Below, piece after piece: positions 1 to 64,000 of a DNA stretch of 64,000 nucleotides. Location of the stretch: contig JBBIRO010000008.1 of NCBI GenBank assembly GCA_037441775.1, positions 13,054 through 77,053 on the forward strand. Reading direction: 5' to 3'. Source of the DNA: Syntrophobacterales bacterium. Lineage in GTDB: Bacteria > Desulfobacterota > Syntrophia > Syntrophales > CAMTWB01. Within the stretch, counting starts at the first letter, position 1; each line of letters starts with the position of its first letter. Under the pieces are notes generated by a model. It saw nothing but the letters and a program-made list of their open reading frames with translations. It had not been told where the DNA came from and did no database searches. The translations under genes and the position numbers were made by a program.

Positions 1-912
<912 letters not shown>

Positions 913-989
913 AAAATAGGCGGCAGCCTGAACGGCGGCAGGATTTCACGGAGCTCCGAAAGGAAATGAGCTGAAGTTCTTTATCGAAT

Positions 990-1021
990 CCCGGCAGCAA
1001 ATTTCGCTGCCGGGATTTTTG
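990..1021 (+). terminator. Rho-independent terminator downstream of dnaK
   Basis: Perfect 9-bp stem CCCGGCAGC / GCTGCCGGG with a 7-nt loop, followed directly by ATTTTTG. Confidence 0.8.
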
Positions 1022-1078
1022 TAGCAGGTAGTCTTTGCCCGGTTGGTCTATTTAAATCCATGAAGGGAATGTTAAACC

Positions 1079-1840
1079 ATGAAATTTCTCTTAACTAACG
1101 ATGACGGCATCTATGCCCCGGGACTTGGCGCCCTGTACCAGGAACTATCCCAAATCGCCGAATGTTTGATAGTAGCGCCGGAGGTCGAGCAGAGCGCCGT
1201 TGGTCATGCCATTACTATTTTTCGTCCCCTTATGGTCCGCCGCGTGAACAAGAATGGCCAATTCCTAGGATACGCCGTTTCCGGAACGCCGGCGGACTGC
1301 GTCAAGCTGGGGATCAGGGAGATTGCCAAGGGACCGCTTGATCTGGTTGTCTCCGGGATAAATATGGGCGCCAACGTTGGTACCAACGTCATTTACTCCG
1401 GAACGGTTTCCGCTGCCACCGAGGCCGCCATTATGGGGTTGCCGTCGCTTGCGGTTTCCCTAGGCGCTCGCAGGAAAGCGGATTTCTCTTGCGCCGCCCG
1501 TTGGGCGCGCAAAATGGCGGAATTTATTATCGCCGGTAATTTTGACGATGTCATTGCCTTGAATGTCAACGTTCCCAGCCTGCCGGAGAGCGAGATCAAG
1601 GGAGTTCTGGTTACTAGACAGGGAAAGACCAGGCTGATCGAAAACTTCGCCCAACGGGTTGACCCGCGGGACAATACCTACTACTGGCTGGCCGGTGAAA
1701 CCATCTGCCCTCAGGACGAAGGCTTGGATACCGATGCCCAGGCACTAAAAAACGGTTTTGTTTCCGTTACCCCCATTCAGTACGATCTAACCTGCTACAG
1801 CAGGATCGCCGAACTGAAAAACAAGGTGACCTGTATTTAA
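1079..1840 (+). CDS. surE: 5'/3'-nucleotidase SurE
   Basis: N-terminal MKFLLTNDDGIYAPGL signature. GINMGANVGTNVIYSGTVSAATEAAIMGLPSLAVS is typical of SurE. Length 253 aa. Confidence 0.95.
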   Translation: MKFLLTNDDGIYAPGLGALYQELSQIAECLIVAPEVEQSAVGHAITIFRPLMVRRVNKNGQFLGYAVSGTPADCVKLGIREIAKGPLDLVVSGINMGANVGTNVIYSGTVSAATEAAIMGLPSLAVSLGARRKADFSCAARWARKMAEFIIAGNFDDVIALNVNVPSLPESEIKGVLVTRQGKTRLIENFAQRVDPRDNTYYWLAGETICPQDEGLDTDAQALKNGFVSVTPIQYDLTCYSRIAELKNKVTCI

Positions 1841-1879
1841 GTCTTAAAAAAGAAGGCTTTTTACCCAGTTTTCGAAAGC

Positions 1880-2034
1880 TGACGAATTAGCAAAAAAGTC
1901 CGATTTCCCCTCACATTGCGGGAGGCGATAAAGTGGATGGGGCTGAACATTTGAAATGAAGGCTGTTACCTCCATTATCGTAACCTCTCTCCCCTCAAGG
2001 TACAGGGAGCTTGCAACTATTTACTAAGACGTTA
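1880..2034 (+). mobile_element. Diverged copy of the TGAYGG...MITE-like repeat family (copy F)
   Basis: The left end TGACGAATTAGCAAAAAAGTCCGAT resembles TGACGGCTTCGTAAAAAGTCCGGAT of the copy at 40723. The right end CTATTTACTAAGACGTTA resembles CTATTTACGAAAGCGTCA of the copy at 49859. The interior is diverged. Confidence 0.4.
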
Positions 2035-2048
2035 AGTCTGTTTGCCGC

Positions 2049-2711
2049 CTAATCTATTATCTTGCCCTTAAGCCGCCTCAAAAAAGACAGTTTTTCCAGC
2101 TTGGCGGCAAGGTCCACATCTTCCACACATACCCCTTTGGGAGGCTTTACGTGTTTAGGCACAAAGTTCAAAACCGAATGCACTCCATTCTTAGCTAAAC
2201 GGTTGATAATTTCCTGCAGATTATCCGGCCGGCAGGTAAGAATTGCCATATCCGCCTCATAATGAGGTATAACGGATTCCAACTCCCGTATATGATAACA
2301 CCTTCTGCCGGCAAAAACCTTTCCCACCTTTTCCGGATCGATGTCGAGAACTGCGGAAATATGAAAACCGCGTTCCTCAAATCCCCGGTACGATAAAAGC
2401 GCCTGTCCAAGATTCCCCACTCCCACCAAAACGGCGTTCTGAAGGCTATCAGTGCCCAATATTTTGCTGATGGTCTCAATCATCTGGCGAGTAGGGTAGC
2501 CGCTGGAAATACTGCCGAAGCTGCCGAAAGAAGACAAATCCCTTCTGAGCTGAGCCGCGGTTACGCCGACCAGATCGGCAAGCTGATGAGAAAACACATT
2601 CTCAACCCCCACCTGGCTCAGTTCTTCCAAAACCTTACGATAAATGCTCATCCGCTCTATTGTGCGAAGTGCTATTTTCTTTTCATCTTTGATTTTTTTT
2701 ATTTTTTTCAT
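2049..2711 (-). CDS. rex: Redox-sensing transcriptional repressor Rex
   Basis: N-terminal winged-helix region (RTIERMSIYRKVLEEL) plus a Rossmann motif (VLVGVGNLGQALL). Start placed at MKKIKK because AGGAGG lies 7 nt upstream; the longer track ORF adds 9 aa. Confidence 0.85.
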   Translation of the reverse strand: MKKIKKIKDEKKIALRTIERMSIYRKVLEELSQVGVENVFSHQLADLVGVTAAQLRRDLSSFGSFGSISSGYPTRQMIETISKILGTDSLQNAVLVGVGNLGQALLSYRGFEERGFHISAVLDIDPEKVGKVFAGRRCYHIRELESVIPHYEADMAILTCRPDNLQEIINRLAKNGVHSVLNFVPKHVKPPKGVCVEDVDLAAKLEKLSFLRRLKGKIID

Positions 2712-2848
2712 CGTGGCACCTCCTGTTTTATCGTCCACCTTAAAAAACCAATTGAAAAAGAACCCTTGAATCTAAATGGTAAATCAATTAATCTACAATC
2801 AAGATCGTACCCCGGCAGGCAAAACAGACTTTCACTCGCCGAAAGCGC

Positions 2849-3646
2849 ATGGAGCCATTGAGCATGGACGTCAGACTGCGAGCGATCAGAAAAAAATTGC
2901 TGCCCCTGGGGCTGGCAGTACTTAGCCTGATGATCATCGGCTGTTATAAAGCAACCGGGCCGATGCTTGCCACACCACAGGCGCCGGCTGGGAAATTATT
3001 GTCTCCGGTCGGTTTTACCATCCAGGCGGGAGCCTTCCTGCGGGTGGAAAATGCCGCCCGCCTGACCGCCACTTTGCAAAATCAGGGACAGGACGCCACC
3101 TATTTCCAGGATCATTCCGGCCTGTACAAGGTTAGATTCGGCAGCTACAACAATCGTACCGAGGCTGAAAGAGCAGCTCATGCTCTCAAGGGAGAAGGCA
3201 TAATCGACGATTTCATCATTATTGTCCCCGAGGAATCACCGGCTTGGCGCAGCAAAAACCTGGGCACCAACTATCTGCGCGCAGAAATCACCAAAACCGC
3301 TGTTGGTTTTATCGGGATCCCCTACCTTTGGGGTGGCAGCGACATCGATTCCGGTTTCGATTGCAGCGGCCTTACCAAGGCTGTCTATCAGCTAAACGGC
3401 ATCAAGCTGCCCCGCACCTCGCAAGGACAATACGCAAGCGGTCATCCCGTAGACCGGTTAAAGCTTTCTCCGGGGGATCTGCTATTCTTTGCAGTTCAGA
3501 AGCCGGGCGACATTTCCCATGTGGGAATATACATTGGCAACGACCAGTTTGTCCATGCCCCCAGCCAGGGAAAACAAATACGTCTGGACTCGCTTGGTCA
3601 GCCGTATTATCAAAGCAGATTTAAGGGCGCGCGCTCTATTCTATAA
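2849..3646 (+). CDS. Lipoprotein with a SPOR peptidoglycan-binding domain and a C-terminal NlpC/P60 endopeptidase domain
   Basis: Lipobox-like LMIIGC. SPOR-like FTIQAGAF...YKVRFGSYNNRTEAERAA. NlpC/P60 catalytic pattern GFDCSGL...ISHVGIYIGNDQFVHAP. Confidence 0.85.
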   Translation: MEPLSMDVRLRAIRKKLLPLGLAVLSLMIIGCYKATGPMLATPQAPAGKLLSPVGFTIQAGAFLRVENAARLTATLQNQGQDATYFQDHSGLYKVRFGSYNNRTEAERAAHALKGEGIIDDFIIIVPEESPAWRSKNLGTNYLRAEITKTAVGFIGIPYLWGGSDIDSGFDCSGLTKAVYQLNGIKLPRTSQGQYASGHPVDRLKLSPGDLLFFAVQKPGDISHVGIYIGNDQFVHAPSQGKQIRLDSLGQPYYQSRFKGARSIL

Positions 3647-3728
3647 TAGCTATTTGTAAAACGATAGTCAACTGGATATTGCCATTTCACCACAGTTATC
3701 AGGTGCGATATCAGGAAAGGAGGGCGAG

Positions 3729-4928
3729 ATGAAATACCCGAACGCAAAGTTTGAACCGTTCTTCAACTGGTGCAACCGGCCGCGAATTCTCTATGCTCCC
3801 GCTATCCGCAGCGAGGTGGGCTACGAAATGGGTCAGCTGGGCGGCAAAAAAGTGATGATCTTTACCGATCGCGGGGTACGGGAAGCCGGGGTCACCGAAA
3901 TGGTTGTGGCGGCCGCCCGGAAAGGAGGTCTCCAGATAGCCGGCATCTTTGACGCTATCCTCCAGGACGCCCGGATCGACATTATTAACCAGGGGGCCGC
4001 GTTTTATCGCGAGGCCGGAGCCGATTCCATGATTGTCGTCGGCGGGGGCAGCGTGATGGACACCGCCAAGGCGGTGAATATCATGATCGGCCAGGGTGAA
4101 GAGGATTTCCAGCCGCTGGCGGATCAGGCCGGGCTTTATGAGGGCGCCGCACCGCTGCCCCCGCACATCGCCTTCCCCACAACGGCTGGCACCGGTTGCG
4201 AGGTTACCCAGGCGATGGTGGTATTGGATACCAAAGCGCTGATAAAACTATCCGTGACCCACCCATTCTGTAACGCCGATGTCGCCATGCTGGATCCTGA
4301 GTTGACGATCAATCTCCCGGCCAGAATCACCGCTCAGACGGGAATGGACGTTTTGACCCACGCCATTGAAGGGATCTCATCCCGGGGCGCCCAACCCATC
4401 TCCGATGCCCTGGGGCTGCACGCCATACGGCTCGTCTTTACCAATCTTCCAATTGTTATTGAGGAGCCGCAAAATATTGAAGCCCGGGGCAACATATTAA
4501 TCGCCAGCACCATGGCCGCCATGTGCTTCATCAACAGCATGCTCGGCGCGGTTCACGCCACGGCCCATGCTTTGGGCGCCCGCTATGGCATACCTCACGG
4601 CCTGGCCAATGCCGTAATGCTGCCTGCGGTGATGGCCTTCAACAGTGAGGAGATCCCGGAACGCTTCCTGATGATTGCCGACGCGATCGGCATTGATACC
4701 AGACAGCTGCCCCCCATAGAGGCAGCCATCCAGGCGGTGGCGGCCGTAAGCAAACTCAAGCAGGATATCGGCATTACTGAAACTCTGGCGGATCTGGGGG
4801 TGCCGGCGGCGGAGTCGGACTTGCGGGAACTGGCGGAACTGGCGGCCGGCGACGGGCAGATCAGCTATAATCCGAGATACCTGGAAGAAGAGGACATTAT
4901 GAACCTTTACCGGAACGCCCGAAAATGA
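3729..4928 (+). CDS. Iron-containing (group III) alcohol dehydrogenase
   Basis: Fe-ADH architecture with GGGSVMDTAK and a His-rich metal site (HAIEG...AVHATAHALG...HG). 399 aa; GGAAAGGAGGG RBS upstream. Confidence 0.9.
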   Translation: MKYPNAKFEPFFNWCNRPRILYAPAIRSEVGYEMGQLGGKKVMIFTDRGVREAGVTEMVVAAARKGGLQIAGIFDAILQDARIDIINQGAAFYREAGADSMIVVGGGSVMDTAKAVNIMIGQGEEDFQPLADQAGLYEGAAPLPPHIAFPTTAGTGCEVTQAMVVLDTKALIKLSVTHPFCNADVAMLDPELTINLPARITAQTGMDVLTHAIEGISSRGAQPISDALGLHAIRLVFTNLPIVIEEPQNIEARGNILIASTMAAMCFINSMLGAVHATAHALGARYGIPHGLANAVMLPAVMAFNSEEIPERFLMIADAIGIDTRQLPPIEAAIQAVAAVSKLKQDIGITETLADLGVPAAESDLRELAELAAGDGQISYNPRYLEEEDIMNLYRNARK

Positions 4929-4941
4929 AAAGGAGGAACTA

Positions 4942-5364
4942 ATGGAATACTGGAAAGATGAAACGGAACCGATCACGGCCTTCACCAAACTGTTTGAGTC
5001 CGCAGCCCAGGATGCCGAGTTGCATGAAGGATTGAAAAAGGTGAACCAACTCATCTGGTTCGATTATACCGAAGATGGCCCTAACTGTTCCTTCCATGTG
5101 GATTCCCGCGGCGGCATGGAGGTCAAGGTCGCCCCGGGCAAGCCTGCCGAAGAGCCGGACCTGATTATGAGTCTGTCTGCCGACGATGCCCATCGCAGCT
5201 GGTCGAACAGGTTAAACCCTGTCATGGCCATAACCAGACGAAAGATCCGCGTAAAGGGTTCGGCAACCGGTCTTCTGAAACTTGCTCCCAAGTTAAAGAA
5301 AGTGGCCGTGGTCTATGAGCAGGTACTCAAGGACCTGGGCTGGGAAGACAAGATCATAAAATAG
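4942..5364 (+). CDS. SCP2 (sterol-carrier-like) lipid-binding domain protein
   Basis: 140 aa. C-terminal NPVMAITRRKIRVKGSATGLLKL matches the SCP2 pattern (NPmmAfmtGKlkvkGdm..a.kl). It starts 13 nt after the ADH stop. Confidence 0.75.
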   Translation: MEYWKDETEPITAFTKLFESAAQDAELHEGLKKVNQLIWFDYTEDGPNCSFHVDSRGGMEVKVAPGKPAEEPDLIMSLSADDAHRSWSNRLNPVMAITRRKIRVKGSATGLLKLAPKLKKVAVVYEQVLKDLGWEDKIIK

Positions 5365-5397
5365 CGCCGTAAGGCGTTGATCTGAGAGGATGTGCAT

Positions 5398-7287
5398 ATG
5401 AAGGGTAATACGGGGACAGTTATTCTCATCGATCTATCGCAAAAGCGTATCTGGCTGGAAGAGTTGCCAGCAGATTATTACCGAAATTTCATCGGCGGCA
5501 GCGGCCTCGCGGCCAAGATCTTCTGGGAGCGGGGAGATTTCAATGCCGCCCCCCTGGCGCGGGAAGCGATGCTGCTGTTTATGAACGGTCCCCTGGCCGG
5601 TCTTCGTCTGTCCGGGGCCAGTCGCAACAGCGTTGCCGGGCGTTCTCCCCTGACCGGCAATTGGGGTGATTCATCCTGCGGCGGTTACTTCGCCCCGGAA
5701 CTGCGTTATGCCGGCTATGACGGTCTGGTGATTACCGGCCGGGCCGCGGAACCCGCCCTGCTTTTGATTGACGGCGACCGGATCGAAATTCAGGATGCGG
5801 CTGCCTATTGGGGCAAGACGACCAGCGAGGTTAATGCCCTCCTTAAGCAAAGCTACGGACAAGACTATCGTACCCTGACTATTGGCCCGGCCGGAGAAAA
5901 CCTGGTAGCCTACAGCATCATCTTAAACGAAGGCCATCACGCCACCGGCCGAGCCGGGTTCGGCGCGGTCATGGGTTCAAAAAACATCAAGGCCATCCTT
6001 GTTAGGGCCAAGAAAAAGGAGTATCACGCCGCACAGCCGCAAGAGCTGGAGGAACTGAGAAAGGAACTCAACGAAAAAATTAAAAATGCGGTGGCCACCC
6101 AAGTACTGCATGAAAACGGCACGGCCGCAAACCTTATGGGCGGCGTTTACGCAGGCGACGTGCCAATGAAAAACTGGACCTCCAACTTTTGGGAAGAGGC
6201 AGCCGAGGCCCTGACGGGAAGCACGCTTACGGAAAAATACTTGACCAGGAGAGGTTCTTGCGCCTATTGCAGCGTCGCCTGCAAAAGAATAGTGGAGGTA
6301 AAAGAAGGGCCGTACGCCCTGCAGGAGGGACCGGGACCGGAATATGAGACCATCGTCTCCTTCAGCACTCTCATCGGTTCGTTGGATCTGGCCGCCACCT
6401 GCCAGGCCGGCCGGGTATGCAACGATCTGGGAATGGATACGATTTCCGCCGGGGCCACAATCGCCTGGGCGATGGAGGCCTTCGAACGGGGCGATCTCAC
6501 CCTGGATGAAACGGGTGGGATACCGCTAAACTGGGGCGATATGCAGCAGGTGATCTACCGGATACTGCCGCTGATCGCCAGCCGGGAGGGAAAGCTGGGA
6601 GCGCTTTTGGCCGATGGAAGTGTTGCCGCCGCCAACCGGATCGGCAAGAATTCAATCAGCTATACCGTGCACTGCAAGGGCTTGGAAGCACCGATGCACG
6701 ATCCGCGGGGCGGTGGGCACGGCCTGGCCCTCACCTATGCGATAAGTCCCAGGGGGGCCTGTCATGTTGCCGACCCGATGCTGTTTGTAGAAATGGGCGC
6801 CCGGTATTACCCAGAAATCGGTCTTGAATACGAGCTTTCCCCATTAACTGATGAAAATAAGGCAGAGTCGGCAGTCATTTCGATCCCGCTCGGGGCTATC
6901 GAAAACAGCGCCTGCTTCTGCCAGTTCGCCGATGCCGAAATCACAATCCCCGAATGGGTCGCCCTTTTTAATCTGGCGGCGGGCTACGACTGGGATATAA
7001 ACGAGATGATGAAAGCGGGACGACGTGTTTTTTACCTCAAGCGGCTGCTCAACTGGCGCTTTGGGCTTACCGCCCAGGACGACTCTCTGACCCCCCGGAT
7101 GCTGGAGGCGGCCCGGGACGGAGAACCGGCCGGAATTGAAATCAATCTGGACGGGATGAAGGAAAAATTTTACCGGCTCATGGGAATAGACCCGGTGAAA
7201 GGCATCCCGACTAAGGCGATACTTAAGGAACATGATATGAACGACGAGAGCCGGTTGGCTTGGCCTGGACAGGAAGATAAGGATTGA
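5398..7287 (+). CDS. aor: Tungsten-type aldehyde:ferredoxin oxidoreductase (AOR family)
   Basis: AOR N-terminal domain (IGGSGLAAKIFWE, GRAGFGAVMGSKNIKAI) and the C-terminal pterin/FeS domain. Start moved to the ATG 8 nt after GAGAGGA. Confidence 0.9.
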   Translation: MKGNTGTVILIDLSQKRIWLEELPADYYRNFIGGSGLAAKIFWERGDFNAAPLAREAMLLFMNGPLAGLRLSGASRNSVAGRSPLTGNWGDSSCGGYFAPELRYAGYDGLVITGRAAEPALLLIDGDRIEIQDAAAYWGKTTSEVNALLKQSYGQDYRTLTIGPAGENLVAYSIILNEGHHATGRAGFGAVMGSKNIKAILVRAKKKEYHAAQPQELEELRKELNEKIKNAVATQVLHENGTAANLMGGVYAGDVPMKNWTSNFWEEAAEALTGSTLTEKYLTRRGSCAYCSVACKRIVEVKEGPYALQEGPGPEYETIVSFSTLIGSLDLAATCQAGRVCNDLGMDTISAGATIAWAMEAFERGDLTLDETGGIPLNWGDMQQVIYRILPLIASREGKLGALLADGSVAAANRIGKNSISYTVHCKGLEAPMHDPRGGGHGLALTYAISPRGACHVADPMLFVEMGARYYPEIGLEYELSPLTDENKAESAVISIPLGAIENSACFCQFADAEITIPEWVALFNLAAGYDWDINEMMKAGRRVFYLKRLLNWRFGLTAQDDSLTPRMLEAARDGEPAGIEINLDGMKEKFYRLMGIDPVKGIPTKAILKEHDMNDESRLAWPGQEDKD

Positions 7288-7288
7288 A

Positions 7289-8284
7289 ATGCAGGAAAAC
7301 GACACAAAAACAGGTTTTTTTCAACGATTAAAAGAAGGGCTTTCCAAAACAAGAGCCGCCCTCATTGGCAACATTGATCAACTCTTTGCCGGCAAGAAGG
7401 TCATCGATCACGCCCTCCTGGAAGAGATGGAGGAGATTCTCATCATGGCGGATGTCGGCCCCACTTTTGCGCTCGAGCTGATTGAAAAGGTCCGGGAAAA
7501 GGCCTCCCGGAACGAACTTGTCAACCCAGCGGCATTGAAGGAAATATTAAAAGATCACATCCGGGAGATACTTGCTTCCTGTTCATCTCCCCTGGCGATA
7601 CCACGAAACGGCATTTTCACCATCCTGGTGGTAGGGGTAAACGGCGGTGGAAAAACCACTACCATCGGTAAGATCGCCTACAATCTGAAGGACCAGGGCC
7701 TGTCTCCTGTTCTGGTGGCGGCGGATACCTTCCGGGCGGCGGCAATTGAGCAACTTGAGGTGTGGAGCAGCCGGGCGGGAGTTCACCTGGTAAAACAGCA
7801 GGCCCAGGCGGACCCCTCGGCGGTGGTCTTCGATGCCCTCAAATCGGCAGCCGCCATCAAGGCGGACGTCATGCTCATCGATACAGCCGGGCGGTTGCAT
7901 ACCAAAATAAACCTGATGGAAGAGATCAAGAAGGTGAAGAGGATAATGGCGCGGGAGCTTCCCGGAGCTCCTCATGAGGTGCTGCTTGTCCTGGACGCCA
8001 CTTCCGGCCAGAACGCCGTGGCTCAGGCGAAAATGTTTCAGGAAGAAGTAGGGGTGACAGGTCTGGTTTTGACCAAACTTGACAGCACCTCAAAAGGCGG
8101 CGTCATCATAAGAATTGCCCGGGAACTTCAGATTCCCATCCGTTACATTGGGGTTGGCGAGGGATTGGATGATCTAAAAAACTTCGACAGCGAAGATTTT
8201 GTTAACGCCCTCTTCAAAAGTGATGAACTCGTAACAATTCGGTCAAAAGCAAATATTTTGGACGGCTTTGTAAAAAGATCGTGA
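7289..8284 (+). CDS. ftsY: Signal recognition particle receptor FtsY, with an atypical ~20-aa C-terminal tail
   Basis: SRP GTPase motifs GVNGGGKTTT, DTAGR, TKLD. The conserved end ...FVNALF is followed by KSDELVTIRSKANILDGFVKRS, which is encoded by the repeat at 8221-8390. Confidence 0.95.
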   Translation: MQENDTKTGFFQRLKEGLSKTRAALIGNIDQLFAGKKVIDHALLEEMEEILIMADVGPTFALELIEKVREKASRNELVNPAALKEILKDHIREILASCSSPLAIPRNGIFTILVVGVNGGGKTTTIGKIAYNLKDQGLSPVLVAADTFRAAAIEQLEVWSSRAGVHLVKQQAQADPSAVVFDALKSAAAIKADVMLIDTAGRLHTKINLMEEIKKVKRIMARELPGAPHEVLLVLDATSGQNAVAQAKMFQEEVGVTGLVLTKLDSTSKGGVIIRIARELQIPIRYIGVGEGLDDLKNFDSEDFVNALFKSDELVTIRSKANILDGFVKRS

Positions 8285-8390
8285 GGCAAGGCTCTCAAAT
8301 CCGTAAGGAATGAGTGGTACTTCTGGGTGCGCCGTAGTGACTTGGGATTTAGCTTGAATGTAAGCATCCGGACTTTTTACAAAGCCATCA
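8221..8390 (-). mobile_element. MITE-like repeat, full-length copy A (170 bp)
   Basis: On the minus strand it starts TGATGGCTTTGTAAAAAGTCCGGATGCTTA, 27/29 identical to copy C. It has an internal inverted copy of the terminus (CTTTTTACAAAGCCGTC at 8261-8277) and a terminal TTGTTACGAGTTCA. It overlaps the 3' end of ftsY. Confidence 0.7.
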
Positions 8391-8533
8391 TGAATGGCCA
8401 GTTGAACATTTCCCGGGATGATCGTACGCAGGTTGTTGAAGTCCAAGACAATGCCGTTGAAGAGGCGGCCAATCGCCGCTACCTTCTGCGACTGCCGGAG
8501 CTGCTCTTTTAGAAGCTTGTTTTGCTTATCGAA
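8391..8533 (-). pseudogene. Relic of a sensor histidine kinase (dimerisation/H-box segment only)
   Basis: The minus-strand frame reads FDKQNKLLKEQLRQSQKVAAIGRLFNGIVLDFNNLRTIIPGNVQLAIH. This resembles the HisKA H-box (QK.EAIGRLAGGIAHDFNNLL), but Leu replaces the phospho-His. There is no N-terminal part (in-frame TAA at 8534-8536), and the frame runs directly into MITE copy A. Confidence 0.4.
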
Positions 8534-8635
8534 TTATATGAAGCTCTTGAAAGAGGGGATTTTTATACTTTCGTTTCCAAACGAGATTGACAGGCTTAGC
8601 AAACCATGTTACTTGCTCCACCAAGTCAGGCCCAT

Positions 8636-8712
8636 GCCCCCGTAGCTCAGAAGGATAGAGCAACGGATTCCTAATCCGTGTGCCGCGCGTTCGACTCGCG
8701 CCGGGGGTACCA
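8636..8712 (+). tRNA. tRNA-Arg (anticodon CCU), CCA encoded
   Basis: Manual cloverleaf: acceptor GCCCCCG/CGGGGGT (G1-U72), D-stem GCTC/GAGC, anticodon stem ACGGA/TCCGT with loop TTCCTAA, 5-nt variable loop, T-arm GCGCG-TTCGACT-CGCGC, discriminator A plus CCA. Confidence 0.95.
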
Positions 8713-8960
8713 ATAATATCAAAAAATTATCACATGTCAGCTTAGGTCCCTTTTTCTTTATTGGTCATCCCATCTTGCTTTAGTCTTGCTTTTTTATTTT
8801 CTCAGCTCTCAAAATATTGCTTGACAAGTCGTAAAATCTACAGTTACAAAGTAGCTACAATAAAGCTTGCGGAAAATTGCGGAGTGCATTGTCGTTATGA
8901 CGGCAGCAACATAAACAAGCATTGCGGCTGTAGCTGCAAAGATACCTAGAGGGGCTGGAA

Positions 8961-10928
8961 ATGAGGTACGCAGAGACCGGATTCAATTTGGAAATTGATC
9001 TGACCCGGGGAAGCATCGATCGGGTGGCTACCGATCCCAGAGATACCGAATTATATCTGGGAGGGTTAGGCACTAACGCGAAAATTTTGTGGGAGCGGGT
9101 TCCTCCGGAAGTTGAGCCCTTTTCTCCCGATAATCTGCTGATATTCGGCACCGGTCTTTTATGTGGCACTCCTGCTGTCGGCGCTAACCGCACCATTGTT
9201 TCCACCATTTCTCCTCAAACGCGGTTAATGGCATTTTCCATGATGGGAGGATTCTGGGCGCCCGAATTGAAGTATGCCGGTTATGACAAGGTTATTTTTC
9301 GCGGCAAATCCCCCCGACTGGTTTATCTGTGGATCCACAATGACCAGGTGGAAATCCGTGATGCCTCTCATTTGCAGGGTTTGGGCGCGGTTGAAACTCA
9401 GGAACTTATTTGCAAGGAGTTGAAAGAGCCAAAGGCGCAGGTCGCCGCCATCGGTCTGGCCGGTGAAAACCGGGTCTATTTCGCCTCCATCGAGCAGGGC
9501 AGATCGAGCGCCAGCCGGGGGGGGATCGGCGCTGTTATGGGAGACAAGGGAATAAAGGCCATCGCCGTCCGGGGAACCAAGGATGTCAATATTGCACGGC
9601 CGCCTGAGTTCCTGGAGCTTTGCAAAGAAGTGCTGAAATATATTCAATTTCGCGAGGAAAATCCGGTTCCGGGGGTGATGCCCATTTTGGCGGGCCTGGG
9701 GTCGCCGCAGGAGATGAAGGTGCATGATGAGAAGTGGCACACCGAGAATTTCATGTGGGGAAATTCCCGTACCCGCCGCAAGGATTTTTGGAACGAGGAG
9801 ATTGAAAAGCAGTGGACGGAAACCCTGGTAGGCGCTCAGCGACGTCTGATTAGCTGCTATAACTGTCCGATGAAATGCGGGGCGACCATTTCCCTCCCGG
9901 GAGTTCCTACCTACATGATGAAATGCTTCACCAAGCTTACCTATACCATGGCAGCCTATTCCGACCTGGAGTTTGGCTTGAAAATCGCCGGGCGGGCGAC
10001 GGAGTACGGCGTGGACGGATACTCAGCACCGCAGGTTATGGCCTTTGCAATTGAGCTTTATGAAGCCGGCATTTTGACCGACGAGGATATGCCGGGAATG
10101 CCCTCTGATAATGAGGGGAGGTTTTACTGGCTTCTGGACAAAATTGTTCGCCGGGAAGGGATCGGAGATATCCTGGCCAATGGAACCTATTGGGCGGCTC
10201 AGCTGATTGGCAAGGGAGCGGAGGCATATGCTCATAATAACATTAAAAAACATGAGCAGCTTCCACTTAAACTGTCCATGTTGAATCCCATTTATTTCCT
10301 CATGTATTCAACGGGTGAGAAGATAAACATTACCCAGATTGAGGGACAGTTCCCCCAGGCGCCCTTTATCACCGAAGCGGAAAGGGAAGAGTTTGTCAAG
10401 GACTGGTTCCAGGTTCCCGACGAAAAATTTAAAAAGTATTTACTGGACTGGGAACCGCGGGGAGAAAACTCCAACCCGTACTATCCAACTGTCCAAATGA
10501 GCTGCGAAATTGTGGACTGGCAAGAGCAGATGCACTACATTGATGACGCCCTTGGCATCTGCGCCGGATTGTCGTCGTTTCCCCTGAAGCCTCCCTATCA
10601 CATCCATAACTTCCCGAAATTTATCTCCGCCGGAGCGGGAATTGATATGGATGAAGAGCACTTGACGCAAACCGCAAGGAGGATCAGGACATTAGTGAGG
10701 GCTTTTAATATCAGACAGGGTCTAAGCCGGGCTGATGAAGCGCCGCCCGAAGACCACTGGAAAAAAAGATTTCCCGAGCTGGAAGCCAAACTCTTAGATG
10801 AGTATTATAAATTCAAGGGATGGGATAATCGGGGTGTTCCCACAAAAGAGTCGCTGCGGGAACTGGATATGGATTATGTCAGCGAAGACTTGGAACAAAG
10901 AGGGATCATCAAAAATGACCGCGCTTAA
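8961..10928 (+). CDS. bamB: Class II benzoyl-CoA reductase, tungsten/pterin active-site subunit BamB (AOR family)
   Basis: As far as I recall, the N-terminus MRYAETGFNLEIDLTRGSIDRVATDPRDTELYLGGLGTNAKILW is nearly identical to Geobacter metallireducens BamB. AOR-family fold, 655 aa. It is followed by the seven partner genes in canonical order. Confidence 0.85.
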   Translation: MRYAETGFNLEIDLTRGSIDRVATDPRDTELYLGGLGTNAKILWERVPPEVEPFSPDNLLIFGTGLLCGTPAVGANRTIVSTISPQTRLMAFSMMGGFWAPELKYAGYDKVIFRGKSPRLVYLWIHNDQVEIRDASHLQGLGAVETQELICKELKEPKAQVAAIGLAGENRVYFASIEQGRSSASRGGIGAVMGDKGIKAIAVRGTKDVNIARPPEFLELCKEVLKYIQFREENPVPGVMPILAGLGSPQEMKVHDEKWHTENFMWGNSRTRRKDFWNEEIEKQWTETLVGAQRRLISCYNCPMKCGATISLPGVPTYMMKCFTKLTYTMAAYSDLEFGLKIAGRATEYGVDGYSAPQVMAFAIELYEAGILTDEDMPGMPSDNEGRFYWLLDKIVRREGIGDILANGTYWAAQLIGKGAEAYAHNNIKKHEQLPLKLSMLNPIYFLMYSTGEKINITQIEGQFPQAPFITEAEREEFVKDWFQVPDEKFKKYLLDWEPRGENSNPYYPTVQMSCEIVDWQEQMHYIDDALGICAGLSSFPLKPPYHIHNFPKFISAGAGIDMDEEHLTQTARRIRTLVRAFNIRQGLSRADEAPPEDHWKKRFPELEAKLLDEYYKFKGWDNRGVPTKESLRELDMDYVSEDLEQRGIIKNDRA

Positions 10929-11460
10929 GAAGAAAATAAAGACCATCAAAATCGATGCCGACAAGTGCAATGGCTGCCGGGCCTGCGAGGTGATCTGCTC
11001 AGCCTTTCACGCCAGCCCGCAATACAGCAGCAATAACCCGGAGCGGTCCCGAATCCGCGTGATCCGCGAACCGCTCAAAGATATCTATCTTCCGGTATAC
11101 GCCGGCGAATACACGGCCGCCGAATGTATGGGGCGGGATAAATATGTGATTGAGGGCAAGGAGTACGACGAGTGCAGCTTCTGCCGAGCCTCCTGCCCAT
11201 CGCGGACGCTGTTCAAAGAACCCGATTCCGGCCTGCCGCTCAAATGCGACCTGTGCGAAAGCGACCCGTCGCTTGCGGAGCCGCTGTGTGTGCAGTGGTG
11301 CATTACCAAAGCCCTGACCTACGAAGAACGGGAAGAGGAGGTTAAAGAGGAGCTGAAGTTGGCAGAGCTGGACACTGGTCTGGAAGCGCTGGCCAACAAA
11401 TACGGCCTGCCGCAGGTGGCGGATGCCCTGGCCCGGATGTCATTGTCCAGTAAGGGATGA
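10915..11460 (+). CDS. bamC: BamC, poly-[4Fe-4S] ferredoxin-like subunit
   Basis: CNGCRACEVIC and further Cys clusters (CSFCRASCP, CDLCESD...CVQWC). Start set at the ATG of MTALKKKIK, overlapping the bamB stop by 14 nt; the track ORF start at 10798 lies inside bamB. Confidence 0.7.
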   Translation: MTALKKKIKTIKIDADKCNGCRACEVICSAFHASPQYSSNNPERSRIRVIREPLKDIYLPVYAGEYTAAECMGRDKYVIEGKEYDECSFCRASCPSRTLFKEPDSGLPLKCDLCESDPSLAEPLCVQWCITKALTYEEREEEVKEELKLAELDTGLEALANKYGLPQVADALARMSLSSKG

Positions 11461-12677
11461 GGGCGCCTGCTGACAGCCATAGCACCTCTTATGTTACACA
11501 ATCGTTAGCCCAGAGGATAAAACCATTGGAAACCGTAACTCCCTACCAAGAGATCATCGCAGTCATCAAGGCCAGCGGCGGCGACGCCTTCAAAAAGTGC
11601 TATCAGTGTGGTTTGTGTGATGTTGTCTGCCCCTGGAACAGAGTGACCAGCTTCAGTATGCGCAAGCTGGTCCGCGAGGCGACGTTTGGCTTGACGGAAA
11701 TAGAAAGCGATGAGATCTGGCGCTGTACCACTTGTGGGAAATGTCCGCAGCAATGCCCCCGGGAGGTCAGACAGATAGAATCGGGAGTGGCATTGCGCCG
11801 GGTGGCCACCGAATATGGGGTCTTCCCTCATTCGGTACGCCCCCTGCGCGCCGTCAGCGGCAGCCTGGCCGGCGCCGGCAACCCGCTGAATGAAGAACGA
11901 CAAAAACGGGCGGACTGGGCGCAGGGCCTCAATGTTAAAACCTTTAGCGAGGGAATGGAGTTTTTATATTTCCCCTGCTGCTATTTAAGCTATGATCCCA
12001 GATTGAAAAATGTTGCCCGGGCGACGGCAAAAATCCTGGAGGCTGCCGGTGTGGATTTTGGAATTCTTGGCCCCGGCGAGAACTGCTGCGGCGAAAGCAT
12101 CCGCAAAACGGGCGACGAGATTTTATTCAAACAACTGGCCCGGGAAAACATCAAGGCCTTTATCGATAACGGGGTTAAGAAGATCCTCGTCTCCTCGCCT
12201 CACAGTTACCATGCCTTTAAAAATGAATACCCCGAGTTCATGGTGCGCTTTGAGGTAATTCACTTGGCGCCATACATTTTAGACCTGACCCTTCAGGGAC
12301 GTTTTGTCTTCAACGGGAAATATCCCAAGAAGGTTGCCTATCATGACCCCTGCTACCTGGGGCGGCACAACGGCATATATGAGGAGCCCCGGGAAGTGTT
12401 AAAGAAAATACCCGGTTTGGAGCTGCTTGAGCTGCCCGATGCCCGGGCCGATAGCCTCTGTTGCGGCGGTGGCGGCGGCCGGATTTGGATGGAGACACCC
12501 CAGAAGGAACGATTTTCCGACTTGAGAGTGAAACAGGCGATCGCCGCTGGGGCCGACGTGCTGGTTACGGCCTGTCCCTATTGCATCACCAATTTTGAAG
12601 AAAGCCGATTGAACCTCGGGGCCGGTGAAGGATTAGAGATCAAGGATATCACTGAAATCATAATTGACGCATTTTAG
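11457..12677 (+). CDS. bamD: BamD, HdrD-like FeS subunit with CCG domains
   Basis: Two ferredoxin CxxCxxC motifs (CYQCGLCDVVCP, CTTCGKCPQQCP). Cysteine-rich CCG-type motifs (FPCCY, NCCGES, LCCGGGGG, CPYC). ATGA overlap with bamC. Confidence 0.75.
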   Translation: MRAPADSHSTSYVTQSLAQRIKPLETVTPYQEIIAVIKASGGDAFKKCYQCGLCDVVCPWNRVTSFSMRKLVREATFGLTEIESDEIWRCTTCGKCPQQCPREVRQIESGVALRRVATEYGVFPHSVRPLRAVSGSLAGAGNPLNEERQKRADWAQGLNVKTFSEGMEFLYFPCCYLSYDPRLKNVARATAKILEAAGVDFGILGPGENCCGESIRKTGDEILFKQLARENIKAFIDNGVKKILVSSPHSYHAFKNEYPEFMVRFEVIHLAPYILDLTLQGRFVFNGKYPKKVAYHDPCYLGRHNGIYEEPREVLKKIPGLELLELPDARADSLCCGGGGGRIWMETPQKERFSDLRVKQAIAAGADVLVTACPYCITNFEESRLNLGAGEGLEIKDITEIIIDAF

Positions 12678-12704
12678 TGGCCTGATAAAGTTGAAGGAGA
12701 ACCA

Positions 12705-15700
12705 GTGGAAGGGCAGACTTGTATGTTTCACCCCGACGGCACCCTAGGCGATGTCCTGGTAGTCGGCGGCGGTATCAGCGGCATTCAGGCCGCGCTGGAT
12801 CTGGCTACGGCCGGCTTTAAGGTTTACTTGGTGGAAAAATCGCCGACTATTGGCGGCAAGATGGCCCAGCTCGACAAGACCTTTCCCACCAATGACTGCT
12901 CGATGTGTATTGAATCACCGAAATTTGTGGAGTGCAACCGCCATCCCAACATAGAGATCATGACCTATACCGAGGTCGACTCAGTAGCAGGCCGGGCCGG
13001 AGATTTCAAGGTAACCCTGATTAAAAAACCGCGCTACATTGATGAGGGCAAATGCACGGGCTGCACCACTTGTGTCGAGTACTGCCCGGTTAAAGTCCCC
13101 GATCCATACAATCAGGAAATATCGCTTAATAAAGCCATTCATATCTACTTTGCTCAGGCAATTCCCCTCGTAACTTATGTTGATGAAAGCTGCCTCTACC
13201 TCAAAGAAAAGAAGTGCAGTATTTGTAAAGCCGTCTGCAAAAATGATGCAATCGATTTCAATCAAATGCCCGAGCGGGTGGAGTTAAAGGTAGGAGCGAT
13301 CGTCCTTGCCTGCGGCTTTGAGCCCTTCGATCCCAGGATCAGGGAAGACTATGGTTACGGCAGGTTGCAAAACGTGGTAACCAGTCTCGACTACGAACGG
13401 CTCTTATGCGCCACCGGGCCCTATGAGGGCGAGATCCGGCGCCCGTCCGATAAGCAGCACCCTCATAAGATAGCCTGGATTCAATGCGTTGGTTCCCGTC
13501 AGGTTATCACGGGCGGCAACAGCTACTGCTCGGCGGTCTGTTGCACCTATACCCAGAAGCAGGTTATTCTCACCAAAGACCATGAGGCCGAGGCCGAATG
13601 CACCATTTTCCACAACGATATCCGCTCCCACGGCAAGGATTTTGAGCGTTTCTACCAGCGGGCGGAGAAGATGCCCGGCGTCCGGTTCATCAGAAGCTAT
13701 GTCACCGTCGGCCGGGAGATACCGGAAACCGGGAATATTACCATTAGATACTCAACTCCCGATGAAGGGGTGAAAGAGGAAGAGTTCGATCTGTTGGTGT
13801 TGTGCGTGGGATTGAACCCTCCGGCCGACGCCGTAAGCATGGCTAAAAAATTGGGCATCGAGCTTGGTGAATACGGATTTTGTAAAACCGCTCCAGACAA
13901 TCCGATGCAGACTTCCCGTCCCGGAATCTTTGTCAGCGGCGCCCTCCAGGGGCCGCTCGATATACCCGAGTCCGTTCTGACAGCCAGCGGCGCCGGCTCT
14001 CAATGTGGCGAACTCCTGAACTATCGGCGGGGGAAGCTGGCCAGAAAAAGGATTTATCCTCCCGAAAGGGATGTGTCGGGCGAGGAGCCCCGGGTGGGCG
14101 TCTATGTTTGTCATTGCGGCGCCAATATTGGCCGGATAGTGGATATTCCCGGCACGGTTAATTATGCTCTTACCCTGCCCAATGTGGTTCACGCCGAAGA
14201 AAACCTCTTCATCTGCTCCACGGAAGCGGCAGCGCGGCTGGCCGACTCGATAAAGGAAAAGGGGCTCAATCGGGTGGTTGTAGCCGCTTGCACGCCCCGG
14301 ACCCATGAGCCTCTGTTCCGTGATACGCTACGGGAGGCGGGTATTAATCAGTACTTTTTCGACATGGCCAATATCAGGGAGCATTGTTCCTGGGTCCACT
14401 CGAAAGAAAAAGAAGACGCCACCAAGAAGGCAAAAGATATTATCAGAATGTCCGTCGCCCGGGCTCAACTGCTGGAGCCTCTGGAGGAGTTTGAACTCCC
14501 CGTAAACCCCGCCGCCCTGGTGATTGGCGGGGGTATTGCCGGGATGAGTTGCGCCCTGTCCATCGCCAGACAGGGGCATGAGGTTTACCTGGTGGAAAGG
14601 GATGGTGACCTGGGGGGAATGGCCAGAAGGATTCAGCGCACCCTGGAGGGCTTGGATGTCCAAGCCTATTTGCGCAATCTCATCAGCCAGATATACCGGC
14701 ATCCCCTGGTCCACGTTTATACCGACGCTACCATCAAGGATGCCGGCGGCTATGTGGGCAATTTCGTAACCAGACTGAAGTATCAGGGGCGTATCCGGGA
14801 GATAAGGCACGGCGCCACGATCATCGCCACCGGCGGCGGCATATATGAACCAACCGAATATCTTTATGGCCAGGATGAGCGGGTTATTACCAACCTGGAA
14901 CTGGAAGAACTAATCGCCCAAGGGGACGACCGGCTGATAAACTCCCGCAGTCTGGTAATGATCCAATGCGTCGGCTGCCGACAGGAAGACCGGAATTACT
15001 GTGCCCGGATCTGCTGTGGCCAGTCCATCAAAAACGCATTGAAGTTAAAAGAAATAAACCCGTCGCTCGACATTTGCCTCCTCTTTCGGGACATGAGAAC
15101 CTATGGTTTCAAGGAGGATTACTACCGTGAGGCGGCGGATAAGGATGTGAGGTTCATCCGCTACGAAGCGCACGATAAACCACAGGTGGCGGCCAGCCAG
15201 GAGGAAGGGCGGCCGGTTTTGATGGTTACCGCCGCCGATGCCATTTTAGGCAAGAATCTGGCGATTGCCGCCGATTTCGTGGTGTTAGCCGCCGCCGTCA
15301 TTCCTGCCGCGGGAAGTCAGGAGCTGGCCCGCCAATTTAAGGTAACCTTAAGCCCGGACGGATTTTTCCAGGAAGCCCATGTAAAATTGCGTCCTGTCGA
15401 TTTTGCCGCCGAAGGCGTTTTCCTCTGCGGAACCGCTCACTACCCCAAGTTTATTGCGGAGACGATCAGCCAGGCTTACGGCGCCGCCGGCCGGGCGCTC
15501 ACCCTCTTGGCCAATGATACCGTCACTGCCTCGGGTTCCGTTTGCGCCGTTAATGAAAACGATTGCATCTCCTGCGGCGCCTGCATTACGGCCTGCACTT
15601 ACGGCGCCATTGAATTTAAGGAAACAGCACGGGGCAGAAAGGCGGCCGTCAATCCAGTCCTCTGTAAAGGGGACGGTCTGTGTAACGCCAAGTGTCCCAC

Positions 15701-15776
15701 TGGCGCTATTTTTCTGAAACATTATACGGACAAAGAGGTTTTTCAGCAGATTGATGCGGTGGCCGCGGCTTTCTAG
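12705..15776 (+). CDS. bamE: BamE, large HdrA-like FAD/FeS subunit (duplicated HdrA architecture)
   Basis: Two dinucleotide-binding motifs (VVGGGISGIQAALDLA and VIGGGIAGMSCALSIA), HdrA-type Cys clusters, and a C-terminal 2x[4Fe-4S] ferredoxin (CISCGACITAC...CKGDGLCNAKCP). 1023 aa. Confidence 0.75.
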   Translation: MEGQTCMFHPDGTLGDVLVVGGGISGIQAALDLATAGFKVYLVEKSPTIGGKMAQLDKTFPTNDCSMCIESPKFVECNRHPNIEIMTYTEVDSVAGRAGDFKVTLIKKPRYIDEGKCTGCTTCVEYCPVKVPDPYNQEISLNKAIHIYFAQAIPLVTYVDESCLYLKEKKCSICKAVCKNDAIDFNQMPERVELKVGAIVLACGFEPFDPRIREDYGYGRLQNVVTSLDYERLLCATGPYEGEIRRPSDKQHPHKIAWIQCVGSRQVITGGNSYCSAVCCTYTQKQVILTKDHEAEAECTIFHNDIRSHGKDFERFYQRAEKMPGVRFIRSYVTVGREIPETGNITIRYSTPDEGVKEEEFDLLVLCVGLNPPADAVSMAKKLGIELGEYGFCKTAPDNPMQTSRPGIFVSGALQGPLDIPESVLTASGAGSQCGELLNYRRGKLARKRIYPPERDVSGEEPRVGVYVCHCGANIGRIVDIPGTVNYALTLPNVVHAEENLFICSTEAAARLADSIKEKGLNRVVVAACTPRTHEPLFRDTLREAGINQYFFDMANIREHCSWVHSKEKEDATKKAKDIIRMSVARAQLLEPLEEFELPVNPAALVIGGGIAGMSCALSIARQGHEVYLVERDGDLGGMARRIQRTLEGLDVQAYLRNLISQIYRHPLVHVYTDATIKDAGGYVGNFVTRLKYQGRIREIRHGATIIATGGGIYEPTEYLYGQDERVITNLELEELIAQGDDRLINSRSLVMIQCVGCRQEDRNYCARICCGQSIKNALKLKEINPSLDICLLFRDMRTYGFKEDYYREAADKDVRFIRYEAHDKPQVAASQEEGRPVLMVTAADAILGKNLAIAADFVVLAAAVIPAAGSQELARQFKVTLSPDGFFQEAHVKLRPVDFAAEGVFLCGTAHYPKFIAETISQAYGAAGRALTLLANDTVTASGSVCAVNENDCISCGACITACTYGAIEFKETARGRKAAVNPVLCKGDGLCNAKCPTGAIFLKHYTDKEVFQQIDAVAAAF

Positions 15777-15820
15777 AAACCACCGACACCGCCTTCCAGC
15801 TTGAGGAGTACACCGTCAAA

Positions 15821-16588
15821 ATGGCAAAAGCATCCGAGTTTAAGCCCAAAATTATCGGCTTTTTGTGCAATTGGTGCTGCTACGGCGGCGCAGATCTCTG
15901 TGGCGTTTCCCGCTACCAATACCCGCCCTACCTGCGGGTGGTGCGTCTGATGTGCTCCGGCAGAGTTGACCCGGCCTTTGTCTTTCGTTCTTTTGCCAAG
16001 GGAATTGACGCGGTTTTCATCGGCGGCTGTCATCTGAACGACTGCCATTACAATCCGGAAGGAAATTACGACGCGCTGGCCAATACGATAATCTGCAAGC
16101 GATTGCTGGAGCATATAGGGATCAACCCCGAAAGATTGAGGCTGGAATGGGTATCGGCGGGGGAAGGAATCCGTTTTGCCGAAATTATGAATGATTTTTC
16201 TCTCAAGGTAAAAAAATTAGGACCCCTGGGGTTTAGTGAGGGGATAGACCAACAGATATTAAAATTTAAAATTGATGCCGTAACCGGATTTGTTCCCTAC
16301 ATAAAGCTTGTCGAAAGACAGAAACTCAGACCGCCGCACCGAACGGAAAAGGACTACCATAGCTATTATTCCTGTCAGGAGTTTAACGCTCTGTTTGAGG
16401 AACTTATTATAGATAAGCTGGCGACTGGTTACATAATGTCCCTTCTCAGAGATAAGCCCCGGTCACAGGGGGAAATTATGGAAATTTTGGGCCTGACTCC
16501 CGCGGACGTGACCGGGCATATCAATGCGGCGATAAAGCAGGGATTGGTTCGCTACGACGCCAACCGGCAGTGCTTTTGCGCGTCCTAA
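15821..16588 (+). CDS. bamF: BamF, MvhD/FlpD-like subunit with a ~110-aa C-terminal extension
   Basis: MvhD core (IIGFLCNWCCYGGADLCG...RLMCSGRVD...GGCHLNDCHY). The C-terminal tail SQGEIMEILGLTPADVTGHINAAIKQGLV looks winged-helix-like. Confidence 0.7.
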   Translation: MAKASEFKPKIIGFLCNWCCYGGADLCGVSRYQYPPYLRVVRLMCSGRVDPAFVFRSFAKGIDAVFIGGCHLNDCHYNPEGNYDALANTIICKRLLEHIGINPERLRLEWVSAGEGIRFAEIMNDFSLKVKKLGPLGFSEGIDQQILKFKIDAVTGFVPYIKLVERQKLRPPHRTEKDYHSYYSCQEFNALFEELIIDKLATGYIMSLLRDKPRSQGEIMEILGLTPADVTGHINAAIKQGLVRYDANRQCFCAS

Positions 16589-16625
16589 GAGGGCAGAGAG
16601 AAGAAGCCAATAGAGGAAAGCGACT

Positions 16626-17078
16626 ATGGACCTAGATAAAGTTGGCGCAATAATTGACAAGTACCAGGGCAAGGCACATTACCTGATTCAAATATTGCTG
16701 GAAATTCAAAGCGAAAACCGCTGGCTGCCCGAAGAGGTTTTGGTGATGGTCAGTCACCGGCTGCAAGTTCCTTTAACCAGGATACGTCACATCGTAACCT
16801 TTTATAAGGCCTTTAGTTTGACTCCCAAAGGACGCCATGAAATTCATGTTTGCATGGGCACGGCTTGTCACGTCCGCGGCGCAATGCGGCTCCTGGACCG
16901 AGTGCAGGATTTGACAGGAATTAAACCCGGCGAAACGGACCCGGAGTTGAAGTTTTCCTTGGAGACCGTAAACTGCGTCGGCTGCTGCGCCCTGGGGCCG
17001 GTGATGGAGATCGACGGCAAGATGCATGGCAAGATGGCGCCTTCAACAGCGGCAGAGGTGCTAAAAAACTACGAGTAG
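16626..17078 (+). CDS. bamG: BamG, NuoE/HoxE-like [2Fe-2S] thioredoxin-fold subunit
   Basis: CMGTACHVRGA...VNCVGCCALGPV is the NuoE-type 2Fe-2S cysteine pattern. 150 aa. Confidence 0.75.
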   Translation: MDLDKVGAIIDKYQGKAHYLIQILLEIQSENRWLPEEVLVMVSHRLQVPLTRIRHIVTFYKAFSLTPKGRHEIHVCMGTACHVRGAMRLLDRVQDLTGIKPGETDPELKFSLETVNCVGCCALGPVMEIDGKMHGKMAPSTAAEVLKNYE

Positions 17079-17084
17079 GGGGAA

Positions 17085-19013
17085 ATGATGGCGCGCTTAA
17101 GGTCGCCTGAAGAAATAGATAATGTCCGGCAGGGCATATTAGCCAGGAGAGATCCCGGCAGACCCTGCATATCAATCTGCGCCGGCGCGGGCTGTTTGGC
17201 ATCAGGGGCCGCTGAAGTTATCGCGGCCTTTGCTGCGGAGCTCAAGAAACAGGGCCTGGAAGCGGAGGTAAACAACAGGGAGACGGGCTGCCCTGGATTT
17301 TGCGAGCGGGGGCCGATTGTAGTTATTTATCCCGAGCAGATATGCTATCTCCAGGTAAAACCTGAAGATGTTGCCGAAATTGTCACTGTGACCATCAAGG
17401 AAAAAAAGGTAGTGGACCGGCTCGTCTATGCCGACGCGCTGACCGGCGAAAAGGCGCCCCGGGAATCCGATATTCCGTTTTATAAGTATCAAGAAAGAAA
17501 TATCCTGGGCAGCAATATCAAAATCGACCCCAAGAGCATCGAAGACTATCTGGCGATTGGTGGTTACTCCGCGTTGGTGCGGGCGTTATTCCGAATGTCC
17601 GGCGAAGAGGTTCTTGCGGAAGTAAAAAAATCCAACTTAAGAGGGAGGGGCGGCGGCGGCTTTTCGACCGGACGCAAGTGGGAAGAGTCCCGTAATGCCC
17701 CCGATCCGATAAAATACGTGATTGTTAACGCCGACGAGGGCGATCCCGGGGCGTTTATGGATCGGGCGCTTTTGGAAGGAAATCCCCATTCCATTCTCGA
17801 GGGGTTGACCATCGGGGCCTATGCCGTTGGCGCCCACGAGGGCTTTATTTATGTCCGTCAGGAATACCCCGTAGCGGTGGAAAATATAACCATTGCGATC
17901 AGCCAGGCCGAGGAGTACGGCCTGCTGGGGGAAGATATCCTGGGGTCGGGTTTTGATTTTACTGTTACAGTGCACCAGGGGGCCGGCGCCTTCGTTTGCG
18001 GCGAATCCAGCGCGCTGATGACGGCCTTGGAAGGCCAGGCCGGGGAGCCCCGGCCGAAATATATCCACACCGCCGTCAAGGGGGTCTGGGACCATCCCAG
18101 TGTTTTGAACAATGTGGAAACCTGGGCGAACGTGCCATTGATTATCGACAGGGGTGCCGACTGGTTTAACCAATTCGGAACGGAAAGAAGCAAGGGAACA
18201 AAGATTTTCTCTCTGGTGGGCAAGATTAACAATACCGGGCTAGTTGAAGTGCCTATGGGCATAACGCTCAGGGACATTATCTACCGGATCGGCGGCGGCA
18301 TTCCCGGTGGCCATAGGTTCAAGGCGGTGCAAACCGGGGGGCCGTCCGGCGGCTGTATTCCCGAGCGGCTTTTGGATTTGGAAGTCGGTTTTGATGAACT
18401 CACCAGGGCCGGCTCGATGATGGGGTCGGGCGGGATGATCGTCATGGATGAAGATACCTGCATGGTTGACGTCGCCAGGTACTTTCTGGATTTTCTTATT
18501 GACGAATCCTGCGGTAAATGTGTTCCCTGTCGTGAGGGCATGAGACAGATGCTCAAGATTCTCAACAATATAACCCGGGGGAAGGGTAGAAAGGGCGATA
18601 TTGAGCTTTTAGAGGAACTTTCGGAGCTGGCGGCTGACGCCTCCCTCTGCGCTTTGGGCAAGAGCGCGCCCAACCCCTTTCTAAGCACGCTGCGATACTT
18701 CCGGGATGAGTATGAGGCGCACATCAGAGATAAGCGGTGCCCGGCCCTGTCCTGCAAGGATCTGATTGCCTACCACATCGAACCGGACCGCTGCCAGGCC
18801 TGTATGATTTGTCTGAAGCAATGTCCGGCCGAAGCGATTGTCGGCGGCAAAAACCAGATCCACGTCATTGATCAGGAAAAATGCACCAAATGCGCGACCT
18901 GTTTAGAGGTATGCCCGCCGCGCTTTAACGCGGTGATGAAGATGTCCGGTAGGCCGGTGCCGCCTCCAATTCCGGAAGGAGCCAGAACCAAAATACGAAA
19001 GAGCGATAAATAA
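17085..19013 (+). CDS. bamH: BamH, NuoF-like NAD(P)H/FMN/FeS subunit with an N-terminal 2Fe-2S domain and a C-terminal 2x[4Fe-4S] domain
   Basis: GRGGGGFSTGRKWE (FMN/NADH site), NADEGDPGAF, ESCGKCVPCREG (N3-type cluster), C-terminal CQACMICLKQCP / CTKCATCLEVCP. 642 aa. Confidence 0.8.
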   Translation: MMARLRSPEEIDNVRQGILARRDPGRPCISICAGAGCLASGAAEVIAAFAAELKKQGLEAEVNNRETGCPGFCERGPIVVIYPEQICYLQVKPEDVAEIVTVTIKEKKVVDRLVYADALTGEKAPRESDIPFYKYQERNILGSNIKIDPKSIEDYLAIGGYSALVRALFRMSGEEVLAEVKKSNLRGRGGGGFSTGRKWEESRNAPDPIKYVIVNADEGDPGAFMDRALLEGNPHSILEGLTIGAYAVGAHEGFIYVRQEYPVAVENITIAISQAEEYGLLGEDILGSGFDFTVTVHQGAGAFVCGESSALMTALEGQAGEPRPKYIHTAVKGVWDHPSVLNNVETWANVPLIIDRGADWFNQFGTERSKGTKIFSLVGKINNTGLVEVPMGITLRDIIYRIGGGIPGGHRFKAVQTGGPSGGCIPERLLDLEVGFDELTRAGSMMGSGGMIVMDEDTCMVDVARYFLDFLIDESCGKCVPCREGMRQMLKILNNITRGKGRKGDIELLEELSELAADASLCALGKSAPNPFLSTLRYFRDEYEAHIRDKRCPALSCKDLIAYHIEPDRCQACMICLKQCPAEAIVGGKNQIHVIDQEKCTKCATCLEVCPPRFNAVMKMSGRPVPPPIPEGARTKIRKSDK

Positions 19014-19618
19014 TGAGCGAAATCATTTTAGATATTGACGGTAAAAAGGTTCACGCCAGCGAGGGGATGATCCTGCTCGAAGCGGCGCGCCGGGCGGGAG
19101 TATCGATTCCGACGCTCTGTCACCACGAAAAATTGGAACCTTACGGGGCCTGCCGAATCTGCACGGTGGAAGTGGAAGCCGGCGGCTGGACGAGACTCGT
19201 TGCGGCCTGCGTTTACCCGGTCGAGAGAGATCTCGTCGTCAGAACTAGATCCGAGAGGGTCAACAAGATTCGCCGGCAGATCCTGGAGCTATTGCTGGCC
19301 CATGCCCCCTATGCGGGCCAATTGCAGGATTTGGCTAAAGAGTATGGAGCTAATCCGCGCCGCTTTGAGCAGGAGACCTCCTATTGCATCCACTGCGGCC
19401 TGTGCGTCAGGTACTGCGCTGAGGTCAAAAATAAAAACGCTGTTGGATTTATCGACAGAGGGACAAGGCGCGAGATAAGTTTCATTCCCGAGATAGCAGC
19501 CAGGGAGTGCTGGGACTGCAAGGAATGTTTTCCCCTCTGCCCCACCGAAGCGCTGCAGGCAGCGTTTGTCTTAACCAGGGCGCTTTCACCTTCCCTCAAA
19601 CCAAAGAACGAGGAATAA
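19013..19618 (+). CDS. bamI: BamI, NuoG N-terminal-like [2Fe-2S]/[4Fe-4S] subunit
   Basis: Plant-type 2Fe-2S motif (TLCHHEKLEPYGACRICTVEV) and the CIHCGLCVRYC cluster. TAATG overlap with bamH. Confidence 0.7.
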   Translation: MSEIILDIDGKKVHASEGMILLEAARRAGVSIPTLCHHEKLEPYGACRICTVEVEAGGWTRLVAACVYPVERDLVVRTRSERVNKIRRQILELLLAHAPYAGQLQDLAKEYGANPRRFEQETSYCIHCGLCVRYCAEVKNKNAVGFIDRGTRREISFIPEIAARECWDCKECFPLCPTEALQAAFVLTRALSPSLKPKNEE

Positions 19619-19811
19619 GCATTTGTCGCGCCTTAGCCTTGCCGACTTTTTACATAGATGTCGCCCGGACCTTTGGTGCCCGTCAGTGGAGGGCACCAGG
19701 CAACCCCAGAGCCGTAAGCGGGCGGCGCGAGCGTAAAGGGGCAACCTTTTTCGCGGGACTTTCCTGAATTGCGATTTGGCGTCTTTTTACCAGGGCGCCA
19801 ATCTGGAAAGG

Positions 19812-20156
19812 CTATTGGCGCCCATCATGTAATTGTTTCCCTCCCAGTACATGGAGGTGGAGATGATAGATTACCTGCCCGCCCTCTTGATTGCAATTAA
19901 TTACCGTCCGAAAGCCCCGCTGATCGATTCCCTTGATTTTAGCTGCTTCCTGAGCCGCAAACATCAGAGCCTGCAAAATCTCGCCGTTCTCCGAGGAAAT
20001 ATCTAGGAGAGTGGGTATGTGTGCCTTGGGGATTATAATTACATGTACCGGGGCTAGGGGATGGATATCGTCAAAAGCCATCACCAGATCATTTTCATAG
20101 ACCCGATTGGAAGGGATTTCACCCTTTACGATCCGGCAGAAGATGCAATCCGCCAT
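19812..20156 (-). CDS. HIT-family (histidine triad) nucleotide hydrolase
   Basis: CIFCRIVKGEIP N-terminus and HLHLHVLGG triad. Start set at MADCIF, with GGGAGG 5 nt upstream; the track ORF adds 12 aa. Confidence 0.9.
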   Translation of the reverse strand: MADCIFCRIVKGEIPSNRVYENDLVMAFDDIHPLAPVHVIIIPKAHIPTLLDISSENGEILQALMFAAQEAAKIKGIDQRGFRTVINCNQEGGQVIYHLHLHVLGGKQLHDGRQ

Positions 20157-20175
20157 TTTCACCTCCCTGTCGTTT

Positions 20176-20925
20176 TCAATGAACATCGCCATTTTTCCAT
20201 CGCCGCTTGGCCGCTATTATCGCCAGCCGGAGGTCCATTGCTCCCGAATACAGCGCTTTTCCCACAATTACGCCGATAATGCCGTCATCTTCAATGGCCA
20301 TTAAATTGACAATATCCTGCAAGCCCGCCACCCCCCCTGAGGCGATAACGGGAACGGATATTGCGGCAGCAAGTTCTCTTACGGCGCGCAAATTGACGCC
20401 TAATTGCATGCCATCCCTTTTTATGTCCGTGAATACGACCGCCGCGAGGCCTAAGCCATCATATCGTTTTACCAGTTCTTCCGGACTTAAATCCGTATGT
20501 TCCGTCCAGCCCTGGATCGCCACCCGACCATCAAGCGCATCTACACCAAGAACAATACTGCCAGGATATGTTGCGATGGCTTGTCGCACGAATTGTTCAT
20601 TGGACAACGCCCCGGTCCCCAAAATTACCCGTTTGACTCCCATGGCCAGATACGCCTCGATGGTTGCCTGGTCACGGATGCCGCCACCCACCTGGATGGG
20701 AACGGTCACCGCCCCAACGATACGGCGGATGACATCCCTGTTGACTGGTGAGCCGGCAACTGACCCATCCAGATCAACCACATGGATCCATTCGGCGCCC
20801 TTTTCCTGCCAGCGGATCGCCACATCTTCCGGCTTGTCGGAATAGACCGTGGAACGGGAAAAATCTCCCTGGGCCAGCCGGACGCACTGCCCCGATTTCA
20901 AGTCAATCGCCGGTATAACGATCAT
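20176..20925 (-). CDS. hisA: ProFAR isomerase HisA
   Basis: MIVIPAIDLKSGQCVRL..., VGGGIR and ASGGV phosphate-binding motifs. 249 aa. Confidence 0.95.
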   Translation of the reverse strand: MIVIPAIDLKSGQCVRLAQGDFSRSTVYSDKPEDVAIRWQEKGAEWIHVVDLDGSVAGSPVNRDVIRRIVGAVTVPIQVGGGIRDQATIEAYLAMGVKRVILGTGALSNEQFVRQAIATYPGSIVLGVDALDGRVAIQGWTEHTDLSPEELVKRYDGLGLAAVVFTDIKRDGMQLGVNLRAVRELAAAISVPVIASGGVAGLQDIVNLMAIEDDGIIGVIVGKALYSGAMDLRLAIIAAKRRWKNGDVH

Positions 20926-21072
20926 GCCAAACCCCTAGCCGCTCTAAAAAACATTCGGAATCACCGTGAAACATGGGATCCCGAACCATGGTTAAAATCC
21001 AAACGCAAATTAGACGCAGTTTCTTAAGCCTCCGTCGTGGCTATTTTTTTCTCATTTTTGCCGGTTAGTCCA

Positions 21073-21786
21073 TTACCTGGCCACGGGAATCTTTCGCATC
21101 AAATCTTCAATCCCCTCCGTCGCGAGCTCTCTGGCTGTGGCCCAGCGGCCACGCCACCGTTGGAAGGATGATATGTCAAGCATGTTCTCCAAGAGGGATC
21201 GCTGTGTTTTATCGAAAGCACCACGCCAGACCATCGCCCCGTCATCCGCCTTTATCAGCTCTATTTCGAAGGCCACCGAAGCCGGATATTCCACTGCATA
21301 GGAGTGCCCTTTACGTTCCCGATAACGATAAACATGCCCGATGATCAAGCCCTCCACATTTAGCTCTTTGCCGATGGACTTAAAGAATTCAGTCCGGGCT
21401 TCTCCGGACAGACCATCTGGCGCTAGCTGCCGGTATAACCTGTTGAGCTCTTTTTCGTCCACCAGTTGATACGCCGCCTGTCCCTGCACCTGAAGCAAGA
21501 CAATTTCTCTTATTATATTGGCGGCATTCGAATCAGTTTTATCGGGAAGTTGTACTGAAGGGTCGCGCGGCGTACTTATCATTCGGGAAGATACGATATC
21601 GTACGGAACCTCTTGGAAGGTTAAGATTGCAACCCTGCTTAAGGGGTTCTGCGGACCCCGCGTCGTTAGAATAGTTCCGCCGTCTCGCAGCGCACAACCC
21701 GCCGCAAAAATAATCGCCAAGGCTGGAAAGCTAAAACAGCTAATTTTTTTTGCAAACTTGAAGAAAGCGCTAAAAATGGAAAACAC
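21073..21786 (-). CDS. Hypothetical lipoprotein
   Basis: Signal peptide with lipobox (LAIIFAAGC). No family recognised with confidence. It sits between hisB and hisA on the same strand. Confidence 0.6.
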   Translation of the reverse strand: MFSIFSAFFKFAKKISCFSFPALAIIFAAGCALRDGGTILTTRGPQNPLSRVAILTFQEVPYDIVSSRMISTPRDPSVQLPDKTDSNAANIIREIVLLQVQGQAAYQLVDEKELNRLYRQLAPDGLSGEARTEFFKSIGKELNVEGLIIGHVYRYRERKGHSYAVEYPASVAFEIELIKADDGAMVWRGAFDKTQRSLLENMLDISSFQRWRGRWATARELATEGIEDLMRKIPVAR

Positions 21787-21828
21787 CTCCCTGCGGAACC
21801 CTCACCAATAGATCGAGCCAAGCGACAA

Positions 21829-22416
21829 TCAGAGAGAGCCTTTTGTGGACAATACGCCTACGAGATTGGCATTTACCTTCAGTGCGTCCCGAATTGCCCG
21901 GGCCGTGGCCTTGAAGACTGCTTCAGCGATATGATGGGAGTTTCTACCATAAAGAAGGCTGATATGCAAGGTGATTCCGGCCTGATCAGTGAAGGCCTTA
22001 AAAAACTCTCCCACCAGTGAAACGGAGAAGGTGCCTGCCCGGTATTCAGGAAAATCGACGTTGTAAACCAGGTAAGGCCGACCGGACAGGTCAACCGACA
22101 CCGAGCAGAGACTTTCATCCATCGGCAGCAGGGCATAACCATATCGCTCGATGCCTTTTTTTTCCCCCATGGCCTGCCTGAAAACCATGCCCAGAGTTAT
22201 GCCTGCATCCTCGACCAGGTGATGATCATCGACTTCGATATCGCCCCGACCTATCATCGTAAGATCAATGAAGCTGTGCCGGGCAAAAAGATTAAGCATG
22301 TGATCGAAAAAAGGAATTCCCGTCCTGATGTCTCCCAGTCCCGTCCCGTCCAGACAAATCCTTGCCTGAACTTCCGTCTCGTTTGTTTTTCTTGTTATTA
22401 CAGCTTCCCGCACCAT
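21829..22416 (-). CDS. hisB: Imidazoleglycerol-phosphate dehydratase HisB
   Basis: RKTNETEV..., GIPFFDHML, DDHHLVEDAGI, HHIAEAVFKA motifs. 195 aa. Confidence 0.95.
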   Translation of the reverse strand: MVREAVITRKTNETEVQARICLDGTGLGDIRTGIPFFDHMLNLFARHSFIDLTMIGRGDIEVDDHHLVEDAGITLGMVFRQAMGEKKGIERYGYALLPMDESLCSVSVDLSGRPYLVYNVDFPEYRAGTFSVSLVGEFFKAFTDQAGITLHISLLYGRNSHHIAEAVFKATARAIRDALKVNANLVGVLSTKGSL

Positions 22417-22427
22417 TTTCCGGATCC

Positions 22428-23300
22428 TTATATGACCTTGTTGAGAGGGTATTCAATGATACCCTCAGCGCCCGCTTCCTGAAGGAGGGGGATGAGATCC
22501 CTGACTATGCCGGTACTGACGATTGTATCCACCGCAAACCATTCCTGCGAGTAGAGATTCGATATAGTCGGCGCCTTGAGCGAAGGGAGCAGGAGAACTA
22601 CCGAGCCTAAATTCTCCTTCGCTACATTCAGTTTGAGCCCCACCTTCCCCATGGCCTGAAGAGAACCATTCAATAATATCTGAATCTGTTCAATTTTACG
22701 TCTTTTCCAGGAATCCGCCCAGGCATCCCGATTGGCAATGAGCTGGGTATTGGTTTTCATCAGCTCATGAACGATCCTTAAGTTATTAGCCTTGATGGTG
22801 CTGCCGGTCTCGGTAACCTCCACAATCGCATCCACCAGGCCGTCAACTACCTTCGCCTCCGTCGCTCCCCAGGAAAACTCGACGTTGACATTAATATTTC
22901 TCTCCTGGAAAAAACGTTTGGTAAAGTTAACAAGTTCGGTGGAAACCCTTTTCCCTTCGACATCTTCTAAGGTTTTAATGGGCGAATCTTCTCTTACCAC
23001 CAGCACCCACCTGGCCTGCCGGGTGGAAGTCTTCGAATAGACCAGATCCTGCACCACCACTACCCGGGAATTATTTTCCTCAATCCAGTCCCGGCCCGTC
23101 AAACCTAAATCAAGGACACCGTCTTCTACAAAGCGGGACATCTCCTGCGCTCTAACCAGCGCGCAGGACAGCTCCTCATCGTCAACATCGGGAAAATAGC
23201 TGCGACTGTCATAGTTGATTCGCCAGCCGGCTCGCTTGAAGAGGTCTACGGTGCTGGCCTCCAGGCTACCCTTCGGTATCCCCAGTCGTAATTTTTTCAT
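22428..23300 (-). CDS. hisG: ATP phosphoribosyltransferase HisG (long form)
   Basis: [11 protein letters not shown]-terminus, [10 protein letters not shown] motif, and a C-terminal regulatory domain. 290 aa. Confidence 0.95.
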
Positions 23301-23641
23301 TTACAAACCCCACCGCCTTCGCTCTGGTTGCTAATCCTGAAAAAACATGAACGATTGCCTGTATGGCAGGCAATTCCTCCCACCTGCTCCACCTTAAGCA
23401 CCAGGGTGTCGCCATCGCAGTCCAGTAAGATACTTTTGACCAGTTGATAATGACCGGAGGTTTCCCCCTTTATCCACAGACTTTTTCTGGACCGGCTCCA
23501 GTAGGTTGCCCGGCCGGTTTTTATTGTTGCAAGCCAGGCCTCGCGATTCATATAAGCCAGCATCAGAACTTCTCCGGTCTCATGGTCTTGGGCAATCGCC
23601 GGCACAAGACCGTCGCCCTTGTCAAAATCAGGTTCCAGCAT
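23297..23641 (-). CDS. hisI: Phosphoribosyl-AMP cyclohydrolase HisI (monofunctional)
   Basis: GLVPAIAQD...MLAYMN...YWSRSR..LW.KGETSG...DCDGD...CHTG pattern. 4-nt overlap with hisG. Confidence 0.95.
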
Positions 23642-23720
23642 TTACGGCTCCAGCAGCATATTTTAGCGCAATATCCGCCATCTTTACCGCTTGGGATACT
23701 AGATTAGCATAATGATTTAA

Positions 23721-24197
23721 TCAAGAACTATTTACCTGCTGGTGCGCGCTCCGAAGAGACCGATCGGGAAGCTGTACACCTCCAAGCTTGCCGAGACCGC
23801 CGCTGACCTCCTATATGACCGTTTCTATGGATCACAGGGAATCCGACTCGCGCATGTTCTTACAAACAATGGTTGTTAATATTGCGGCCAACCAATGATC
23901 GATTCCTATCATATCTTCCAGGAACTCAACGACATTGAGCATCGGAGGACTAAAGTGGCTCGGCCTAGAACCGACGGTTTCGGGGAGCGATTCAACCGAA
24001 CCCTGATTGATGAGTTTTTCCGGGAGAAGCTCTATACCACCGTCGAAGCCCTCCAGGAGGATCCGGAGCGCCGGCTCCATCATTGCAATTACGAAAGGCC
24101 GCACCGGGGATTAAGAAATATGAGCAGGCGGCCGATTGAAACCGTCGAGACCGGCAAGGTTATCAAAAAGGAAAGGAACCTAAAACAGGCAGCATAA
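23721..24197 (+). pseudogene. Remnant of an IS transposase (rve integrase-core, IS481-like), 5'-truncated with an in-frame stop
   Basis: The frame reads ...KLYTSKLAETAADLLYDRFYGSQGIRLAHVLTNNGC*, with TAA at 23877-23879. It then continues ...IEHRRTKVARPRTDGFGERFNRTLIDEFF...YNYERPHRGL. There is no N-terminal HTH or first catalytic Asp region. Confidence 0.75.
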
Positions 24198-24553
24198 AAA
24201 TCAGTATCAAAGAGAAGACCGGTGTCCGGGAAGTGCTTGACTTTTACAGCGTACCGTATATTTCACATTCGACAACGAAAAAAGATGGCGCCAAAATTTT
24301 GACAAAAAGACACCGGCCGTTGTTTACTCGCACTCCCGGCAGAAACAGGTTGCAGCATGAACATCAAACCAGGGCAGTTTCACGCTAATAAATCCCTGTT
24401 TCTGTCTTAAAAACCAGACCGCCTGTGTGCAAACGAACGGATGTCAGGACAAATTATGCAATATTATAATTATTCTAAGGTTTTACGCTAATCGAACTTT
24501 ATGCGACGCCGTCAACTTTGACGAGCCGTTCGCCACTCCATGCTACAGAGAAG

Positions 24554-25762
24554 ATGTTAATGGTAAAAACACCGACCACATTGGAGATAGTAAAGACAGC
24601 TCTCTACGTTGGCACTGTCGGCTATGGCGGAGCGGCAATTTTAGCCGTGATGAAGAAAGTAATCGTTCATGAAAAAGGGTGGCTCAAGGAAGATGAGTTC
24701 ATGAACGCCCTGAGTTTGGCGCAGTTATTGCCGGGTGCTGTTGGTGTGACCATTTGGAGTTACATCGGCCACAGGTTCAAACCGGCCTGGGGCGGCATCA
24801 TACTCCCCTTTGCGTTTGCATTTCCGGCGATGTTGTCCATCATCCTGCTGGCCTGGGCCTATTTTACTTTCGGCGACCTGTCATTTGTCCGCTCGATCTT
24901 CCTGGGATTAGGAGCCCTGGTTGTCGCGCTGTTAATTAATGCCACCCTGATGCTGGGGACAACTGTTTTCCGCAACATGGGAAACAATGCCGCATACGGT
25001 ATTGTTATTGCCGCGCTATCTTTTTCCGGACTCCACTTTTTTGGCTTAAACGTTGCTTTTATCATCTTGATTTCCGGTTTGCTGGGGGTTTTGTTTTTTT
25101 ATTTCAAGGAAGATCAAGTCAAATCGAAAAGAGGGCAGGGGGCTTTAAAAGTTGAAAAGCGCATAATGAAAATGCGGCAGCGGGGAGGTTTTCTTCTCGT
25201 GGCATTTTTTATAGGATTGCTTGCGGTATCATTTTGGTATCTTGCCGGGACATGGGACATTTTTGCAGCCTTTTTCAAGATCGGGTCCCTGGCCTTTGGC
25301 GGCGGTTTTACTGCCGTTCCCATTATTCAGCATGTTGTTGTTGACGGCATGAAGTGGCTTGATCTTAAAACCTTTCGCGACGGCATCGCCCTGGGGCAGA
25401 TCACGCCGGGGCCGGTGTTGATCACTGCCACCTTTATCGGCTATAAAGTCCAGGGCATCATTGGAGCGATCGTAGCCACGATCGGTATTTTCACCCCTTC
25501 TCTGGCGGCGATGATACTTGTCAGCCGGGCACACGCGAAAATAGAAAATTTAAAGATTGTCAAGGTTTTCATAAAAGGTATTCAGGCCGGGTTCGTCGGG
25601 CTTCTTATTGCCGTTGTTATGCAATTCGGCATCCAATCCCTGATAAATATCAAAACATGGACCGTGTTGTTCGTTTGTATCGCCTATCTTGTCGGCTGGA
25701 AAAAGGATGCGGCCTGGCTCGTTCTGGGGGTCATCGGTCTGTCGTTGTTTTTGTTTCCCTGA
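24554..25762 (+). CDS. chrA: Chromate transporter (CHR family, fused two-domain ChrA)
   Basis: Two CHR repeats, e.g. LAQLLPGAVGV and FFKIGSLAFGGGFTAVPIIQ...ALGQITPGPVLITATFIGY. Polytopic membrane protein. The ATG at 24554 is preferred over the TTG at 24518. Confidence 0.85.
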   Translation: MLMVKTPTTLEIVKTALYVGTVGYGGAAILAVMKKVIVHEKGWLKEDEFMNALSLAQLLPGAVGVTIWSYIGHRFKPAWGGIILPFAFAFPAMLSIILLAWAYFTFGDLSFVRSIFLGLGALVVALLINATLMLGTTVFRNMGNNAAYGIVIAALSFSGLHFFGLNVAFIILISGLLGVLFFYFKEDQVKSKRGQGALKVEKRIMKMRQRGGFLLVAFFIGLLAVSFWYLAGTWDIFAAFFKIGSLAFGGGFTAVPIIQHVVVDGMKWLDLKTFRDGIALGQITPGPVLITATFIGYKVQGIIGAIVATIGIFTPSLAAMILVSRAHAKIENLKIVKVFIKGIQAGFVGLLIAVVMQFGIQSLINIKTWTVLFVCIAYLVGWKKDAAWLVLGVIGLSLFLFP

Positions 25763-25862
25763 AAAACGGGAAGCATCTAAAGGCTTTTAGCCGGTTTGGC
25801 ATCTGTCTGAGCTTGACTTTACCTATGGCGCTGCTATGATGACCTAAGCCAGAGGTAGTTTT

Positions 25863-28115
25863 ATGAAAAATTACATCGAACGACTTTTCCGGATCTCGCC
25901 GCTGAAAATAGCGTTTTTCATTATTTTTGCTCTTCTTGTCCTATTTTTATTCGATGCTGCTTTTCTCAAATACATGGAGTTGAAAGCCTATGACATGCGG
26001 ATGGTCTATCGGGGTGAGCGGGCGATCGGCAGGGAAACGGCCGTTGTGGCCATCGATGAGAAGAGCCTGACGGAATTGGGTCGCTGGCCCTGGTCACGCG
26101 GGATAATGGCGGAACTGGTAAAGAGCATGAAGGCCCAGGGGGTGAAAGCCATTGGCTTCGATATAATTTTTTCCGAGCCGGAGGAAAACAGGGGAATCAA
26201 AGCCCTCCAGAAAATATCGGAGCAACTCGCCAATCAAAAGCCGGTTGGGAATTCGCTCCAGGCGCTGATAGAAGAGAAAAAACGGCAACTGGATACGGAC
26301 GCCATTCTTGCTGATGCAATAGCCAAAGCAGCCAATGTCACCCTGGGGTATATCTTTCATTTTTCTCGATCCGAGGTGCGGCACTTAACTGAAGAAGAGA
26401 TATCACGGAATGCCGACAGAATCGATTCCGGCCAATATGGGGTGGTCCAATACCAGCGACCTCCCGAACCGGGCAGTCTGCTTGAAGCGCTGGCCCCCCT
26501 CGCAAATCTGGAGGAACTCTCTTCGCGTGCGGAAAACTGCGGTTTTTTCAATGCCTTTCCGGATAAGGACGGAACCATCAGATGGTCGCCGCTGGTGATC
26601 AAGTATAAAGATAAATATTATTCCTCGCTGGCTGTTTCGCTCATCATGCAGTATCTCGACTGGCCGGATGTGCGGCTCAGGCTGGATTCCTTTGGCGTCT
26701 CCGGAATTACTATCGGAGAGACTATGATACCAACCGATCATCAGGGGCGGATGCTGATAAACTACCTGGGACGGGATGCTGCTATACCCCACTACTCCGC
26801 CGTTGATGTAATCAAGGGCCGGATTCCTCCGGGAGAACTCAAAGACCGGATGATAATTGTCGGTGCGACCGCAATCGGCATCTACGATCTGAGAGCTACG
26901 CCCATGAGCCCGGTTTCGGCGGGGGTGAATATTCATGCCACTATAGCAGACAACATTCTGCGGCGGGCATTCCTTGTCCAGTCGTTCTGGACATTGTTGA
27001 TGGATGTTTTCTCCATAGTTTTTTTGAGCCTGGTCACGGGTCTGTTCGTTTCCCGCCTGCGGGCTGTCCCGGCTTTTTGTTTAACCGCCGCCCTGAGCCT
27101 TTCCTTCATCATGGTCAATTTTATGATATTCTCGAGGCTCAGTATCTGGTTTAACCTGGTCTACCCCCTGTTGGCGATCTTGTTTTCCTATATGGGTGTC
27201 ACGGTGCATAAATTCCTGGCGGAGGAAAGAGAGAGGAAAAAGATTCGCTCAGCCTTTCAATATTATCTCACCTCCTCAGTTATTAACGAGATGCTCAAGG
27301 ACCCCTCAAAACTCCAATTGGGGGGCGAGAAGAAGGAATTGACAGTACTCTTCTCCGATATTCGTGGCTTTACCTCGGTGTCGGAGGTTTTGACGCCGGA
27401 AGAACTGGTGCGTCTATTGAATGAATACTTAACCGCCATGACGGATTTGGTATTTAAGCACGATGGCCTTTTGGACAAGTATATGGGCGATGCCATCATG
27501 GCGGTATTTGGAGCTCCGCTGGATCAGCCGGACCACCCGGCCCGGGCCTGCAATACCGCGCTGGAGATGCTTTCGGTTCTTGACGTTTTACGGGAAAAGT
27601 GGCGGCAGGAGGGCCGGCCTGATCTCGATATCGGCATCGGGATCAGCAGCGGGGAGATGGTGGTGGGCAATATGGGCTCTCAGATGAGGTTTGACTATAC
27701 CGTCATGGGGGACCGGGTGAATCTGGGTTCCCGTCTGGAAGGGCTCAATAAGGTTTACGACACCAGGATAATTATCAGTGAATATACCCGTGACCTGTTG
27801 TTGGGCCAGTTCGTTTTTAGACAACTCGATTCAGTTCGGGTCAAGGGTAAGGCAATTCCGGTTCAGATTTACGAGCTTTGCGGGACGATGCTCGAAACAA
27901 AGGGTGAGACGCTGGAGTTTATCGCGCTGTTTGAAGAGGGCCTGGCCAGATATCGGAATTGCGCTTGGGATGATGCGTCACGGTTATTCCAAGAGGCACT
28001 TGTTATCAGACCAGATGATGGGCCCGCGAGGCTTTATCTGGCCCGGGTCGAGCAACTGAAGATCGATTCCCCGCCTCCCGGTTGGGATGGTGTCTTTACT
28101 ATGGAGTCCAAATGA
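25863..28115 (+). CDS. CHASE2 sensor domain / class III adenylate-guanylate cyclase
   Basis: CHASE2 (VVAIDEKSLTELGRWPWSR...IGFDIIFSEPE), three or four TM helices, then a cyclase domain (LTVLFSDIRGFTS...DKYMGDAIMAVFGAP...GDRVNLGSRLE). A TPR-like tail follows. Confidence 0.9.
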   Translation: MKNYIERLFRISPLKIAFFIIFALLVLFLFDAAFLKYMELKAYDMRMVYRGERAIGRETAVVAIDEKSLTELGRWPWSRGIMAELVKSMKAQGVKAIGFDIIFSEPEENRGIKALQKISEQLANQKPVGNSLQALIEEKKRQLDTDAILADAIAKAANVTLGYIFHFSRSEVRHLTEEEISRNADRIDSGQYGVVQYQRPPEPGSLLEALAPLANLEELSSRAENCGFFNAFPDKDGTIRWSPLVIKYKDKYYSSLAVSLIMQYLDWPDVRLRLDSFGVSGITIGETMIPTDHQGRMLINYLGRDAAIPHYSAVDVIKGRIPPGELKDRMIIVGATAIGIYDLRATPMSPVSAGVNIHATIADNILRRAFLVQSFWTLLMDVFSIVFLSLVTGLFVSRLRAVPAFCLTAALSLSFIMVNFMIFSRLSIWFNLVYPLLAILFSYMGVTVHKFLAEERERKKIRSAFQYYLTSSVINEMLKDPSKLQLGGEKKELTVLFSDIRGFTSVSEVLTPEELVRLLNEYLTAMTDLVFKHDGLLDKYMGDAIMAVFGAPLDQPDHPARACNTALEMLSVLDVLREKWRQEGRPDLDIGIGISSGEMVVGNMGSQMRFDYTVMGDRVNLGSRLEGLNKVYDTRIIISEYTRDLLLGQFVFRQLDSVRVKGKAIPVQIYELCGTMLETKGETLEFIALFEEGLARYRNCAWDDASRLFQEALVIRPDDGPARLYLARVEQLKIDSPPPGWDGVFTMESK

Positions 28116-28160
28116 GCAAACCAATAAGTATTGCGACCATCTCTTTGGTGGTGAGTAGCG

Positions 28161-30107
28161 ATGGCGGAACCTGAGTATCGCAGTTGGGTGGAGGTTGACC
28201 TCGACTGCTTCACCCGCAACTGGGAAGAGATGAAACGCCTGGTGAAGCCGGGAGTGAAGATAATGCAGGTCCTCAAGGCCGATGCCTACGGTCATGGCGC
28301 AATCGAAATCGCCAACGTGGCTCTGCAAAACGGTGCCGCCTGCCTGGGTGTGGCCAATGCCGATGAAGCTGTCCAACTCCGGGTTGGCGGCGTAGATGCA
28401 GAGATCATCATCCTGAGCCCATCCTTCCCTGCGGAAATAGGCGAGATCATAAAGTATAGCCTGGCGCCCTCCATCTCCGACGAATCCTTTGTGTGGCAAC
28501 TCCAAAAGCGCGGCCAGGCGGCAGGGATTCGGATTCCGGTGCATCTGGAAATCGATTCCGGCATTGGCCGGGCGGGCATCAGCGCTGATCAGGCGCTCGC
28601 CGTGATCCGCAAGATCAATAATATGCCTAATATTTTTTTGGAGGGCATCTTTACCCACCTGGCGATCAGTGAAACTTCCGATGAATATAATCTGTGGCAG
28701 TGGCGGAACTTCAATCAACTATTGAACCTTCTTTCCCGGGAAGGCATTAATATCCCAATCAGGCACATGGCCAACAGCGGCGCTATGATAAATTACCCGG
28801 AGTTTCAACTGGATATGGTAAGGCCGGGGCTGATGTCGTACGGGATATTTCCCACGGCCGATTCGGTGGGCCGGATCAGCCTGAAGCCGGTAATGACCTT
28901 CAAAACGCGCATCCTCTTGATTAAGGAGTTTACCGCCGGTTCCAGTATCGGCTATGGCCGTTCCTATATCACGACCAAAACCAGCAGGATTGCCACCATT
29001 CCGGTCGGCTACGGCGATGGCTATGGTTTTGTCCTTTCCAACCAGGCAGAGGTTTTGGTGATGGGCAGGAGAGTGCCGGTGGTCGGTCGGGTCTCGATGG
29101 ATTTGTGTACCATCGACGTTACCGACCTGCCTGACTGTGCCGCCGGCGCCGAAGTGGTTCTTTTGGGAAGACAGGGCGAAGAATATATCTCGGCCCGGGA
29201 GATTGCCGAGAAGGTGGGAAGCATCAGTTACGAGGTGCTCTGTGCCCTGGGCAAAAGGGCGCCCAGGATATTTCTCAAGCAGGGGCTGATCGGCGCCACG
29301 GAACCCCGGCTTAGAAGGGTATTCATCCCCGATGAGGAGCGGTCACTTTCACGGATCGACAATATCATCAGGAGCTGTCTCCACACCCGCGCCAAAAGCG
29401 TCGATCTTGGAGATGCCATCTATTACGAAATGTTAGAGACGATGTTTGGAAAAGATGATCGACAACTCGAACTGCGATCGGACTTTCGCTACGATATAAC
29501 CGTTGCCCGGTTGGATAAGAAACGACCGACAAGTCCAACGGATGATGATGGCTATCTGGAGGTGACAACCCATGTCGAATATCGGAAAATTCTCAAAAAC
29601 CACCTGTTCATGATTGGTTGCGCCAACAATAATGAGCAGTTGGCGGCTTTCTTCGAAGACCCTCGCTGTCAGTACCGCTGGCTTTTGGGCAACGGGGAAG
29701 ATCTGGTGGCGCCGCAGGATTTTCAGGTTACGGCGGTAAGGGTGGATGGAGAAACGGTTCCGGTCGAAACCGCCGCGGCAACCGAGCGGGGATACGAAGT
29801 CTGGGCCGGAGGCGAATGCCTGCGCGATAAGATTCAGCGGCCGGTTAAAATCGAGCTTGAGATTGTGACCAAAAAATCGAGAGCAAAAAGAGATTTTTCC
29901 GTCCACATCGTCTATCCGACTCAAGGTTTGGAGATAAATTTTAATTACGCCAAAACGGGTATGAAAAACGTCCGGGAGGTGATTTTCTTCTCCGGCCGAC
30001 GCCCCTACCCACTGGTGCGCAGGCGGGAGGGGATGTCGATCAACGTTGTTGTTCCCAGGGAAGAATGGGTCTTTCCCCATAGCGGGGTTACTTTCATCTG
30101 GGATTGA
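28161..30107 (+). CDS. alr: Alanine racemase (N-terminal ~375 aa) fused to an uncharacterised ~270-aa C-terminal domain
   Basis: PLP-lysine region VLKADAYGHG, YGRSY, and GRVSMDLCTIDV, ending near ...ALGKRAPRIF. It then continues for ~270 aa (RRVFIPDEERSL...VTFIWD) that I cannot assign to any family. A typical Alr is ~360-390 aa. Confidence 0.85.
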   Translation: MAEPEYRSWVEVDLDCFTRNWEEMKRLVKPGVKIMQVLKADAYGHGAIEIANVALQNGAACLGVANADEAVQLRVGGVDAEIIILSPSFPAEIGEIIKYSLAPSISDESFVWQLQKRGQAAGIRIPVHLEIDSGIGRAGISADQALAVIRKINNMPNIFLEGIFTHLAISETSDEYNLWQWRNFNQLLNLLSREGINIPIRHMANSGAMINYPEFQLDMVRPGLMSYGIFPTADSVGRISLKPVMTFKTRILLIKEFTAGSSIGYGRSYITTKTSRIATIPVGYGDGYGFVLSNQAEVLVMGRRVPVVGRVSMDLCTIDVTDLPDCAAGAEVVLLGRQGEEYISAREIAEKVGSISYEVLCALGKRAPRIFLKQGLIGATEPRLRRVFIPDEERSLSRIDNIIRSCLHTRAKSVDLGDAIYYEMLETMFGKDDRQLELRSDFRYDITVARLDKKRPTSPTDDDGYLEVTTHVEYRKILKNHLFMIGCANNNEQLAAFFEDPRCQYRWLLGNGEDLVAPQDFQVTAVRVDGETVPVETAAATERGYEVWAGGECLRDKIQRPVKIELEIVTKKSRAKRDFSVHIVYPTQGLEINFNYAKTGMKNVREVIFFSGRRPYPLVRRREGMSINVVVPREEWVFPHSGVTFIWD

Positions 30108-30229
30108 TCAGGCAGCCGCCCACAAGGGGCGGTATTACAAAACCAGGTCTTTTGCCGGGGGCGTCCGGATACTTATTTTGTAGACTTTTTTTAGAAACCG
30201 TTAAATATAACAACAGCAGGTTTGTGATA

Positions 30230-31282
30230 ATGAAGATAAAAGTGGGAGTATTTTTCGGGGGGGTGTCCTCGGAGCGCGAAGTTTCGCTAAACAGCGGTCG
30301 CAATGTTTACGACAACCTGGACCGGGATACCTATGAGCCGATCCCTTTTTTTGTGGATAACAAGATGGGACTCTGGATCCTCCCCTGGCAGCTTGTCAGC
30401 CAGAACACGACAATGGATATCGTGGAGAGACTTGCTTCCGAAGCGAAAAGGGTTTCCTATGAGGAAATTCCGGACATGATCGATTTCGCGTTTCTTACTC
30501 TTCACGGAAAATACGGTGAGGACGGCTGCTTCCAGGGACTAATGGAATTGCTCGGCCTGCCCTATAGCGGCTCCGGCGTCCTGGGGTCGGCTTTGGGGAT
30601 GGATAAATACCGCCAGCAGCAGTTCCTTAAGGCCGCCGGCCTGAAGGTGCCGACCAGCATTATGGTGACTCAAGAGGATTGGGAGACCAAAACGGAAGAG
30701 GTGCAAAAGAAAATAGCCGCAGCTCTAACTTACCCCCTGTTCGTTAAGCCTACCAGGGAAGGTTCAAGTATCGGTGTGAATAAGGTGAAGGACGAAGAAG
30801 CCCTGCCACAGGAGATGGCAAAAGCACTGACTTGGGATGAGGCGGTATTGGTGGAGGAGTATCTGGACGGGATAGAGTTCTCATGTATAATCATTGAGGA
30901 GGATGGCCTGGCCCGGTCGCTGGATGTGACTGAAATTCACCCCCAGGGTACTTTCTACGATTACGACGACAAGTACATGCCAGGGCGCTGCCGCAAGTTT
31001 ACCCCGCCGAAACACATACCGGCTGAGGGTGTGCAAAAGATCAAGGCCGACGCCCTGCGGGCGTTTCATGCCCTGGAATTCCGATCCTATGGCCGGATAG
31101 ACGGCTTTTTTATGAAAGATGGCCGCGTCTTGATAACCGATCCCAACTCATCCTCCGGGATGGCGCCCTCGTCCTTTTTCTTTGAGCAGGCCGCCGGCGC
31201 CGGGTTCTATCCCGGGGCGATTTTATCCATAATTATTGAGGAGGCCAGAAAAATCCACCGGCGCAAGAAGGGGCCACTGTAA
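30230..31282 (+). CDS. ddl: D-alanine--D-alanine ligase
   Basis: MKIKVGVFFGGVSSEREVSLNSG N-terminus, HGKYGEDGCFQGLMELLGLPYSG, ATP-grasp core. Start set at MKIKVG; the track ORF begins 42 codons earlier in non-conserved sequence. Confidence 0.95.
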   Translation: MKIKVGVFFGGVSSEREVSLNSGRNVYDNLDRDTYEPIPFFVDNKMGLWILPWQLVSQNTTMDIVERLASEAKRVSYEEIPDMIDFAFLTLHGKYGEDGCFQGLMELLGLPYSGSGVLGSALGMDKYRQQQFLKAAGLKVPTSIMVTQEDWETKTEEVQKKIAAALTYPLFVKPTREGSSIGVNKVKDEEALPQEMAKALTWDEAVLVEEYLDGIEFSCIIIEEDGLARSLDVTEIHPQGTFYDYDDKYMPGRCRKFTPPKHIPAEGVQKIKADALRAFHALEFRSYGRIDGFFMKDGRVLITDPNSSSGMAPSSFFFEQAAGAGFYPGAILSIIIEEARKIHRRKKGPL

Positions 31283-31423
31283 ATAAGGGTGCGCTTCAAT
31301 TATGACGGGCTTGTAAAAAGTCGGCCCGATGTAAGTTTGAGGACGGCTTGGTAAAAATGTCGCTCGCCCTGGCGCGCAAATCACGGGAAATATGGTATTT
31401 CATTTGTCTGGGAATATAGGAAG

Positions 31424-31921
31424 TCAAAAAATATTTTCCCTGGCAGTTTCCCCCATCCATTTTTTTTCCAAAGAGGGGGCCAAGGGGAGCGCGAGCGTGA
31501 CCTTTCGTCCAATATTTGCAGAACTCCGCACACAGCAAACATGGTACAAGCTGCTCTTATAATAGCTAAGCACATAGGCGCCATCGAACATTACAATCCA
31601 GGCATTTTTTGTCTGGCTTTCGAAGGTTGTGGACGACCAATAGGACAAGTTTCCCAGAAAAAATACCTCTTGGCGAACCAGGGGGCGCCCGTCCGGACGC
31701 GCCCCGGTTCGGTCCAGTAAGGATTCCAGATCAACCAGGGTTGGCAGACGCCAATCGTTTTTGCCGGCCAAGAAGAGTGACCCCGCATATTCCATAGCTT
31801 CGTGCCAGGTCATCCGGCCCGGAGATGCAACCTGCCATTCCAGGCCGGTTTCCGGATCTTCCCATGTAGGCGTTTTTTGTCCCTGGGTGCAAATATTAAA
31901 CAACTTCTCAAATCCTCGCAT
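31424..31921 (-). CDS. DUF1566 (Lcl C-terminal, lectin-like) domain protein without signal peptide
   Basis: TGLEWQV...MTWHEAMEYA...GKNDWRLPTLVDLESLL matches the DUF1566 pattern. Start set at MRGFEKLF (GAAGGGA upstream), overlapping the upstream gene's stop by 14 nt. Confidence 0.6.
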   Translation of the reverse strand: MRGFEKLFNICTQGQKTPTWEDPETGLEWQVASPGRMTWHEAMEYAGSLFLAGKNDWRLPTLVDLESLLDRTGARPDGRPLVRQEVFFLGNLSYWSSTTFESQTKNAWIVMFDGAYVLSYYKSSLYHVCCVRSSANIGRKVTLALPLAPSLEKKWMGETARENIF

Positions 31922-33809
31922 CAATCCCTTCAGGAAAATCTTCTGGATCGCCCCAGAATATGCAGCGCGTCGGGCAGACGGCGAAACAAGCCGGCTGTTC
32001 ATTATGGCCCCTTTTTTCAATGCAGAGGTCGCACTTTACCGCCTTGGCCAGGTACTGGTTAAACTGCATCACATCATACGGACAGGACTGGACGCAGGAA
32101 CTCCCACAGGTGATGCAGCGCCTGGCCTCCTGCGTAACCAGGTCTTCGGTCAGCAGCAGCTCTACTTCGTTGAAATTTTTTATTCGCTCTTGAGGACTCA
32201 GTGAAGGCGTTTGCGTCCGGGCCGCGGGATCGTATTTTTCCTTTTGTGGTTCAGTGATCGGCTTGAGTTCGATATCTCTCCCTAAGCGCAGGTTCTGACC
32301 TCTCAGGTAGCGGTCGATAGATATGGCCGCCTGCTTCCCATCGGCAATAGCTTCGATGACTGTTTTGGCCCCGCGGACCGCGTCTCCCCCGGAGAAGACA
32401 GCGGGATCATCAGTTTGCAGCGTCAAGGGGTCAACCTTCATTGTTCGAGTGCTGTTGAGCTTAGCGCCGCACCCGTCATTCAGGCATGACCAATCCGATT
32501 CCTGCCCCAGGGCGGTGATTACCGCATCCACGTTAATCGTGAATTCTGAACCGGGGATGGGAACAGGACGCCCGCGCCCGCTTGCGTCTGGTTCCGTCAA
32601 TCGTGTCTTGATGCATTCGATCGCTTCAACCCGCCCGTTTTTTCCGATAAATCGCACCGGTTGGGTAAGGAGGTGGAGCGTAATCCCCTCCTCCTGGCAG
32701 GCTTCAATTTCTTCCTGTCGCGCGGGCATTTCTTCCCGGCCACGCCGGTAGAGGATAAAGGCGTTGTCCGCCCCCAATCTGCGCGCCGACCTTACGGCGT
32801 CCAGCGCTACATTTCCCCCGCCGATTACGGCGACATTCTTGCCAAGCGAAACAGGGCTTCCCAGGTTGATCTGGCGAAGATAATCCAGTCCATTATAGAC
32901 CTGGGCCAGGTCCTCGCCCGCAATATCCAGCCGAAGGGCTTTCTGCGCGCCGATGGCCAGGAAAAAGGCCTGGAACCCCTCATCGCGCAATTTAGCGAAG
33001 GTGGTATCTTTTCCCACCTCAACGCCGGTTTTCATGGTCACGCCCATCTTGCGAATCAATTCAATCTCCGCCTGGACAATTTTGCGCGGAAGGCGGTAAG
33101 CCGGTATTCCCAGGGTCAACATACCTCCCAATAGCGGTGACTTCTCGAATACAGTTACCTGATATCCTTCCTGCGCCAGATAGTACGCACAGGTCAAGCC
33201 GGCAGGGCCGGAGCCGATGATGGCAACCCTGGCCTCTTTTTTATCTTTAATTTCCGGCCGATAACGCTCTCGGGCATTCAAATCAAGATCGGCCAGAAAA
33301 CGTTCAATTGCGTGGATGGCGACGGGTTTGTCAATTTGATCCCGTTCGCAGGCCGCTTCGCAAGGGTGAGGGCAGACCCGCCCGCAGATCGATGGGAAGG
33401 GGCTTGATTCTTTGATCAGCTCGAGCGCCTCTCGGAATCGTCCCTTGACTGCCAGGCTGACATAGCCCTGGACATTGATGTGCGCCGGGCAGCCCACCTT
33501 GCAGGAGGATGTATCCTGTTTTTCCACCCCCGACCTGCCCGGCACCGCGTTACAGCCTGTGCATTTCCCGTTGTCGTGCAAGACAACGCCGGTCAGCGGA
33601 TCGGTGGTGATAGCCAGTTCCGGACAGGCCTTCGCGCAGGGGGCATCGGTGCAATGTTGACAAAACAAGGGCCGGTAAAAAGGCGCCCTCTCCAGCACTC
33701 TAACCACTTTCGGGCCGGCCGCCAGCCCATGCTCCTGCTTGCAGGCCACTTCACAGGCGTGGCACCCCATGCATTCCGCTTCGTTGTACAGCAAGGTAAT
33801 TTTACCCAT
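31908..33809 (-). CDS. FeS-flavoprotein: N-terminal ferredoxin + GltD/NfnB-like NAD(P)H-FAD oxidoreductase + C-terminal ferredoxin
   Basis: CMGCHACEVAC, CQHCTDAPCAKACP, CTGC clusters. GltD-type region (CPHPCEAAC..., RVAIIGSGPAGLTCAYYL, GGMLTLGIPAYRLP, VAVIGGGNVALD). C-terminal CITCGSSCVQSCP...CDLC...CFAVCP. 633 aa. Confidence 0.8.
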   Translation of the reverse strand: MGKITLLYNEAECMGCHACEVACKQEHGLAAGPKVVRVLERAPFYRPLFCQHCTDAPCAKACPELAITTDPLTGVVLHDNGKCTGCNAVPGRSGVEKQDTSSCKVGCPAHINVQGYVSLAVKGRFREALELIKESSPFPSICGRVCPHPCEAACERDQIDKPVAIHAIERFLADLDLNARERYRPEIKDKKEARVAIIGSGPAGLTCAYYLAQEGYQVTVFEKSPLLGGMLTLGIPAYRLPRKIVQAEIELIRKMGVTMKTGVEVGKDTTFAKLRDEGFQAFFLAIGAQKALRLDIAGEDLAQVYNGLDYLRQINLGSPVSLGKNVAVIGGGNVALDAVRSARRLGADNAFILYRRGREEMPARQEEIEACQEEGITLHLLTQPVRFIGKNGRVEAIECIKTRLTEPDASGRGRPVPIPGSEFTINVDAVITALGQESDWSCLNDGCGAKLNSTRTMKVDPLTLQTDDPAVFSGGDAVRGAKTVIEAIADGKQAAISIDRYLRGQNLRLGRDIELKPITEPQKEKYDPAARTQTPSLSPQERIKNFNEVELLLTEDLVTQEARRCITCGSSCVQSCPYDVMQFNQYLAKAVKCDLCIEKRGHNEQPACFAVCPTRCIFWGDPEDFPEGIDARI

Positions 33810-33827
33810 CGGTTTCCTCCTATCCGT

Positions 33828-35915
33828 CTATCCCTCACAGGGAGATATGTTGCATAAACAGACTCTGAGATTGGTGGATCCCATCGCGGGATCCAGGGTC
33901 TCATAGGCATTGTCGGTCAGGATGTTGACATTGGAAATGTCCCAGCCGTGGCCCGAATCTTTCATCTCCGGGTACCACCAGCCATGCTCGGAAACAATTA
34001 CCCGGGGATCAATATTGTCGTTGAGTTTAGCGCGCTGCTTAATTCGCCCCCGCGGGGAGGAGATATAAACCCATTGACCGTCTTTTATCTGATGTTTTTG
34101 GGCTGTCTCCGGATGGATCTCCACGATGGGATCGGGCCTGATCTCCCTTAACCAAGGTATCTGCCGGTTTGCCGAATGGAAAAATGTTGGCGTCCTGAGG
34201 CCCGCATTGAGGATATAGGGGAAATCCTTGAGGAGTTCCGGTTTGGAGACCGGGCTTTCGGGAACTTCCACATATTTAGGGAGGGGATCGTATCCCCATT
34301 TCTCCAGAACGGTCGAATAGAGCTCCACCTTTTTGGTCGGTGTGGAAAAACCGCGCTCTTTATATTTCCGATAAACCATTTCGCCCCGGAGATATCCCTT
34401 TTCCTTGAACTGTTCCCAGGTCAGGCCCGATGGTTCGAGCAGGTAATCCAGCGCGCCCTCCACCGTGTCTGGCCAGTCCTGGCCCATTCGTTTACCCAGC
34501 TCCAGAAATATCTTATGGTCTTGCCAGCATTCCCCGATCTCGACGCACTTTTGCCTTGCCAAAACAAATCCGTGCCGTTTCCAGTTGTCAGCCACATGGT
34601 TTTGCTCAAGCCAGGTGCCCGCCGGCAGGAAGATATCCGCCAGTTCCGCAGTCGGCGTCAAAAAGAAGTCCACCACAACGAGGAACTCCAGTTGCTTGAG
34701 CGCCGCGTAGGCCTCTTTGGCATTGGCTCTGGTAACTACGGGATTGCTGCCGCAGAGGATACCGGCCTTGAGCGGATAGGGTTTGCCGGTGACAATGGCG
34801 TCCCAGGCCTTCTTGGGATTAATAAGCGCCACCCTGGCTCCCAGCTTGAACTGATCACCGCCCAGCCTTTTCTTTTGCTGTTCCGGAGAAAGATCCCGGT
34901 GGCGGGAAAATTCGGCCACGGTGCGCGTGGGCGGGTTTACAAACAGGGCATTCCCGCCGGGGGCGTCGAGATTCCCGGTTATGGCCATCAACCCGGTCGT
35001 GGCACGGGTATAATTGACGCAGTTGATGGTCTGTTCCGTGGGAACGCCCCAATGGATACAGGCCGGCTTCGTCGTGGCATACATTCTCGCGGCCTGACGA
35101 ATCAGATCCTTGTCAATCCAGGTGATTTCCTGGATTTTGTCCAGGGGGTAGTCCTTCATCACCCTTTCCCTAAAGGGCTCCCAGCCATGGATGTAATTTT
35201 CGACGAATTCTTTTTCGTAAAGCTCCTCTTCGATGATGACTCGATGAAAACCCATGGCCAGCGCGGCATCAGTCCCCGGTCTGATCTGGAGCCAAAGGTC
35301 CGCTTTATTGGCGATAAATCCCTTGCGGGGATCGATGCAGATCAGCTTGCTTCCCTTTTTATAGGCCCGCCAGAAAGATTCCCCCTTGTATTCATCCGGG
35401 TTGTTCCACTGCGGATTGCAGGCCCACATGACAATACATTTGGGGTCGCCTTCATAATCGGCGATGGGCAGCGTACCGCAGGTGATCAGGGTTGACCCCA
35501 CCCGGGAGACATAACACATATGTCCGGCGGTAAGCACATTCGGGGTTCCCAGCAGGTTGGAAAAACGGTAAAGATGGCTTTCATAATCCCGACCCGTTCC
35601 TTGACCAACCACAATGGATTCCGGCCCGTATTGGGCGATCACATTTTGAAACTTCTCCACGATGGTATTCAACGCCTCATCCCAGCTAATCCTTTGCCAG
35701 CCCTGATCCGTCTTTTTCATCGGATGAAGTATCCGGTCAGGATGGTACGCCAGCTGCGTAATGGCCAGGCCCTTGGTGCACAAAGTCCCGTGGCTGATGG
35801 GTGAGTCTGGATCGCCCTCCACCTTGATCACCCGGCCGTCCTTTACATGGGCGATGACCCCGCAGCCCCCATGACAGCTCCGGCAAGCCGTTCTAATTTT
35901 CTTAACCTCTTCCAT
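33828..35915 (-). CDS. Cytoplasmic molybdopterin (bis-MGD, DMSO-reductase superfamily) oxidoreductase catalytic subunit
   Basis: N-terminal 4Fe-4S motif CRSCHGGCGV...C without a twin-arginine signal. MopB domains. Candidate metal-ligand Cys in GHMCYVS. C-terminal molydopterin-binding barrel (IHPETA...GDWV.I.S.RG). 695 aa. Confidence 0.85.
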   Translation of the reverse strand: MEEVKKIRTACRSCHGGCGVIAHVKDGRVIKVEGDPDSPISHGTLCTKGLAITQLAYHPDRILHPMKKTDQGWQRISWDEALNTIVEKFQNVIAQYGPESIVVGQGTGRDYESHLYRFSNLLGTPNVLTAGHMCYVSRVGSTLITCGTLPIADYEGDPKCIVMWACNPQWNNPDEYKGESFWRAYKKGSKLICIDPRKGFIANKADLWLQIRPGTDAALAMGFHRVIIEEELYEKEFVENYIHGWEPFRERVMKDYPLDKIQEITWIDKDLIRQAARMYATTKPACIHWGVPTEQTINCVNYTRATTGLMAITGNLDAPGGNALFVNPPTRTVAEFSRHRDLSPEQQKKRLGGDQFKLGARVALINPKKAWDAIVTGKPYPLKAGILCGSNPVVTRANAKEAYAALKQLEFLVVVDFFLTPTAELADIFLPAGTWLEQNHVADNWKRHGFVLARQKCVEIGECWQDHKIFLELGKRMGQDWPDTVEGALDYLLEPSGLTWEQFKEKGYLRGEMVYRKYKERGFSTPTKKVELYSTVLEKWGYDPLPKYVEVPESPVSKPELLKDFPYILNAGLRTPTFFHSANRQIPWLREIRPDPIVEIHPETAQKHQIKDGQWVYISSPRGRIKQRAKLNDNIDPRVIVSEHGWWYPEMKDSGHGWDISNVNILTDNAYETLDPAMGSTNLRVCLCNISPCEG

Positions 35916-36082
35916 CAGTTCTCCTCCTTATGAGTTATCGGGGTTATAAACTTAAGAATGCCGGCAAAGGTCGCTATGATTTCGGCATTCTTAAGGATTG
36001 CAGGATTATCCTGCGCGAGCGTCCGCAGCTTATGGGCGCTTTCTGATATCTTCTCGATTTCCCTGCGTATCTGCTCATGCAT
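35915..36082 (-). CDS. Small unannotated ORF (55 aa), translationally coupled between the ligase and the molybdoenzyme
   Basis: Below the ORF-track cutoff. MHEQIRREIEKISESAHKLRTLAQDNPAILKNAEIIATFAGILKFITPITHKEEN. The ATG is 4 nt after the ligase TAG, with GAGAGGGA upstream. Its TGA shares one base with the ATG of the molybdoenzyme (TGATG). Confidence 0.45.
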   Translation of the reverse strand: MHEQIRREIEKISESAHKLRTLAQDNPAILKNAEIIATFAGILKFITPITHKEEN

Positions 36083-36086
36083 TTTT

Positions 36087-37388
36087 CTATCCCTCTCTCA
36101 AATCTTTAAACCGTTTGGCCTTGAGCATGTAGCGCGGCAGCGATTCCGGCGGCTCAAGCTGTACATGAAAGGAGAGGTTGGTCTTCACCTTCAATCTCTC
36201 CATAAGCCTTGCTTTTGTCTGTAGCGCCTCATCATTTCCAAGCTTTGGCGACAGCTCCGCCTTAAGGATAATTTCATCCATGATCCCGATCCTCTTTACG
36301 ACGATCTCGTATTCGACGACCTCCGGGAATTCCTGTCTGAGGGCTTCTTCCACTGTCATCGGCGAAAAAAGGACCCCTCTTATTTTTCTCAAATCGTCGG
36401 TTCTCCCCAAAACCTCTTTTATCTTAAGTGAACTCCGGCCGCAGGAGCAGCAATCTTTTCCCTTGATTACGAGGTCTTTGGTGTTGAACCTAATCAGGGG
36501 AAAAGACCTTCGGCCTAAAGGGGTGACCACGACAATGCCCATCTCACCTTCCGCCACCTCTTCCCGGAGGTTTTCAGGGTCGAGAATCTCAACCAAAAAA
36601 AAGGGTTCAATCAGATGCAGGCCGTCTTTTGCCTCGCACATACCAGCCCAGGCGCAGGGTTCCGTCCCGCCGATGTGGTCGAAAACATGGCATTGGAAGA
36701 GCTCTTCGAGTCTTTTTCGCGTCGCTTGCGGCATCGGTTCTCCCGCGCAAAGCATCCGTTCAATCCCCAGCGAGGCCGGATCAATACCCAAATTTTTTGC
36801 CTCCTGGGCAAGGTGGAGTCCATAGGTCGGGGTGTTCATCATCCCGTTGGCGCGGATCTCCAGGATCTTGTGAATCCTCCCTTTGGTATCAAGCGCCCCT
36901 CCGGGGACCAGTTCGCAACCCAGCTTTTCCGATGCAAAATGGGCTTCCCAAAAGGCAACATAAACATTATAGCCAAAGGGAAGAAAGACCCGATGGCGGG
37001 GTCTGAACCCGGCCATATAGAGGATATGACACCATACCTCGGTTCTCCACTGCCAGCTTTCATAGGTTTCTGGCACATAGACCGGTATTCCCGTCGTTCC
37101 ACTCGTCTGCCGGAAGCAGGTGACGCTGGCAATATCCGTTCCCAGCGTCCCGCCATAGGGGAAGGGATCCATCGCCTGGTAGAGACGCAATTCTTCCTTG
37201 TCGGTGAGAGGGATTTTTCCGATATCGTTTAGCGTTTTGATATCATCCGGGTTAATTCCCCTTAACTTGTCCTGATAGAGCCGGGAATGGTCCTTGGCAT
37301 AGGAGAGCATCTGGCGAAAGTAGCTAAGTTCAATCTGGGTCAATGATTCTCTGGGCAGGGTCTCTAAATAAGGATTCCAGTACTGCAT
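36087..37388 (-). CDS. Phenylacetate-CoA ligase family (PaaK / F390-synthetase-like) adenylate-forming enzyme
   Basis: MQYWNP...LE N-terminus, TSGTTG AMP-binding motif, GEPMP and RTDDLRKIRGV motifs typical of PaaK-like ligases. 433 aa. Confidence 0.85.
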   Translation of the reverse strand: MQYWNPYLETLPRESLTQIELSYFRQMLSYAKDHSRLYQDKLRGINPDDIKTLNDIGKIPLTDKEELRLYQAMDPFPYGGTLGTDIASVTCFRQTSGTTGIPVYVPETYESWQWRTEVWCHILYMAGFRPRHRVFLPFGYNVYVAFWEAHFASEKLGCELVPGGALDTKGRIHKILEIRANGMMNTPTYGLHLAQEAKNLGIDPASLGIERMLCAGEPMPQATRKRLEELFQCHVFDHIGGTEPCAWAGMCEAKDGLHLIEPFFLVEILDPENLREEVAEGEMGIVVVTPLGRRSFPLIRFNTKDLVIKGKDCCSCGRSSLKIKEVLGRTDDLRKIRGVLFSPMTVEEALRQEFPEVVEYEIVVKRIGIMDEIILKAELSPKLGNDEALQTKARLMERLKVKTNLSFHVQLEPPESLPRYMLKAKRFKDLREG

Positions 37389-37409
37389 CGCTTGATCCTC
37401 CTGTCCTAC

Positions 37410-38240
37410 CTAATTGTCCACCCCAGAGGGGAAGATGGATTGCGTTTCGGCCCCCAATTTTTGTGAAATAGTCCCGGCTATTCGGACAACCTGCCGGCCA
37501 TATTCCTGAATCTTGATCCGGGGAAATGTTCCGATGAGAATGAGACAGCCAATCATTTTCTCGCCCAGGCCAAACACGGGCGAGCTGACCACGTTCACCC
37601 CTGCGGTAACTTCCCCCGCATCCCAGGCAAACCCCTGCTGCCGGCATTGCCGGAGATCATTTTTTAAACGATCCATATCCGGCAGCGATGTTTCTCCATA
37701 AAAGTAGAGCTTCTTTTGGGATAGGATTCTTTTTTGGTCATAATCGTTCATAAAGGCGACCATCGCTTTCCCGTGGGCTCCCAGGGTGATATGGAAGCGG
37801 TGCCCCAGGCGCAAGGAAAACCCGATATTCTGATTTCCTTCGTGCTTGGCCACCACAAAGAGATGATCGGCGCTGATAATGGCAAAAAGCGCGGTTCCGG
37901 CAGTTTCCTTGGCCAGTGGTTCAAGAAAGGGAGCGACTACGTCAGGATAAGAAAGCTGATCCAGTATTCTGCGTGATAAAAAAATTAAACCCGGGCCCAA
38001 AAAGTAGGTTTTTGCATGGTCATCTTTTTCTACCAGGCCAAACATTTTCAAAGTGTTGAGAATCGAATATCCTTTGCTCTTGTGGATGCCGACCGCTTGG
38101 CATATTTCCGTAAGCGTGATCTTGAATTTTTCGCTTTTCCCCATGTGGAGAAGGATTTTTGCCGCCTGCTCAACCGCGGGGACGAGAGGCTTAGTATTTG
38201 GAAGATGGGAGGCCGTCTCTTCGGCAGGGGTTATTTTCAT
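37410..38240 (-). CDS. IclR-family transcriptional regulator
   Basis: N-terminal HTH (FKITLTEICQAVGIHKSKGYSILNTL) and a C-terminal IclR effector domain (GVNVVSSPVFG). First gene of the minus-strand operon. Confidence 0.9.
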   Translation of the reverse strand: MKITPAEETASHLPNTKPLVPAVEQAAKILLHMGKSEKFKITLTEICQAVGIHKSKGYSILNTLKMFGLVEKDDHAKTYFLGPGLIFLSRRILDQLSYPDVVAPFLEPLAKETAGTALFAIISADHLFVVAKHEGNQNIGFSLRLGHRFHITLGAHGKAMVAFMNDYDQKRILSQKKLYFYGETSLPDMDRLKNDLRQCRQQGFAWDAGEVTAGVNVVSSPVFGLGEKMIGCLILIGTFPRIKIQEYGRQVVRIAGTISQKLGAETQSIFPSGVDN

Positions 38241-38278
38241 ATTTCAACCTTAAGAGTAAAGCCTGCAACGGAAAATTA

Positions 38279-38312
38279 TTCTATATATAGAACTATGTTC
38301 TGTATATTACAA
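38279..38312 (-). promoter_or_regulatory. Candidate sigma70-type promoter of the IclR operon, overlapped by palindromic operator-like sites
   Basis: The minus strand reads TTGTAA-17 nt-TATATA about 40 nt upstream of the iclR ATG. The -10 lies inside the perfect 14-bp palindrome TTCTATATATAGAA (38279-38292). It is adjacent to GAACTATGTTC (38290-38300). Confidence 0.35.
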
Positions 38313-38555
38313 GGAGCCGTTCTGGCTTGTCAAGCGATTTTTTTCAGAATATCCGAAACGCCGCAAAGGGTTATTTTTCGGGAATTACGGGAAGTTTTTT
38401 CTTTGAAGTGAAAACAATCAGTGGTAGAATGATATCAAATTATCGGAAAAAGCGAAGTTCGTATATTAATTGTTCGTGGATGCTATCGGAAAGATGGAAC
38501 CTATGTTCGAGGTCATTATAGAGCAAGGCCGCGTCGATAACTGAGAATTGCAGCT

Positions 38556-39242
38556 ATGAACTTAAAAGTAAATATATTCCTAGTGTTATTAACCACCATT
38601 TTTCTACCGATCTTGGTGCAGGCCCAAGAACATGTAGGGCGTGTTCTTGGAGTAACTGATGGGAATACAATAACCCTTCTCGATCCGAGCAAGCACCAAA
38701 TCAAGGTACGGCTTGCCGAGATTGATACACCGGAATCCGCACAGCCCTATGGCAACCGTGCAAAACAAGAACTTTCTAAATTGGTATTCGGGAAGACGAT
38801 TACACTCAAAGTGCACGATACCGACCGCTACGGACGTATTGTTGCTCGCGTCTATGTTGATACGCTTGATGTAAATGCTGAAATGGTGCGGCGAGGTGCG
38901 GCTTGGGTTTATAGGAAGTATGCAAGAGATCATGGCCTTTATGTTTTAGAAGATCAAGCGCGGCAAGCCAAAGTGGGCTTGTGGAGCTTGACGGAAGCGG
39001 AAAGAGTTCCGCCGTGGGAATGGCGTAATGCCAAGCAAAGGCCCTCTAAAGACGAAGCAACCATCCCAGCATATAGCCAAACACCTCAACATAGCACCGG
39101 CCAAGGTTTTACGTGCGCTGGCAAAACAAAATGTGGGCAAATGACTAGTTGTGCAGAGGCGTATTTTTACTTGAACCAATGTGGGCTCACCAGTCTTGAT
39201 AGGGATAAAAACGGAATACCATGTGAAAGCATATGTCGCTGA
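38556..39242 (+). CDS. Secreted thermonuclease (SNase-like) with a C-terminal Excalibur Ca-binding domain
   Basis: Signal peptide (LPILVQAQE). SNase motifs (VTDGNTITL...IKVRLAEIDTPE...DRYGRIVARVY...NAEMVRRGAAWVYRKY). Excalibur C..M.SCAEAYFYL..CG...LDRDKNGIPCE. The GC content is lower than its surroundings. Confidence 0.85.
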   Translation: MNLKVNIFLVLLTTIFLPILVQAQEHVGRVLGVTDGNTITLLDPSKHQIKVRLAEIDTPESAQPYGNRAKQELSKLVFGKTITLKVHDTDRYGRIVARVYVDTLDVNAEMVRRGAAWVYRKYARDHGLYVLEDQARQAKVGLWSLTEAERVPPWEWRNAKQRPSKDEATIPAYSQTPQHSTGQGFTCAGKTKCGQMTSCAEAYFYLNQCGLTSLDRDKNGIPCESICR

Positions 39243-39279
39243 AATACTGTTTATAGATGAAAAGCAAATTAAATTAATC

Positions 39280-39353
39280 GCCTACAACAGCATCAACACG
39301 GACTGGCTATTCCGCTGCGTTCCGTTGTCAGCCGGTTATGCGGAGCGTTAGCC
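39280..39353 (+). repeat. attC-like imperfect palindrome, copy 1 (74 nt)
   Basis: GCCTACAAC...GTTAGCC. ~85% identical to the copy at 40061. Folds with arms GCATCAACACGG / CCGGTTATGCGG, leaving two unpaired bases on the 5' arm. Confidence 0.5.
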
Positions 39354-39384
39354 GTCTAAGCAATGACGTAAGGAGGATTAGCGT

Positions 39385-40041
39385 ATGAAATTGAAAACAA
39401 TGATCGTCATGGTTGGGATTATTGCATGTGTGATTATTGCATGTGTATCGGGTAGTACCTTTGCCCAAGATACTGTGGTGAAAGAGTTCTCCGGATCAGG
39501 TGGAAAAAACACAAGCCCTTTTTCAGTAAAGGATGGGTGGGAGATTCAGTGGGATGCTAAGGGCGATATTTTCCAGCTGTTTCTATACACAGCAAAAGGA
39601 GATATGGGAGGCGTTCCGGCGAATCAACAAGGATCTGGCAAAGGGTCATCCTACCAAGCCAAAGGCGGACAGTATTATCTTCAGGTTAATGCCATTGGGA
39701 ATTGGGCTATCAAGGTGGTTCAGACTGGCGGGCAGTCTTCCAGTGTAGAGGTGAACAAGAGCGACTCAAAGACAACCTCTTCCGAAATTGCGACCTTTTC
39801 TGGCTCTGGTGGCAAGAACACTAGACCATTTACGACCACCGGGCCTTGGGAGATTCAGTGGGATGCTAAGGGCAATATTTTCCAACTGTTTCTATACACA
39901 GCAAATGGAGATATGGCAGGCGTTCCGGCAAACCAGCAAGGATCAGGCAAAGGAACATCTTTTCAACCCAAAGCTGGCAAATACTACCTTCAAGTGAACG
40001 CAATCGGAACTTGGAGCATAAAAATAGTCCCCGTAAGGTAG
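39385..40041 (+). CDS. Secreted protein made of two tandem ~100-aa repeats, unknown family
   Basis: Signal peptide (VSGSTFAQD). Repeat unit FSGSGGKNT.PF....WEIQWDAKG.IFQLFLYTA.GDM.GVPANQQGSGKG.S.Q.K.G.YYLQVNAIG.W.IK.V occurs twice. AAGGAGG RBS. Confidence 0.7.
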   Translation: MKLKTMIVMVGIIACVIIACVSGSTFAQDTVVKEFSGSGGKNTSPFSVKDGWEIQWDAKGDIFQLFLYTAKGDMGGVPANQQGSGKGSSYQAKGGQYYLQVNAIGNWAIKVVQTGGQSSSVEVNKSDSKTTSSEIATFSGSGGKNTRPFTTTGPWEIQWDAKGNIFQLFLYTANGDMAGVPANQQGSGKGTSFQPKAGKYYLQVNAIGTWSIKIVPVR

Positions 40042-40060
40042 ACGAGGAATAGGAATGGGC

Positions 40061-40135
40061 GGCTAACAACCGCATCAACTCGGACTGGCAATTCCGCTGC
40101 GCTCCATTGCCAGCCGATTATACGGAGCGTTGGCA
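40061..40135 (+). repeat. attC-like imperfect palindrome, copy 2 (75 nt)
   Basis: GGCTAAC AA CCGCATCAACTCGG A CTGGCAAT tccgctgcgctcc ATTGCCAG CCGATTATACGG AGC GTTGGCA. The left end GGCTAAC is the exact reverse complement of GTTAGCC, which ends copy 1. Confidence 0.5.
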
Positions 40136-40164
40136 GAAATCATAAACAATAAAAGGGGACGAGA

Positions 40165-40518
40165 ATGGCAAATTGGGATGGAATCAAGGCTAAGGTGGAA
40201 GCGAACGACAACGTATGCACTGTGATCATGAGCGAACTGAGGGATGCGACGGGAAAAGATAAGTTGGGGGTCCACGTCAGGACAGAAATAAGTAAAACTT
40301 TAGCGGGCATGGGTTTGGGTCATATTCCGCAAGAGTTGCCATCATATCAGCATGAGTCTGTAAGGCTATACAAGCGAGGGACTCCTGTCGGTGATCTGAT
40401 AGAAATAGTAATGATTCCCGGGGAATCGAATGACTTAAAATTGAAAGAACAGTTTCCGCAACAAACCGTTGATTACGCCAGGATCATTGAACAAATTAGG
40501 GAATTAGTTGCAGAATGA
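40165..40518 (+). CDS. Hypothetical protein (117 aa), no family recognised
   Basis: ORF with an AAAAGGGGA RBS-like sequence upstream. No signal peptide. It lies between attC-like copy 2 and degenerate attC-like sequence. Confidence 0.6.
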   Translation: MANWDGIKAKVEANDNVCTVIMSELRDATGKDKLGVHVRTEISKTLAGMGLGHIPQELPSYQHESVRLYKRGTPVGDLIEIVMIPGESNDLKLKEQFPQQTVDYARIIEQIRELVAE

Positions 40519-40696
40519 TTGCGTGCATTACTTATCAACCACTCAGTACGAGAGGCAGTTCTATGAAGGGAAAATGGCGGCATAAAAATACTTCCGCTGC
40601 GCTTGAAAGCCTGCAGCCGTTAAGAGAGTGATGGCGGTAGCCCCGCCATATTGCCTGGTTTTGTTTTGACTGCCTATTCCCCTGGACAATTTAGGC

Positions 40697-40935
40697 GCAT
40701 AACAACCTCAGCCATCAACATTTGACGGCTTCGTAAAAAGTCCGGATGCTTAAGTTGTGCCGCATCACCAGTCACTCAAGGCGTACGTAAAGAACGCCTT
40801 ATACCTCGTGATTTGTGCGCCTTGCCCCAAGGCCTTTTTAAAAAGCCGCCCTCAAAACTTTCATTTATGTGATTTTTTACGAATGCTTCAATATTTCACG
40901 CCCGTTTGGTTATTGGCGGTTGTTCCGGTTTATGC
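40697..40935 (+). repeat. Possible third attC-like palindrome, split by MITE copy C
   Basis: Joining 40697-40722 (GCATAACAACCTCAGCCATCAACATT) to 40891-40935 (...GGTTATTGGCGGTTGTTCCGGTTTATGC) gives a 71-nt imperfect palindrome. Its ends are GCATAAC / GTTTATGC and its paired arms are AACAACC / GGTTGTT. Confidence 0.3.
40723..40890 (+). mobile_element. MITE-like repeat, full-length copy C (168 bp)
   Basis: Left terminus TGACGGCTTCGTAAAAAGTCCGGATGCTTA. Internal inverted terminus CTTTTTAAAAAGCCGCC (40834-40850). Right terminus TTTTTTACGAATGCTTCA, the inverted repeat of the left end. Confidence 0.7.
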
Positions 40936-40983
40936 TATAGGGAAATAAATCCAATCAAACTAGATGCATAAAAGGAGGAACAT

Positions 40984-41904
40984 ATGTATCTGCCCCCCCA
41001 GGTTACCATTGTCGAAGTCGGTCCCAGGGACGGCCTCCAGAATGAAGCCCAATTCGTCCCGACGGATAAGAAGATGGAGCTCATCGAAATGCTGAGCTTA
41101 ACGGGTATTTCCAGAATTGAGATCACCTCATTTGTGCATCCCAAAGCAATCCCCCAGTTAATGGATTCGGATGAGGTTGCAAGAAGAGTCATTAAAAAAC
41201 CCCATGTCACCTTCTCCACTCTGGTGCCTAACGAAAAAGGAATGGAGCGGGCAATCTCTGCCGGAGTATCAGAGATTGCCCTTTTTGTTTCGGCATCAGA
41301 GGCTCACAATCAGAAGAACGTGAAGATGTCCATCGCCGAGTCGCTCAAGGGCTTTAAGAATATTGCGCACCAGGCTCAGGAGCAAAAAATAACCATGCGG
41401 GGCTATGTGGTAACTGCTTTTGGCTGTCCCCTGGAAGGGATGATTCCTCCTGAACGAATCGAATTCATCATTAAAGAGTACCTGAGTCTGGGGGTACGGG
41501 AAATCGCTTTGGGAGATACTACGGGAATGGCGAATCCATTGCAGGTAAGCCGCCTGCTGCAAATGATTTTACCCAGTACCGGTAAGACCGCTGTCGCCCT
41601 TCACTTTCATGATACCCGGGGATTGGCTTTAGCCAACATTCTTACGGCATTGCAAGAGGGGGTCACAGTTTTCGATGGCGCAATCGGCGGGCTGGGCGGT
41701 TGTCCGTATGCTCCCGGGGCGTCCGGTAATGTTGCCACTGAAGACCTGGTTAACATGATGGAAGAAATGGGCATCGATACCGGTATTGATCTGGAGCGAC
41801 TCCTTGATTGTGCCCGGTTGGCAAAAGACCTTATCGGCCGGCCATTGCCGGGTCACCTTGCTTCGGCCGGGAAAATATCCTGGCCTAAGGATACTGGCCA
41901 ATGA
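40984..41904 (+). CDS. Hydroxymethylglutaryl-CoA lyase (HMGL-like DRE-TIM enzyme)
   Basis: VTIVEVGPRDGLQNE, EITSFVHPKAIPQ, HFHDTRG, GGLGGCPYAPGASGNVATEDL motifs. AAAAGGAGG RBS. Confidence 0.9.
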   Translation: MYLPPQVTIVEVGPRDGLQNEAQFVPTDKKMELIEMLSLTGISRIEITSFVHPKAIPQLMDSDEVARRVIKKPHVTFSTLVPNEKGMERAISAGVSEIALFVSASEAHNQKNVKMSIAESLKGFKNIAHQAQEQKITMRGYVVTAFGCPLEGMIPPERIEFIIKEYLSLGVREIALGDTTGMANPLQVSRLLQMILPSTGKTAVALHFHDTRGLALANILTALQEGVTVFDGAIGGLGGCPYAPGASGNVATEDLVNMMEEMGIDTGIDLERLLDCARLAKDLIGRPLPGHLASAGKISWPKDTGQ

Positions 41905-42380
41905 CTACAAATGCATCAAAATGCCCCCACTGCGGTAAAGAAATACCTGTCTATCGCAACCCCTTGCCAACGGTTGACATTATCGTGGAAATTCCCGACG
42001 GCAAAGTTATTCTGATAAAGAGGAAGAATCCCCCACCTGGCTGGGCCTTGCCCGGCGGATTCGTGGATTGGGGCGAATCGATCGAGGAAGCCGCCATCAG
42101 AGAGCTCAAGGAAGAGACTAATCTATCCGTTACCTCGCTCATCCAGATGCGTACCTATTCCCGGCCGGACCGTGACCCCCGCTTCCATACCATCACCACT
42201 GTTTTTATTGCCCAAGCCGAAGGAATAGTCTTCCCTCAAGACGACGCCTGCGAAATAGGATTTTTTTCCCAGGAAAACTTGCCTCAGGATATGGCCTTTG
42301 ACCACCGGGAGATTCTAAACGATTATTTCAATAATCCTGAGCGAAGCGTATCTGACGTCAAAATGTCTTATCTTCCCTGA
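41901..42380 (+). CDS. NUDIX hydrolase with an N-terminal zinc-ribbon-like CxxC
   Basis: Nudix box GGFVDWGESIEEAAIRELKEETNL. CPHCGK at the N-terminus. ATGA overlap with the lyase gene. Confidence 0.85.
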   Translation: MTTNASKCPHCGKEIPVYRNPLPTVDIIVEIPDGKVILIKRKNPPPGWALPGGFVDWGESIEEAAIRELKEETNLSVTSLIQMRTYSRPDRDPRFHTITTVFIAQAEGIVFPQDDACEIGFFSQENLPQDMAFDHREILNDYFNNPERSVSDVKMSYLP

Positions 42381-42542
42381 ATTTGATCGCCTGAACGCAA
42401 AAAGGCTATGGTGAAGCCCTGCCTATCGAGTCCGACCTTACGATAGCAGGACGTCAGAATAACCGCCGGTCCGAGGCTGTCGCAGACTACATCAGAATCA
42501 GGAAATAGGGGAGATAAACGGATAAATATCGGCTATGTTCAC

Positions 42543-42577
42543 AAACCCCTCCCCTCAAGCCAAGTAAGGGGGGGGGA
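42543..42577 (-). terminator. Candidate intrinsic terminator downstream of tctA
   Basis: 10-bp G/C stem (CCCCTCCCCT / AGGGGGGGGG, one G-T pair) with an 11-nt loop. On the minus strand it is followed by TTTGTG. Confidence 0.45.
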
Positions 42578-42603
42578 CTGATCCCTTCCGTTCCATTGGC
42601 CGT

Positions 42604-44109
42604 CTATGACTCCTCCCGGAACGCTTCCTCACGCTTTTTGTATAATGCCGGAATACATGCCAGAAGCAGGGCCAGAACGGCCAGCCCCAGCAGGGTCGCG
42701 CTGATGGGCCGTTGTAGGAAAACCATCGGGTCGCCACGGGAAAGGAGCAGCGCCCGGCGCAGATACTCTTCCATGAGGGGCCCCAAAATAAAAGCCAGGA
42801 GCATCGGCGCCGGCTCACAGTCCAGTTTGGTGAAGATGTAACCCAATATCCCGAAGATCGCCATAAAGTAGATATCAAACTCGGCATTTTTCAGGCTGAA
42901 TACGCCGATCGCGCAAAAAACCAGAATCGCCGGAAACAACAGGCGGTAGGGCACCATGATTATCCGCACCCACATTCCGATCAAGGGCAGGTTCAAGATG
43001 ACAAGAAAAAAGTTGCCGATCCACATGGAAACGATAATCCCCCAAAACAATGCCGGCTGCTGCGTAATTACCGCCGGTCCCGGCTGGATGCCTTGAATAA
43101 TCATGGCGCCAACCATGAGGGCCATTACCGGATTGGATGGTATCCCGAGGGTTAAAAGCGGGATAAACGAGGTCTGGGCGCCGGCGTTATTGGCCGATTC
43201 AGGGGCCGCAACACCTTCGATTGCGCCCTTCCCGAATTCAGCCGAGTTCTTGGAAATCTTCTTTTCTATGGAATAGGCGGCAAATGATCCCAGAATTGAG
43301 CCGCTACCGGGCAGGATTCCCAGTGACGAGCCGATAGCCGTCCCGCGGAGAATTGGCATGATCATGCGCTTCCAATCCTCCCTGGTCGGCATCAGACTGG
43401 TTATTTTTGTCACTATTTCTGAGCGGAGCCTTTCGTTCTCCAGGTTGCGGATAATCTCACCCAGGCCGAACATGCCCATTGCCACCACGACAAAACCAAT
43501 GCCATCGGCCAGCTCGGGTATACCGAAGGTAAATCTCTGGAGGCCGGAGTTGACATCCGTGCCGACCAGCCCTAAAAGCAGGCCCAGCACGACCATGCCG
43601 ACGGCGTGTAGAAGCGACCCCTGGGCCAGTACCACTGCGGCGATCAGTCCCAGCACCATCAGGGAAAAATAATCCGCGGCACCAAACTTGAGGGCCATCT
43701 CGGCCAAAGGCGGCGCGAACAGGGCCAACAGGAGGGTTGCGACAGTTCCGGCAAAAAATGAGCCGATAGCGGCTGTGGCCAGCGCCACGCCGGCCCGTCC
43801 CCGCCTGGCCATCTGGTAACCGTCCAGAGTGGTGACCACCGATGCCGCTTCGCCAGGCAGATTCACTAGAATGGAAGTGGTGGATCCGCCGTACTGGGAG
43901 CCGTAGTAAATGCCCGCCAGCATGATCAAGGCGGAAACCGGCGGCAGCGTGAAGGTGATAGGCAGGAGCATGGCGATGGTCGCCGTAGGCCCCAGTCCGG
44001 GTAAAACACCGATCAGGGTACCGAGGAAAACGCCGATCAGGCAGTACAACAGATTGGCCCAGGTCAGGGCCGTATCAAAACCTAAACTAAGGTTGGCAAG
44101 CAGTTCCAT
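42604..44109 (-). CDS. tctA: Tripartite tricarboxylate transporter, large permease TctA
   Basis: 501-aa polytopic protein with TctA-family motifs (GVLPGLGP..., GGSTTSIL.N.PGE, LPGSG, PESANNA). Confidence 0.9.
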   Translation of the reverse strand: MELLANLSLGFDTALTWANLLYCLIGVFLGTLIGVLPGLGPTATIAMLLPITFTLPPVSALIMLAGIYYGSQYGGSTTSILVNLPGEAASVVTTLDGYQMARRGRAGVALATAAIGSFFAGTVATLLLALFAPPLAEMALKFGAADYFSLMVLGLIAAVVLAQGSLLHAVGMVVLGLLLGLVGTDVNSGLQRFTFGIPELADGIGFVVVAMGMFGLGEIIRNLENERLRSEIVTKITSLMPTREDWKRMIMPILRGTAIGSSLGILPGSGSILGSFAAYSIEKKISKNSAEFGKGAIEGVAAPESANNAGAQTSFIPLLTLGIPSNPVMALMVGAMIIQGIQPGPAVITQQPALFWGIIVSMWIGNFFLVILNLPLIGMWVRIIMVPYRLLFPAILVFCAIGVFSLKNAEFDIYFMAIFGILGYIFTKLDCEPAPMLLAFILGPLMEEYLRRALLLSRGDPMVFLQRPISATLLGLAVLALLLACIPALYKKREEAFREES

Positions 44110-44136
44110 GGTGCCTTTATAGTTGTATTGCGTTCA

Positions 44137-44643
44137 TTAGCGGGTTAACCACGAACCAAATATCGGCAGCGGCACTCCAAGGCCCTTTAGAAATACCAGA
44201 ATACAAAAAATGGTCAGTCCTGCCGCCAGAGCGAGGGACTCCGCCCAGCGAAACCTGATGCTGGCATAGGCGCTGAGAATTATCAAGGTCGGCAGGGCGA
44301 TAACTAGACCGGCGCCCCGGACAATAAGACCAAAAAGGATTATCGCCGCGGTGACCAAAAGGAGGCCCCGAAAGGCGAATGCTGTAATCGGAGTGCCCGG
44401 CTGGATAAACGAACGCGTCAGGGAAATAATGCCAATGATTATCAGCAGGCTGCTTAGAAGCGTGGGGAAATAGGCCGGGCCCATCTTGAGGGAACTGCCC
44501 AGCGGATAATTCTGGCTGATTAGAAGAAACATCCCCCCCACGGCCATATAGATTATGCCGGTCCAGAAATCTTTGGTATTTTTTATGTTCGCGGTCAAGG
44601 CATTCTCCTTAAGGAGGGAAAATGGCGTAGCTTTGTTGACCAT
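44137..44643 (-). CDS. tctB: Tripartite tricarboxylate transporter, small subunit TctB
   Basis: 168 aa with four predicted TM helices, positioned between tctC and tctA. Confidence 0.75.
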   Translation of the reverse strand: MVNKATPFSLLKENALTANIKNTKDFWTGIIYMAVGGMFLLISQNYPLGSSLKMGPAYFPTLLSSLLIIIGIISLTRSFIQPGTPITAFAFRGLLLVTAAIILFGLIVRGAGLVIALPTLIILSAYASIRFRWAESLALAAGLTIFCILVFLKGLGVPLPIFGSWLTR

Positions 44644-44768
44644 TCGCCTGGGATGATGAACCCCGGCGCAGGGACTAATTTCGAGAGAAACAGCGTATGT
44701 TCTAAAAATGTTTAGGCTATAGGCCGCTGAGGCAGGGGCGAATAATTATTCGCCCCTACCTGTAGGTG

Positions 44769-45743
44769 CTAGTCGGCATAAATGCCGGCCTTTTTGATGA
44801 TTGGCCCCCATTTGTCGATTTCGGATTTAAGCTGAGTGCGCAGCGCCTCCGGAACGGCACGCGATTCGTGCATCACCTCGATGCCCAGTTCCGCGCAGCG
44901 CTGTCTGAGGGTGGGGTCTTTGAGCGACTCCTGTAGAACTTGAGAAAGCCTGTCAATGATCGCTTTTGGTGTGCCTTTGGGAGCGTAGAGACCATTCCAG
45001 ACGGCCACCTCAAAATTCGGCAGGCCGGCCTCATGAAGTGTCGGCACATCGGGAAGAACCGGCAGCCGCTTCTTGGTTGTCACACCGATGATCTTAATCC
45101 TGCCGCCCTTGATCTGGCTGATGGTATTGTTTACCTGGTCGCACATGATGTCCACCTGGCCGCCGAGCAGGTCATTCATGGCCGGTCCGGTGCCACCATA
45201 GGGAACGGTGGTCAGGTCGGTATGGATTGCCGTCTGGAAGAGCATCCCGCAGAGGTGGGCGGCGGATCCGATACCGGCATTGGCCAGGTTGATCTTCTGC
45301 CGATGGGTCTTAATGTAGGCCAGAAGTTCCTTGAGGTCATTGGGTGGGAGGTCCTTCTTGGTAACCAGGGTCATGGGAATGTCGGCAACCAGGCCAATCG
45401 GCTCGAAGTCACTGATCGGGTCATAGGCAAGTTTGCGATAGAGGGATACGGCGGTGGAATGGCCGATATGGTGGATGAAAATGGTATAGCCATCCGGCGC
45501 GGATTTGGCAACCCGGGCCGCGGCGACCGTACCGCCCGCTCCGGCTACATTTTCCACGATAACCTGGGTCTTGAGCGCCGCACCCATCGGCCGCGCCAAA
45601 AGACGGGCGACGACGTCGGTTGGCCCGCCGGCTGCAAACGGCACAATGATGGTGATTACCTTCGACGGGTACTGATCCGCAAAAACCTGGGGTACGAAGA
45701 AAAAAGAAAGACAGATAAGAACTCGTAAAATCTTTGCAACCAC
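44769..45743 (-). CDS. tctC: TctC/Bug-family periplasmic substrate-binding protein
   Basis: Signal peptide, then YPSKVITIIVPFAAGGPTDVVARLLA, typical of Bug/TctC receptors. 324 aa. Confidence 0.9.
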   Translation of the reverse strand: MVAKILRVLICLSFFFVPQVFADQYPSKVITIIVPFAAGGPTDVVARLLARPMGAALKTQVIVENVAGAGGTVAAARVAKSAPDGYTIFIHHIGHSTAVSLYRKLAYDPISDFEPIGLVADIPMTLVTKKDLPPNDLKELLAYIKTHRQKINLANAGIGSAAHLCGMLFQTAIHTDLTTVPYGGTGPAMNDLLGGQVDIMCDQVNNTISQIKGGRIKIIGVTTKKRLPVLPDVPTLHEAGLPNFEVAVWNGLYAPKGTPKAIIDRLSQVLQESLKDPTLRQRCAELGIEVMHESRAVPEALRTQLKSEIDKWGPIIKKAGIYAD

Positions 45744-45964
45744 GGTACACCTCCAAAAAAGTTGAATTGCTGTTGATTATTTCTCCAACTGTGCGTACTT
45801 CGGCTTGCTAGACTTAAGGAAAATCGATTTGGATGTCAATAGGTTTTTTACATCAGGCCGCGTCGGCGTCCTGGAATCAGGTCTCCCATTCTACGGGAAG
45901 CCAAAAAAGAGCTTTGCGGTTTTTTTCTGAAGTCGTCTTACTGAAAGAAGGCGGTTTTTTAAGC

Positions 45965-45992
45965 TTGAACCGGATTGCCGTCTTGCTATATA
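45965..45992 (+). promoter_or_regulatory. Candidate sigma70-type promoter for the LarA-like/gntK genes
   Basis: TTGAAC-16 nt-TATATA, about 35 nt upstream of the GTG start, which has an AAGGAG RBS. Sequence-pattern evidence only. Confidence 0.3.
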
Positions 45993-46025
45993 AAAAATTC
46001 GTAAAATGGCTGAAAGGAGTGGGCA

Positions 46026-47258
46026 GTGAACATAGCGGATGATAAAATCAGGGAAATTATCGATGCGAAAACACCTCGTGAATTATATGAAAATAAACGG
46101 GTACTGGTCCTGACGCCGGATGGTTCGCGGACCTGTCCACTGCCTTTAATGATCCGCACCTTGGGGGAGATAATTGGCAGCAGGGCGGCCAAATTGGATT
46201 TCATGGTGGCTCTGGGCACCCATCCCGTCCTGACTGAGGCCAAGATATTGGAACTCTATGGCCTGTCTCCGGAAGAGCGGGTGGGGAAGTTCGGCAGGTC
46301 TGACTTTTTATCGCACCGTTGGGACCTGCCGGAAACTTTTCATTGTCTGGGAGAGCTGACGGCCGAGGAGGTGGAGGATGCCTCCGGCGGCCTGATGCAG
46401 GGGCCGGTTCCGATAGTCATCAATAAAAAAATCTTCGACTATGACCTGATTATTATTCTCGGGCCGGTCTTTCCGCACGAGGTCGTCGGCTTCTCCGGCG
46501 GCGCCAAATATCTGTTTCCGGGTATTTCCGGCGGCGATTTTCTTCACTTCTTTCATTGGTTGGGGGCATTGATCACGTGCCGGAAGATTATTGGCCGGAA
46601 AAATACGCCGGTGAGAAGGGTAATTAATCTGGCCATGGAGAAGATTGACCGGCCGATACATTGCATCTCCCTGGTAGTTGACGCGAATGCAGGGCTGCGA
46701 GGGCTTTTCGTGGGTAATCCCCGGGATGCCTGGTCGGAGGCGGCGGACCTGTCTGCGGAGATTCACATCAAAAAAATGAATAGACCATTCAGGATTGTCC
46801 TGGGCATTGCCCCGGCCATGTACGATGAGATCTGGACGGCGGGCAAGGTGATGTACAAGCTGGAGCAGGTTGTCGCCGATGGGGGGACGCTGATCATTTA
46901 TGCTCCCCATATTCGTGAGATCGCGGCGGCCTGGGGTAAAGAGATTGAACGGATCGGCTACCATGTCCGGGATTATTTCCTGGCCCGGATGGATGATTTC
47001 CGGGATGTTCCCTTGGGTGTCCTGGCCCATTCCACCCACGTCCGCGGCGATGGCACCTTTGAGGCGGGCATCGAGAAACCGCGCATCAATGTAATTTTGG
47101 CAACTGCGATTCCCTCGGAGATCTGCCAGCGGATCAATCTTGGTTATCTCGATCCGGCTCAAATCCGTGTTTCCGATTACCAGGGCCGTAAAGACGATGG
47201 CATTCTCTGCGTCGATCACGCGGGAGAAATTCTCTACCGGCTGGAGTCCGAGGATTGA
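46026..47258 (+). CDS. LarA-family (nickel-pincer cofactor dependent) 2-hydroxyacid racemase/epimerase homologue
   Basis: DUF2088/LarA N-terminal domain with PHEVVGFSGGAKYLFPG and a conserved His-rich C-terminal half. 410 aa. Confidence 0.8.
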   Translation: MNIADDKIREIIDAKTPRELYENKRVLVLTPDGSRTCPLPLMIRTLGEIIGSRAAKLDFMVALGTHPVLTEAKILELYGLSPEERVGKFGRSDFLSHRWDLPETFHCLGELTAEEVEDASGGLMQGPVPIVINKKIFDYDLIIILGPVFPHEVVGFSGGAKYLFPGISGGDFLHFFHWLGALITCRKIIGRKNTPVRRVINLAMEKIDRPIHCISLVVDANAGLRGLFVGNPRDAWSEAADLSAEIHIKKMNRPFRIVLGIAPAMYDEIWTAGKVMYKLEQVVADGGTLIIYAPHIREIAAAWGKEIERIGYHVRDYFLARMDDFRDVPLGVLAHSTHVRGDGTFEAGIEKPRINVILATAIPSEICQRINLGYLDPAQIRVSDYQGRKDDGILCVDHAGEILYRLESED

Positions 47259-47259
47259 G

Positions 47260-47754
47260 ATGATTTTAGTTGTAATGGGGCCGATGGGCTCGGGTAAGAC
47301 GACCATCGGGAAGCTTCTGGCGAGCAGATTCGGCTGGCCCTTTTACGAGGGCGATGATTTTCATCCGCCGGAAAACGTGGCCAAGATGCAAGCCGGGATA
47401 CCGCTTACGGACGATGACCGCAGGCCCTGGCTGGAAACGCTGCGAGGGATCATCGACGAGCGGCTGCAAGAGGGGGCGAACGCGATCCTGGCCTGCTCAG
47501 CGCTGAAGGAGACTTACCGACAGATGCTCGGGGTGGACCAGAAAACCGTGATCACCGTTTATCTACGGGGTTCCTTCGAACTGGTGCGCCGGCGGGTTGA
47601 AGGGCGCGAGCATCGTTACATGAATAAAAACCTGTTGCGGAGCCAGTTTAATGCTCTGGAGGAGCCGGAGGCGGGGCTGACGTTGGACGCTACGGCTAGC
47701 CCCGACGAGATCGTCGATATTATTTCGGCGCAACTTAAGATAAACGGACGATAA
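47260..47754 (+). CDS. gntK: Gluconokinase (GntK-type P-loop kinase)
   Basis: VVMGPMGSGKTTIG P-loop. YEGDDFHPPENVAKMQAGIPLTDDDRRPWLETL closely parallels E. coli GntK. The start is 1 nt after the LarA-like stop. Confidence 0.85.
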   Translation: MILVVMGPMGSGKTTIGKLLASRFGWPFYEGDDFHPPENVAKMQAGIPLTDDDRRPWLETLRGIIDERLQEGANAILACSALKETYRQMLGVDQKTVITVYLRGSFELVRRRVEGREHRYMNKNLLRSQFNALEEPEAGLTLDATASPDEIVDIISAQLKINGR

Positions 47755-47872
47755 CCACCTCCATATTTTAGTGAATAGATCAAATTGTAAAACACCTGGC
47801 AAGGCCGCAACGGAGTGTTCACCTCCGCAAGGCGCATAAAAGCGGCATGTTTTGGAAACCGAAGGGACGCTT

Positions 47873-49279
47873 ATGGAATCACGGGATATCGGCTTGATCG
47901 GTCTGGCCGTCATGGGCCAGAGCTTGGTCCTCAACATGGAGCGAAACGGTTTTGGCGTGGCCGTCTACAACCGGGGCAGCAATGTCACTGCCGATTTCAT
48001 TAGCGGTAAAGCTTGCGGCAAGAACATAAGCGGAACTTTCAGCGTGGAAGAATTGCTGGCAGCTCTGAAAAAGCCACGGAAAATCATGATTATGGTTAAG
48101 GCGGGGGCGCCGGTTGATACGGTGATCGCCCAACTTAAACCCCATCTGATGCCGCAGGACCTGGTAATGGATTGCGGCAACTCCCGGTTTTCCGATACTG
48201 ACCGCCGCTGTCAGGAAATGCTCGCTATGGGAATCCACTACCTGGGAGTTGGTGTCTCCGGTGGTGAGGAGGGCGCTCTCTTAGGGCCCAGCATCATGCC
48301 GGGGGGGGAACGTCAAGCATATACCCTGGTGGAACCGGTCTTACGATCAATTGCGGCCCGAGTGGATGGAGATCCCTGCGTTGCCTGGATGGGACCGCGC
48401 GGGGCGGGACACTTCGTCAAGATGGTTCATAATGCCATTGAATACGGAGATATGCAGCTAATTGCCGAGGCCTACGACCTCCTCCGCCGCGGCTTGGGAC
48501 TTTCATCCCATCAGATTCACGAGGTATTTGGCCTATGGAATGAAGGCCCCCTCTCATCCTATCTCATAGAAATTACAGCAAAGATTTTAAGCGTAACCGA
48601 CCATGAAACGAATAGGCCTCTGGTGGAAATGATCCTGGATCAGGCCCAACAGAAGGGCACGGGGCGTTGGAGCGTCGAGGCTGCCATCGATCTAGGCGTT
48701 CCCGTTCCGACCATCGCGGCCGCTCTTGACGCTCGGACGATCTCCTTGTACCGTCAGGAACGGGAGGAAGCCGCCCGAGTTTTTCCCCTTTCTCTCTCGT
48801 CACTTGCGGGCAATCGCGATGACCTGATTCGGGCTTTGGAAGATGCCCTCTATGTGGCTAAAATCTGTTCTTATGCCCAGGGGATGGCGCTTTTACATCA
48901 TGCCAGCGCTGAATTTGGTTACCAACTTAACTATGGGGAAATCGCCCGGATCTGGCGAGGTGGCTGCATCATCAGAGCTCGATTTTTAGACGATGTCCGG
49001 GCGGCTTTTCAAGAAAAACCTGATCTTGCCAATTTGCTGGTAGCGCCGTTTTTCCGCGATGCCGTGATCATGCGGCAGCAGGCCCTGCGGGAGGTTGTGT
49101 GTTTGGGCGCCCGGGCGGGAATTCCGCTGCCGGGGATGAGCGCGTCATTAGCCTACTTCGATTCCTATCGTAGCAGGTGCCTGCCCGCTAATCTGACTCA
49201 GGCCCAGCGCGACTACTTTGGCGCCCACACCTACCGCCGGGTCGATAGAGAGGGGATGTTCCATACCCAATGGTCCTAG
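47873..49279 (+). CDS. gnd: 6-phosphogluconate dehydrogenase (decarboxylating)
   Basis: IGLIGLAVMGQSLVLN Rossmann motif, GVSGGEEGA, GAGHFVKMVHNAIEYGDMQLI, C-terminal AQRDYFGAHTY. Start at MESRDIG (GAAGGGA upstream). Confidence 0.95.
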   Translation: MESRDIGLIGLAVMGQSLVLNMERNGFGVAVYNRGSNVTADFISGKACGKNISGTFSVEELLAALKKPRKIMIMVKAGAPVDTVIAQLKPHLMPQDLVMDCGNSRFSDTDRRCQEMLAMGIHYLGVGVSGGEEGALLGPSIMPGGERQAYTLVEPVLRSIAARVDGDPCVAWMGPRGAGHFVKMVHNAIEYGDMQLIAEAYDLLRRGLGLSSHQIHEVFGLWNEGPLSSYLIEITAKILSVTDHETNRPLVEMILDQAQQKGTGRWSVEAAIDLGVPVPTIAAALDARTISLYRQEREEAARVFPLSLSSLAGNRDDLIRALEDALYVAKICSYAQGMALLHHASAEFGYQLNYGEIARIWRGGCIIRARFLDDVRAAFQEKPDLANLLVAPFFRDAVIMRQQALREVVCLGARAGIPLPGMSASLAYFDSYRSRCLPANLTQAQRDYFGAHTYRRVDREGMFHTQWS

Positions 49280-49286
49280 CTCAAAA

Positions 49287-49307
49287 CCTAACGGGGAGTC
49301 CGTTAGG
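49287..49307 (+). terminator. Stem-loop immediately after gnd (possible terminator; no U-tract)
   Basis: Perfect 8-bp stem CCTAACGG / CCGTTAGG with a 5-nt loop, 8 nt after the gnd stop. It is followed by GGTGGTTCG rather than a T-run. Confidence 0.3.
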
Positions 49308-49384
49308 GGTGGTTCGCGCATCGCCTCGTTAGGAAGACGAACAATGGCAAGTCTAAAATCGAACTTTGCATGAAAGGAGTGCAT

Positions 49385-49861
49385 ATGCCCAAAAAGGCCT
49401 TTCAGGATTACTACCCGGATCATCTAAGCCATTGCTACGGTTGTGGGCGCCTCAACGAAAAGGGGCTCAGGATCAGGAGTTACTGGGATGGCGAGGAATC
49501 CATCTGTATTCATGAGCCGAAGTCTTACCACTCCGCCATTCCCGGTTTTGTCTATGGGGGGATGATCGCCTCGCTTATTGACTGCCACAGTACGGGCACG
49601 GCGGCGGCGGCCAAGTACCGCTTTGAAGGCCGGGAAATGGATAGCGACCCACCGCTGCGTTTTCTCACCGCTTCCCTCCACGTCGATTTCCTTTTACCGA
49701 CACCTATGGGCGTCCCGCTGGAAATCCGCGGCCGGGTGAAGGAGGTCAAGGGGCGGAAAGTGGTTGTGGAATCCACGCTCGGCGCCAACGGGCAAATCTG
49801 CGCCCGTGGCGAGGTGGTGGCGATTCAGGTGCCGGATCACTTGATTCCCCGGCAGTCTTGA
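49385..49861 (+). CDS. PaaI/4HBT-type hotdog-fold thioesterase
   Basis: CYGCG...GL zinc-ribbon-like N-terminus followed by HG.PGFVYGGMIASLIDCH, typical of PaaI-like thioesterases. AAAGGAG RBS. The stop codon TGA is the first triplet of MITE copy D. Confidence 0.75.
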   Translation: MPKKAFQDYYPDHLSHCYGCGRLNEKGLRIRSYWDGEESICIHEPKSYHSAIPGFVYGGMIASLIDCHSTGTAAAAKYRFEGREMDSDPPLRFLTASLHVDFLLPTPMGVPLEIRGRVKEVKGRKVVVESTLGANGQICARGEVVAIQVPDHLIPRQS

Positions 49862-50027
49862 TGGTTTCGTAAAAGGCCCGGCTGCTTAGGTTCAAGCTAA
49901 AACCATCGTCACTGCTGCTTACTCTAAACACTCATCATTACTTGTGATTTACGCGCTCAACCCTAGCGTGCTTTTTACAAATCCGTCCCAAATTAAAGAT
50001 TTTTGCAGCTATTTACGAAAGCGTCAA
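49859..50027 (+). mobile_element. MITE-like repeat, full-length copy D (169 bp)
   Basis: TGATGGTTTCGTAAAAGGCCCGGCTGCTTAGGTTCAAGCTAAA... Internal inverted terminus CTTTTTACAAATCCGTC (49972-49988). Right terminus CTATTTACGAAAGCGTCA. It shares TTCAAGCTAAA and CACTCAT blocks with copy A. Confidence 0.7.
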
Positions 50028-50123
50028 GACTCAATCGTGACTTCATCACGATGTAAGAAGTTGTCTTGTGCCCGTTACTGTGGTAAGCTCCGCATAAGTA
50101 GATGAGGTTAAGGTGTTGGGAAG

Positions 50124-51116
50124 ATGCAGGACAGATATAACCGGGAAATCAACTATCTTCGCATTTCAGTGACTGATCGCTGCAATTTGCGCTGTCAATA
50201 TTGCAAACCCAAGGAAGGGGCTTCCCAAGTTGGCCGGGAGGATATCTTAAGTTTTGAGGAGATTCACCGGATAGTCCGGCTGGCGGTGGTGCTGGGCATT
50301 ACCAAGATTCGCGTTACCGGCGGTGAACCGCTGTTGCGCAGGGGACTCACCGGCTTTATCCGGGACTTAAGCCAGATCGAAGGCTTGGCCGATATCAGTC
50401 TGACCACCAACGGAATACTGCTGGCGCCAATGGCTGCGGCAATCCGGCAGGCCGGTATCAGGCGGATCAACATCAGCCTTGATTCCCTTGATAAAGCTAA
50501 ATACGCCAGGATAACCGGCGGCGGGGAGCTCCGGGCGGTACTGGCCGGGATTGAAGAGGCTAAACGGTTGAGTTTTGATCCCATTAAGATCAACAATGTC
50601 GCGATCCGTGGATTCAACGATGATGAGATTCTTGATTTTGCCGACCTGGCCTTCAATAACCCCTTTCAAGTCCGGTTCATCGAATTGATGCCGGTGGGGC
50701 CCACGGGGTCGCTGGGAAACGGCAATTACCTTTCCAATCTTGTTGTTCGCGAGATAATAGGAGGGCGTTATCGCCTCCAGGAGACAAATTTGCAGGGTAA
50801 TGGCCATGCCGGCCCCGCCAGGATTTTTAGAATCGAGGGTGGCCGTGGCGAAATTGGCTTTATCAGCCCGTTGAGCCATACTTTTTGTGATTCCTGCAAC
50901 CGGTTGAGGCTGACCGCCGACGGTTCACTATTGTCCTGCCTCCTGTATCCCGATGGTATCGACCTCAAGAAAACACTTAGGGGAGGCTGTAGTGATGAAA
51001 ACCTAAGCGAGTTGCTTAAACGGGCGATCATGGTCAAGCCGATGCAGCATCAGGCCAGCCACGACCCGGGTCAGGTCAAGAAGTGCGGGCGCCATATGTA
51101 CCGGATCGGCGGTTGA
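50124..51116 (+). CDS. moaA: GTP 3',8-cyclase MoaA (molybdenum cofactor biosynthesis radical SAM)
   Basis: YLRISVTDRCNLRCQYC radical-SAM motif, C-terminal CxxCxRLRLTADG cluster motif, ending ...RIGG. 330 aa. Confidence 0.95.
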   Translation: MQDRYNREINYLRISVTDRCNLRCQYCKPKEGASQVGREDILSFEEIHRIVRLAVVLGITKIRVTGGEPLLRRGLTGFIRDLSQIEGLADISLTTNGILLAPMAAAIRQAGIRRINISLDSLDKAKYARITGGGELRAVLAGIEEAKRLSFDPIKINNVAIRGFNDDEILDFADLAFNNPFQVRFIELMPVGPTGSLGNGNYLSNLVVREIIGGRYRLQETNLQGNGHAGPARIFRIEGGRGEIGFISPLSHTFCDSCNRLRLTADGSLLSCLLYPDGIDLKKTLRGGCSDENLSELLKRAIMVKPMQHQASHDPGQVKKCGRHMYRIGG

Positions 51117-51131
51117 GGAGGCCGTAAACGG

Positions 51132-51902
51132 ATGATTTTCGACCAGGCCCTTGCGGAGGAACTGTCAAGATTATATGGGACGGAGCAGGGTCAATACCTG
51201 GCCAGCCGACAGGAAAAACTGATCCGATTGCTGGCCCGTCCCGGCAGGGGTGAGCGACTTCTTTGCGTTGGGGCTACCACCGGGGAGTCGCTGGCGCCCT
51301 TTCTTGGTTTTGGCTGTCTGGTCACGGCTTTAGTCCCTGCTTCCTGCCTGGTGGAAGCCGCCAAAAGGAAAACAGTACAAGGGGTGGATTTTCGGGTTGG
51401 GCCGGTTGATGATTTTCCCTTTTCCGATGACGAATTCGACCTGGTGGTTCTCCTGGCGGCGCTGGAATTTACCCCTAACCACCGGCGGTTGATCGACGAG
51501 GCAATCCGGGTCTGCCGGGACCGGGTTTTCATCGGCGTCAGGAATCGTTGTTCACCTTTTTTACTGGGAAAAAACAGCGCATCCCTCTTTCCTAAAACCA
51601 TTAGGCGGCAGGTACGTTCTTATCATATCGCGGAACTCCTCTCCCTGGTGCGAAGCAACCTCGGCGCTGTTGACGTCAATTGGGGCAGTAATATATTCTT
51701 TCCCTGGCGCCTAGGCAAAAAAATTGCGAACATCGAGAGCCGTATCCCCCTGCTGAAGAACCCCTGCGGTGCTTTTCTGGGGCTTTCTTTTCCGGTTTCC
51801 TACCGCTATCGCACCGTGCAGAACGTGATCGTCAGCGGCCCCGGGGTTTTTAATGAGAAGGGGAGGGCGCCGGTGCAGGGTCTGGTAAGGGGAGTCAAGT
51901 GA
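51132..51902 (+). CDS. Probable class I SAM-dependent methyltransferase
   Basis: Methyltransferase-11-like layout (LLCVGATTGE motif I-like, FPFSDDEFDLVVLLAALEF post-II/III). Weak, pattern-level call. Confidence 0.5.
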   Translation: MIFDQALAEELSRLYGTEQGQYLASRQEKLIRLLARPGRGERLLCVGATTGESLAPFLGFGCLVTALVPASCLVEAAKRKTVQGVDFRVGPVDDFPFSDDEFDLVVLLAALEFTPNHRRLIDEAIRVCRDRVFIGVRNRCSPFLLGKNSASLFPKTIRRQVRSYHIAELLSLVRSNLGAVDVNWGSNIFFPWRLGKKIANIESRIPLLKNPCGAFLGLSFPVSYRYRTVQNVIVSGPGVFNEKGRAPVQGLVRGVK

Positions 51903-52915
51903 CGGCCCGGGCCGGACTTTGGGAAAAGCTTTCCGATGGGCGCATCCGCTGTAACCTGTGCGCCCACCGCTGTCTCATCCCCTTGGAAGCTCGCGGCATA
52001 TGCGCGGTTAGAGAAAACCGCCAGGGCAATCTGGAGAGCATCGTTTATGGCCGGCTAATTGCCGAAAATCTCGACCCGATCGAGAAAAAACCCCTCTTTC
52101 ATGTTCTGCCCGGATCATTCTCCTACTCCATTGCCACGGCCGGCTGCAATTTTCGTTGTGACTTCTGCCAAAACCATGAAATATCTCAACTGCCGGCACT
52201 GACCGGTCAGGTCGGCGGCCGGGAAATGTCACCGCCGGTGATTGTCGAGCGCGCCCGCCAATCCGGTGCCGCAAGTATCTCCTATACCTATACCGAGCCT
52301 ACCGTATTTTTTGAATACGCAAAGGATATAGCTATTTTGGCCCAGCGCGCGGGCCTGCTCAATATCTTCGTCACCAACGGTTATATGACGCCGGAAACCC
52401 TGACCGATTTGGGAGAATTGCTCACGGCGGCAAATGTTGATCTTAAAAGTTTTCGGGATGAATTTTATCGCCAAAGATGCGGCGCCCGCCTGGGCCCGGT
52501 TCTTACGAGCATCCGCAAGATGAAAGAAATGGGGGTGTGGGTGGAGGTCACCACCCTGATTATCCCCGGTTATAACGATGATCGGGAAGAACTGCGGGAG
52601 ATGGCGGATTTCATCTGTTCTCTAGGACCGGAAACACCCTGGCATATCAGCCGCTTCCAGCCTCGCTACAAGCTCCTGAAAATTCCAGCCACTCCGGCCA
52701 CTTCCATTTGTCAGGCCTGGGAAATCGGTCGCGAGGCGGGGCTCAAGTACGTTTATGCCGGCAACATGCTTGGTAATCCGAGAGAAAATACCTCTTGTTC
52801 CCGCTGCGGCTTTACACTCATCGAACGCTATGGCTTTACTGTCAGGAGTTTCAATCTCCCTGGCAACAACTGTCCCCACTGTTTGACCCCCTTAGAAGGA
52901 ATATTCAAGACCTAG
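51899..52915 (+). CDS. amrS: AmmeMemoRadiSam-system radical SAM enzyme (PflA-like activase family)
   Basis: N-terminal CNLCAHRC...GICAVR auxiliary cluster region, CNFRCDFCQN radical-SAM motif, C-terminal CSRCG...CPHC. GTGA overlap with the upstream methyltransferase. Confidence 0.8.
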   Translation: MTARAGLWEKLSDGRIRCNLCAHRCLIPLEARGICAVRENRQGNLESIVYGRLIAENLDPIEKKPLFHVLPGSFSYSIATAGCNFRCDFCQNHEISQLPALTGQVGGREMSPPVIVERARQSGAASISYTYTEPTVFFEYAKDIAILAQRAGLLNIFVTNGYMTPETLTDLGELLTAANVDLKSFRDEFYRQRCGARLGPVLTSIRKMKEMGVWVEVTTLIIPGYNDDREELREMADFICSLGPETPWHISRFQPRYKLLKIPATPATSICQAWEIGREAGLKYVYAGNMLGNPRENTSCSRCGFTLIERYGFTVRSFNLPGNNCPHCLTPLEGIFKT

Positions 52916-53052
52916 TCCAAATCCCCCAATCCATTTCTAACACCACATCTTGTGGTATCTGTAAATTAGACCACATCAAATTGTATTTTCCCTTTACATG
53001 AGGTGGTCTTTTTGTTACTATCGCGAGCAAATTAACCAGGGTACATGACAAG

Positions 53053-56000
53053 ATGAAATTAAAGCGGCTGGAGATTGCGGGTTTCAAATCTTTTCGTGAG
53101 AGGGTGATTCTCGATTTCTCGGCCGGGATTAGCGCGGTAGTCGGCCCCAACGGATGCGGCAAGAGTAACATCGTGGATGCGATCCGCTTTGCCATGGGAG
53201 AGCAGCGGGTGCGGAGTCTGCGCGGTAAATCCATGGACGATATTATCTTCAACGGCTCGGAAGAGGCGGCGGCGGTCGGGATGGCGGAAGTATCCCTGAT
53301 TCTGGCCCGGGGTGATCAACCCTTTCCGGGCAGCTATGGGGAATGTGCAGAGGTCATGGTCACCCGGCGCCTGTCCCGTGGCGGTGAAAGCGATTATTTT
53401 TTGAACCGTGTTCGCTGTCGCCATCTGGACGTCAGGGAATTTTTTATGGGTACGGGGGCGGGCGCCCGATCCTACTCGCTGGTCGAACAAAACAGCGTGA
53501 CCGCAATGGTGGAAGCGAAGCCCGAAGAGATCAGGCTTTACATTGATGAGGCGGCGGGGATTTCCAAATACAAGGGGCGCCGGGAAAGCGCGCTTCGCAA
53601 GCTCGACGCCACCCGGCAGAACATGCTTCGCCTTAATGATATTATCGGAGAAGTAAAAACCAGCCTGGCCTCGACCGCAAAACAGGCCAGGAGGGCTAAG
53701 CAGTTCAAGGAGCTGCGCCAGGAGATCCGGGAAGGGGAAACGATTCTCGCCTGGCAGGCTTACAACGACCTTTCCGGTCGGCGCGAGCAGCAGATTGCCG
53801 TCCTTAATGATCTGCAAAGGGATGCTCTGGAGAGCGAGGTGCGCCTACTGACTCTCGAATCCTGCTGCGAGGCAGCAAAAGTGGATGTTCAGGAGGAGGA
53901 ACAGAAGGTAGCGGCGGAGCAGGACCGCTTTGCCAGTCTAAAAAGTGCCCTGGCTATCAAGGAACAGGGAACAGCCTTTGCCCGGAATAAGCTGCAAGAG
54001 CTTGCCGCCCGGGAGATAAAGCTCAGGGAGGAATTGACAGGGATCAGCCAGCGGCAACGGGAGCATGGCAAGGAGGCTGACCAGTTGACGGCGCTGATTG
54101 CCGCCGATCAAGCTCAGCTGGAAGAAGTCAAAAAGACCATCCGCGACCAGGAGAACCGGCTTGCCGCGGCGCGGCTTCTGGCCCGGGAGTCCCAGCGGGA
54201 AGCCGAAGAGAAACGCAGCCAGTGCTACAACGCGGCGACCGAAAAGACCAGACTGGACAATCAGCTCGTAAGCCTGGAAAAGAACAGCGAAGAGATGAGG
54301 AAACGGCGGGAGGCATCTGGGCGGGAAGAGTCGGAACTGGGAGGGCGCCTGCGGGAGCTGGAAGAACGTCTCGACCGTTTGAGAAACGCCCTGGAGGAGG
54401 ATTCTGACGCTTTGGTGAAGCTCAAAGAGCGGGGACGTCTGGCTTCCGAAGAGGAAGAGAGGGCGAGAGAGGAGTTACGGGAAGCGGAGGAAACAATAGC
54501 CGAATTGAAAGTGGATCGGGGCGGAAAGGCATCGCGTCTCCAATCCATGAAGGAGTTTCGGGATGGCTATGCCTTTTTGAATGAGGGCGCAAGATCCATT
54601 ATGAAGGTAGGCAAGGAGGGGCATAAGGGAAAATTAAACGGTTTTTCTCCTTTAGGCCTCATGGCCGATTTCATGGACGTACCCAAGGAATACGAAACAG
54701 CGGTGGAAGTGGCCCTGGGTGAAAAACTTCAATATGTGGCCGTAAGTAGTTACAGCGACGCGCTTACGGCCATCGGCTATCTGAAAACCAGTGGCGCCGG
54801 CCGGGGGAGTTTCGTGCCGCTGGAACTGGATGGTCAGGCCCCTGATTTGCCCGCTGAATCCGGGATTAAAGGAGCGGTCAGACTTATCGATGTTATTGGT
54901 TTTAGTGGCGTCTTTCGGCATTTGGGGGAAGTGCTCCTGGGAGACGTTTATCTTATTGAGAATCTGGCTGAGGGCCTTGACTTGAGGACACATGGCGGAA
55001 CGAAACCGGTTTTTGTTACCGCCGATGGTGATTTGATCACCACCCAGGGCGTTTTAACGGGTGGTTTTTCCGGCAACGGCCAACTGAGCCTTTTGAAAAA
55101 CCGTCGGGAAATAACCGAGCTGGAACTGTCCTTAAGCGCCATTGACCAGGATATTGACAGGTGGACGCGCCAAAGAATGGAGGCTTCCAGTCTCAGCCAA
55201 CGCTGGCGTGATGAGATAACCGAGGCCAGAGCCGCTCAACATCGGATCGAGCTTCAAATCAACGGCAAGAAAAAGGATTGTGAGCGGTACGGCGATGAAA
55301 TCAGGAGGCTCAAACAGCGACTGACGGTGATTGCTCTTAACATCAGTCAGCTTACGGAGGAGATAGATCGCAGCCGCACAAAACACGAGGCGCTGAAAAG
55401 CGAAATTGCCGGGAAGGCCGAACAGGAAAGCCGGCTTAATGCCGAATTGGCGGAAACGAAGCGCACCTGGGATCTGCTCCAGTCCGGCCTTCAGGATCAG
55501 GAGCAGGAACTCCTTAAGGGAAGCGTCCTCATGGCCACCCTTGAGCAAAAGCGGGAGGCGAATATCAGGACTAAAACCAGACTCGATGATTCTCTGGCAA
55601 TCCTGCAGCGCCAGGGACAGCAGAGGGAGCGGGAAATTGCAGCTTCCCTCGCCGCTTACGAGGAGTTGACGGCAAATATTCGTTTGGAAGAGGAGAATCT
55701 GCGAGAACTCTATCTGCAGTACGGGTCGGTTGAACAGAGCCTGGCGGAGATGAAGGAAAAACTGCGCCTTGGCAAGGAAGCGCTGCGAAATCAGGAACTC
55801 GAGAGGGAACAGGCCAGGGCGGTGGCGCGGGAACTGGCGGGAACGATCAGCCGTCATGAAGGCGCCATCCGGGAGTTATCGTTTCAGATGGATAGCTTAA
55901 GAGAGGCGACCGCCGGGAAGTACCACCTTGATCTGGCATCCTGGGTGCCGGAAACGCCGCCTGCAACATTGGATGCATATATGCTCAGACAACAGGTGCA

Positions 56001-56619
56001 GGACAAAAAGGCGCTGCTGGAAAAATTTGGCGAGGTGAATCTGCTGGCGCTTACGGAGCATGAGAAGCTCAAGGAGCGTCACGAATTTCTTTTTGCGCAG
56101 ATGGAGGATCTGAAGGCCGCGATAGATTCACTCAATAAAACAATTTCCCGGATCAACCGGATTACCCGCAGTCGTTTTTCCGATACTTTCCGCGAGATAA
56201 ACGAGCGTTTTCAGGAAGTTTTCCGCGTTCTTTTTCCGGGTGGCCGGGGCAGATTGCTGCTTACCGATGAAGAGAATCTGCTGGAGACCGGCGTCGATAT
56301 GGATATTCAAATTCCGGGTAAAAGGCTTCATGGCCTAAGTCTCCTCTCCGGAGGCGAAAAGACTCTGGCGGCAATAGCCCTAATTTTTGCCATTCTGCGT
56401 TACCGTCCCGCGCCGTTTTTAATTCTTGACGAGGTTGATGCCGCTTTAGATGATGTCAATATTGCGATCTTTAACGGACTAATCCGCGATATTGCGGAGA
56501 AGTCGCAGATCATCATGGTAACCCACAACAAACTTTCCATGGAGGTGGCCGACAGTCTCTTTGGCGTAACCATGCAGAAAAAGGGCTTGTCCAGCCTGAT
56601 TTCAGTTAGCCTTAACTGA
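53053..56619 (+). CDS. smc: Chromosome partition protein SMC
   Basis: Walker A GPNGCGKSNIVDA, long coiled coils, hinge (GLMADFMDVPKEYETAVEVALG), signature LSGGEKTLAAIAL, Walker B FLILDEVDAALD. 1188 aa. Confidence 0.97.
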   Translation: MKLKRLEIAGFKSFRERVILDFSAGISAVVGPNGCGKSNIVDAIRFAMGEQRVRSLRGKSMDDIIFNGSEEAAAVGMAEVSLILARGDQPFPGSYGECAEVMVTRRLSRGGESDYFLNRVRCRHLDVREFFMGTGAGARSYSLVEQNSVTAMVEAKPEEIRLYIDEAAGISKYKGRRESALRKLDATRQNMLRLNDIIGEVKTSLASTAKQARRAKQFKELRQEIREGETILAWQAYNDLSGRREQQIAVLNDLQRDALESEVRLLTLESCCEAAKVDVQEEEQKVAAEQDRFASLKSALAIKEQGTAFARNKLQELAAREIKLREELTGISQRQREHGKEADQLTALIAADQAQLEEVKKTIRDQENRLAAARLLARESQREAEEKRSQCYNAATEKTRLDNQLVSLEKNSEEMRKRREASGREESELGGRLRELEERLDRLRNALEEDSDALVKLKERGRLASEEEERAREELREAEETIAELKVDRGGKASRLQSMKEFRDGYAFLNEGARSIMKVGKEGHKGKLNGFSPLGLMADFMDVPKEYETAVEVALGEKLQYVAVSSYSDALTAIGYLKTSGAGRGSFVPLELDGQAPDLPAESGIKGAVRLIDVIGFSGVFRHLGEVLLGDVYLIENLAEGLDLRTHGGTKPVFVTADGDLITTQGVLTGGFSGNGQLSLLKNRREITELELSLSAIDQDIDRWTRQRMEASSLSQRWRDEITEARAAQHRIELQINGKKKDCERYGDEIRRLKQRLTVIALNISQLTEEIDRSRTKHEALKSEIAGKAEQESRLNAELAETKRTWDLLQSGLQDQEQELLKGSVLMATLEQKREANIRTKTRLDDSLAILQRQGQQREREIAASLAAYEELTANIRLEEENLRELYLQYGSVEQSLAEMKEKLRLGKEALRNQELEREQARAVARELAGTISRHEGAIRELSFQMDSLREATAGKYHLDLASWVPETPPATLDAYMLRQQVQDKKALLEKFGEVNLLALTEHEKLKERHEFLFAQMEDLKAAIDSLNKTISRINRITRSRFSDTFREINERFQEVFRVLFPGGRGRLLLTDEENLLETGVDMDIQIPGKRLHGLSLLSGGEKTLAAIALIFAILRYRPAPFLILDEVDAALDDVNIAIFNGLIRDIAEKSQIIMVTHNKLSMEVADSLFGVTMQKKGLSSLISVSLN

Positions 56620-56751
56620 CGACTTCGGGGGATATGGAGCTAACTACTTGAGATAAACGCCATTGTCACCATCTCACCATACCTCTTTCCTCAAGTGAGA
56701 GGCGGCTTTTGGTTTCTTTACGAAGTCTTCATTTTGACCGCTTGCCACACC

Positions 56752-57852
56752 CTATTGCTTTTCCTTCTGTCCTGATTTGAAATGAGGAGAATCACCCCAC
56801 TTGTGGTATGCTATCTCCTCGCCGATGGATGCAATTCTGCCCTCAAGGCATTGGCGGCAAAGGGTGGCATTTTCGTCCAGACAGGGTTTGCCGTCGTAGA
56901 GCTGGTAGGAAGACTTGTATTTAACGTCGGTAATATTGGGCATGATGATGTTGGCGCCCGCCAGCAGACCCCGTTCGCGGCCCGTTGCTTCCAAGGCTTG
57001 AAGGGCGGTGGTGGAGGCTATGTTTACATCCTGCAGATAAATCCTGGTTACTGCAATCATCTTCAAGGCCATTGCCAGTTGTTCTTCATCGCTGCGCTGC
57101 GGCCGCTGACTATATTCAAATCCCAGCGGAGTGTCCTTATGGACGACATAGGGGCCCATTCCTATCATGGCCACGTCCTGCTGTTTAAAGAAAATAATAT
57201 CATCCGCCAGGTCTGCTGTTGTTTGATTGGGCAGGCCGATCATGACCCCGGTTCCCACCTGGTAGCCGAGGTCGGCCAGAATTTTTAAGGTTGCAAGCCG
57301 GGAGTCAAAATCGTGATCGTTGGGATGAAGGCTGCGATAGAGGTCGTGGTTGGAGGTCTCAATTCGAAGCAGGTAGCGATGAGCGCCGGCGGCAAACCAT
57401 CTTTCCAGCGTGCTTCTGCTCTGTTCTCCCAAAGACAGGGTTATGCCCAGCTCTCCCTGGCTCATTTCTTTAATTTGATAGAGGATTTCTTCCACGAAGG
57501 ATACGAATTCCTCATCAACCCGTTCGCCTGATTGGAGCACCACCGAGCCGAAACCGCAATCGTAGGCCCATTTCGCCGCCGCCATTATCTCCGGGGCGGT
57601 CATCTGGAACCTCTCTACATTGGCATTGCCCCGTCTTATCCCACAATAATAGCAGTTCTTACGGCAGATATTGGAAAACTCAATCAGCCCCCGAAAATAC
57701 ACCTTGTTTCCGACATGCTTAAGCTTTACGCGGTAGGCCTGTTCGTATAACCTCTTGATAGACTCCTCATCGGCCAACTCCAAGAGATATACAAGGTCCT
57801 CTTTAGTCAGGTCTGGTCCTTTGCTCAACAGCCTATCCAAATTATTTTCCAT
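56752..57852 (-). CDS. HydE-like radical SAM protein (BioB/HydE/PylB family)
   Basis: GLIEFSNICRKNCYYCGIRRGN matches the HydE-type CX3CX2C context. TIM-barrel radical-SAM core. 366 aa. No hydF/hydG/hydA in the window, so assignment as the [FeFe]-hydrogenase maturase is tentative. Confidence 0.6.
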   Translation of the reverse strand: MENNLDRLLSKGPDLTKEDLVYLLELADEESIKRLYEQAYRVKLKHVGNKVYFRGLIEFSNICRKNCYYCGIRRGNANVERFQMTAPEIMAAAKWAYDCGFGSVVLQSGERVDEEFVSFVEEILYQIKEMSQGELGITLSLGEQSRSTLERWFAAGAHRYLLRIETSNHDLYRSLHPNDHDFDSRLATLKILADLGYQVGTGVMIGLPNQTTADLADDIIFFKQQDVAMIGMGPYVVHKDTPLGFEYSQRPQRSDEEQLAMALKMIAVTRIYLQDVNIASTTALQALEATGRERGLLAGANIIMPNITDVKYKSSYQLYDGKPCLDENATLCRQCLEGRIASIGEEIAYHKWGDSPHFKSGQKEKQ

Positions 57853-58039
57853 TACATCTCCTATGCTGACTTTTTTATTATCTTAGCAGTAATTTTGCCA
57901 GTTTTTCAAGTGCATAATTCCGCAGCAGGTGGGTGAAATTATTCATCGCGCCCCCGGAGGATTATTCTGCCTTGACTATTAAAGGGTTTTTTTATAGCCT
58001 CCGTCGCAAGTAAAAAAACAATTTTAAGATGAACGAGCG

Positions 58040-58705
58040 ATGATGTCACCAAATAAAAGTAAGCAAGAAAAAAATCGTTGCCAGTCCCGCGGGGAGGAAA
58101 TAGCCAACAGCGTAAGCCACGGACTGGGATTCTTGGCCGCTTTGATCTCGGCGCCTTTGCTGATAATTACCGCGTCCAGGCAGGGCAATACAGCCGATAT
58201 CGTGGGAATGACCATTTTTGCGGCGACTATGGTCCTCATGTATCTCTGCTCCACCCTCTATCACGCGCTGCCCCAGGAAAGCATCAAGCGCATTTTTCGT
58301 GTTTTCGATCATTGCTCCATCTATCTGCTCATCGCCGGGACCTACACTCCCTTTACCCTAAGCCTCTTGAGCGGGGCCTGGGGATGGATTATGCTCGGCT
58401 CGGTGTGGTCGCTTGCTTTGGTTGGAATAATGTTGAAGGCGGCCGGCGGGATGCGTTTTCCGAAGCTTTCCACCGCCCTGTACCTGGTCATGGGCTGGCT
58501 GATTGTTTTTGCGGTGAAGCCCTTGTGGCAGGCCATGCCGCATGCGGGTCTCTACTGGCTTTTGGGAGGAGGACTTGCCTATACCGTCGGCGTGGCATTT
58601 TATGCAACAGGCCATAGGGTCCGCTATGGGCACTTTGTCTGGCACCTGTTTGTCCTGGTCGGCACGGCCAGTCATTTCATCGCGGTATTCAAGTACGCCA
58701 TTTGA
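58040..58705 (+). CDS. Hemolysin-III / PAQR-family membrane protein
   Basis: EEIANSVSHGLG, STLYH, DH..IYLLIAGTYTPF, H..W.L...G...HF motifs. Seven predicted TM segments. 221 aa. Confidence 0.9.
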   Translation: MMSPNKSKQEKNRCQSRGEEIANSVSHGLGFLAALISAPLLIITASRQGNTADIVGMTIFAATMVLMYLCSTLYHALPQESIKRIFRVFDHCSIYLLIAGTYTPFTLSLLSGAWGWIMLGSVWSLALVGIMLKAAGGMRFPKLSTALYLVMGWLIVFAVKPLWQAMPHAGLYWLLGGGLAYTVGVAFYATGHRVRYGHFVWHLFVLVGTASHFIAVFKYAI

Positions 58706-58800
58706 TATCCCAAACATCGGGCGCCACCTTGTAAGCTTCGTCACCCAACCCGGAAGGATGTAATCTACAACGAGAACTTAATCTTATGGAGGCAGGCGGT

Positions 58801-59847
58801 ATGGCAATTTATCAGGCAGGTTCCTATTCCTTTAATCTCGACGGCTTCTTTCCGATGGCCATATTTGACGCGATAACGGAAATCAGAGTATCCAATCCCG
58901 GCATAATTCTTGAGGAAGCACGCTTAAGAAAAAAGCGAAAAACGCTGACCAAAAATGGCAAGATCGTGATTCTGGCAGCCGATCACCCCGGGCGGATGGT
59001 CATCAAATCGGGAGACGACCCGATTGCGATGGCAGACAGACAGGAGTATCTGGGCCGGATTTTAAGGGTTGTAACCGATGACCGCATCGACGGCATTATG
59101 GGGACCACCGACATCATCGAAGACCTCCTTATTGTGAACCACCTGCTGAAAAAAAACGGTGGCCACGCCTTTTTGGACGGAAAGGTCATCTTAGGCTCGA
59201 TGAACCGGGGCGGACTCGCGGGTGTTACATTTGAGATGGATGACACCTTCACGTCCTTTACGGCGGAAAGCATCAAATTGCTCAATTTAGACGGCGCGAA
59301 GATCATGTTTCGGCTGGACATCACCAGCCGGGATTCCGGCAAAACGATGCTTTACTGCGCCGAGTCCATCAACGAACTGAACAAGCTGGAGCTGCCGACC
59401 TTTCTTGAGCCGCTGTATGTTTCCCCTGGTGACTACAAAATGCAAAAAACGCTCCCCGAGATGGTCAAAATCGTAGGCGTGGCTTCAGCGATGGGTGATT
59501 CCTCCCGCAACTTGTGGCTCAAGATACCCTACGGAGCTAATTTCGATAGAATTGCCAAAGCGACCACCCTGCCGCTTTTGATGCTGGGCGGCGAGTCGAA
59601 AGGCGACCCAACGGGTGTGATCTCGGAGTTTGCCGCCGGGATCAGCGCCGGGAAAAACGTCCGGGGGGCGTTGGTGGGCCGAAACATTCTCTTTCCGGGC
59701 AAGGATGATCCGCTGGCCGCGGCCCTGGCCGTGGTACAGGTGATCCATAACGGCTATTCCCAAGATCAGGCGCTGGAGTTCCTGATGAAAAACCGAGATC
59801 TCAATCTTGATGCCCTGACAAAGCATCTATCGGCCAGAGCAAATTGA
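58801..59847 (+). CDS. Aldolase-type (beta/alpha)8 barrel protein (DeoC/FbaB-like; resembles what I recall as the Cgl0159 family)
   Basis: ILAADHPGR..., class I aldolase-like layout with FRLDI...K and GGES.G segments. Family name from memory only. Start set at the ATG 8 nt after GGAGG. Confidence 0.5.
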   Translation: MAIYQAGSYSFNLDGFFPMAIFDAITEIRVSNPGIILEEARLRKKRKTLTKNGKIVILAADHPGRMVIKSGDDPIAMADRQEYLGRILRVVTDDRIDGIMGTTDIIEDLLIVNHLLKKNGGHAFLDGKVILGSMNRGGLAGVTFEMDDTFTSFTAESIKLLNLDGAKIMFRLDITSRDSGKTMLYCAESINELNKLELPTFLEPLYVSPGDYKMQKTLPEMVKIVGVASAMGDSSRNLWLKIPYGANFDRIAKATTLPLLMLGGESKGDPTGVISEFAAGISAGKNVRGALVGRNILFPGKDDPLAAALAVVQVIHNGYSQDQALEFLMKNRDLNLDALTKHLSARAN

Positions 59848-59874
59848 CGAGCTTGCCAGAATGGAGTGACTTTG

Positions 59875-61101
59875 ATGAGAGGAAATTGCATTATTGCCCA
59901 AAGCGGAGGCCCTACGGCGGTCATCAACGCCAGCGCCTGCGGCGTCATCCAGGAAGCGATGAAACATAATCAAATCGAGGGTATCTATGCTGCCCACAAC
60001 GGCATTTTAGGTATTTTGCAGGAAAAGATTTTTGATTTGCGGCGGGAGGATCACGCTACGATTGAAGGCTTGAAAACAACTCCCGCGGCAGCGCTGGGCT
60101 CCTGCCGTCACAAGGTGAATAAAGAACAGGAGTACCGTCAGATTCTCGCGGTCTTCAAAAAATACAATATCCGATACTTCTTTTATATCGGCGGCAATGA
60201 TTCTCAGGATACCGCCGACAAGGTAAACAAACTAGCCCTGAAGGAATGTTTCGACGTCCGGGTCGTAGGAGTTCCGAAAACGATCGACAACGACCTGGAG
60301 TATACCGATCATTGTCCCGGCTACGGTAGCGTCATCAAATACCTGGCGACGGCGGTGCTGGAGGCGGGGCGGGATACCGAAGCCCTCTATACGGCCGATA
60401 CGGTAAACGTTATTGAGACCATGGGACGCAATGCCGGCTGGATCGCGGCCGGTTGCGCTTTGGCCAAAAGGGACGAATGGGATGCCCCGCATATAATACT
60501 CTTGCCGGAAGTGCCTTTCGATAAGGAAAAGTTCAAGGAGCGGCTAAGGTATTTTCTTGCCAAAATCGGTTTTGCCGTTGTTGTGGTTTCCGAAGGAACT
60601 AAGCAGGCTGATGGAACGTACATCTCCGAGCAGAAGGGGGATTTTGCCCGGGATGCCTTCGGGCATACCCAACTGGGCGGCGCGGCAAACTTCATCAAGG
60701 AGATCGTGGAGCGGGAGGTCAAGGTTAAGTCCCGCTTCGCGATTCCTTCAACAATTCAACGCAACGCCGTCCATTGGGCGTCCCAGACGGATTCCCGGGA
60801 GGCTTACCTGGTTGGTCAGCGGGCGGTCCAATATGCGATAGGCGGCGTATCAGGAAAGATGGTCAGCATCAAAAGACTCTCCGATGCACCATATCTTATT
60901 GACACCGAAATGGTGGACCTTTCGCTTGCCGCAAATGGGGAAAAATATTTTCCCCTGGACTGGGTGACTAAAGACGGTTTTTTCGTCACGGAAGACTTTA
61001 TCAGATACGCCAGACCGTTGATTCAGGGAGAGGTAAAGCCTGTGATTGCCGACGGCATTCCCGTTTTCATGCGGATGAGGAAACATTTTGTGACATTCTA
61101 G
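59875..61101 (+). CDS. 6-phosphofructokinase, probably the pyrophosphate-dependent type
   Basis: QSGGPTAVINAS, IGGNDSQDTA (Asp rather than Gly after the GG(D/N) position, as in PPi-PFKs), PKTIDNDL, MGRNAGWIAA. About 408 aa. Confidence 0.88.
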   Translation: MRGNCIIAQSGGPTAVINASACGVIQEAMKHNQIEGIYAAHNGILGILQEKIFDLRREDHATIEGLKTTPAAALGSCRHKVNKEQEYRQILAVFKKYNIRYFFYIGGNDSQDTADKVNKLALKECFDVRVVGVPKTIDNDLEYTDHCPGYGSVIKYLATAVLEAGRDTEALYTADTVNVIETMGRNAGWIAAGCALAKRDEWDAPHIILLPEVPFDKEKFKERLRYFLAKIGFAVVVVSEGTKQADGTYISEQKGDFARDAFGHTQLGGAANFIKEIVEREVKVKSRFAIPSTIQRNAVHWASQTDSREAYLVGQRAVQYAIGGVSGKMVSIKRLSDAPYLIDTEMVDLSLAANGEKYFPLDWVTKDGFFVTEDFIRYARPLIQGEVKPVIADGIPVFMRMRKHFVTF

Positions 61102-61138
61102 CAAAAGGCAGTGTTTTTTTTGGCGGAGGGAAGAAAAA

Positions 61139-62548
61139 ATGGCCATAATATCCGATAATTTTCTGTTGAGCAATGAAACGGCGAAGACCCTCTATCATGA
61201 TTACGCCAAACAGACGCCTATTTTAGACTACCATTGCCATATTCCGCCCCGCGACATTGCCGCGGATCGCCGGTTTGATAACCTGACTCAAATCTGGCTG
61301 GAGGGAGACCATTACAAGTGGCGTCTGATGAGGGCCAACGGCATTGACGAGCGGTTCATAACCGGCGATGCCTCCGATAGGGAAAAATTTTTCGCCTGGG
61401 TTAAAACAATTCCCATGGCAGTAAGAAATCCGGTTTATCACTGGAGTTATTTGGAGTTGGCCCGCTATTTCGGCATTGGTGATACCCTGCTTAATTTAGC
61501 CAATGCGCCGTCAATTTATGACCGTTGCACCGCCCTGCTGCAAACGGCGGATTTTAGCGCCAGAAATATAATTAAACAAATGAACGTGGCGGCCTTGTGT
61601 ACCACTGACGATCCCACGGACGATCTGCAGCACCACAAAAAAATCCGCCAGGACGGCTTCGCAGTGCGGGTGCTGCCGGCATTTCGACCGGATCGGGGAA
61701 TGGCGGTGGAGTCTCCGGAATTATTCAATCGCTGGGTTGCCAAGCTCGAAGCGGCGGCCGACCGGGAGATCAGGAATTATCAGGGGTTTATCGACGCGAT
61801 AAAAAACCGCCATGACTACTTTCATGCCCATGGCTGTCGAGTCTCCGACCATGGAATCGAAACGGCCTATGCAGCTGATTTCACGGCAAGCGAAATCGCG
61901 GCGATATTCGACCGGGTCCGCCTGGGCAACGGCCTTGATGACACGGAAATCGTCAAGTTCAAATCCGCCATGATGATCGAATTCGCGACAATGGACTCGC
62001 AAAAGGGCTGGGTTCACCAACTTCATCTGGGCGCCCTTAGGAGCGTCAATTCCCGGATGCAGAAGATTCTCGGGCCGGATACGGGCTTCGACGCCATGGG
62101 TGATTTTGCCGTTGCCCGAACACTGGCGCAGTTTCTTGATCGGCTCCACCAACTGGATTGCCTGCCCAAAATGATCCTCTACAACATAAATCCGAAGGAT
62201 AACGAGGTGCTGGCGACTATTGCCGGATGCTTCCAAGACGGGATGGTGGCGGGAAAGATGCAGTTCGGCGCGGCCTGGTGGTTTCTCGATCAGAAAGACG
62301 GCATGACAACACAGCTTACTGCGCTGGCCAACGTCGGGCTTCTGGGACGTTTTATCGGGATGACCACCGATTCCCGAAGCTTGCTATCATATCCCCGCCA
62401 TGAATACTTCCGACGAATTTTATGCAACATCATAGGCGTTGACGTAGAAAATGGGGAGATATTTGAGGATATGGATACTCTGGGCCACATCGTCCAGGAC
62501 ATCTGCTTCAACAACGCCGTTGATTATTTTAGTATCCTATCTAATTAA
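61139..62548 (+). CDS. uxaC: Glucuronate isomerase UxaC
   Basis: FLL.NE.A..LYH.YA...PI.DYHCH..P..IA.....N....WL.GDHYKWR.MRANG is the UxaC N-terminal signature. 469 aa. Confidence 0.95.
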   Translation: MAIISDNFLLSNETAKTLYHDYAKQTPILDYHCHIPPRDIAADRRFDNLTQIWLEGDHYKWRLMRANGIDERFITGDASDREKFFAWVKTIPMAVRNPVYHWSYLELARYFGIGDTLLNLANAPSIYDRCTALLQTADFSARNIIKQMNVAALCTTDDPTDDLQHHKKIRQDGFAVRVLPAFRPDRGMAVESPELFNRWVAKLEAAADREIRNYQGFIDAIKNRHDYFHAHGCRVSDHGIETAYAADFTASEIAAIFDRVRLGNGLDDTEIVKFKSAMMIEFATMDSQKGWVHQLHLGALRSVNSRMQKILGPDTGFDAMGDFAVARTLAQFLDRLHQLDCLPKMILYNINPKDNEVLATIAGCFQDGMVAGKMQFGAAWWFLDQKDGMTTQLTALANVGLLGRFIGMTTDSRSLLSYPRHEYFRRILCNIIGVDVENGEIFEDMDTLGHIVQDICFNNAVDYFSILSN

Positions 62549-62771
62549 GGAAAAATCCCTATTCCATCGATTCCCTATTTCCTTAGCCTAGAATTTACGG
62601 GCGCGTATCGATGAAGCAATATGGCTCTGTCCCTAATGGTCCCTAATTATTCCTAATTATTTTTCTTGACATCGGCTCTTAAATACGATAGCTGCATTTT
62701 TAAAATATATTTTAAATATACAGCAACTATTTAAGTAGCTATAATAAATAATTATAAAAGCGCTTAATGTC

Positions 62772-63422
62772 ATGGTTAAAATCAAAAAAAGCAAAAAAGT
62801 AATTGTCTATGAAAATTTAAAGAGGTTGATAATAAGCAACTCTTTAAAGCCGGGCGACGCACTCAACGAAATCCTCCTGGCCAAGGAGATGAAAACCAGC
62901 AAGACCCCTATCCGTGAAGCCATCCAGCAACTGGAAAAGGATGGTTTGGTGGAAAACATCCGCGGTCGGGGGGCTTTCGTTTCTCGTTTCTCTTTTCAGG
63001 ATATCAGGGAGCTCACCGAGATCAGGGAGATCCTGGAATGTGATGTGATCAGAAAAGTAGCCGCTCGGGGGGAGTTCGACGTTTCCCAGGTGGCCGAGAT
63101 TCGCCGCAAGTTTGAAACGGGAGAAGCAAACGACAGTAAAAATACCAAAAGCTATATCAGCGCTGGGGACCAGATTCATCTGTTTATCTTTACCGCTCAT
63201 GGTAACGCCCGCCTGTTGGAATATTACCGGCGGCTTCACGAGCATATTACCCGCATCCGTTTATATCAGTACAATAAAGTAGATAAGGAGCGCGCCCTGG
63301 AATCTTTCCGTGAGCATCTGGAAATAATCGACGCCCTGATCGCCATGGATCCGGACCGAGCGGAACTGGCCATGAGGCGGCATCTGCACAATGCCCTGGA
63401 TTACCTCAAGAGCATAATTTAA
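62772..63422 (+). CDS. GntR-family regulator (FadR/FCD subfamily)
   Basis: Winged HTH (LNEILLAKEMKTSKTPIREAIQQLEKDGLVE...RGAFV) and a C-terminal helical FCD-type domain. 216 aa. Confidence 0.9.
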   Translation: MVKIKKSKKVIVYENLKRLIISNSLKPGDALNEILLAKEMKTSKTPIREAIQQLEKDGLVENIRGRGAFVSRFSFQDIRELTEIREILECDVIRKVAARGEFDVSQVAEIRRKFETGEANDSKNTKSYISAGDQIHLFIFTAHGNARLLEYYRRLHEHITRIRLYQYNKVDKERALESFREHLEIIDALIAMDPDRAELAMRRHLHNALDYLKSII

Positions 63423-63444
63423 TTTTGTCGAAAAAGGAGTTTAT

Positions 63445-64000
63445 ATGATCCATGCAATTAAAAATATTCCGCGTCCATCGCCAGAGATCATCGCTGGATT
63501 CAAAGAAATCGGCACGGCAACCATCCACGAGGCTTCCGGACGGAGGGGTTACATCGACTGCAACATTAAGGCCATTGCCCCGGGCCGCAGGCTTTGCGGC
63601 CCCGCTTTTACCGTCGCCTGTCATCCCAGGGATAACCTGATGCTGCACAAGGCCCTGGAAATGGCCCAGCCAGGTGATATTCTGGTGGTTACCACCGGAG
63701 GTTCTTACGACAGCGGGTATCTGGGGGGCCTGATGGCTACATCGGCGATAGCCCGCAAGCTCGGGGGGCTTGCTATAGATGGCTGTATCCGCGATTCCGA
63801 AGAGATTATCGCGATGGGATTCCCTGTATTCTGCCGGGGATTCTGCATCTATGGCACTTCGAAATCGGTTTTGGGGACGATCAATCACCCCTTGGTTTTC
63901 GGGGGGGCAATAATCAACCCGGGCGACCTGATTGTCGGTGACAATGACGGCCTGGTGATGGTTGAGCTTAACCGCGGCGCGGAGGTTCTCGCAAAGTCGC
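63445..64000 (+). CDS. RraA-like / HMG-CHA aldolase family protein; 3' end outside the window
   Basis: Not in the ORF track because no stop is reached. ATG after AAAAAGGAG. MIHAIKNIPRPSPEIIAGFKEIGTATIHEASGRRGYI...PGDILVV...GGLMATSAIARKLGGLAIDGCIRDSEEI is typical of the RraA/4-hydroxy-4-methyl-2-oxoglutarate aldolase fold. Confidence 0.8.
   Translation, partial: MIHAIKNIPRPSPEIIAGFKEIGTATIHEASGRRGYIDCNIKAIAPGRRLCGPAFTVACHPRDNLMLHKALEMAQPGDILVVTTGGSYDSGYLGGLMATSAIARKLGGLAIDGCIRDSEEIIAMGFPVFCRGFCIYGTSKSVLGTINHPLVFGGAIINPGDLIVGDNDGLVMVELNRGAEVLAKS

Follow-up and report, generated by a model that had tools for sequence, protein, structure and literature searches.

Layout of the operon

In the window, by which we mean the whole 64,000-nt stretch of Syntrophobacterales DNA analysed, six co-directional and closely packed genes occupy positions 31424–38240 of the minus strand. 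All six ORFs were recovered where an earlier sequence-only reading of this DNA had placed them, and every domain assignment made there was confirmed by Pfam. The genes and two features upstream of them are as follows.

38304–38333, minus strand: sigma-70-like promoter match ahead of the IclR gene (TTGACA and TAATAT, separated by an 18-nt spacer)
38268–38303, strand not assigned: imperfect palindrome (18-nt arms, 78% complementary, no spacer) between the promoter match and the IclR ATG
37410–38240, minus strand: IclR gene, 276 aa (Pfam IclR_C 9.5e-22, HTH_IclR 2.3e-5)
36087–37388, minus strand: adenylate-forming, PaaK-like acid-CoA ligase, 433 aa (Pfam AMP-binding and AMP-binding_C_2)
35915–36082, minus strand: conserved 55-aa helical protein, no Pfam match
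33828–35915, minus strand: Mo/W bis-pyranopterin catalytic subunit, 695 aa (three Pfam molybdopterin domains)
31908–33809, minus strand: FeS-flavoprotein, electron-transfer subunit, 633 aa (Pfam Fer4_11, Fer4_20, Pyr_redox_2)
31424–31921, minus strand: Lcl_C/DUF1566 protein, 165 aa from ATG (Pfam Lcl_C 1.6e-22)

Each of the six genes starts with ATG and has a purine-rich SD-like stretch upstream. Recomputing the gaps and overlaps gave 21, 4, −1, 18 and −14 nt, identical to the values reported before, the last of them holding for an Lcl_C/DUF1566 start at ATG 31921 in an ORF that is open back to TTG 32020. Tight spacing, a shared strand and a gene order that recurs in MAG loci bear out the proposal of a single operon; with 80 independent MAG loci sharing it, this order is more than chance. 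The unit had been given the range 31424–38312, of which the left end stands, whereas 38312 falls within the promoter match, 72 nt before the IclR ATG, where there is no gene. That promoter match agrees with the consensus at 10 of 12 positions and was the best site in the region, and it is to be read as a consensus match only, the scan having returned 8 sites against 5.2 expected.

The palindrome at 38268–38303 is a candidate IclR operator, and 32 of 53 informative loci have an IclR gene upstream. The IclR protein scored under the cutoff of every equivalog model (BhcR, 113 bits; PcaR/PcaU/PobR, 96 bits). The bamB–I genes, said to lie about 12 kb away, were found at 8961–19618, 11.8 kb from the operon, with histidine-biosynthesis, chrA, cyclase, alr and ddl genes in between.

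The catalytic subunit and its relatives

The 695-aa subunit had been described as a cytoplasmic, Cys-ligated member of the DMSO reductase family lacking a Tat signal, and the analysis agrees on each point. Only 10 residues precede the first cysteine of its FS0 [4Fe-4S] motif (C11-x2-C14-x3-C18...C46), leaving no room for a Tat signal, and Cys134, within the GHMCYVS segment proposed to supply the metal ligand, aligns with Cys141, which ligates the tungsten in acetylene hydratase (AH). The nearest solved relative was AH and not a respiratory reductase (2e7z; E = 2e-126, 426 bits, as compared with ~200 bits for PhsA and FdhF), and Foldseek likewise ranked AH first at 1.8e-55 (TM 0.73) versus 8e-40. 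In pairwise comparisons the subunit gave 37% identity and 405 bits with AH, 36% and 407 bits with Cldh, 34% and 395 bits with Dodh, and 37% and 458 bits with an unnamed Gordonibacter-type sequence; it is as close to the Gordonibacter-type dehydroxylases as to AH, while those two reach only 266 bits against each other. Catechol dehydroxylases have been reported to be the sister group of AH (PMC7028382). In an NJ tree rooted on Dadh, the family branches between the AH-containing and Gordonibacter groups, with bootstraps of 150/150 for its monophyly and 142/150 for its grouping with the AH side. Judged by these comparisons, the subunit belongs to the AH/catechol dehydroxylase clade and is not a formate dehydrogenase. 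The clade comprises 2459 representatives (50% clustering, E < 1e-30), more than 100 of which outscore AH against the query, and active-site motifs vary widely among 132 clade representatives (50% clustering). Because it is so diverse in function and motif, clade membership alone does not settle the chemistry. A 59%-identical sister family has nadCAB, DUF364 or nitroreductase genes as neighbours.

The predicted active-site residues are the metal ligand Cys134 together with His15, Tyr135 and Arg138; His15, Gly16, Gly108, Tyr135 and Arg138 were invariant in the 80–81 family sequences aligned per position. A 12-sequence sample of the family had 344 invariant positions, 35 of which (including H15, G106–R109, G131, Y135, R138 and H580) are common to the Gordonibacter clade and not to AH, while the reverse pattern occurred at 19 of the 344, mostly FS0 and electron-transfer residues. 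Within the Gordonibacter clade, 13 of 13 sequences have a His aligned with His15 as well as C-[YMF]-x-P-R, and 12 of 13 have the full C-H-x-[GN]-C. AH has C-D-I-N-C and C-I-G-N-T where the subunit has C-H-x-G-C and C-Y-x-x-R. Its catalytic Asp13, a residue kept by only 5 of the 132 clade representatives, has given way to His in each of the 80 family sequences aligned there, and four of the six residues of its hydrophobic ring are altered (I14G, I113G, I142Y and W179P). As far as the alignments go, the active-site signature matches that of reductive dehydroxylases.

The Gordonibacter-type enzymes Dodh, Cldh and Gp Hcdh, which fall in the same clade next to AH, lack a Tat signal and have a small 4Fe-4S partner and transporter genes nearby (PMC7028382, PMC11887054). 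They resemble the operon in pairing a Tat-less catalytic subunit with a small 4Fe-4S protein, and in C-H-x-G-C, C-[YMF]-x-[PS]-R and the 35 family-invariant positions that are not in AH, at 34–37% identity and 395–458 bits. They are longer (770–800 aa), and have lost the first FS0 Cys (PMC11574389), whereas the window family keeps all four FS0 cysteines and Lys48. Its ferredoxin, unlike theirs, in many cases has an NAD(P)H-FAD module inserted, and its genes are linked to CoA ligases, IclR, DUF1566 and the 55-aa protein. The Gordonibacter-type enzymes serve a respiratory role in gut Coriobacteriia, whereas the window family, from sediment and groundwater MAGs, probably has a catabolic one. AH of Pelobacter acetylenicus (a non-redox W enzyme) is also cytoplasmic, of similar size, and shares FS0, Lys48, the Cys ligand, Trp293 and Trp472; it differs, besides the five substitutions above, in being a monomer with neither an electron-transfer partner nor a ligase link. 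Eggerthella-type dopamine dehydroxylase (Dadh) belongs to the same broad clade (30–36% identity in two segments, 214 + 156 bits) and has C-x-x-P-R after the Cys ligand, a similar C-terminal WWYPE...GHGW motif and an Arg506 that aligns with the invariant Arg304 of the window family. It differs in being ~1000 aa long, with large insertions, Tat-exported and membrane-anchored, and in using free catecholamines as respiratory acceptor.

Partner proteins and conserved neighbourhoods

As previously described, the partner of the catalytic subunit is not a DmsB/DmsC pair and is instead a 633-aa ferredoxin/GltD-type NAD(P)H flavoprotein, made up of a DmsB-like four-motif [4Fe-4S] ferredoxin and an inserted GltD/NfnB-type module (two [4Fe-4S], FAD and NAD(P)H). 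Fer4_11 covers the flanks at both ends (Pfam), and the 153-aa ferredoxin of locus L044 aligned to residues 1–88 and 555–627, that is, to both flanks, indicating that the flavin module is an insertion in a ferredoxin. The protein has two Rossmann motifs, at residues 199 and 330, and scored 516.6 bits against PRK12771 (cutoff 516). Its top solved relatives were 9bov_A, NfnA 9n5u and 8oh5_C (annotated as a formate dehydrogenase subunit, which we take to be StnC of the Sporomusa Stn transhydrogenase), followed by NfnI and GltD small subunits. Residues 100–505 match NfnB/GltD/StnC-type NADPH-FAD-[4Fe-4S] modules, with both Rossmann motifs, for FAD and for NAD(P)H, intact; the window module differs in sitting inside a DmsB-like ferredoxin and serving a separate, cofactor-bearing Mo/W subunit, and this comparison gave no indication of electron bifurcation. 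A ferredoxin partner accompanies the Mo gene in 69 of 70 informative loci and contains the NAD(P)H module in 25 of 56. Such a module would fit an electron donor better than an acceptor.

The top solved relatives of the 433-aa ligase were 4r1l (209 bits), PaaK1 (178 bits) and 2-hydroxyisobutyryl-CoA synthetase (162 bits), and a bona fide PaaK was ruled out (TIGR02155, 219 bits against a cutoff of 646). The proposed tie to a CoA ligase and aromatic-acid metabolism proved to be conserved, a CoA ligase lying within 6 kb in 32 of 38 loci and none nearby in the other 6. A PaaK-family ligase adjoins the Mo gene in 35 of 65 loci; in 16 of 80 it is swapped for a 552-aa DhbE/FadD-like ligase whose top score was against 2,3-dihydroxybenzoate-AMP ligase. 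In a profile search, homologues of the 55-aa protein were found between ligase and Mo gene in 42 of 80 loci (43 matches counting the window itself), suggesting a conserved link to the PaaK-like ligase. An Lcl_C/DUF1566 gene lies downstream in 43 of 56 loci. The alignment of 921 Lcl_C/DUF1566 homologues had 44 invariant columns and no evident signal peptide; the conserved core spans ~110 aa, to which the window copy adds 33 aa at the C-terminus, and the structure-relative search found no solved relative. The protein is a probable cytoplasmic accessory subunit.

The co-occurrence survey that had been suggested recovered the module in 80 MAG species/loci at 76–91% identity, the hosts being uncultured anaerobes of the Desulfobacterota, Chloroflexota and Acidobacteriota from sediments and groundwater. 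Uptake genes (TRAP, ABC or MFS) are recurrent around the cluster, and bam genes lie near it in the window, L042 and L062. O-demethylase-like genes for a corrinoid protein and a URO-D-like methyltransferase adjoin the cluster in about a tenth of the loci (5 loci each when tallied at >50% coverage, with more URO-D genes confirmed in L015 and L016), and L016 has a pterin-binding MT2 beside it. O-demethylation of methoxy-aromatics yields catechols. Three of the 80 loci (L033, L038 and L044) have a PadEFGHI-like Por/Vor-type 2-oxoacid oxidoreductase with a GltD-like subunit directly downstream or flanking; its NCBIfam PadE/G/I matches reached 110/258/241 bits, against cutoffs of 300/700/700, and the generic Por/Vor models scored higher. 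An ADP-forming acyl-CoA synthetase is encoded at L044 as well. There are AOR genes at 6 loci and genes for class-III aminotransferases at 9; other neighbours include an aminotransferase with two radical SAM genes, and DAO-GcvT fusions.

The reaction of the encoded enzyme

We tentatively favour, with a probability of about 0.45, a reductive dehydroxylase driven by NAD(P)H or ferredoxin and acting on a hydroxylated aromatic acid or its CoA ester. In such a system, a soluble, cytoplasmic Mo- or W-bis-pyranopterin reductase would take part in degrading an imported ring-hydroxylated aromatic acid, most likely plant-derived and probably catecholic, e.g. protocatechuate, 3,4-dihydroxyphenylacetate, (hydro)caffeate or gentisate. 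NAD(P)H would reduce the FAD of the GltD-like module, and single electrons would pass through the module's two [4Fe-4S] clusters, the clusters of the host ferredoxin and, via Lys48, FS0 to the metal. The reduced, Cys134-ligated Mo(IV) or W(IV), with His15, Tyr135 and Arg138 alongside, could then take the ring-hydroxyl oxygen as in catechol dehydroxylases, with water leaving. The ligase (PaaK-like here, DhbE/FadD-like in other lineages) would form the CoA thioester before or after dehydroxylation, and the product may enter the benzoyl-CoA route, for which BamB–I are encoded in the same window. Expression would be under IclR, with the DUF1566 and 55-aa proteins as putative accessory components.

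The clade, the active-site motifs, the Tat-less two-part architecture and the ligase, transporter and O-demethylase context support a dehydroxylase. There is precedent in the purified NADH-driven phenol dehydroxylase Ucdh, of the xanthine oxidase family. Like 4-hydroxybenzoyl-CoA reductase (HcrABC/PcmRST), which acts on an aryl-CoA with ferredoxin, Ucdh (urolithin C dehydroxylase) carries out cytoplasmic reductive aromatic dehydroxylation as proposed here; both belong to a Mo-enzyme family that is unrelated to the window enzyme, has one pyranopterin (MCD) and folds differently. Against a dehydroxylase count the identity of just 34–37% to proven dehydroxylases, in a family that, like its sister family, is known as sequence only, the diversity of the surrounding clade, the complete FS0 (unlike Dodh and Cldh), the position nearer the AH-containing group in the rooted tree, and the 6 of 38 loci without a nearby ligase. 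Known catechol dehydroxylases, moreover, are respiratory, use free catechols and have no CoA-ligase link.

The sequence-only reading fared well on the operon, the enzyme type, the partner and the ligase link, and not on the reaction. It had proposed a soluble analogue of PadBCD, in which the Mo/W enzyme oxidises the alpha-carbon of an arylacetyl-CoA, passes the electrons to NAD(P)+ and yields an arylglyoxylate that is converted to aroyl-CoA. PadBCD of Thauera and Aromatoleum is a bis-PGD enzyme whose substrate, a CoA thioester, comes from a PaaK-type ligase and whose product enters the benzoyl-CoA pathway; it is bound to the membrane, linked to quinone and partnered by PadC and PadD, and its catalytic subunit is larger. 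The PaaK-family ligase beside the Mo gene and the PadEFGHI architecture at three loci, one with the ADP-forming synthetase, would suit arylacetate alpha-oxidation, as would the AOR and class-III aminotransferase genes, which resemble steps from phenylalanine to phenylacetate. However, the operon has no PadC/PadD-like pair and no membrane anchor, the 2-oxoacid oxidoreductase is confined to 3 of 80 loci with sub-cutoff Pad scores, the alternative ligase is DhbE-like and not PaaK-like, and the signature and nearest characterised relatives are those of reductive dehydroxylases and AH. With midpoint potentials near 0 mV for benzylic C-H hydroxylation and about −320 mV for NAD(P)+, NAD(P)+ would be a poor acceptor and its reduction strongly endergonic; the same thermodynamic reasoning suggests that electrons flow from the NAD(P)H module towards the metal. 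Sulfate reducers have been described without PadB and PadEFGHI, their route from phenylacetyl-CoA to benzoyl-CoA being unresolved (PMC5109826), which leaves some room for the analogue, but phenylacetyl-CoA oxidation by the operon enzyme is unlikely.

Less likely, though plausible, is some other redox chemistry that known relatives do not predict, with an acyl-CoA (aromatic or not) or a free acid as substrate; the enzyme might, for instance, reductively deaminate aminobenzoyl-CoA, reductively cleave a C-S or C-halogen bond, or hydroxylate a ring and pass the electrons to ferredoxin. The size of the clade and its varied active sites, the mixed gene context, the unlike neighbours of the sister family and a ligase and electron-transfer link that is firm where the substrate is not all speak for it, whereas the most family-specific catalytic motifs (His15, Cys134-Tyr-x-x-Arg) are common to proven dehydroxylases and the O-demethylase genes suggest phenolic substrates. 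A non-redox hydratase or lyase, with the ferredoxin/NAD(P)H module merely keeping the metal reduced and active, would agree with AH being the closest solved structure, with the shared FS0, Lys48, Cys134, Trp289 and Trp445, and with the strong reduction that AH needs for activity. We consider it quite improbable, since the Asp essential to AH and most of its hydrophobic ring have been replaced and AH is partnerless, whereas almost every locus here has a partner. Least probable of all is that the enzyme is a formate dehydrogenase, cytoplasmic and NAD(P)-linked, or reduces an inorganic substrate (polysulfide, thiosulfate, nitrate or selenate), and lies beside a ligase by chance: the top NCBIfam matches were indeed Fdh-alpha (322 bits) and then PhsA (280 bits), and some Mo enzymes have GltD-like partners, but these scores are far under their cutoffs (666 and 694) and under that of AH, the Sec/Cys-His pair of formate dehydrogenases is Cys-Tyr here, and the conserved linkage to IclR, CoA ligase and organic-acid transporters favours an organic acid as substrate.

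Layout and setting of the operon

The six co-directional minus-strand genes described in the sequence-only reading were all present at the positions given, and recomputing the spacings between them returned the same values (21, 4, −1, 18 and −14 nt). Pfam and NCBIfam searches bore out every domain assignment, and each of the six genes has an ATG start preceded by a purine-rich, ribosome-binding-like stretch. The features referred to below are as follows.

Features of the operon and its surroundings (window positions)
38333–38304, minus strand: sigma-70-like promoter match, TTGACA-18-TAATAT (consensus match, just upstream of IclR)
38268–38303: imperfect palindrome, 18+18 nt, between the promoter match and the IclR start codon
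37410–38240, minus strand: IclR regulator (Pfam/NCBIfam)
36087–37388, minus strand: PaaK-like ligase (Pfam/NCBIfam)
35915–36082, minus strand: 55-aa ORF, small helical protein, no Pfam family
33828–35915, minus strand: molybdopterin subunit, 695 aa (Pfam/NCBIfam)
31908–33809, minus strand: FeS-flavoprotein, 633 aa (Pfam/NCBIfam)
31424–31921, minus strand: Lcl_C/DUF1566 protein (Pfam/NCBIfam)
8961–19618: bamB–I, class II benzoyl-CoA reductase genes, 11.8 kb from the operon

The right-hand limit of the operon had been set at 38312, which is past the IclR ATG because the promoter match and the palindrome sit just upstream; it does not hold as a gene boundary, but it falls within this promoter and palindrome stretch. 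The palindrome is a candidate autoregulatory operator of IclR. Comparison of IclR with solved structures returned no informative ligand, and an Rfam scan of positions 30800–39000 gave no match, Moco riboswitch included. The class II benzoyl-CoA reductase genes, said to lie about 12 kb away, are indeed at that distance. They are separated from the operon by histidine-biosynthesis, chrA, cyclase, alr and ddl genes, while the opposite flank carries a nuclease gene, an HMG-CoA-lyase-like gene, Tct transporter genes and moaA, so the operon is a self-contained unit among unrelated genes.

Relationship of the catalytic subunit to acetylene hydratase and catechol dehydroxylases

The catalytic subunit begins MEEVKKIRTAC, and since only ten residues precede the first cysteine of its N-terminal [4Fe-4S] site (FS0), the earlier statement that it has no Tat signal stands. 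Among solved structures, acetylene hydratase of Pelobacter acetylenicus (AH, PDB 2e7z) was the top match by far (E = 2e-126, 426 bits), while polysulfide/thiosulfate reductase and FdhF scored about 200 bits and pyrogallol transhydroxylase 46 bits. Foldseek also ranked AH first (1.8e-55, TM 0.73; best formate dehydrogenase 8e-40), using an AlphaFold model of moderate quality (pLDDT 65, active-site loops of low confidence) that served for the fold match only. Every NCBIfam family fell far under its cutoff, and no PadB-named family was among the 25 best NCBIfam matches. A formate dehydrogenase or respiratory reductase was rejected, since TIGR01591 (Fdh-alpha) gave 322.6 bits against a cutoff of 666 and Cys134-Tyr135 stands where formate dehydrogenases have Sec/Cys-His; scores and motif thus agree with the view that the subunit does not belong with these enzymes.

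To place the family, meaning the orthologues of the window subunit, we compared it with the dehydroxylase sequences in the Figure 6 source data of PMC7028382. With the window protein as query, BLASTP gave similar scores for an unnamed Gordonibacter-type sequence (37% identity, 458 bits), for the catechol dehydroxylases Cldh (36%, 407 bits) and Dodh (34%, 395 bits) of that type, and for AH (37%, 405 bits); the Eggerthella-type dopamine dehydroxylase Dadh aligned in two segments (30–36%, 214 and 156 bits). As AH and Cldh share just 30% identity (266 bits), the family is intermediate between the AH and Gordonibacter groups. A neighbour-joining tree of 150 sequences, a simple method with an assumed rooting on Dadh, separated the Gordonibacter group first, then the window family, then a large motif-diverse group with AH; on bootstrapping, the family was monophyletic in 150/150 replicates and lay on the AH side in 142/150. 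By BLASTP and tree, the family is a member of the AH/catechol dehydroxylase clade on a separate branch, not nested inside the Gordonibacter group. Its signature peptides were not found in the eLife supplementary alignments, and for this reason the eLife study probably did not sample it.

In an alignment of 81 family members, C11, C14, C18, C46, K48 and C134 are invariant and align with AH C9, C12, C16, C46, K48 and C141; Cys134, proposed earlier as a metal ligand from the sequence GHMCYVS, is therefore the counterpart of the AH tungsten ligand. AH Asp13 is replaced by His15 in all 80 family sequences aligned there, and Ile14, Ile113, Ile142 and Trp179 by the invariant Gly16, Gly108, Tyr135 and Pro173, Trp293 and Trp472 alone being kept (window Trp289 and Trp445, also invariant) of the six residues of the AH hydrophobic ring. 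A true acetylene hydratase was rejected on the replacement of Asp13, the mostly changed ring and the presence of an electron-transfer partner. Across 132 clade representatives the AH aspartate is kept in 5 and histidine occurs in 45; judged by this residue, true acetylene hydratases are a small minority of the clade.

The family motifs are C-H-G-G-C and H-M-C-Y-V-S-R, as compared with C-H-x-G-C and C-[MY]-x-P-R in Cldh, Dodh and a third sequence, and C-D-I-N-C and C-I-G-N-T in AH. In the Gordonibacter clade the histidine and C-[YMF]-x-P-R are present in 13 of 13 sequences and the full C-H-x-[GN]-C in 12. Out of 344 positions invariant across a 12-sequence family sample, 35 are common to the 13-member Gordonibacter clade and not to AH, including His15, Gly106-Arg109, Gly131, Tyr135, Arg138 and His580, while 19 are common to AH only, notably FS0 Cys11 and Lys48, so that the catalytic pocket is dehydroxylase-like and the electron-entry side AH-like. 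Dadh Arg506 aligned with the invariant Arg304 of the family. We infer that C-H-x-G-C and Cys-[Y/M/F]-x-P-R would define dehydroxylase activity; a literature search found no published mutagenesis of these motifs.

The Gordonibacter type (Dodh, Cldh and later Gp Hcdh) has no Tat signal and a smaller catalytic subunit, its sole partner is a small 4Fe-4S protein, and it adjoins transporter genes (PMC7028382, PMC11574389, PMC11887054). Likewise, the window catalytic subunit is cytoplasmic with an adjacent 4Fe-4S protein. The two differ at FS0, whose four cysteines are all kept in the family, whereas the first is lost in Cldh and Dodh and the Gordonibacter-type subunit is described as having no FS0 cluster motif (PMC11574389).

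Redox partner and conserved gene neighbourhoods

A search of GTDB, with each species represented by a single genome, recovered 194 relatives, which form more than 120 clusters at 90% identity. The best 80, taken as loci L001–L080, are 76–91% identical across phyla and all come from MAGs or symbiont metagenome assemblies (Syntrophaceae, other Thermodesulfobacteriota, Desulfobacterales, Anaerolineae/Chloroflexi, Acidobacteriota, a Planctomycetia bin and an Olavius symbiont); no cultured host was found among them, and family members are named generically only. Apart from three fragments (56–75% over partial lengths), nothing further out in a library clustered at 50% exceeds 47% identity, so the family is a tight orthologous group.

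AH is a stand-alone enzyme, whereas in 69 of 70 informative loci the family gene is directly followed by the gene of a ferredoxin or ferredoxin-GltD partner. This partner is either a four-motif ferredoxin of 150–180 aa or its GltD-containing version, the full flavoprotein being present in 25 of 56 informative loci. Because the 153-aa four-motif ferredoxin of a related locus aligns to residues 1–88 and 555–627 of the window 633-aa protein, the latter is one DmsB-like ferredoxin carrying a GltD-type insertion of about 465 aa. The ferredoxin–flavoprotein–ferredoxin fusion described earlier is thus right in outline, although strictly the flavin module is inserted into a single ferredoxin. The module comprises a Fer4_20 two-cluster domain and Pyr_redox_2 (Pfam), has FAD and NAD(P)H Rossmann G-x-G-x-x-G/A motifs at residues 199 and 330, and passed PRK12771 marginally (516.6 versus a cutoff of 516). 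Its best solved relatives are 9bov_A, NfnA (9n5u) and 8oh5_C, followed by NfnI, GltD and dihydropyrimidine dehydrogenase; 8oh5_C was deposited as a formate dehydrogenase subunit, and we take it to be the StnC subunit of the Sporomusa Stn transhydrogenase. A bare ferredoxin of about 150 aa occurs in about half of the related loci (e.g. L044:10562-11023), and in L008:2635-3264 a 209-aa partner has lost the FAD domain, while the beginning of the GltD FeS domain remains.

An acid-CoA ligase gene is immediately upstream in 46 of 65 informative loci and within 6 kb in 32 of 38. The window enzyme is of the PaaK-like superfamily, as proposed, but scores below the PaaK equivalog cutoffs (TIGR02155, 219 bits versus 646; NF041878, 203 versus 700). 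Most loci have a PaaK-like ligase; in 16 of the 80 its place is taken by an unrelated 552-aa FadD/DhbE-like enzyme that, among NCBIfam models, matches 2,3-dihydroxybenzoate-AMP ligase best, though below cutoff (364 bits). The 55-aa ORF is genuine and conserved: a profile search placed it in 42 of the 80 loci, always between the PaaK-like ligase and Mo genes, with the motif ...IE.L...L..L....P.I.KNA..IL.F...LKF.I.D, and in none of those with a FadD/DhbE-like adjacent ligase. IclR and DUF1566 genes accompany the cluster in 32 of 53 and 43 of 56 informative loci, respectively. The DUF1566 protein has no solved relative, and its AlphaFold model (pLDDT 48.7) was unusable. In the window it extends 33 residues (31424–31525) past the usual end, …VRCVRG, which is seen in 24 of 27 aligned homologues, the remaining three ending within a few residues; this tail could reflect loss of the stop codon or have arisen as a local extension.

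Recurrent neighbours in the 80 loci include TRAP and Liv-type ABC transporters. A corrinoid protein and a URO-D-like methyltransferase occur in about one-tenth of the loci (five each in the tally), several contiguous with the cluster; further URO-D genes are present in L015 and L016, the latter with a full MT1/corrinoid protein/pterin-MT2 set. bam genes adjoin the cluster in two further loci (bamB/C in L042, bamH/I in L062). Also found nearby were AOR-family genes (six loci), a Por/Vor-type 2-oxoacid oxidoreductase with a GltD-like subunit (three loci), and class-III aminotransferase genes (nine loci) with AmmeMemoRadiSam-type radical SAM genes (six loci). In the closest subclade (L001, L002, L007, L010, L012, L013, L018 and L023) an aminotransferase and one or two radical SAM genes, one of them with a twin-arginine-like N-terminus, lie upstream of IclR, and the explanations offered here leave these genes unaccounted for. 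Directly downstream of DUF1566 in L013:8786-11203, and similarly in L005, L018 and L023, is an 800-aa DAO-GcvT fusion that resembles dimethylglycine/sarcosine dehydrogenase and may be a tetrahydrofolate-dependent demethylase.

An equally abundant sister Mo/W family (59% identity, C-R-M-C-H-G-G-C; L004:10788-12908, L017:15390-17546 and L081–L086) is partnered by a ferredoxin, with or without the GltD module, and, varying with lineage, by IclR, an AMP-ligase or MFS transporters; no DUF1566 partner was found in its contexts. In some loci its gene stands a few kb away from the main cluster. Among its arrangements are IclR-Mo-Fd followed by nadC-nadA-nadB in Syntrophorhabdaceae, DUF364-Mo-Fd/GltD in Desulfatiglandales, and Mo-Fd-AMP ligase-nitroreductase-MFS in one Bacillota MAG.

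Proposed reaction and competing explanations

We regard as established that the catalytic subunit belongs to the AH/dehydroxylase clade and is a cytoplasmic bis-PGD enzyme with a Cys ligand, that it has an obligatory FeS partner fused in many lineages to an NAD(P)H-FAD module, and that genes for an acid-CoA ligase, an IclR regulator and the uptake of organic acids are firmly linked to it. Our tentative preference, with a probability of roughly 0.45, is an NAD(P)H-driven reaction that takes a hydroxyl off the ring of a hydroxylated aromatic acid, free or as its CoA ester. NAD(P)H would supply the electrons that reach the metal, and the reduced centre would strip the hydroxyl from a substrate that is probably catecholic. 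This preference draws on the catalytic motifs and two-subunit cytoplasmic layout shared with the dehydroxylases, on the O-demethylase neighbours, which would yield catechols from methoxylated lignin monomers, and on the DhbE-like alternative ligase. Thermodynamics would favour the same direction: NAD(P)H is a natural donor for exergonic dehydroxylation, while benzylic hydroxylation, with its midpoint near 0 mV, would be served very poorly by NAD(P)+ as acceptor. An NADH-driven phenol dehydroxylase of another Mo family provides a purified precedent.

The sequence-only reading had instead put forward, as a speculation, a soluble, NAD(P)-linked analogue of PadBCD for alpha-oxidation or hydroxylation of an arylacetyl- or other aryl-CoA. 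A PaaK-type ligase, PadEFGHI-like oxidoreductases in three loci, and AOR and aminotransferase neighbours would fit such a pathway, and the phenylacetyl-CoA step in sulfate reducers, from which PadB is absent, is unresolved (PadBCD literature; PMC5109826). However, the active-site relationships point elsewhere, the 2-oxoacid oxidoreductase is rare and the energetics with NAD(P)+ are unfavourable. PadBCD is a membrane complex with the FeS subunit PadC and the anchor PadD, whereas the window partner is a soluble ferredoxin/flavoprotein; PadC/D-type partners are missing, and neither the operon nor the recurrent neighbours of related loci include a membrane-anchor gene. We therefore consider the proposal unlikely. 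Given how diverse the clade is, a redox reaction of some unforeseen kind on an acyl-CoA has a lesser but real chance. A non-redox hydratase, its module serving for reductive activation, is improbable, and an inorganic-substrate reductase or formate dehydrogenase, in view of the scores and the Cys134-Tyr135 motif, scarcely credible.

Dehydroxylation of protocatechuyl-, gentisyl- and 3-hydroxybenzoyl-CoA was reportedly measured in Syntrophus and Desulfococcus relatives in the 1990s. To our knowledge, the reductive dehydroxylation of protocatechuyl-CoA is enzymatically uncharacterized. A 2013 review states the same of gentisyl-CoA in strict anaerobes (PMC3727088), and we found no identification of such an enzyme in the later literature, nor anything specific on this exact gene cluster; two papers of 2026 on benzene degradation matched solely by their reference lists. 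A more specific form of the dehydroxylase reading, possible though doubtful, is that the family and its 59%-identical sister are the long-sought aryl-CoA reductive dehydroxylase of strict anaerobes, wired to NADPH through the ferredoxin-inserted GltD module; in many lineages of sediments and aquifers, phenolic acids from lignin would in this way be channelled into the benzoyl-CoA pathway.

The combination of an intact FS0, a cytoplasmic location, a ferredoxin-inserted NAD(P)H module and DUF1566, 55-aa and ligase partners is new with respect to every described clade member, and the GltD module inside the ferredoxin subunit would be a new wiring of a Mo/W enzyme to pyridine nucleotides. If the family dehydroxylates, catechol dehydroxylase chemistry would extend beyond the Coriobacteriia, the source of all members characterized so far, to environmental anaerobes degrading aromatics, in a cytoplasmic system coupled to NAD(P)H and linked to a CoA ligase. 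This bears on which enzymes take ring hydroxyls off aryl-CoA esters in obligate anaerobes and on the anoxic path of methoxylated and catecholic lignin monomers to benzoyl-CoA; were the reaction alpha-oxidation, the missing phenylacetyl-CoA step of sulfate reducers would be solved. The family is abundant and unusually conserved in anoxic sediments and aquifers, and the old question is now directly testable.

Elsewhere in the window, a second AOR-family tungsten enzyme gene (5392–7287) lies just upstream of ftsY and the complete bamBCDEFGHI set (8961–19618). A LarA-like gene with a lactate racemase N-terminal domain (46026–47258) adjoins divergent TctC/TctA tricarboxylate transporter genes (42604–45743). 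The alanine racemase ORF at 28161–30107 encodes 648 aa, of which the racemase domains span residues 12–370 only; Pfam matches nothing in the C-terminal ~270 aa, and the start of ddl overlaps the ORF.

Follow-up and report, generated by a model that had tools for sequence, protein, structure and literature searches.

A probable MITE family in Desulfobacterota and Nitrospirota, marked by 6–7-bp AAWWTT duplications and a triplicated end motif

Short non-coding repeats of nearly equal size recur in a 64,000-nucleotide stretch of DNA from a Syntrophobacterales bacterium (hereafter the window), raising the question of whether they are mobile elements and, if so, of which kind. An earlier note, made from the sequence alone, had proposed a non-autonomous MITE. 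That reading is supported by our analysis, as the testable features of a MITE are found at the level of the family, and we consider the repeats very probably to be copies of a cut-or-copy DNA transposon that is non-autonomous. They lie in a Smithellaceae/Syntrophales genome. The MoaA protein encoded in the window matches a protein of the MAG GCA_964457235.1 at 100% identity and those of two relatives at 84–86%, and the named MoaA relatives belong to the Smithellaceae/Syntrophales; an exact-protein look-up with the thioesterase gave no match. The genes flanking the window copies are housekeeping genes (ftsY, ddl, an HMGL-like gene, a thioesterase gene and moaA), and no transposase is encoded among the genes neighboring these copies.

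Window copies and the anatomy of the element

Scanning the window with an nhmmer profile built from 89 relatives recovered the three full-length copies that had been described by eye. These are copy B at 40724–40889 (plus strand; 166 nt, GACGG...GCTTC; match 40724–40890, E = 5e-29), copy A at 8222–8389 (minus strand; 168 nt, straddling the end of the ftsY gene on its 3' side; match 8221–8389, E = 4e-28) and copy C at 49860–50025 (plus strand; 166 nt, with its first base within the TGA that stops the thioesterase gene; match 49860–50026, E = 6e-22). The window copies recur in loci L008 and L009, which derive from the same organism. A fragment previously placed at 31303–31372 is real and longer than noted, comprising a 3' half copy at 31304–31398 (minus strand) that retains part of the hairpin together with the internal motif (31342–31360) and the terminal right-end motif (31304–31322). 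It lies ∼20 nt past the ddl stop codon and its match (31303–31394, E = 4e-8; E = 1e-11 with a 5-copy profile) covers profile positions 73–152.

We therefore count four solid occurrences in 64 kb in place of the seven that had been claimed. The supposed diverged copy at 1880–2034 scores E ∼8 against the family profile; its ends are degenerate, and the region 1881–2033 (plus strand) is a weak candidate for a decayed sister element of the same end type with a different interior, CCCCTC/GGGAGG (6 mismatches in total over the two ends, flanks matching at 4/6 positions). The stretch at 56617–56731 likewise scores E ∼8, just ∼11 nt of inverted termini being present. At 19640–19672 a single motif with 4 mismatches stands beside a GCCTTGCC block and falls short of significance (E = 0.5); a possible short fragment at 19621–19662 (plus strand), consisting of this block and the internal-motif-like CTTTTTACATAGATGTC, is plausible but unproven.

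Across 106 non-redundant copies the true ends of the element are GAYGG...CRTC. These exact ends lie one base inside the positions given earlier on each side: the A after CATC covaries with the flank, so that the T and A of the TGA...TCA termini noted before belong to the duplication. A 17–19-nt motif, GAYGGNTTCGTAAAAAG(TC), is present three times per element, once at the left tip and twice, inverted, near the right tip. The first inverted motif closes a ∼120-nt imperfect hairpin and the second, ∼28 nt further on, forms the right tip, bearing out the three-part layout recognized in the window copies (a left motif, then after ∼110 nt an inverted copy, with another inverted copy forming the right end). 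The terminal inverted repeats are 19–21 nt long and pair in all copies, and conservation exceeds 90% at the positions of the left-end motif. The core, ∼122 nt long and bounded by a palindrome, is followed in 106 of 143 cases by a tail, typified by ccgaaattcGACTTTTTACGAGnnCATC, which holds the third motif copy and brings the modal full form to 152 nt. Elements overall are ∼150–170 nt long, and the window copies (166–168 nt) exceed the modal length solely because the spacer before the tail is longer. The element is without any ORF, in line with the earlier remark that no ORF of transposase size is associated with the copies.

In copy B, a motif scan found the left terminal motif GACGGCTTCGTAAAAAGTC (40724–40742, plus strand) with 0 mismatches to the family consensus; this is the presumed transposase-binding site. 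The internal inverted motif (40832–40850, minus strand), which pairs with the left end and closes the long hairpin, has 4 mismatches, as does the right terminal motif (40871–40889, minus strand), which is also placed by the family alignment. When up to 4 mismatches are allowed, the 19-nt end motif GACGGCTTCGTAAAAAGTC has 11 sites in the window against 0.15 in shuffles, and it is probably a binding site for the transposase. Window cores are 70–78% identical to the family consensus (78% for copy B and 70% for copy C). The 27/29 identity reported for the first bases of copies A and C was not reproduced; we counted 25/30, and the figure suits the comparison of A with B (28/30). Among the internal blocks described as shared, TTCAAGCTAAA is confined to copies A and C, and the alignment does not show it as a block of the family.

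Insertion, spread and shared ends

Target-site duplications, which the earlier note could not identify by eye, emerge at the family level. With the element taken as GACGG...CATCA, the five bases before it matched the five after it exactly in 38 of 91 non-redundant copies, compared with 1.4 for shuffled pairings, and 20 further copies of the 91 matched at 4/5 positions. When the last base was relaxed, the A following CATC proved to covary with the base lying six positions ahead of GACGG, including cases with a non-A first duplicated base (TTTTTT/TTTTTT, TTTCTT/TTTCTT and CTACTT/CTACTT). Once the ends are set at GAYGG...CRTC, an exact 6-bp duplication flanks 44 of 106 copies and several copies have 7 bp. 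The duplication has the consensus AAWWTT, with a near-palindromic logo (first A 90%, last T 93%), and the target often has (T)C before it and G(A) after it, that is, (T)C/AAWWTT/G(A). Within the window a duplication is kept at copy B only, as the remnants AACATTT (40717–40723, plus strand) and AATATTT (40890–40896, plus strand), which agree at 6/7 positions; copies A and C have no recognizable flanking duplication left. The flanks of copy C (49854–49859/50026–50031) are perfect inverted repeats, AGTCTT/AAGACT, not the expected direct repeats.

Comparison of occupied and empty sites gives the same picture of insertion. At L034 the sequence AAGGAGA stands on both sides of the element, just upstream of a start codon, and the orthologous spacer of L032 contains a single AAGGAG, making the two loci a filled/empty pair with a duplicated ribosome-binding site. 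In close relatives no element separates ftsY from the sequence downstream of it; the spacer on the far side of copy A is also altered, and this comparison is not a base-perfect empty site. The thioesterase–moaA spacer of the nearest relative offers no clean empty site and holds a different short element. In L004 this spacer contains an element (9634–10001) with G-rich repeats, CCCAAAGGGGGGCAGGGGGGATTT occurring twice, and with a right end, TTATTTTTAGTTCGTC, that resembles the family end motif; several public contigs break inside the spacer.

The window copies are mutually 67–71% identical, whereas the within-genome median identity of copies elsewhere is 93–98% in four of the six genomes compared, the remaining two giving 85% and 87%, indicating that the window holds old relics of a family recently active elsewhere. 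The near-identical copies within other genomes represent recent bursts; young copies are present in D. variabilis (NZ_CP159846.1), in D. cetonica JCM 12296 and in MAGs such as JAUVGT01, where they are ∼98% identical. The window copies, old and decayed, are probably immobile.

The strict left-end 29-mer had no match in 185,579 species-representative genomes and identified three full elements in unrelated metagenome contigs. A looser pattern, in which the left motif and the inverted internal one stand 75–105 nt apart, retrieved at least 118 stretches from the species-representative genomes, most pattern matches falling on both strands because the core is bounded by a palindrome. The family is visible in these genomes only with the two-motif pattern. 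Hosts among the matches listed are mostly Desulfobacterales, together with Syntrophales/Syntrophus and Thermodesulfovibrionales/Nitrospirae MAGs, and cultured hosts include Desulfosarcina variabilis Montpellier and D. cetonica JCM 12296. Up to 12 copies were found among the examined pieces of one MAG, and copies occur in unrelated contexts and in both orientations. Further copies beyond the window are therefore abundant, and the alignments span the whole element, not just the A/T-rich core to which the earlier note thought they might collapse.

Neither PLSDB plasmids nor INPHARED phages contained a match to the element, and blastn gave none in 5,426 E. coli genomes. Rfam covariance models detected nothing but tRNAs, both in the window and in five loci whose copies are well preserved, and a literature search found neither a described family nor ISDol1 end sequences for comparison. 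The family is apparently new to description and common in sulfate-reducing and syntrophic bacteria, and automated MITE catalogues (e.g., PMC11602168) may already hold it unnamed.

The same 19-nt ends also bound unrelated interiors. Short elements of this kind with a perfect 6-bp duplication are found at L031 6747–6881, L039 5442–5574, L056 51–183 and L066 4165–4406, and a further one lies at L020 942–1020, where the 6-bp repeat was read by eye. Such sharing of ends fits a transposase that recognizes the motif whatever the interior. A tail-less core, L124, has its own ATATTT duplication, showing that the internal motif can serve as an end. The element of L031, in a Neomarinimicrobiota MAG, is flanked by a perfect ATATTT duplication, and L061, from an Elusimicrobia MAG, has degenerate end motifs only and no matching duplication; the family ends in these phyla could be due to horizontal spread or to binning contamination.

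The autonomous partner IS with the same ends that the earlier note suggested looking for did not come to light. No autonomous element with family ends was found in 870 kb of loci, in viral contigs, or in the plasmid, phage and E. coli collections, and an all-against-all comparison of the 870 kb of loci yielded no multi-copy ORF. Matches in viral contigs were rejected as partners, being short elements or chance matches. Inverted motif pairs 0.7–5 kb apart were also rejected, since they enclose a HepT/MNT pair (L010) or an Fe–S protein (L102), with no transposase and without duplications. In L010, a 52-nt deletion derivative of the element (3141–3192) and a solo right end flank the nucleotidyltransferase/HepT toxin–antitoxin pair with no matching duplication, and the region (3141–4147) is probably not a composite element.

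The hairpin and competing explanations

According to the MITE reading, a DDE-type transposase encoded elsewhere, of which we infer both the type and the binding, would recognize the motif and cut A/T-rich targets in a staggered manner, the cuts lying 6 or, in some cases, 7 bp apart, and repair would then duplicate the bases between the cuts. The ends, the duplications, the target preference, the empty site, the high copy number, the bursts elsewhere and the occurrence of the ends on other interiors all speak for it. Against it stand the failure to find an autonomous partner in the collections searched, the missing duplications of copies A and C, the occupied thioesterase–moaA spacer of the nearest relative, and a feature that a plain double-strand DDE mechanism does not predict, namely a compensated hairpin with a strand bias.

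A well-preserved copy (L072) folds into a single long stem of −70 kcal/mol. RNAalifold predicted almost no structure from the whole 89-sequence alignment. We projected the structure from one well-preserved copy onto the 89-copy alignment and counted pairs. The projected hairpin comprises 43 pairs, with 85.9% of cells paired compared with 30–43% when the partners are slid; changes on both sides are seen in 18 of the 43 pairs, and there are 273 doubly changed cells versus 120 ± 10 in shuffles. A ∼120-nt hairpin is kept by compensatory changes across orders. On the left-to-right strand, non-Watson–Crick cells are far more often C.A/A.C than G.T/T.G (230 vs. 44), as a result of which the complementary strand folds better. 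It does so in 120 of 137 copies (the hairpin region of copy B is 40743–40831), with a median folding energy of −59.1 kcal/mol for the better strand and −49.8 kcal/mol for the other, these fold counts being non-independent because subfamilies share ancestry.

Orientation shows no preference relative to flanking genes (37 co-directional, 27 opposite) and no link to flanking GC skew (75 vs. 57, p = 0.33), so neither a simple transcription- or replication-linked mutation bias nor one-sense co-transcription accounts for the asymmetry. It may stem from selection on a single-stranded RNA or DNA form in the lineages that seed new copies. The stem lies between an A5 run and a T5 run, a layout with which the hairpin could serve as a two-way transcription terminator or as an mRNA-end stabilizer; a simple terminator scan did not register the long hairpin. 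It is possible, if rather doubtful, that the hairpin is a functional single-stranded module, either an RNA that ends or stabilizes transcripts or a folded DNA strand needed by the transposition machinery. Such a module would account both for the compensatory upkeep of the stem and for the strand bias in 120 of 137 copies.

One alternative is a hairpin-based element that an HUH/Y1 enzyme moves in the form of single-stranded DNA, in the manner of REP/BIME with RAYT or of IS200/IS605-derived palindrome-associated elements. In its favor, the core is a long imperfect palindrome with compensatory changes, and single-strand selection would give the better folding of one strand and the excess of C.A/A.C over G.T/T.G that are observed. 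Such elements, however, make no target-site duplications, which at 6–7 bp are the rule here; they have subterminal hairpins in place of matched terminal inverted repeats; REPs are merely 20–40 nt long; and, instead of a fixed tetranucleotide target beside one end, the present family has the near-palindromic logo AAWWTT. We regard this explanation as very unlikely. The same duplications and the empty site, which demonstrate insertion, weigh against non-mobile structured RNA genes or cis-regulatory RNA elements repeated for their function, an alternative that the earlier note had itself raised. In its favor are the covariation (both sides changed in 18/43 pairs; 85.9% paired vs. 30–43%), the strand-asymmetric folding and the conservation of several unpaired blocks. 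The conserved hairpin is indeed present, but it sits inside a mobile repeat. The copies have no preferred orientation relative to flanking genes (37 vs. 27), their neighboring genes are unrelated, Rfam has no match, no conserved promoter is apparent from the sequence, and near-identical copies within genomes indicate bursts, making this explanation extremely improbable.

Setting the fold aside, the 17–19-nt motif might be the operator of a host regulator, in which case the repeats would have arisen in place, as regulatory sites or native terminators. We give this almost no credence; the motif is far above chance (11 vs. 0.15 in shuffles) and the copies are intergenic and close to gene ends, but the whole 150-nt unit is conserved across orders and not the motif alone, the flanks carry duplications, and the flanking genes share no function.

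Among known systems, the MITE reading places the family beside bacterial MITEs such as RUP of Streptococcus pneumoniae and Nezha of cyanobacteria, which are likewise short and non-coding, with terminal inverted repeats and a target-site duplication, and have many intergenic copies, genome-specific bursts and mobilization in trans. The present family differs from these in its own end sequence, GAYGGNTTCGTAAAAAGTC, in its 6–7-bp AAWWTT duplication, in the third, internal end motif, and in its hosts, the Desulfobacterota and Nitrospirota. The Correia elements (NEMIS) of Neisseria are ∼100–155 nt long, form a long hairpin when transcribed, insert near genes and alter transcripts; their duplication is TA and their 26-bp ends are unrelated in sequence, in contrast to the 6–7 bp AAWWTT found here. 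ERIC/IRU sequences of enterobacteria are alike as ∼120–127-nt imperfect palindromes that are intergenic, often transcribed and conserved in structure, but they have no sequence similarity to the family (no blastn match in the 5,426 E. coli genomes). ERIC sequences are not known to have clear duplications or clear current mobility.

By analogy, the asymmetric ends, with one putative binding site on one side and two direct copies on the other, may be likened to those of Mu, Tn7, Tn402/Tn5053 and IS21; these end in TG...CA and mostly make 5-bp duplications, whereas the present family has GA...TC and 6–7 bp. The ISDol1 group (ISNCY), first described in a Desulfococcus relative, makes 6–7-bp duplications and occurs in the same bacterial lineage. 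By duplication size and lineage it is a candidate lead for a partner. The family does not belong with IS200/IS605-derived elements or REP/BIME, having duplications and terminal inverted repeats, nor with integron attC sites, as the family alignment contains no GTTRRRY cores (R''/L''–L'/R') and the neighbors are housekeeping genes.

Effects on gene ends

Two of the window copies appear to have rewritten the ends of genes. The window FtsY is 331 aa long and its Pfam SRP54 domain ends at residue 309; relatives at 76–87% identity have 312 aa, ending in KND or KAD before the stop. Read from copy A, the element-terminal GAT replaces the last native codon, GAC, and the element supplies the frame for D312, a 19-residue tail ELVTIRSKANILDGFVKRS and a new stop (8222–8284, plus strand). 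Judged from the reading frame, copy A replaced the ftsY stop codon and would add 19 residues to the protein. In the thioesterase ORF (49370–49861), the TGA stop (49859–49861, plus strand) is composed of a flanking T and the first two bases, GA, of copy C, which thus rebuilds the stop codon with its own sequence.

Most copies (118/143) are intergenic, and many lie within ∼20 nt of the end of the upstream gene. Of 139 left junctions, 20 have a flanking T that joins the element GA to form the stop of an ORF of at least 80 codons, and 7 of 106 right ends likewise close an ORF. The idea that the element prefers stop codons was nevertheless rejected, as 26% of the tolerated TTGA sites taken as controls from these loci do so as well; the closure of ORFs results from the TT/GA target together with selection against disruptive insertions.

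Several further features lie near the window copies. Beside copy A, a segment at 8392–8530 (minus strand) includes a degenerate stretch resembling a histidine-kinase H-box, QKVAAIGRLFNGIVLDFNNL; this ∼150-nt segment is absent from the ftsY–tRNA spacer of the relative L136 and looks like a gene fragment left by rearrangement. Two pairs of direct repeats occupy the region 39284–40134: one of 168 nt, at 83% identity, lies within the PPC-domain ORF 39385–40041, and the other, of 69 nt and at 87% identity, flanks it. Upstream of moaA, a block conserved between the window (50055–50095) and L004, L005, L007 and L010 resembles a sigma-70 promoter (TTGTCT, 17 nt, TAAGCT), and Rfam detected no Moco riboswitch there.

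The family is unannotated yet frequent in the genomes and MAGs of sulfate reducers and syntrophs, and a model of the family would explain many of their intergenic repeats. Some of its copies rewrite the ends of genes, adding 19 residues to FtsY in the window and supplying a gene's stop codon in 27 copies elsewhere, and the copies lend themselves as markers with which insertions can be dated and followed from one related MAG to another. Only the hairpin, conserved and strand-biased, might lead to something new.
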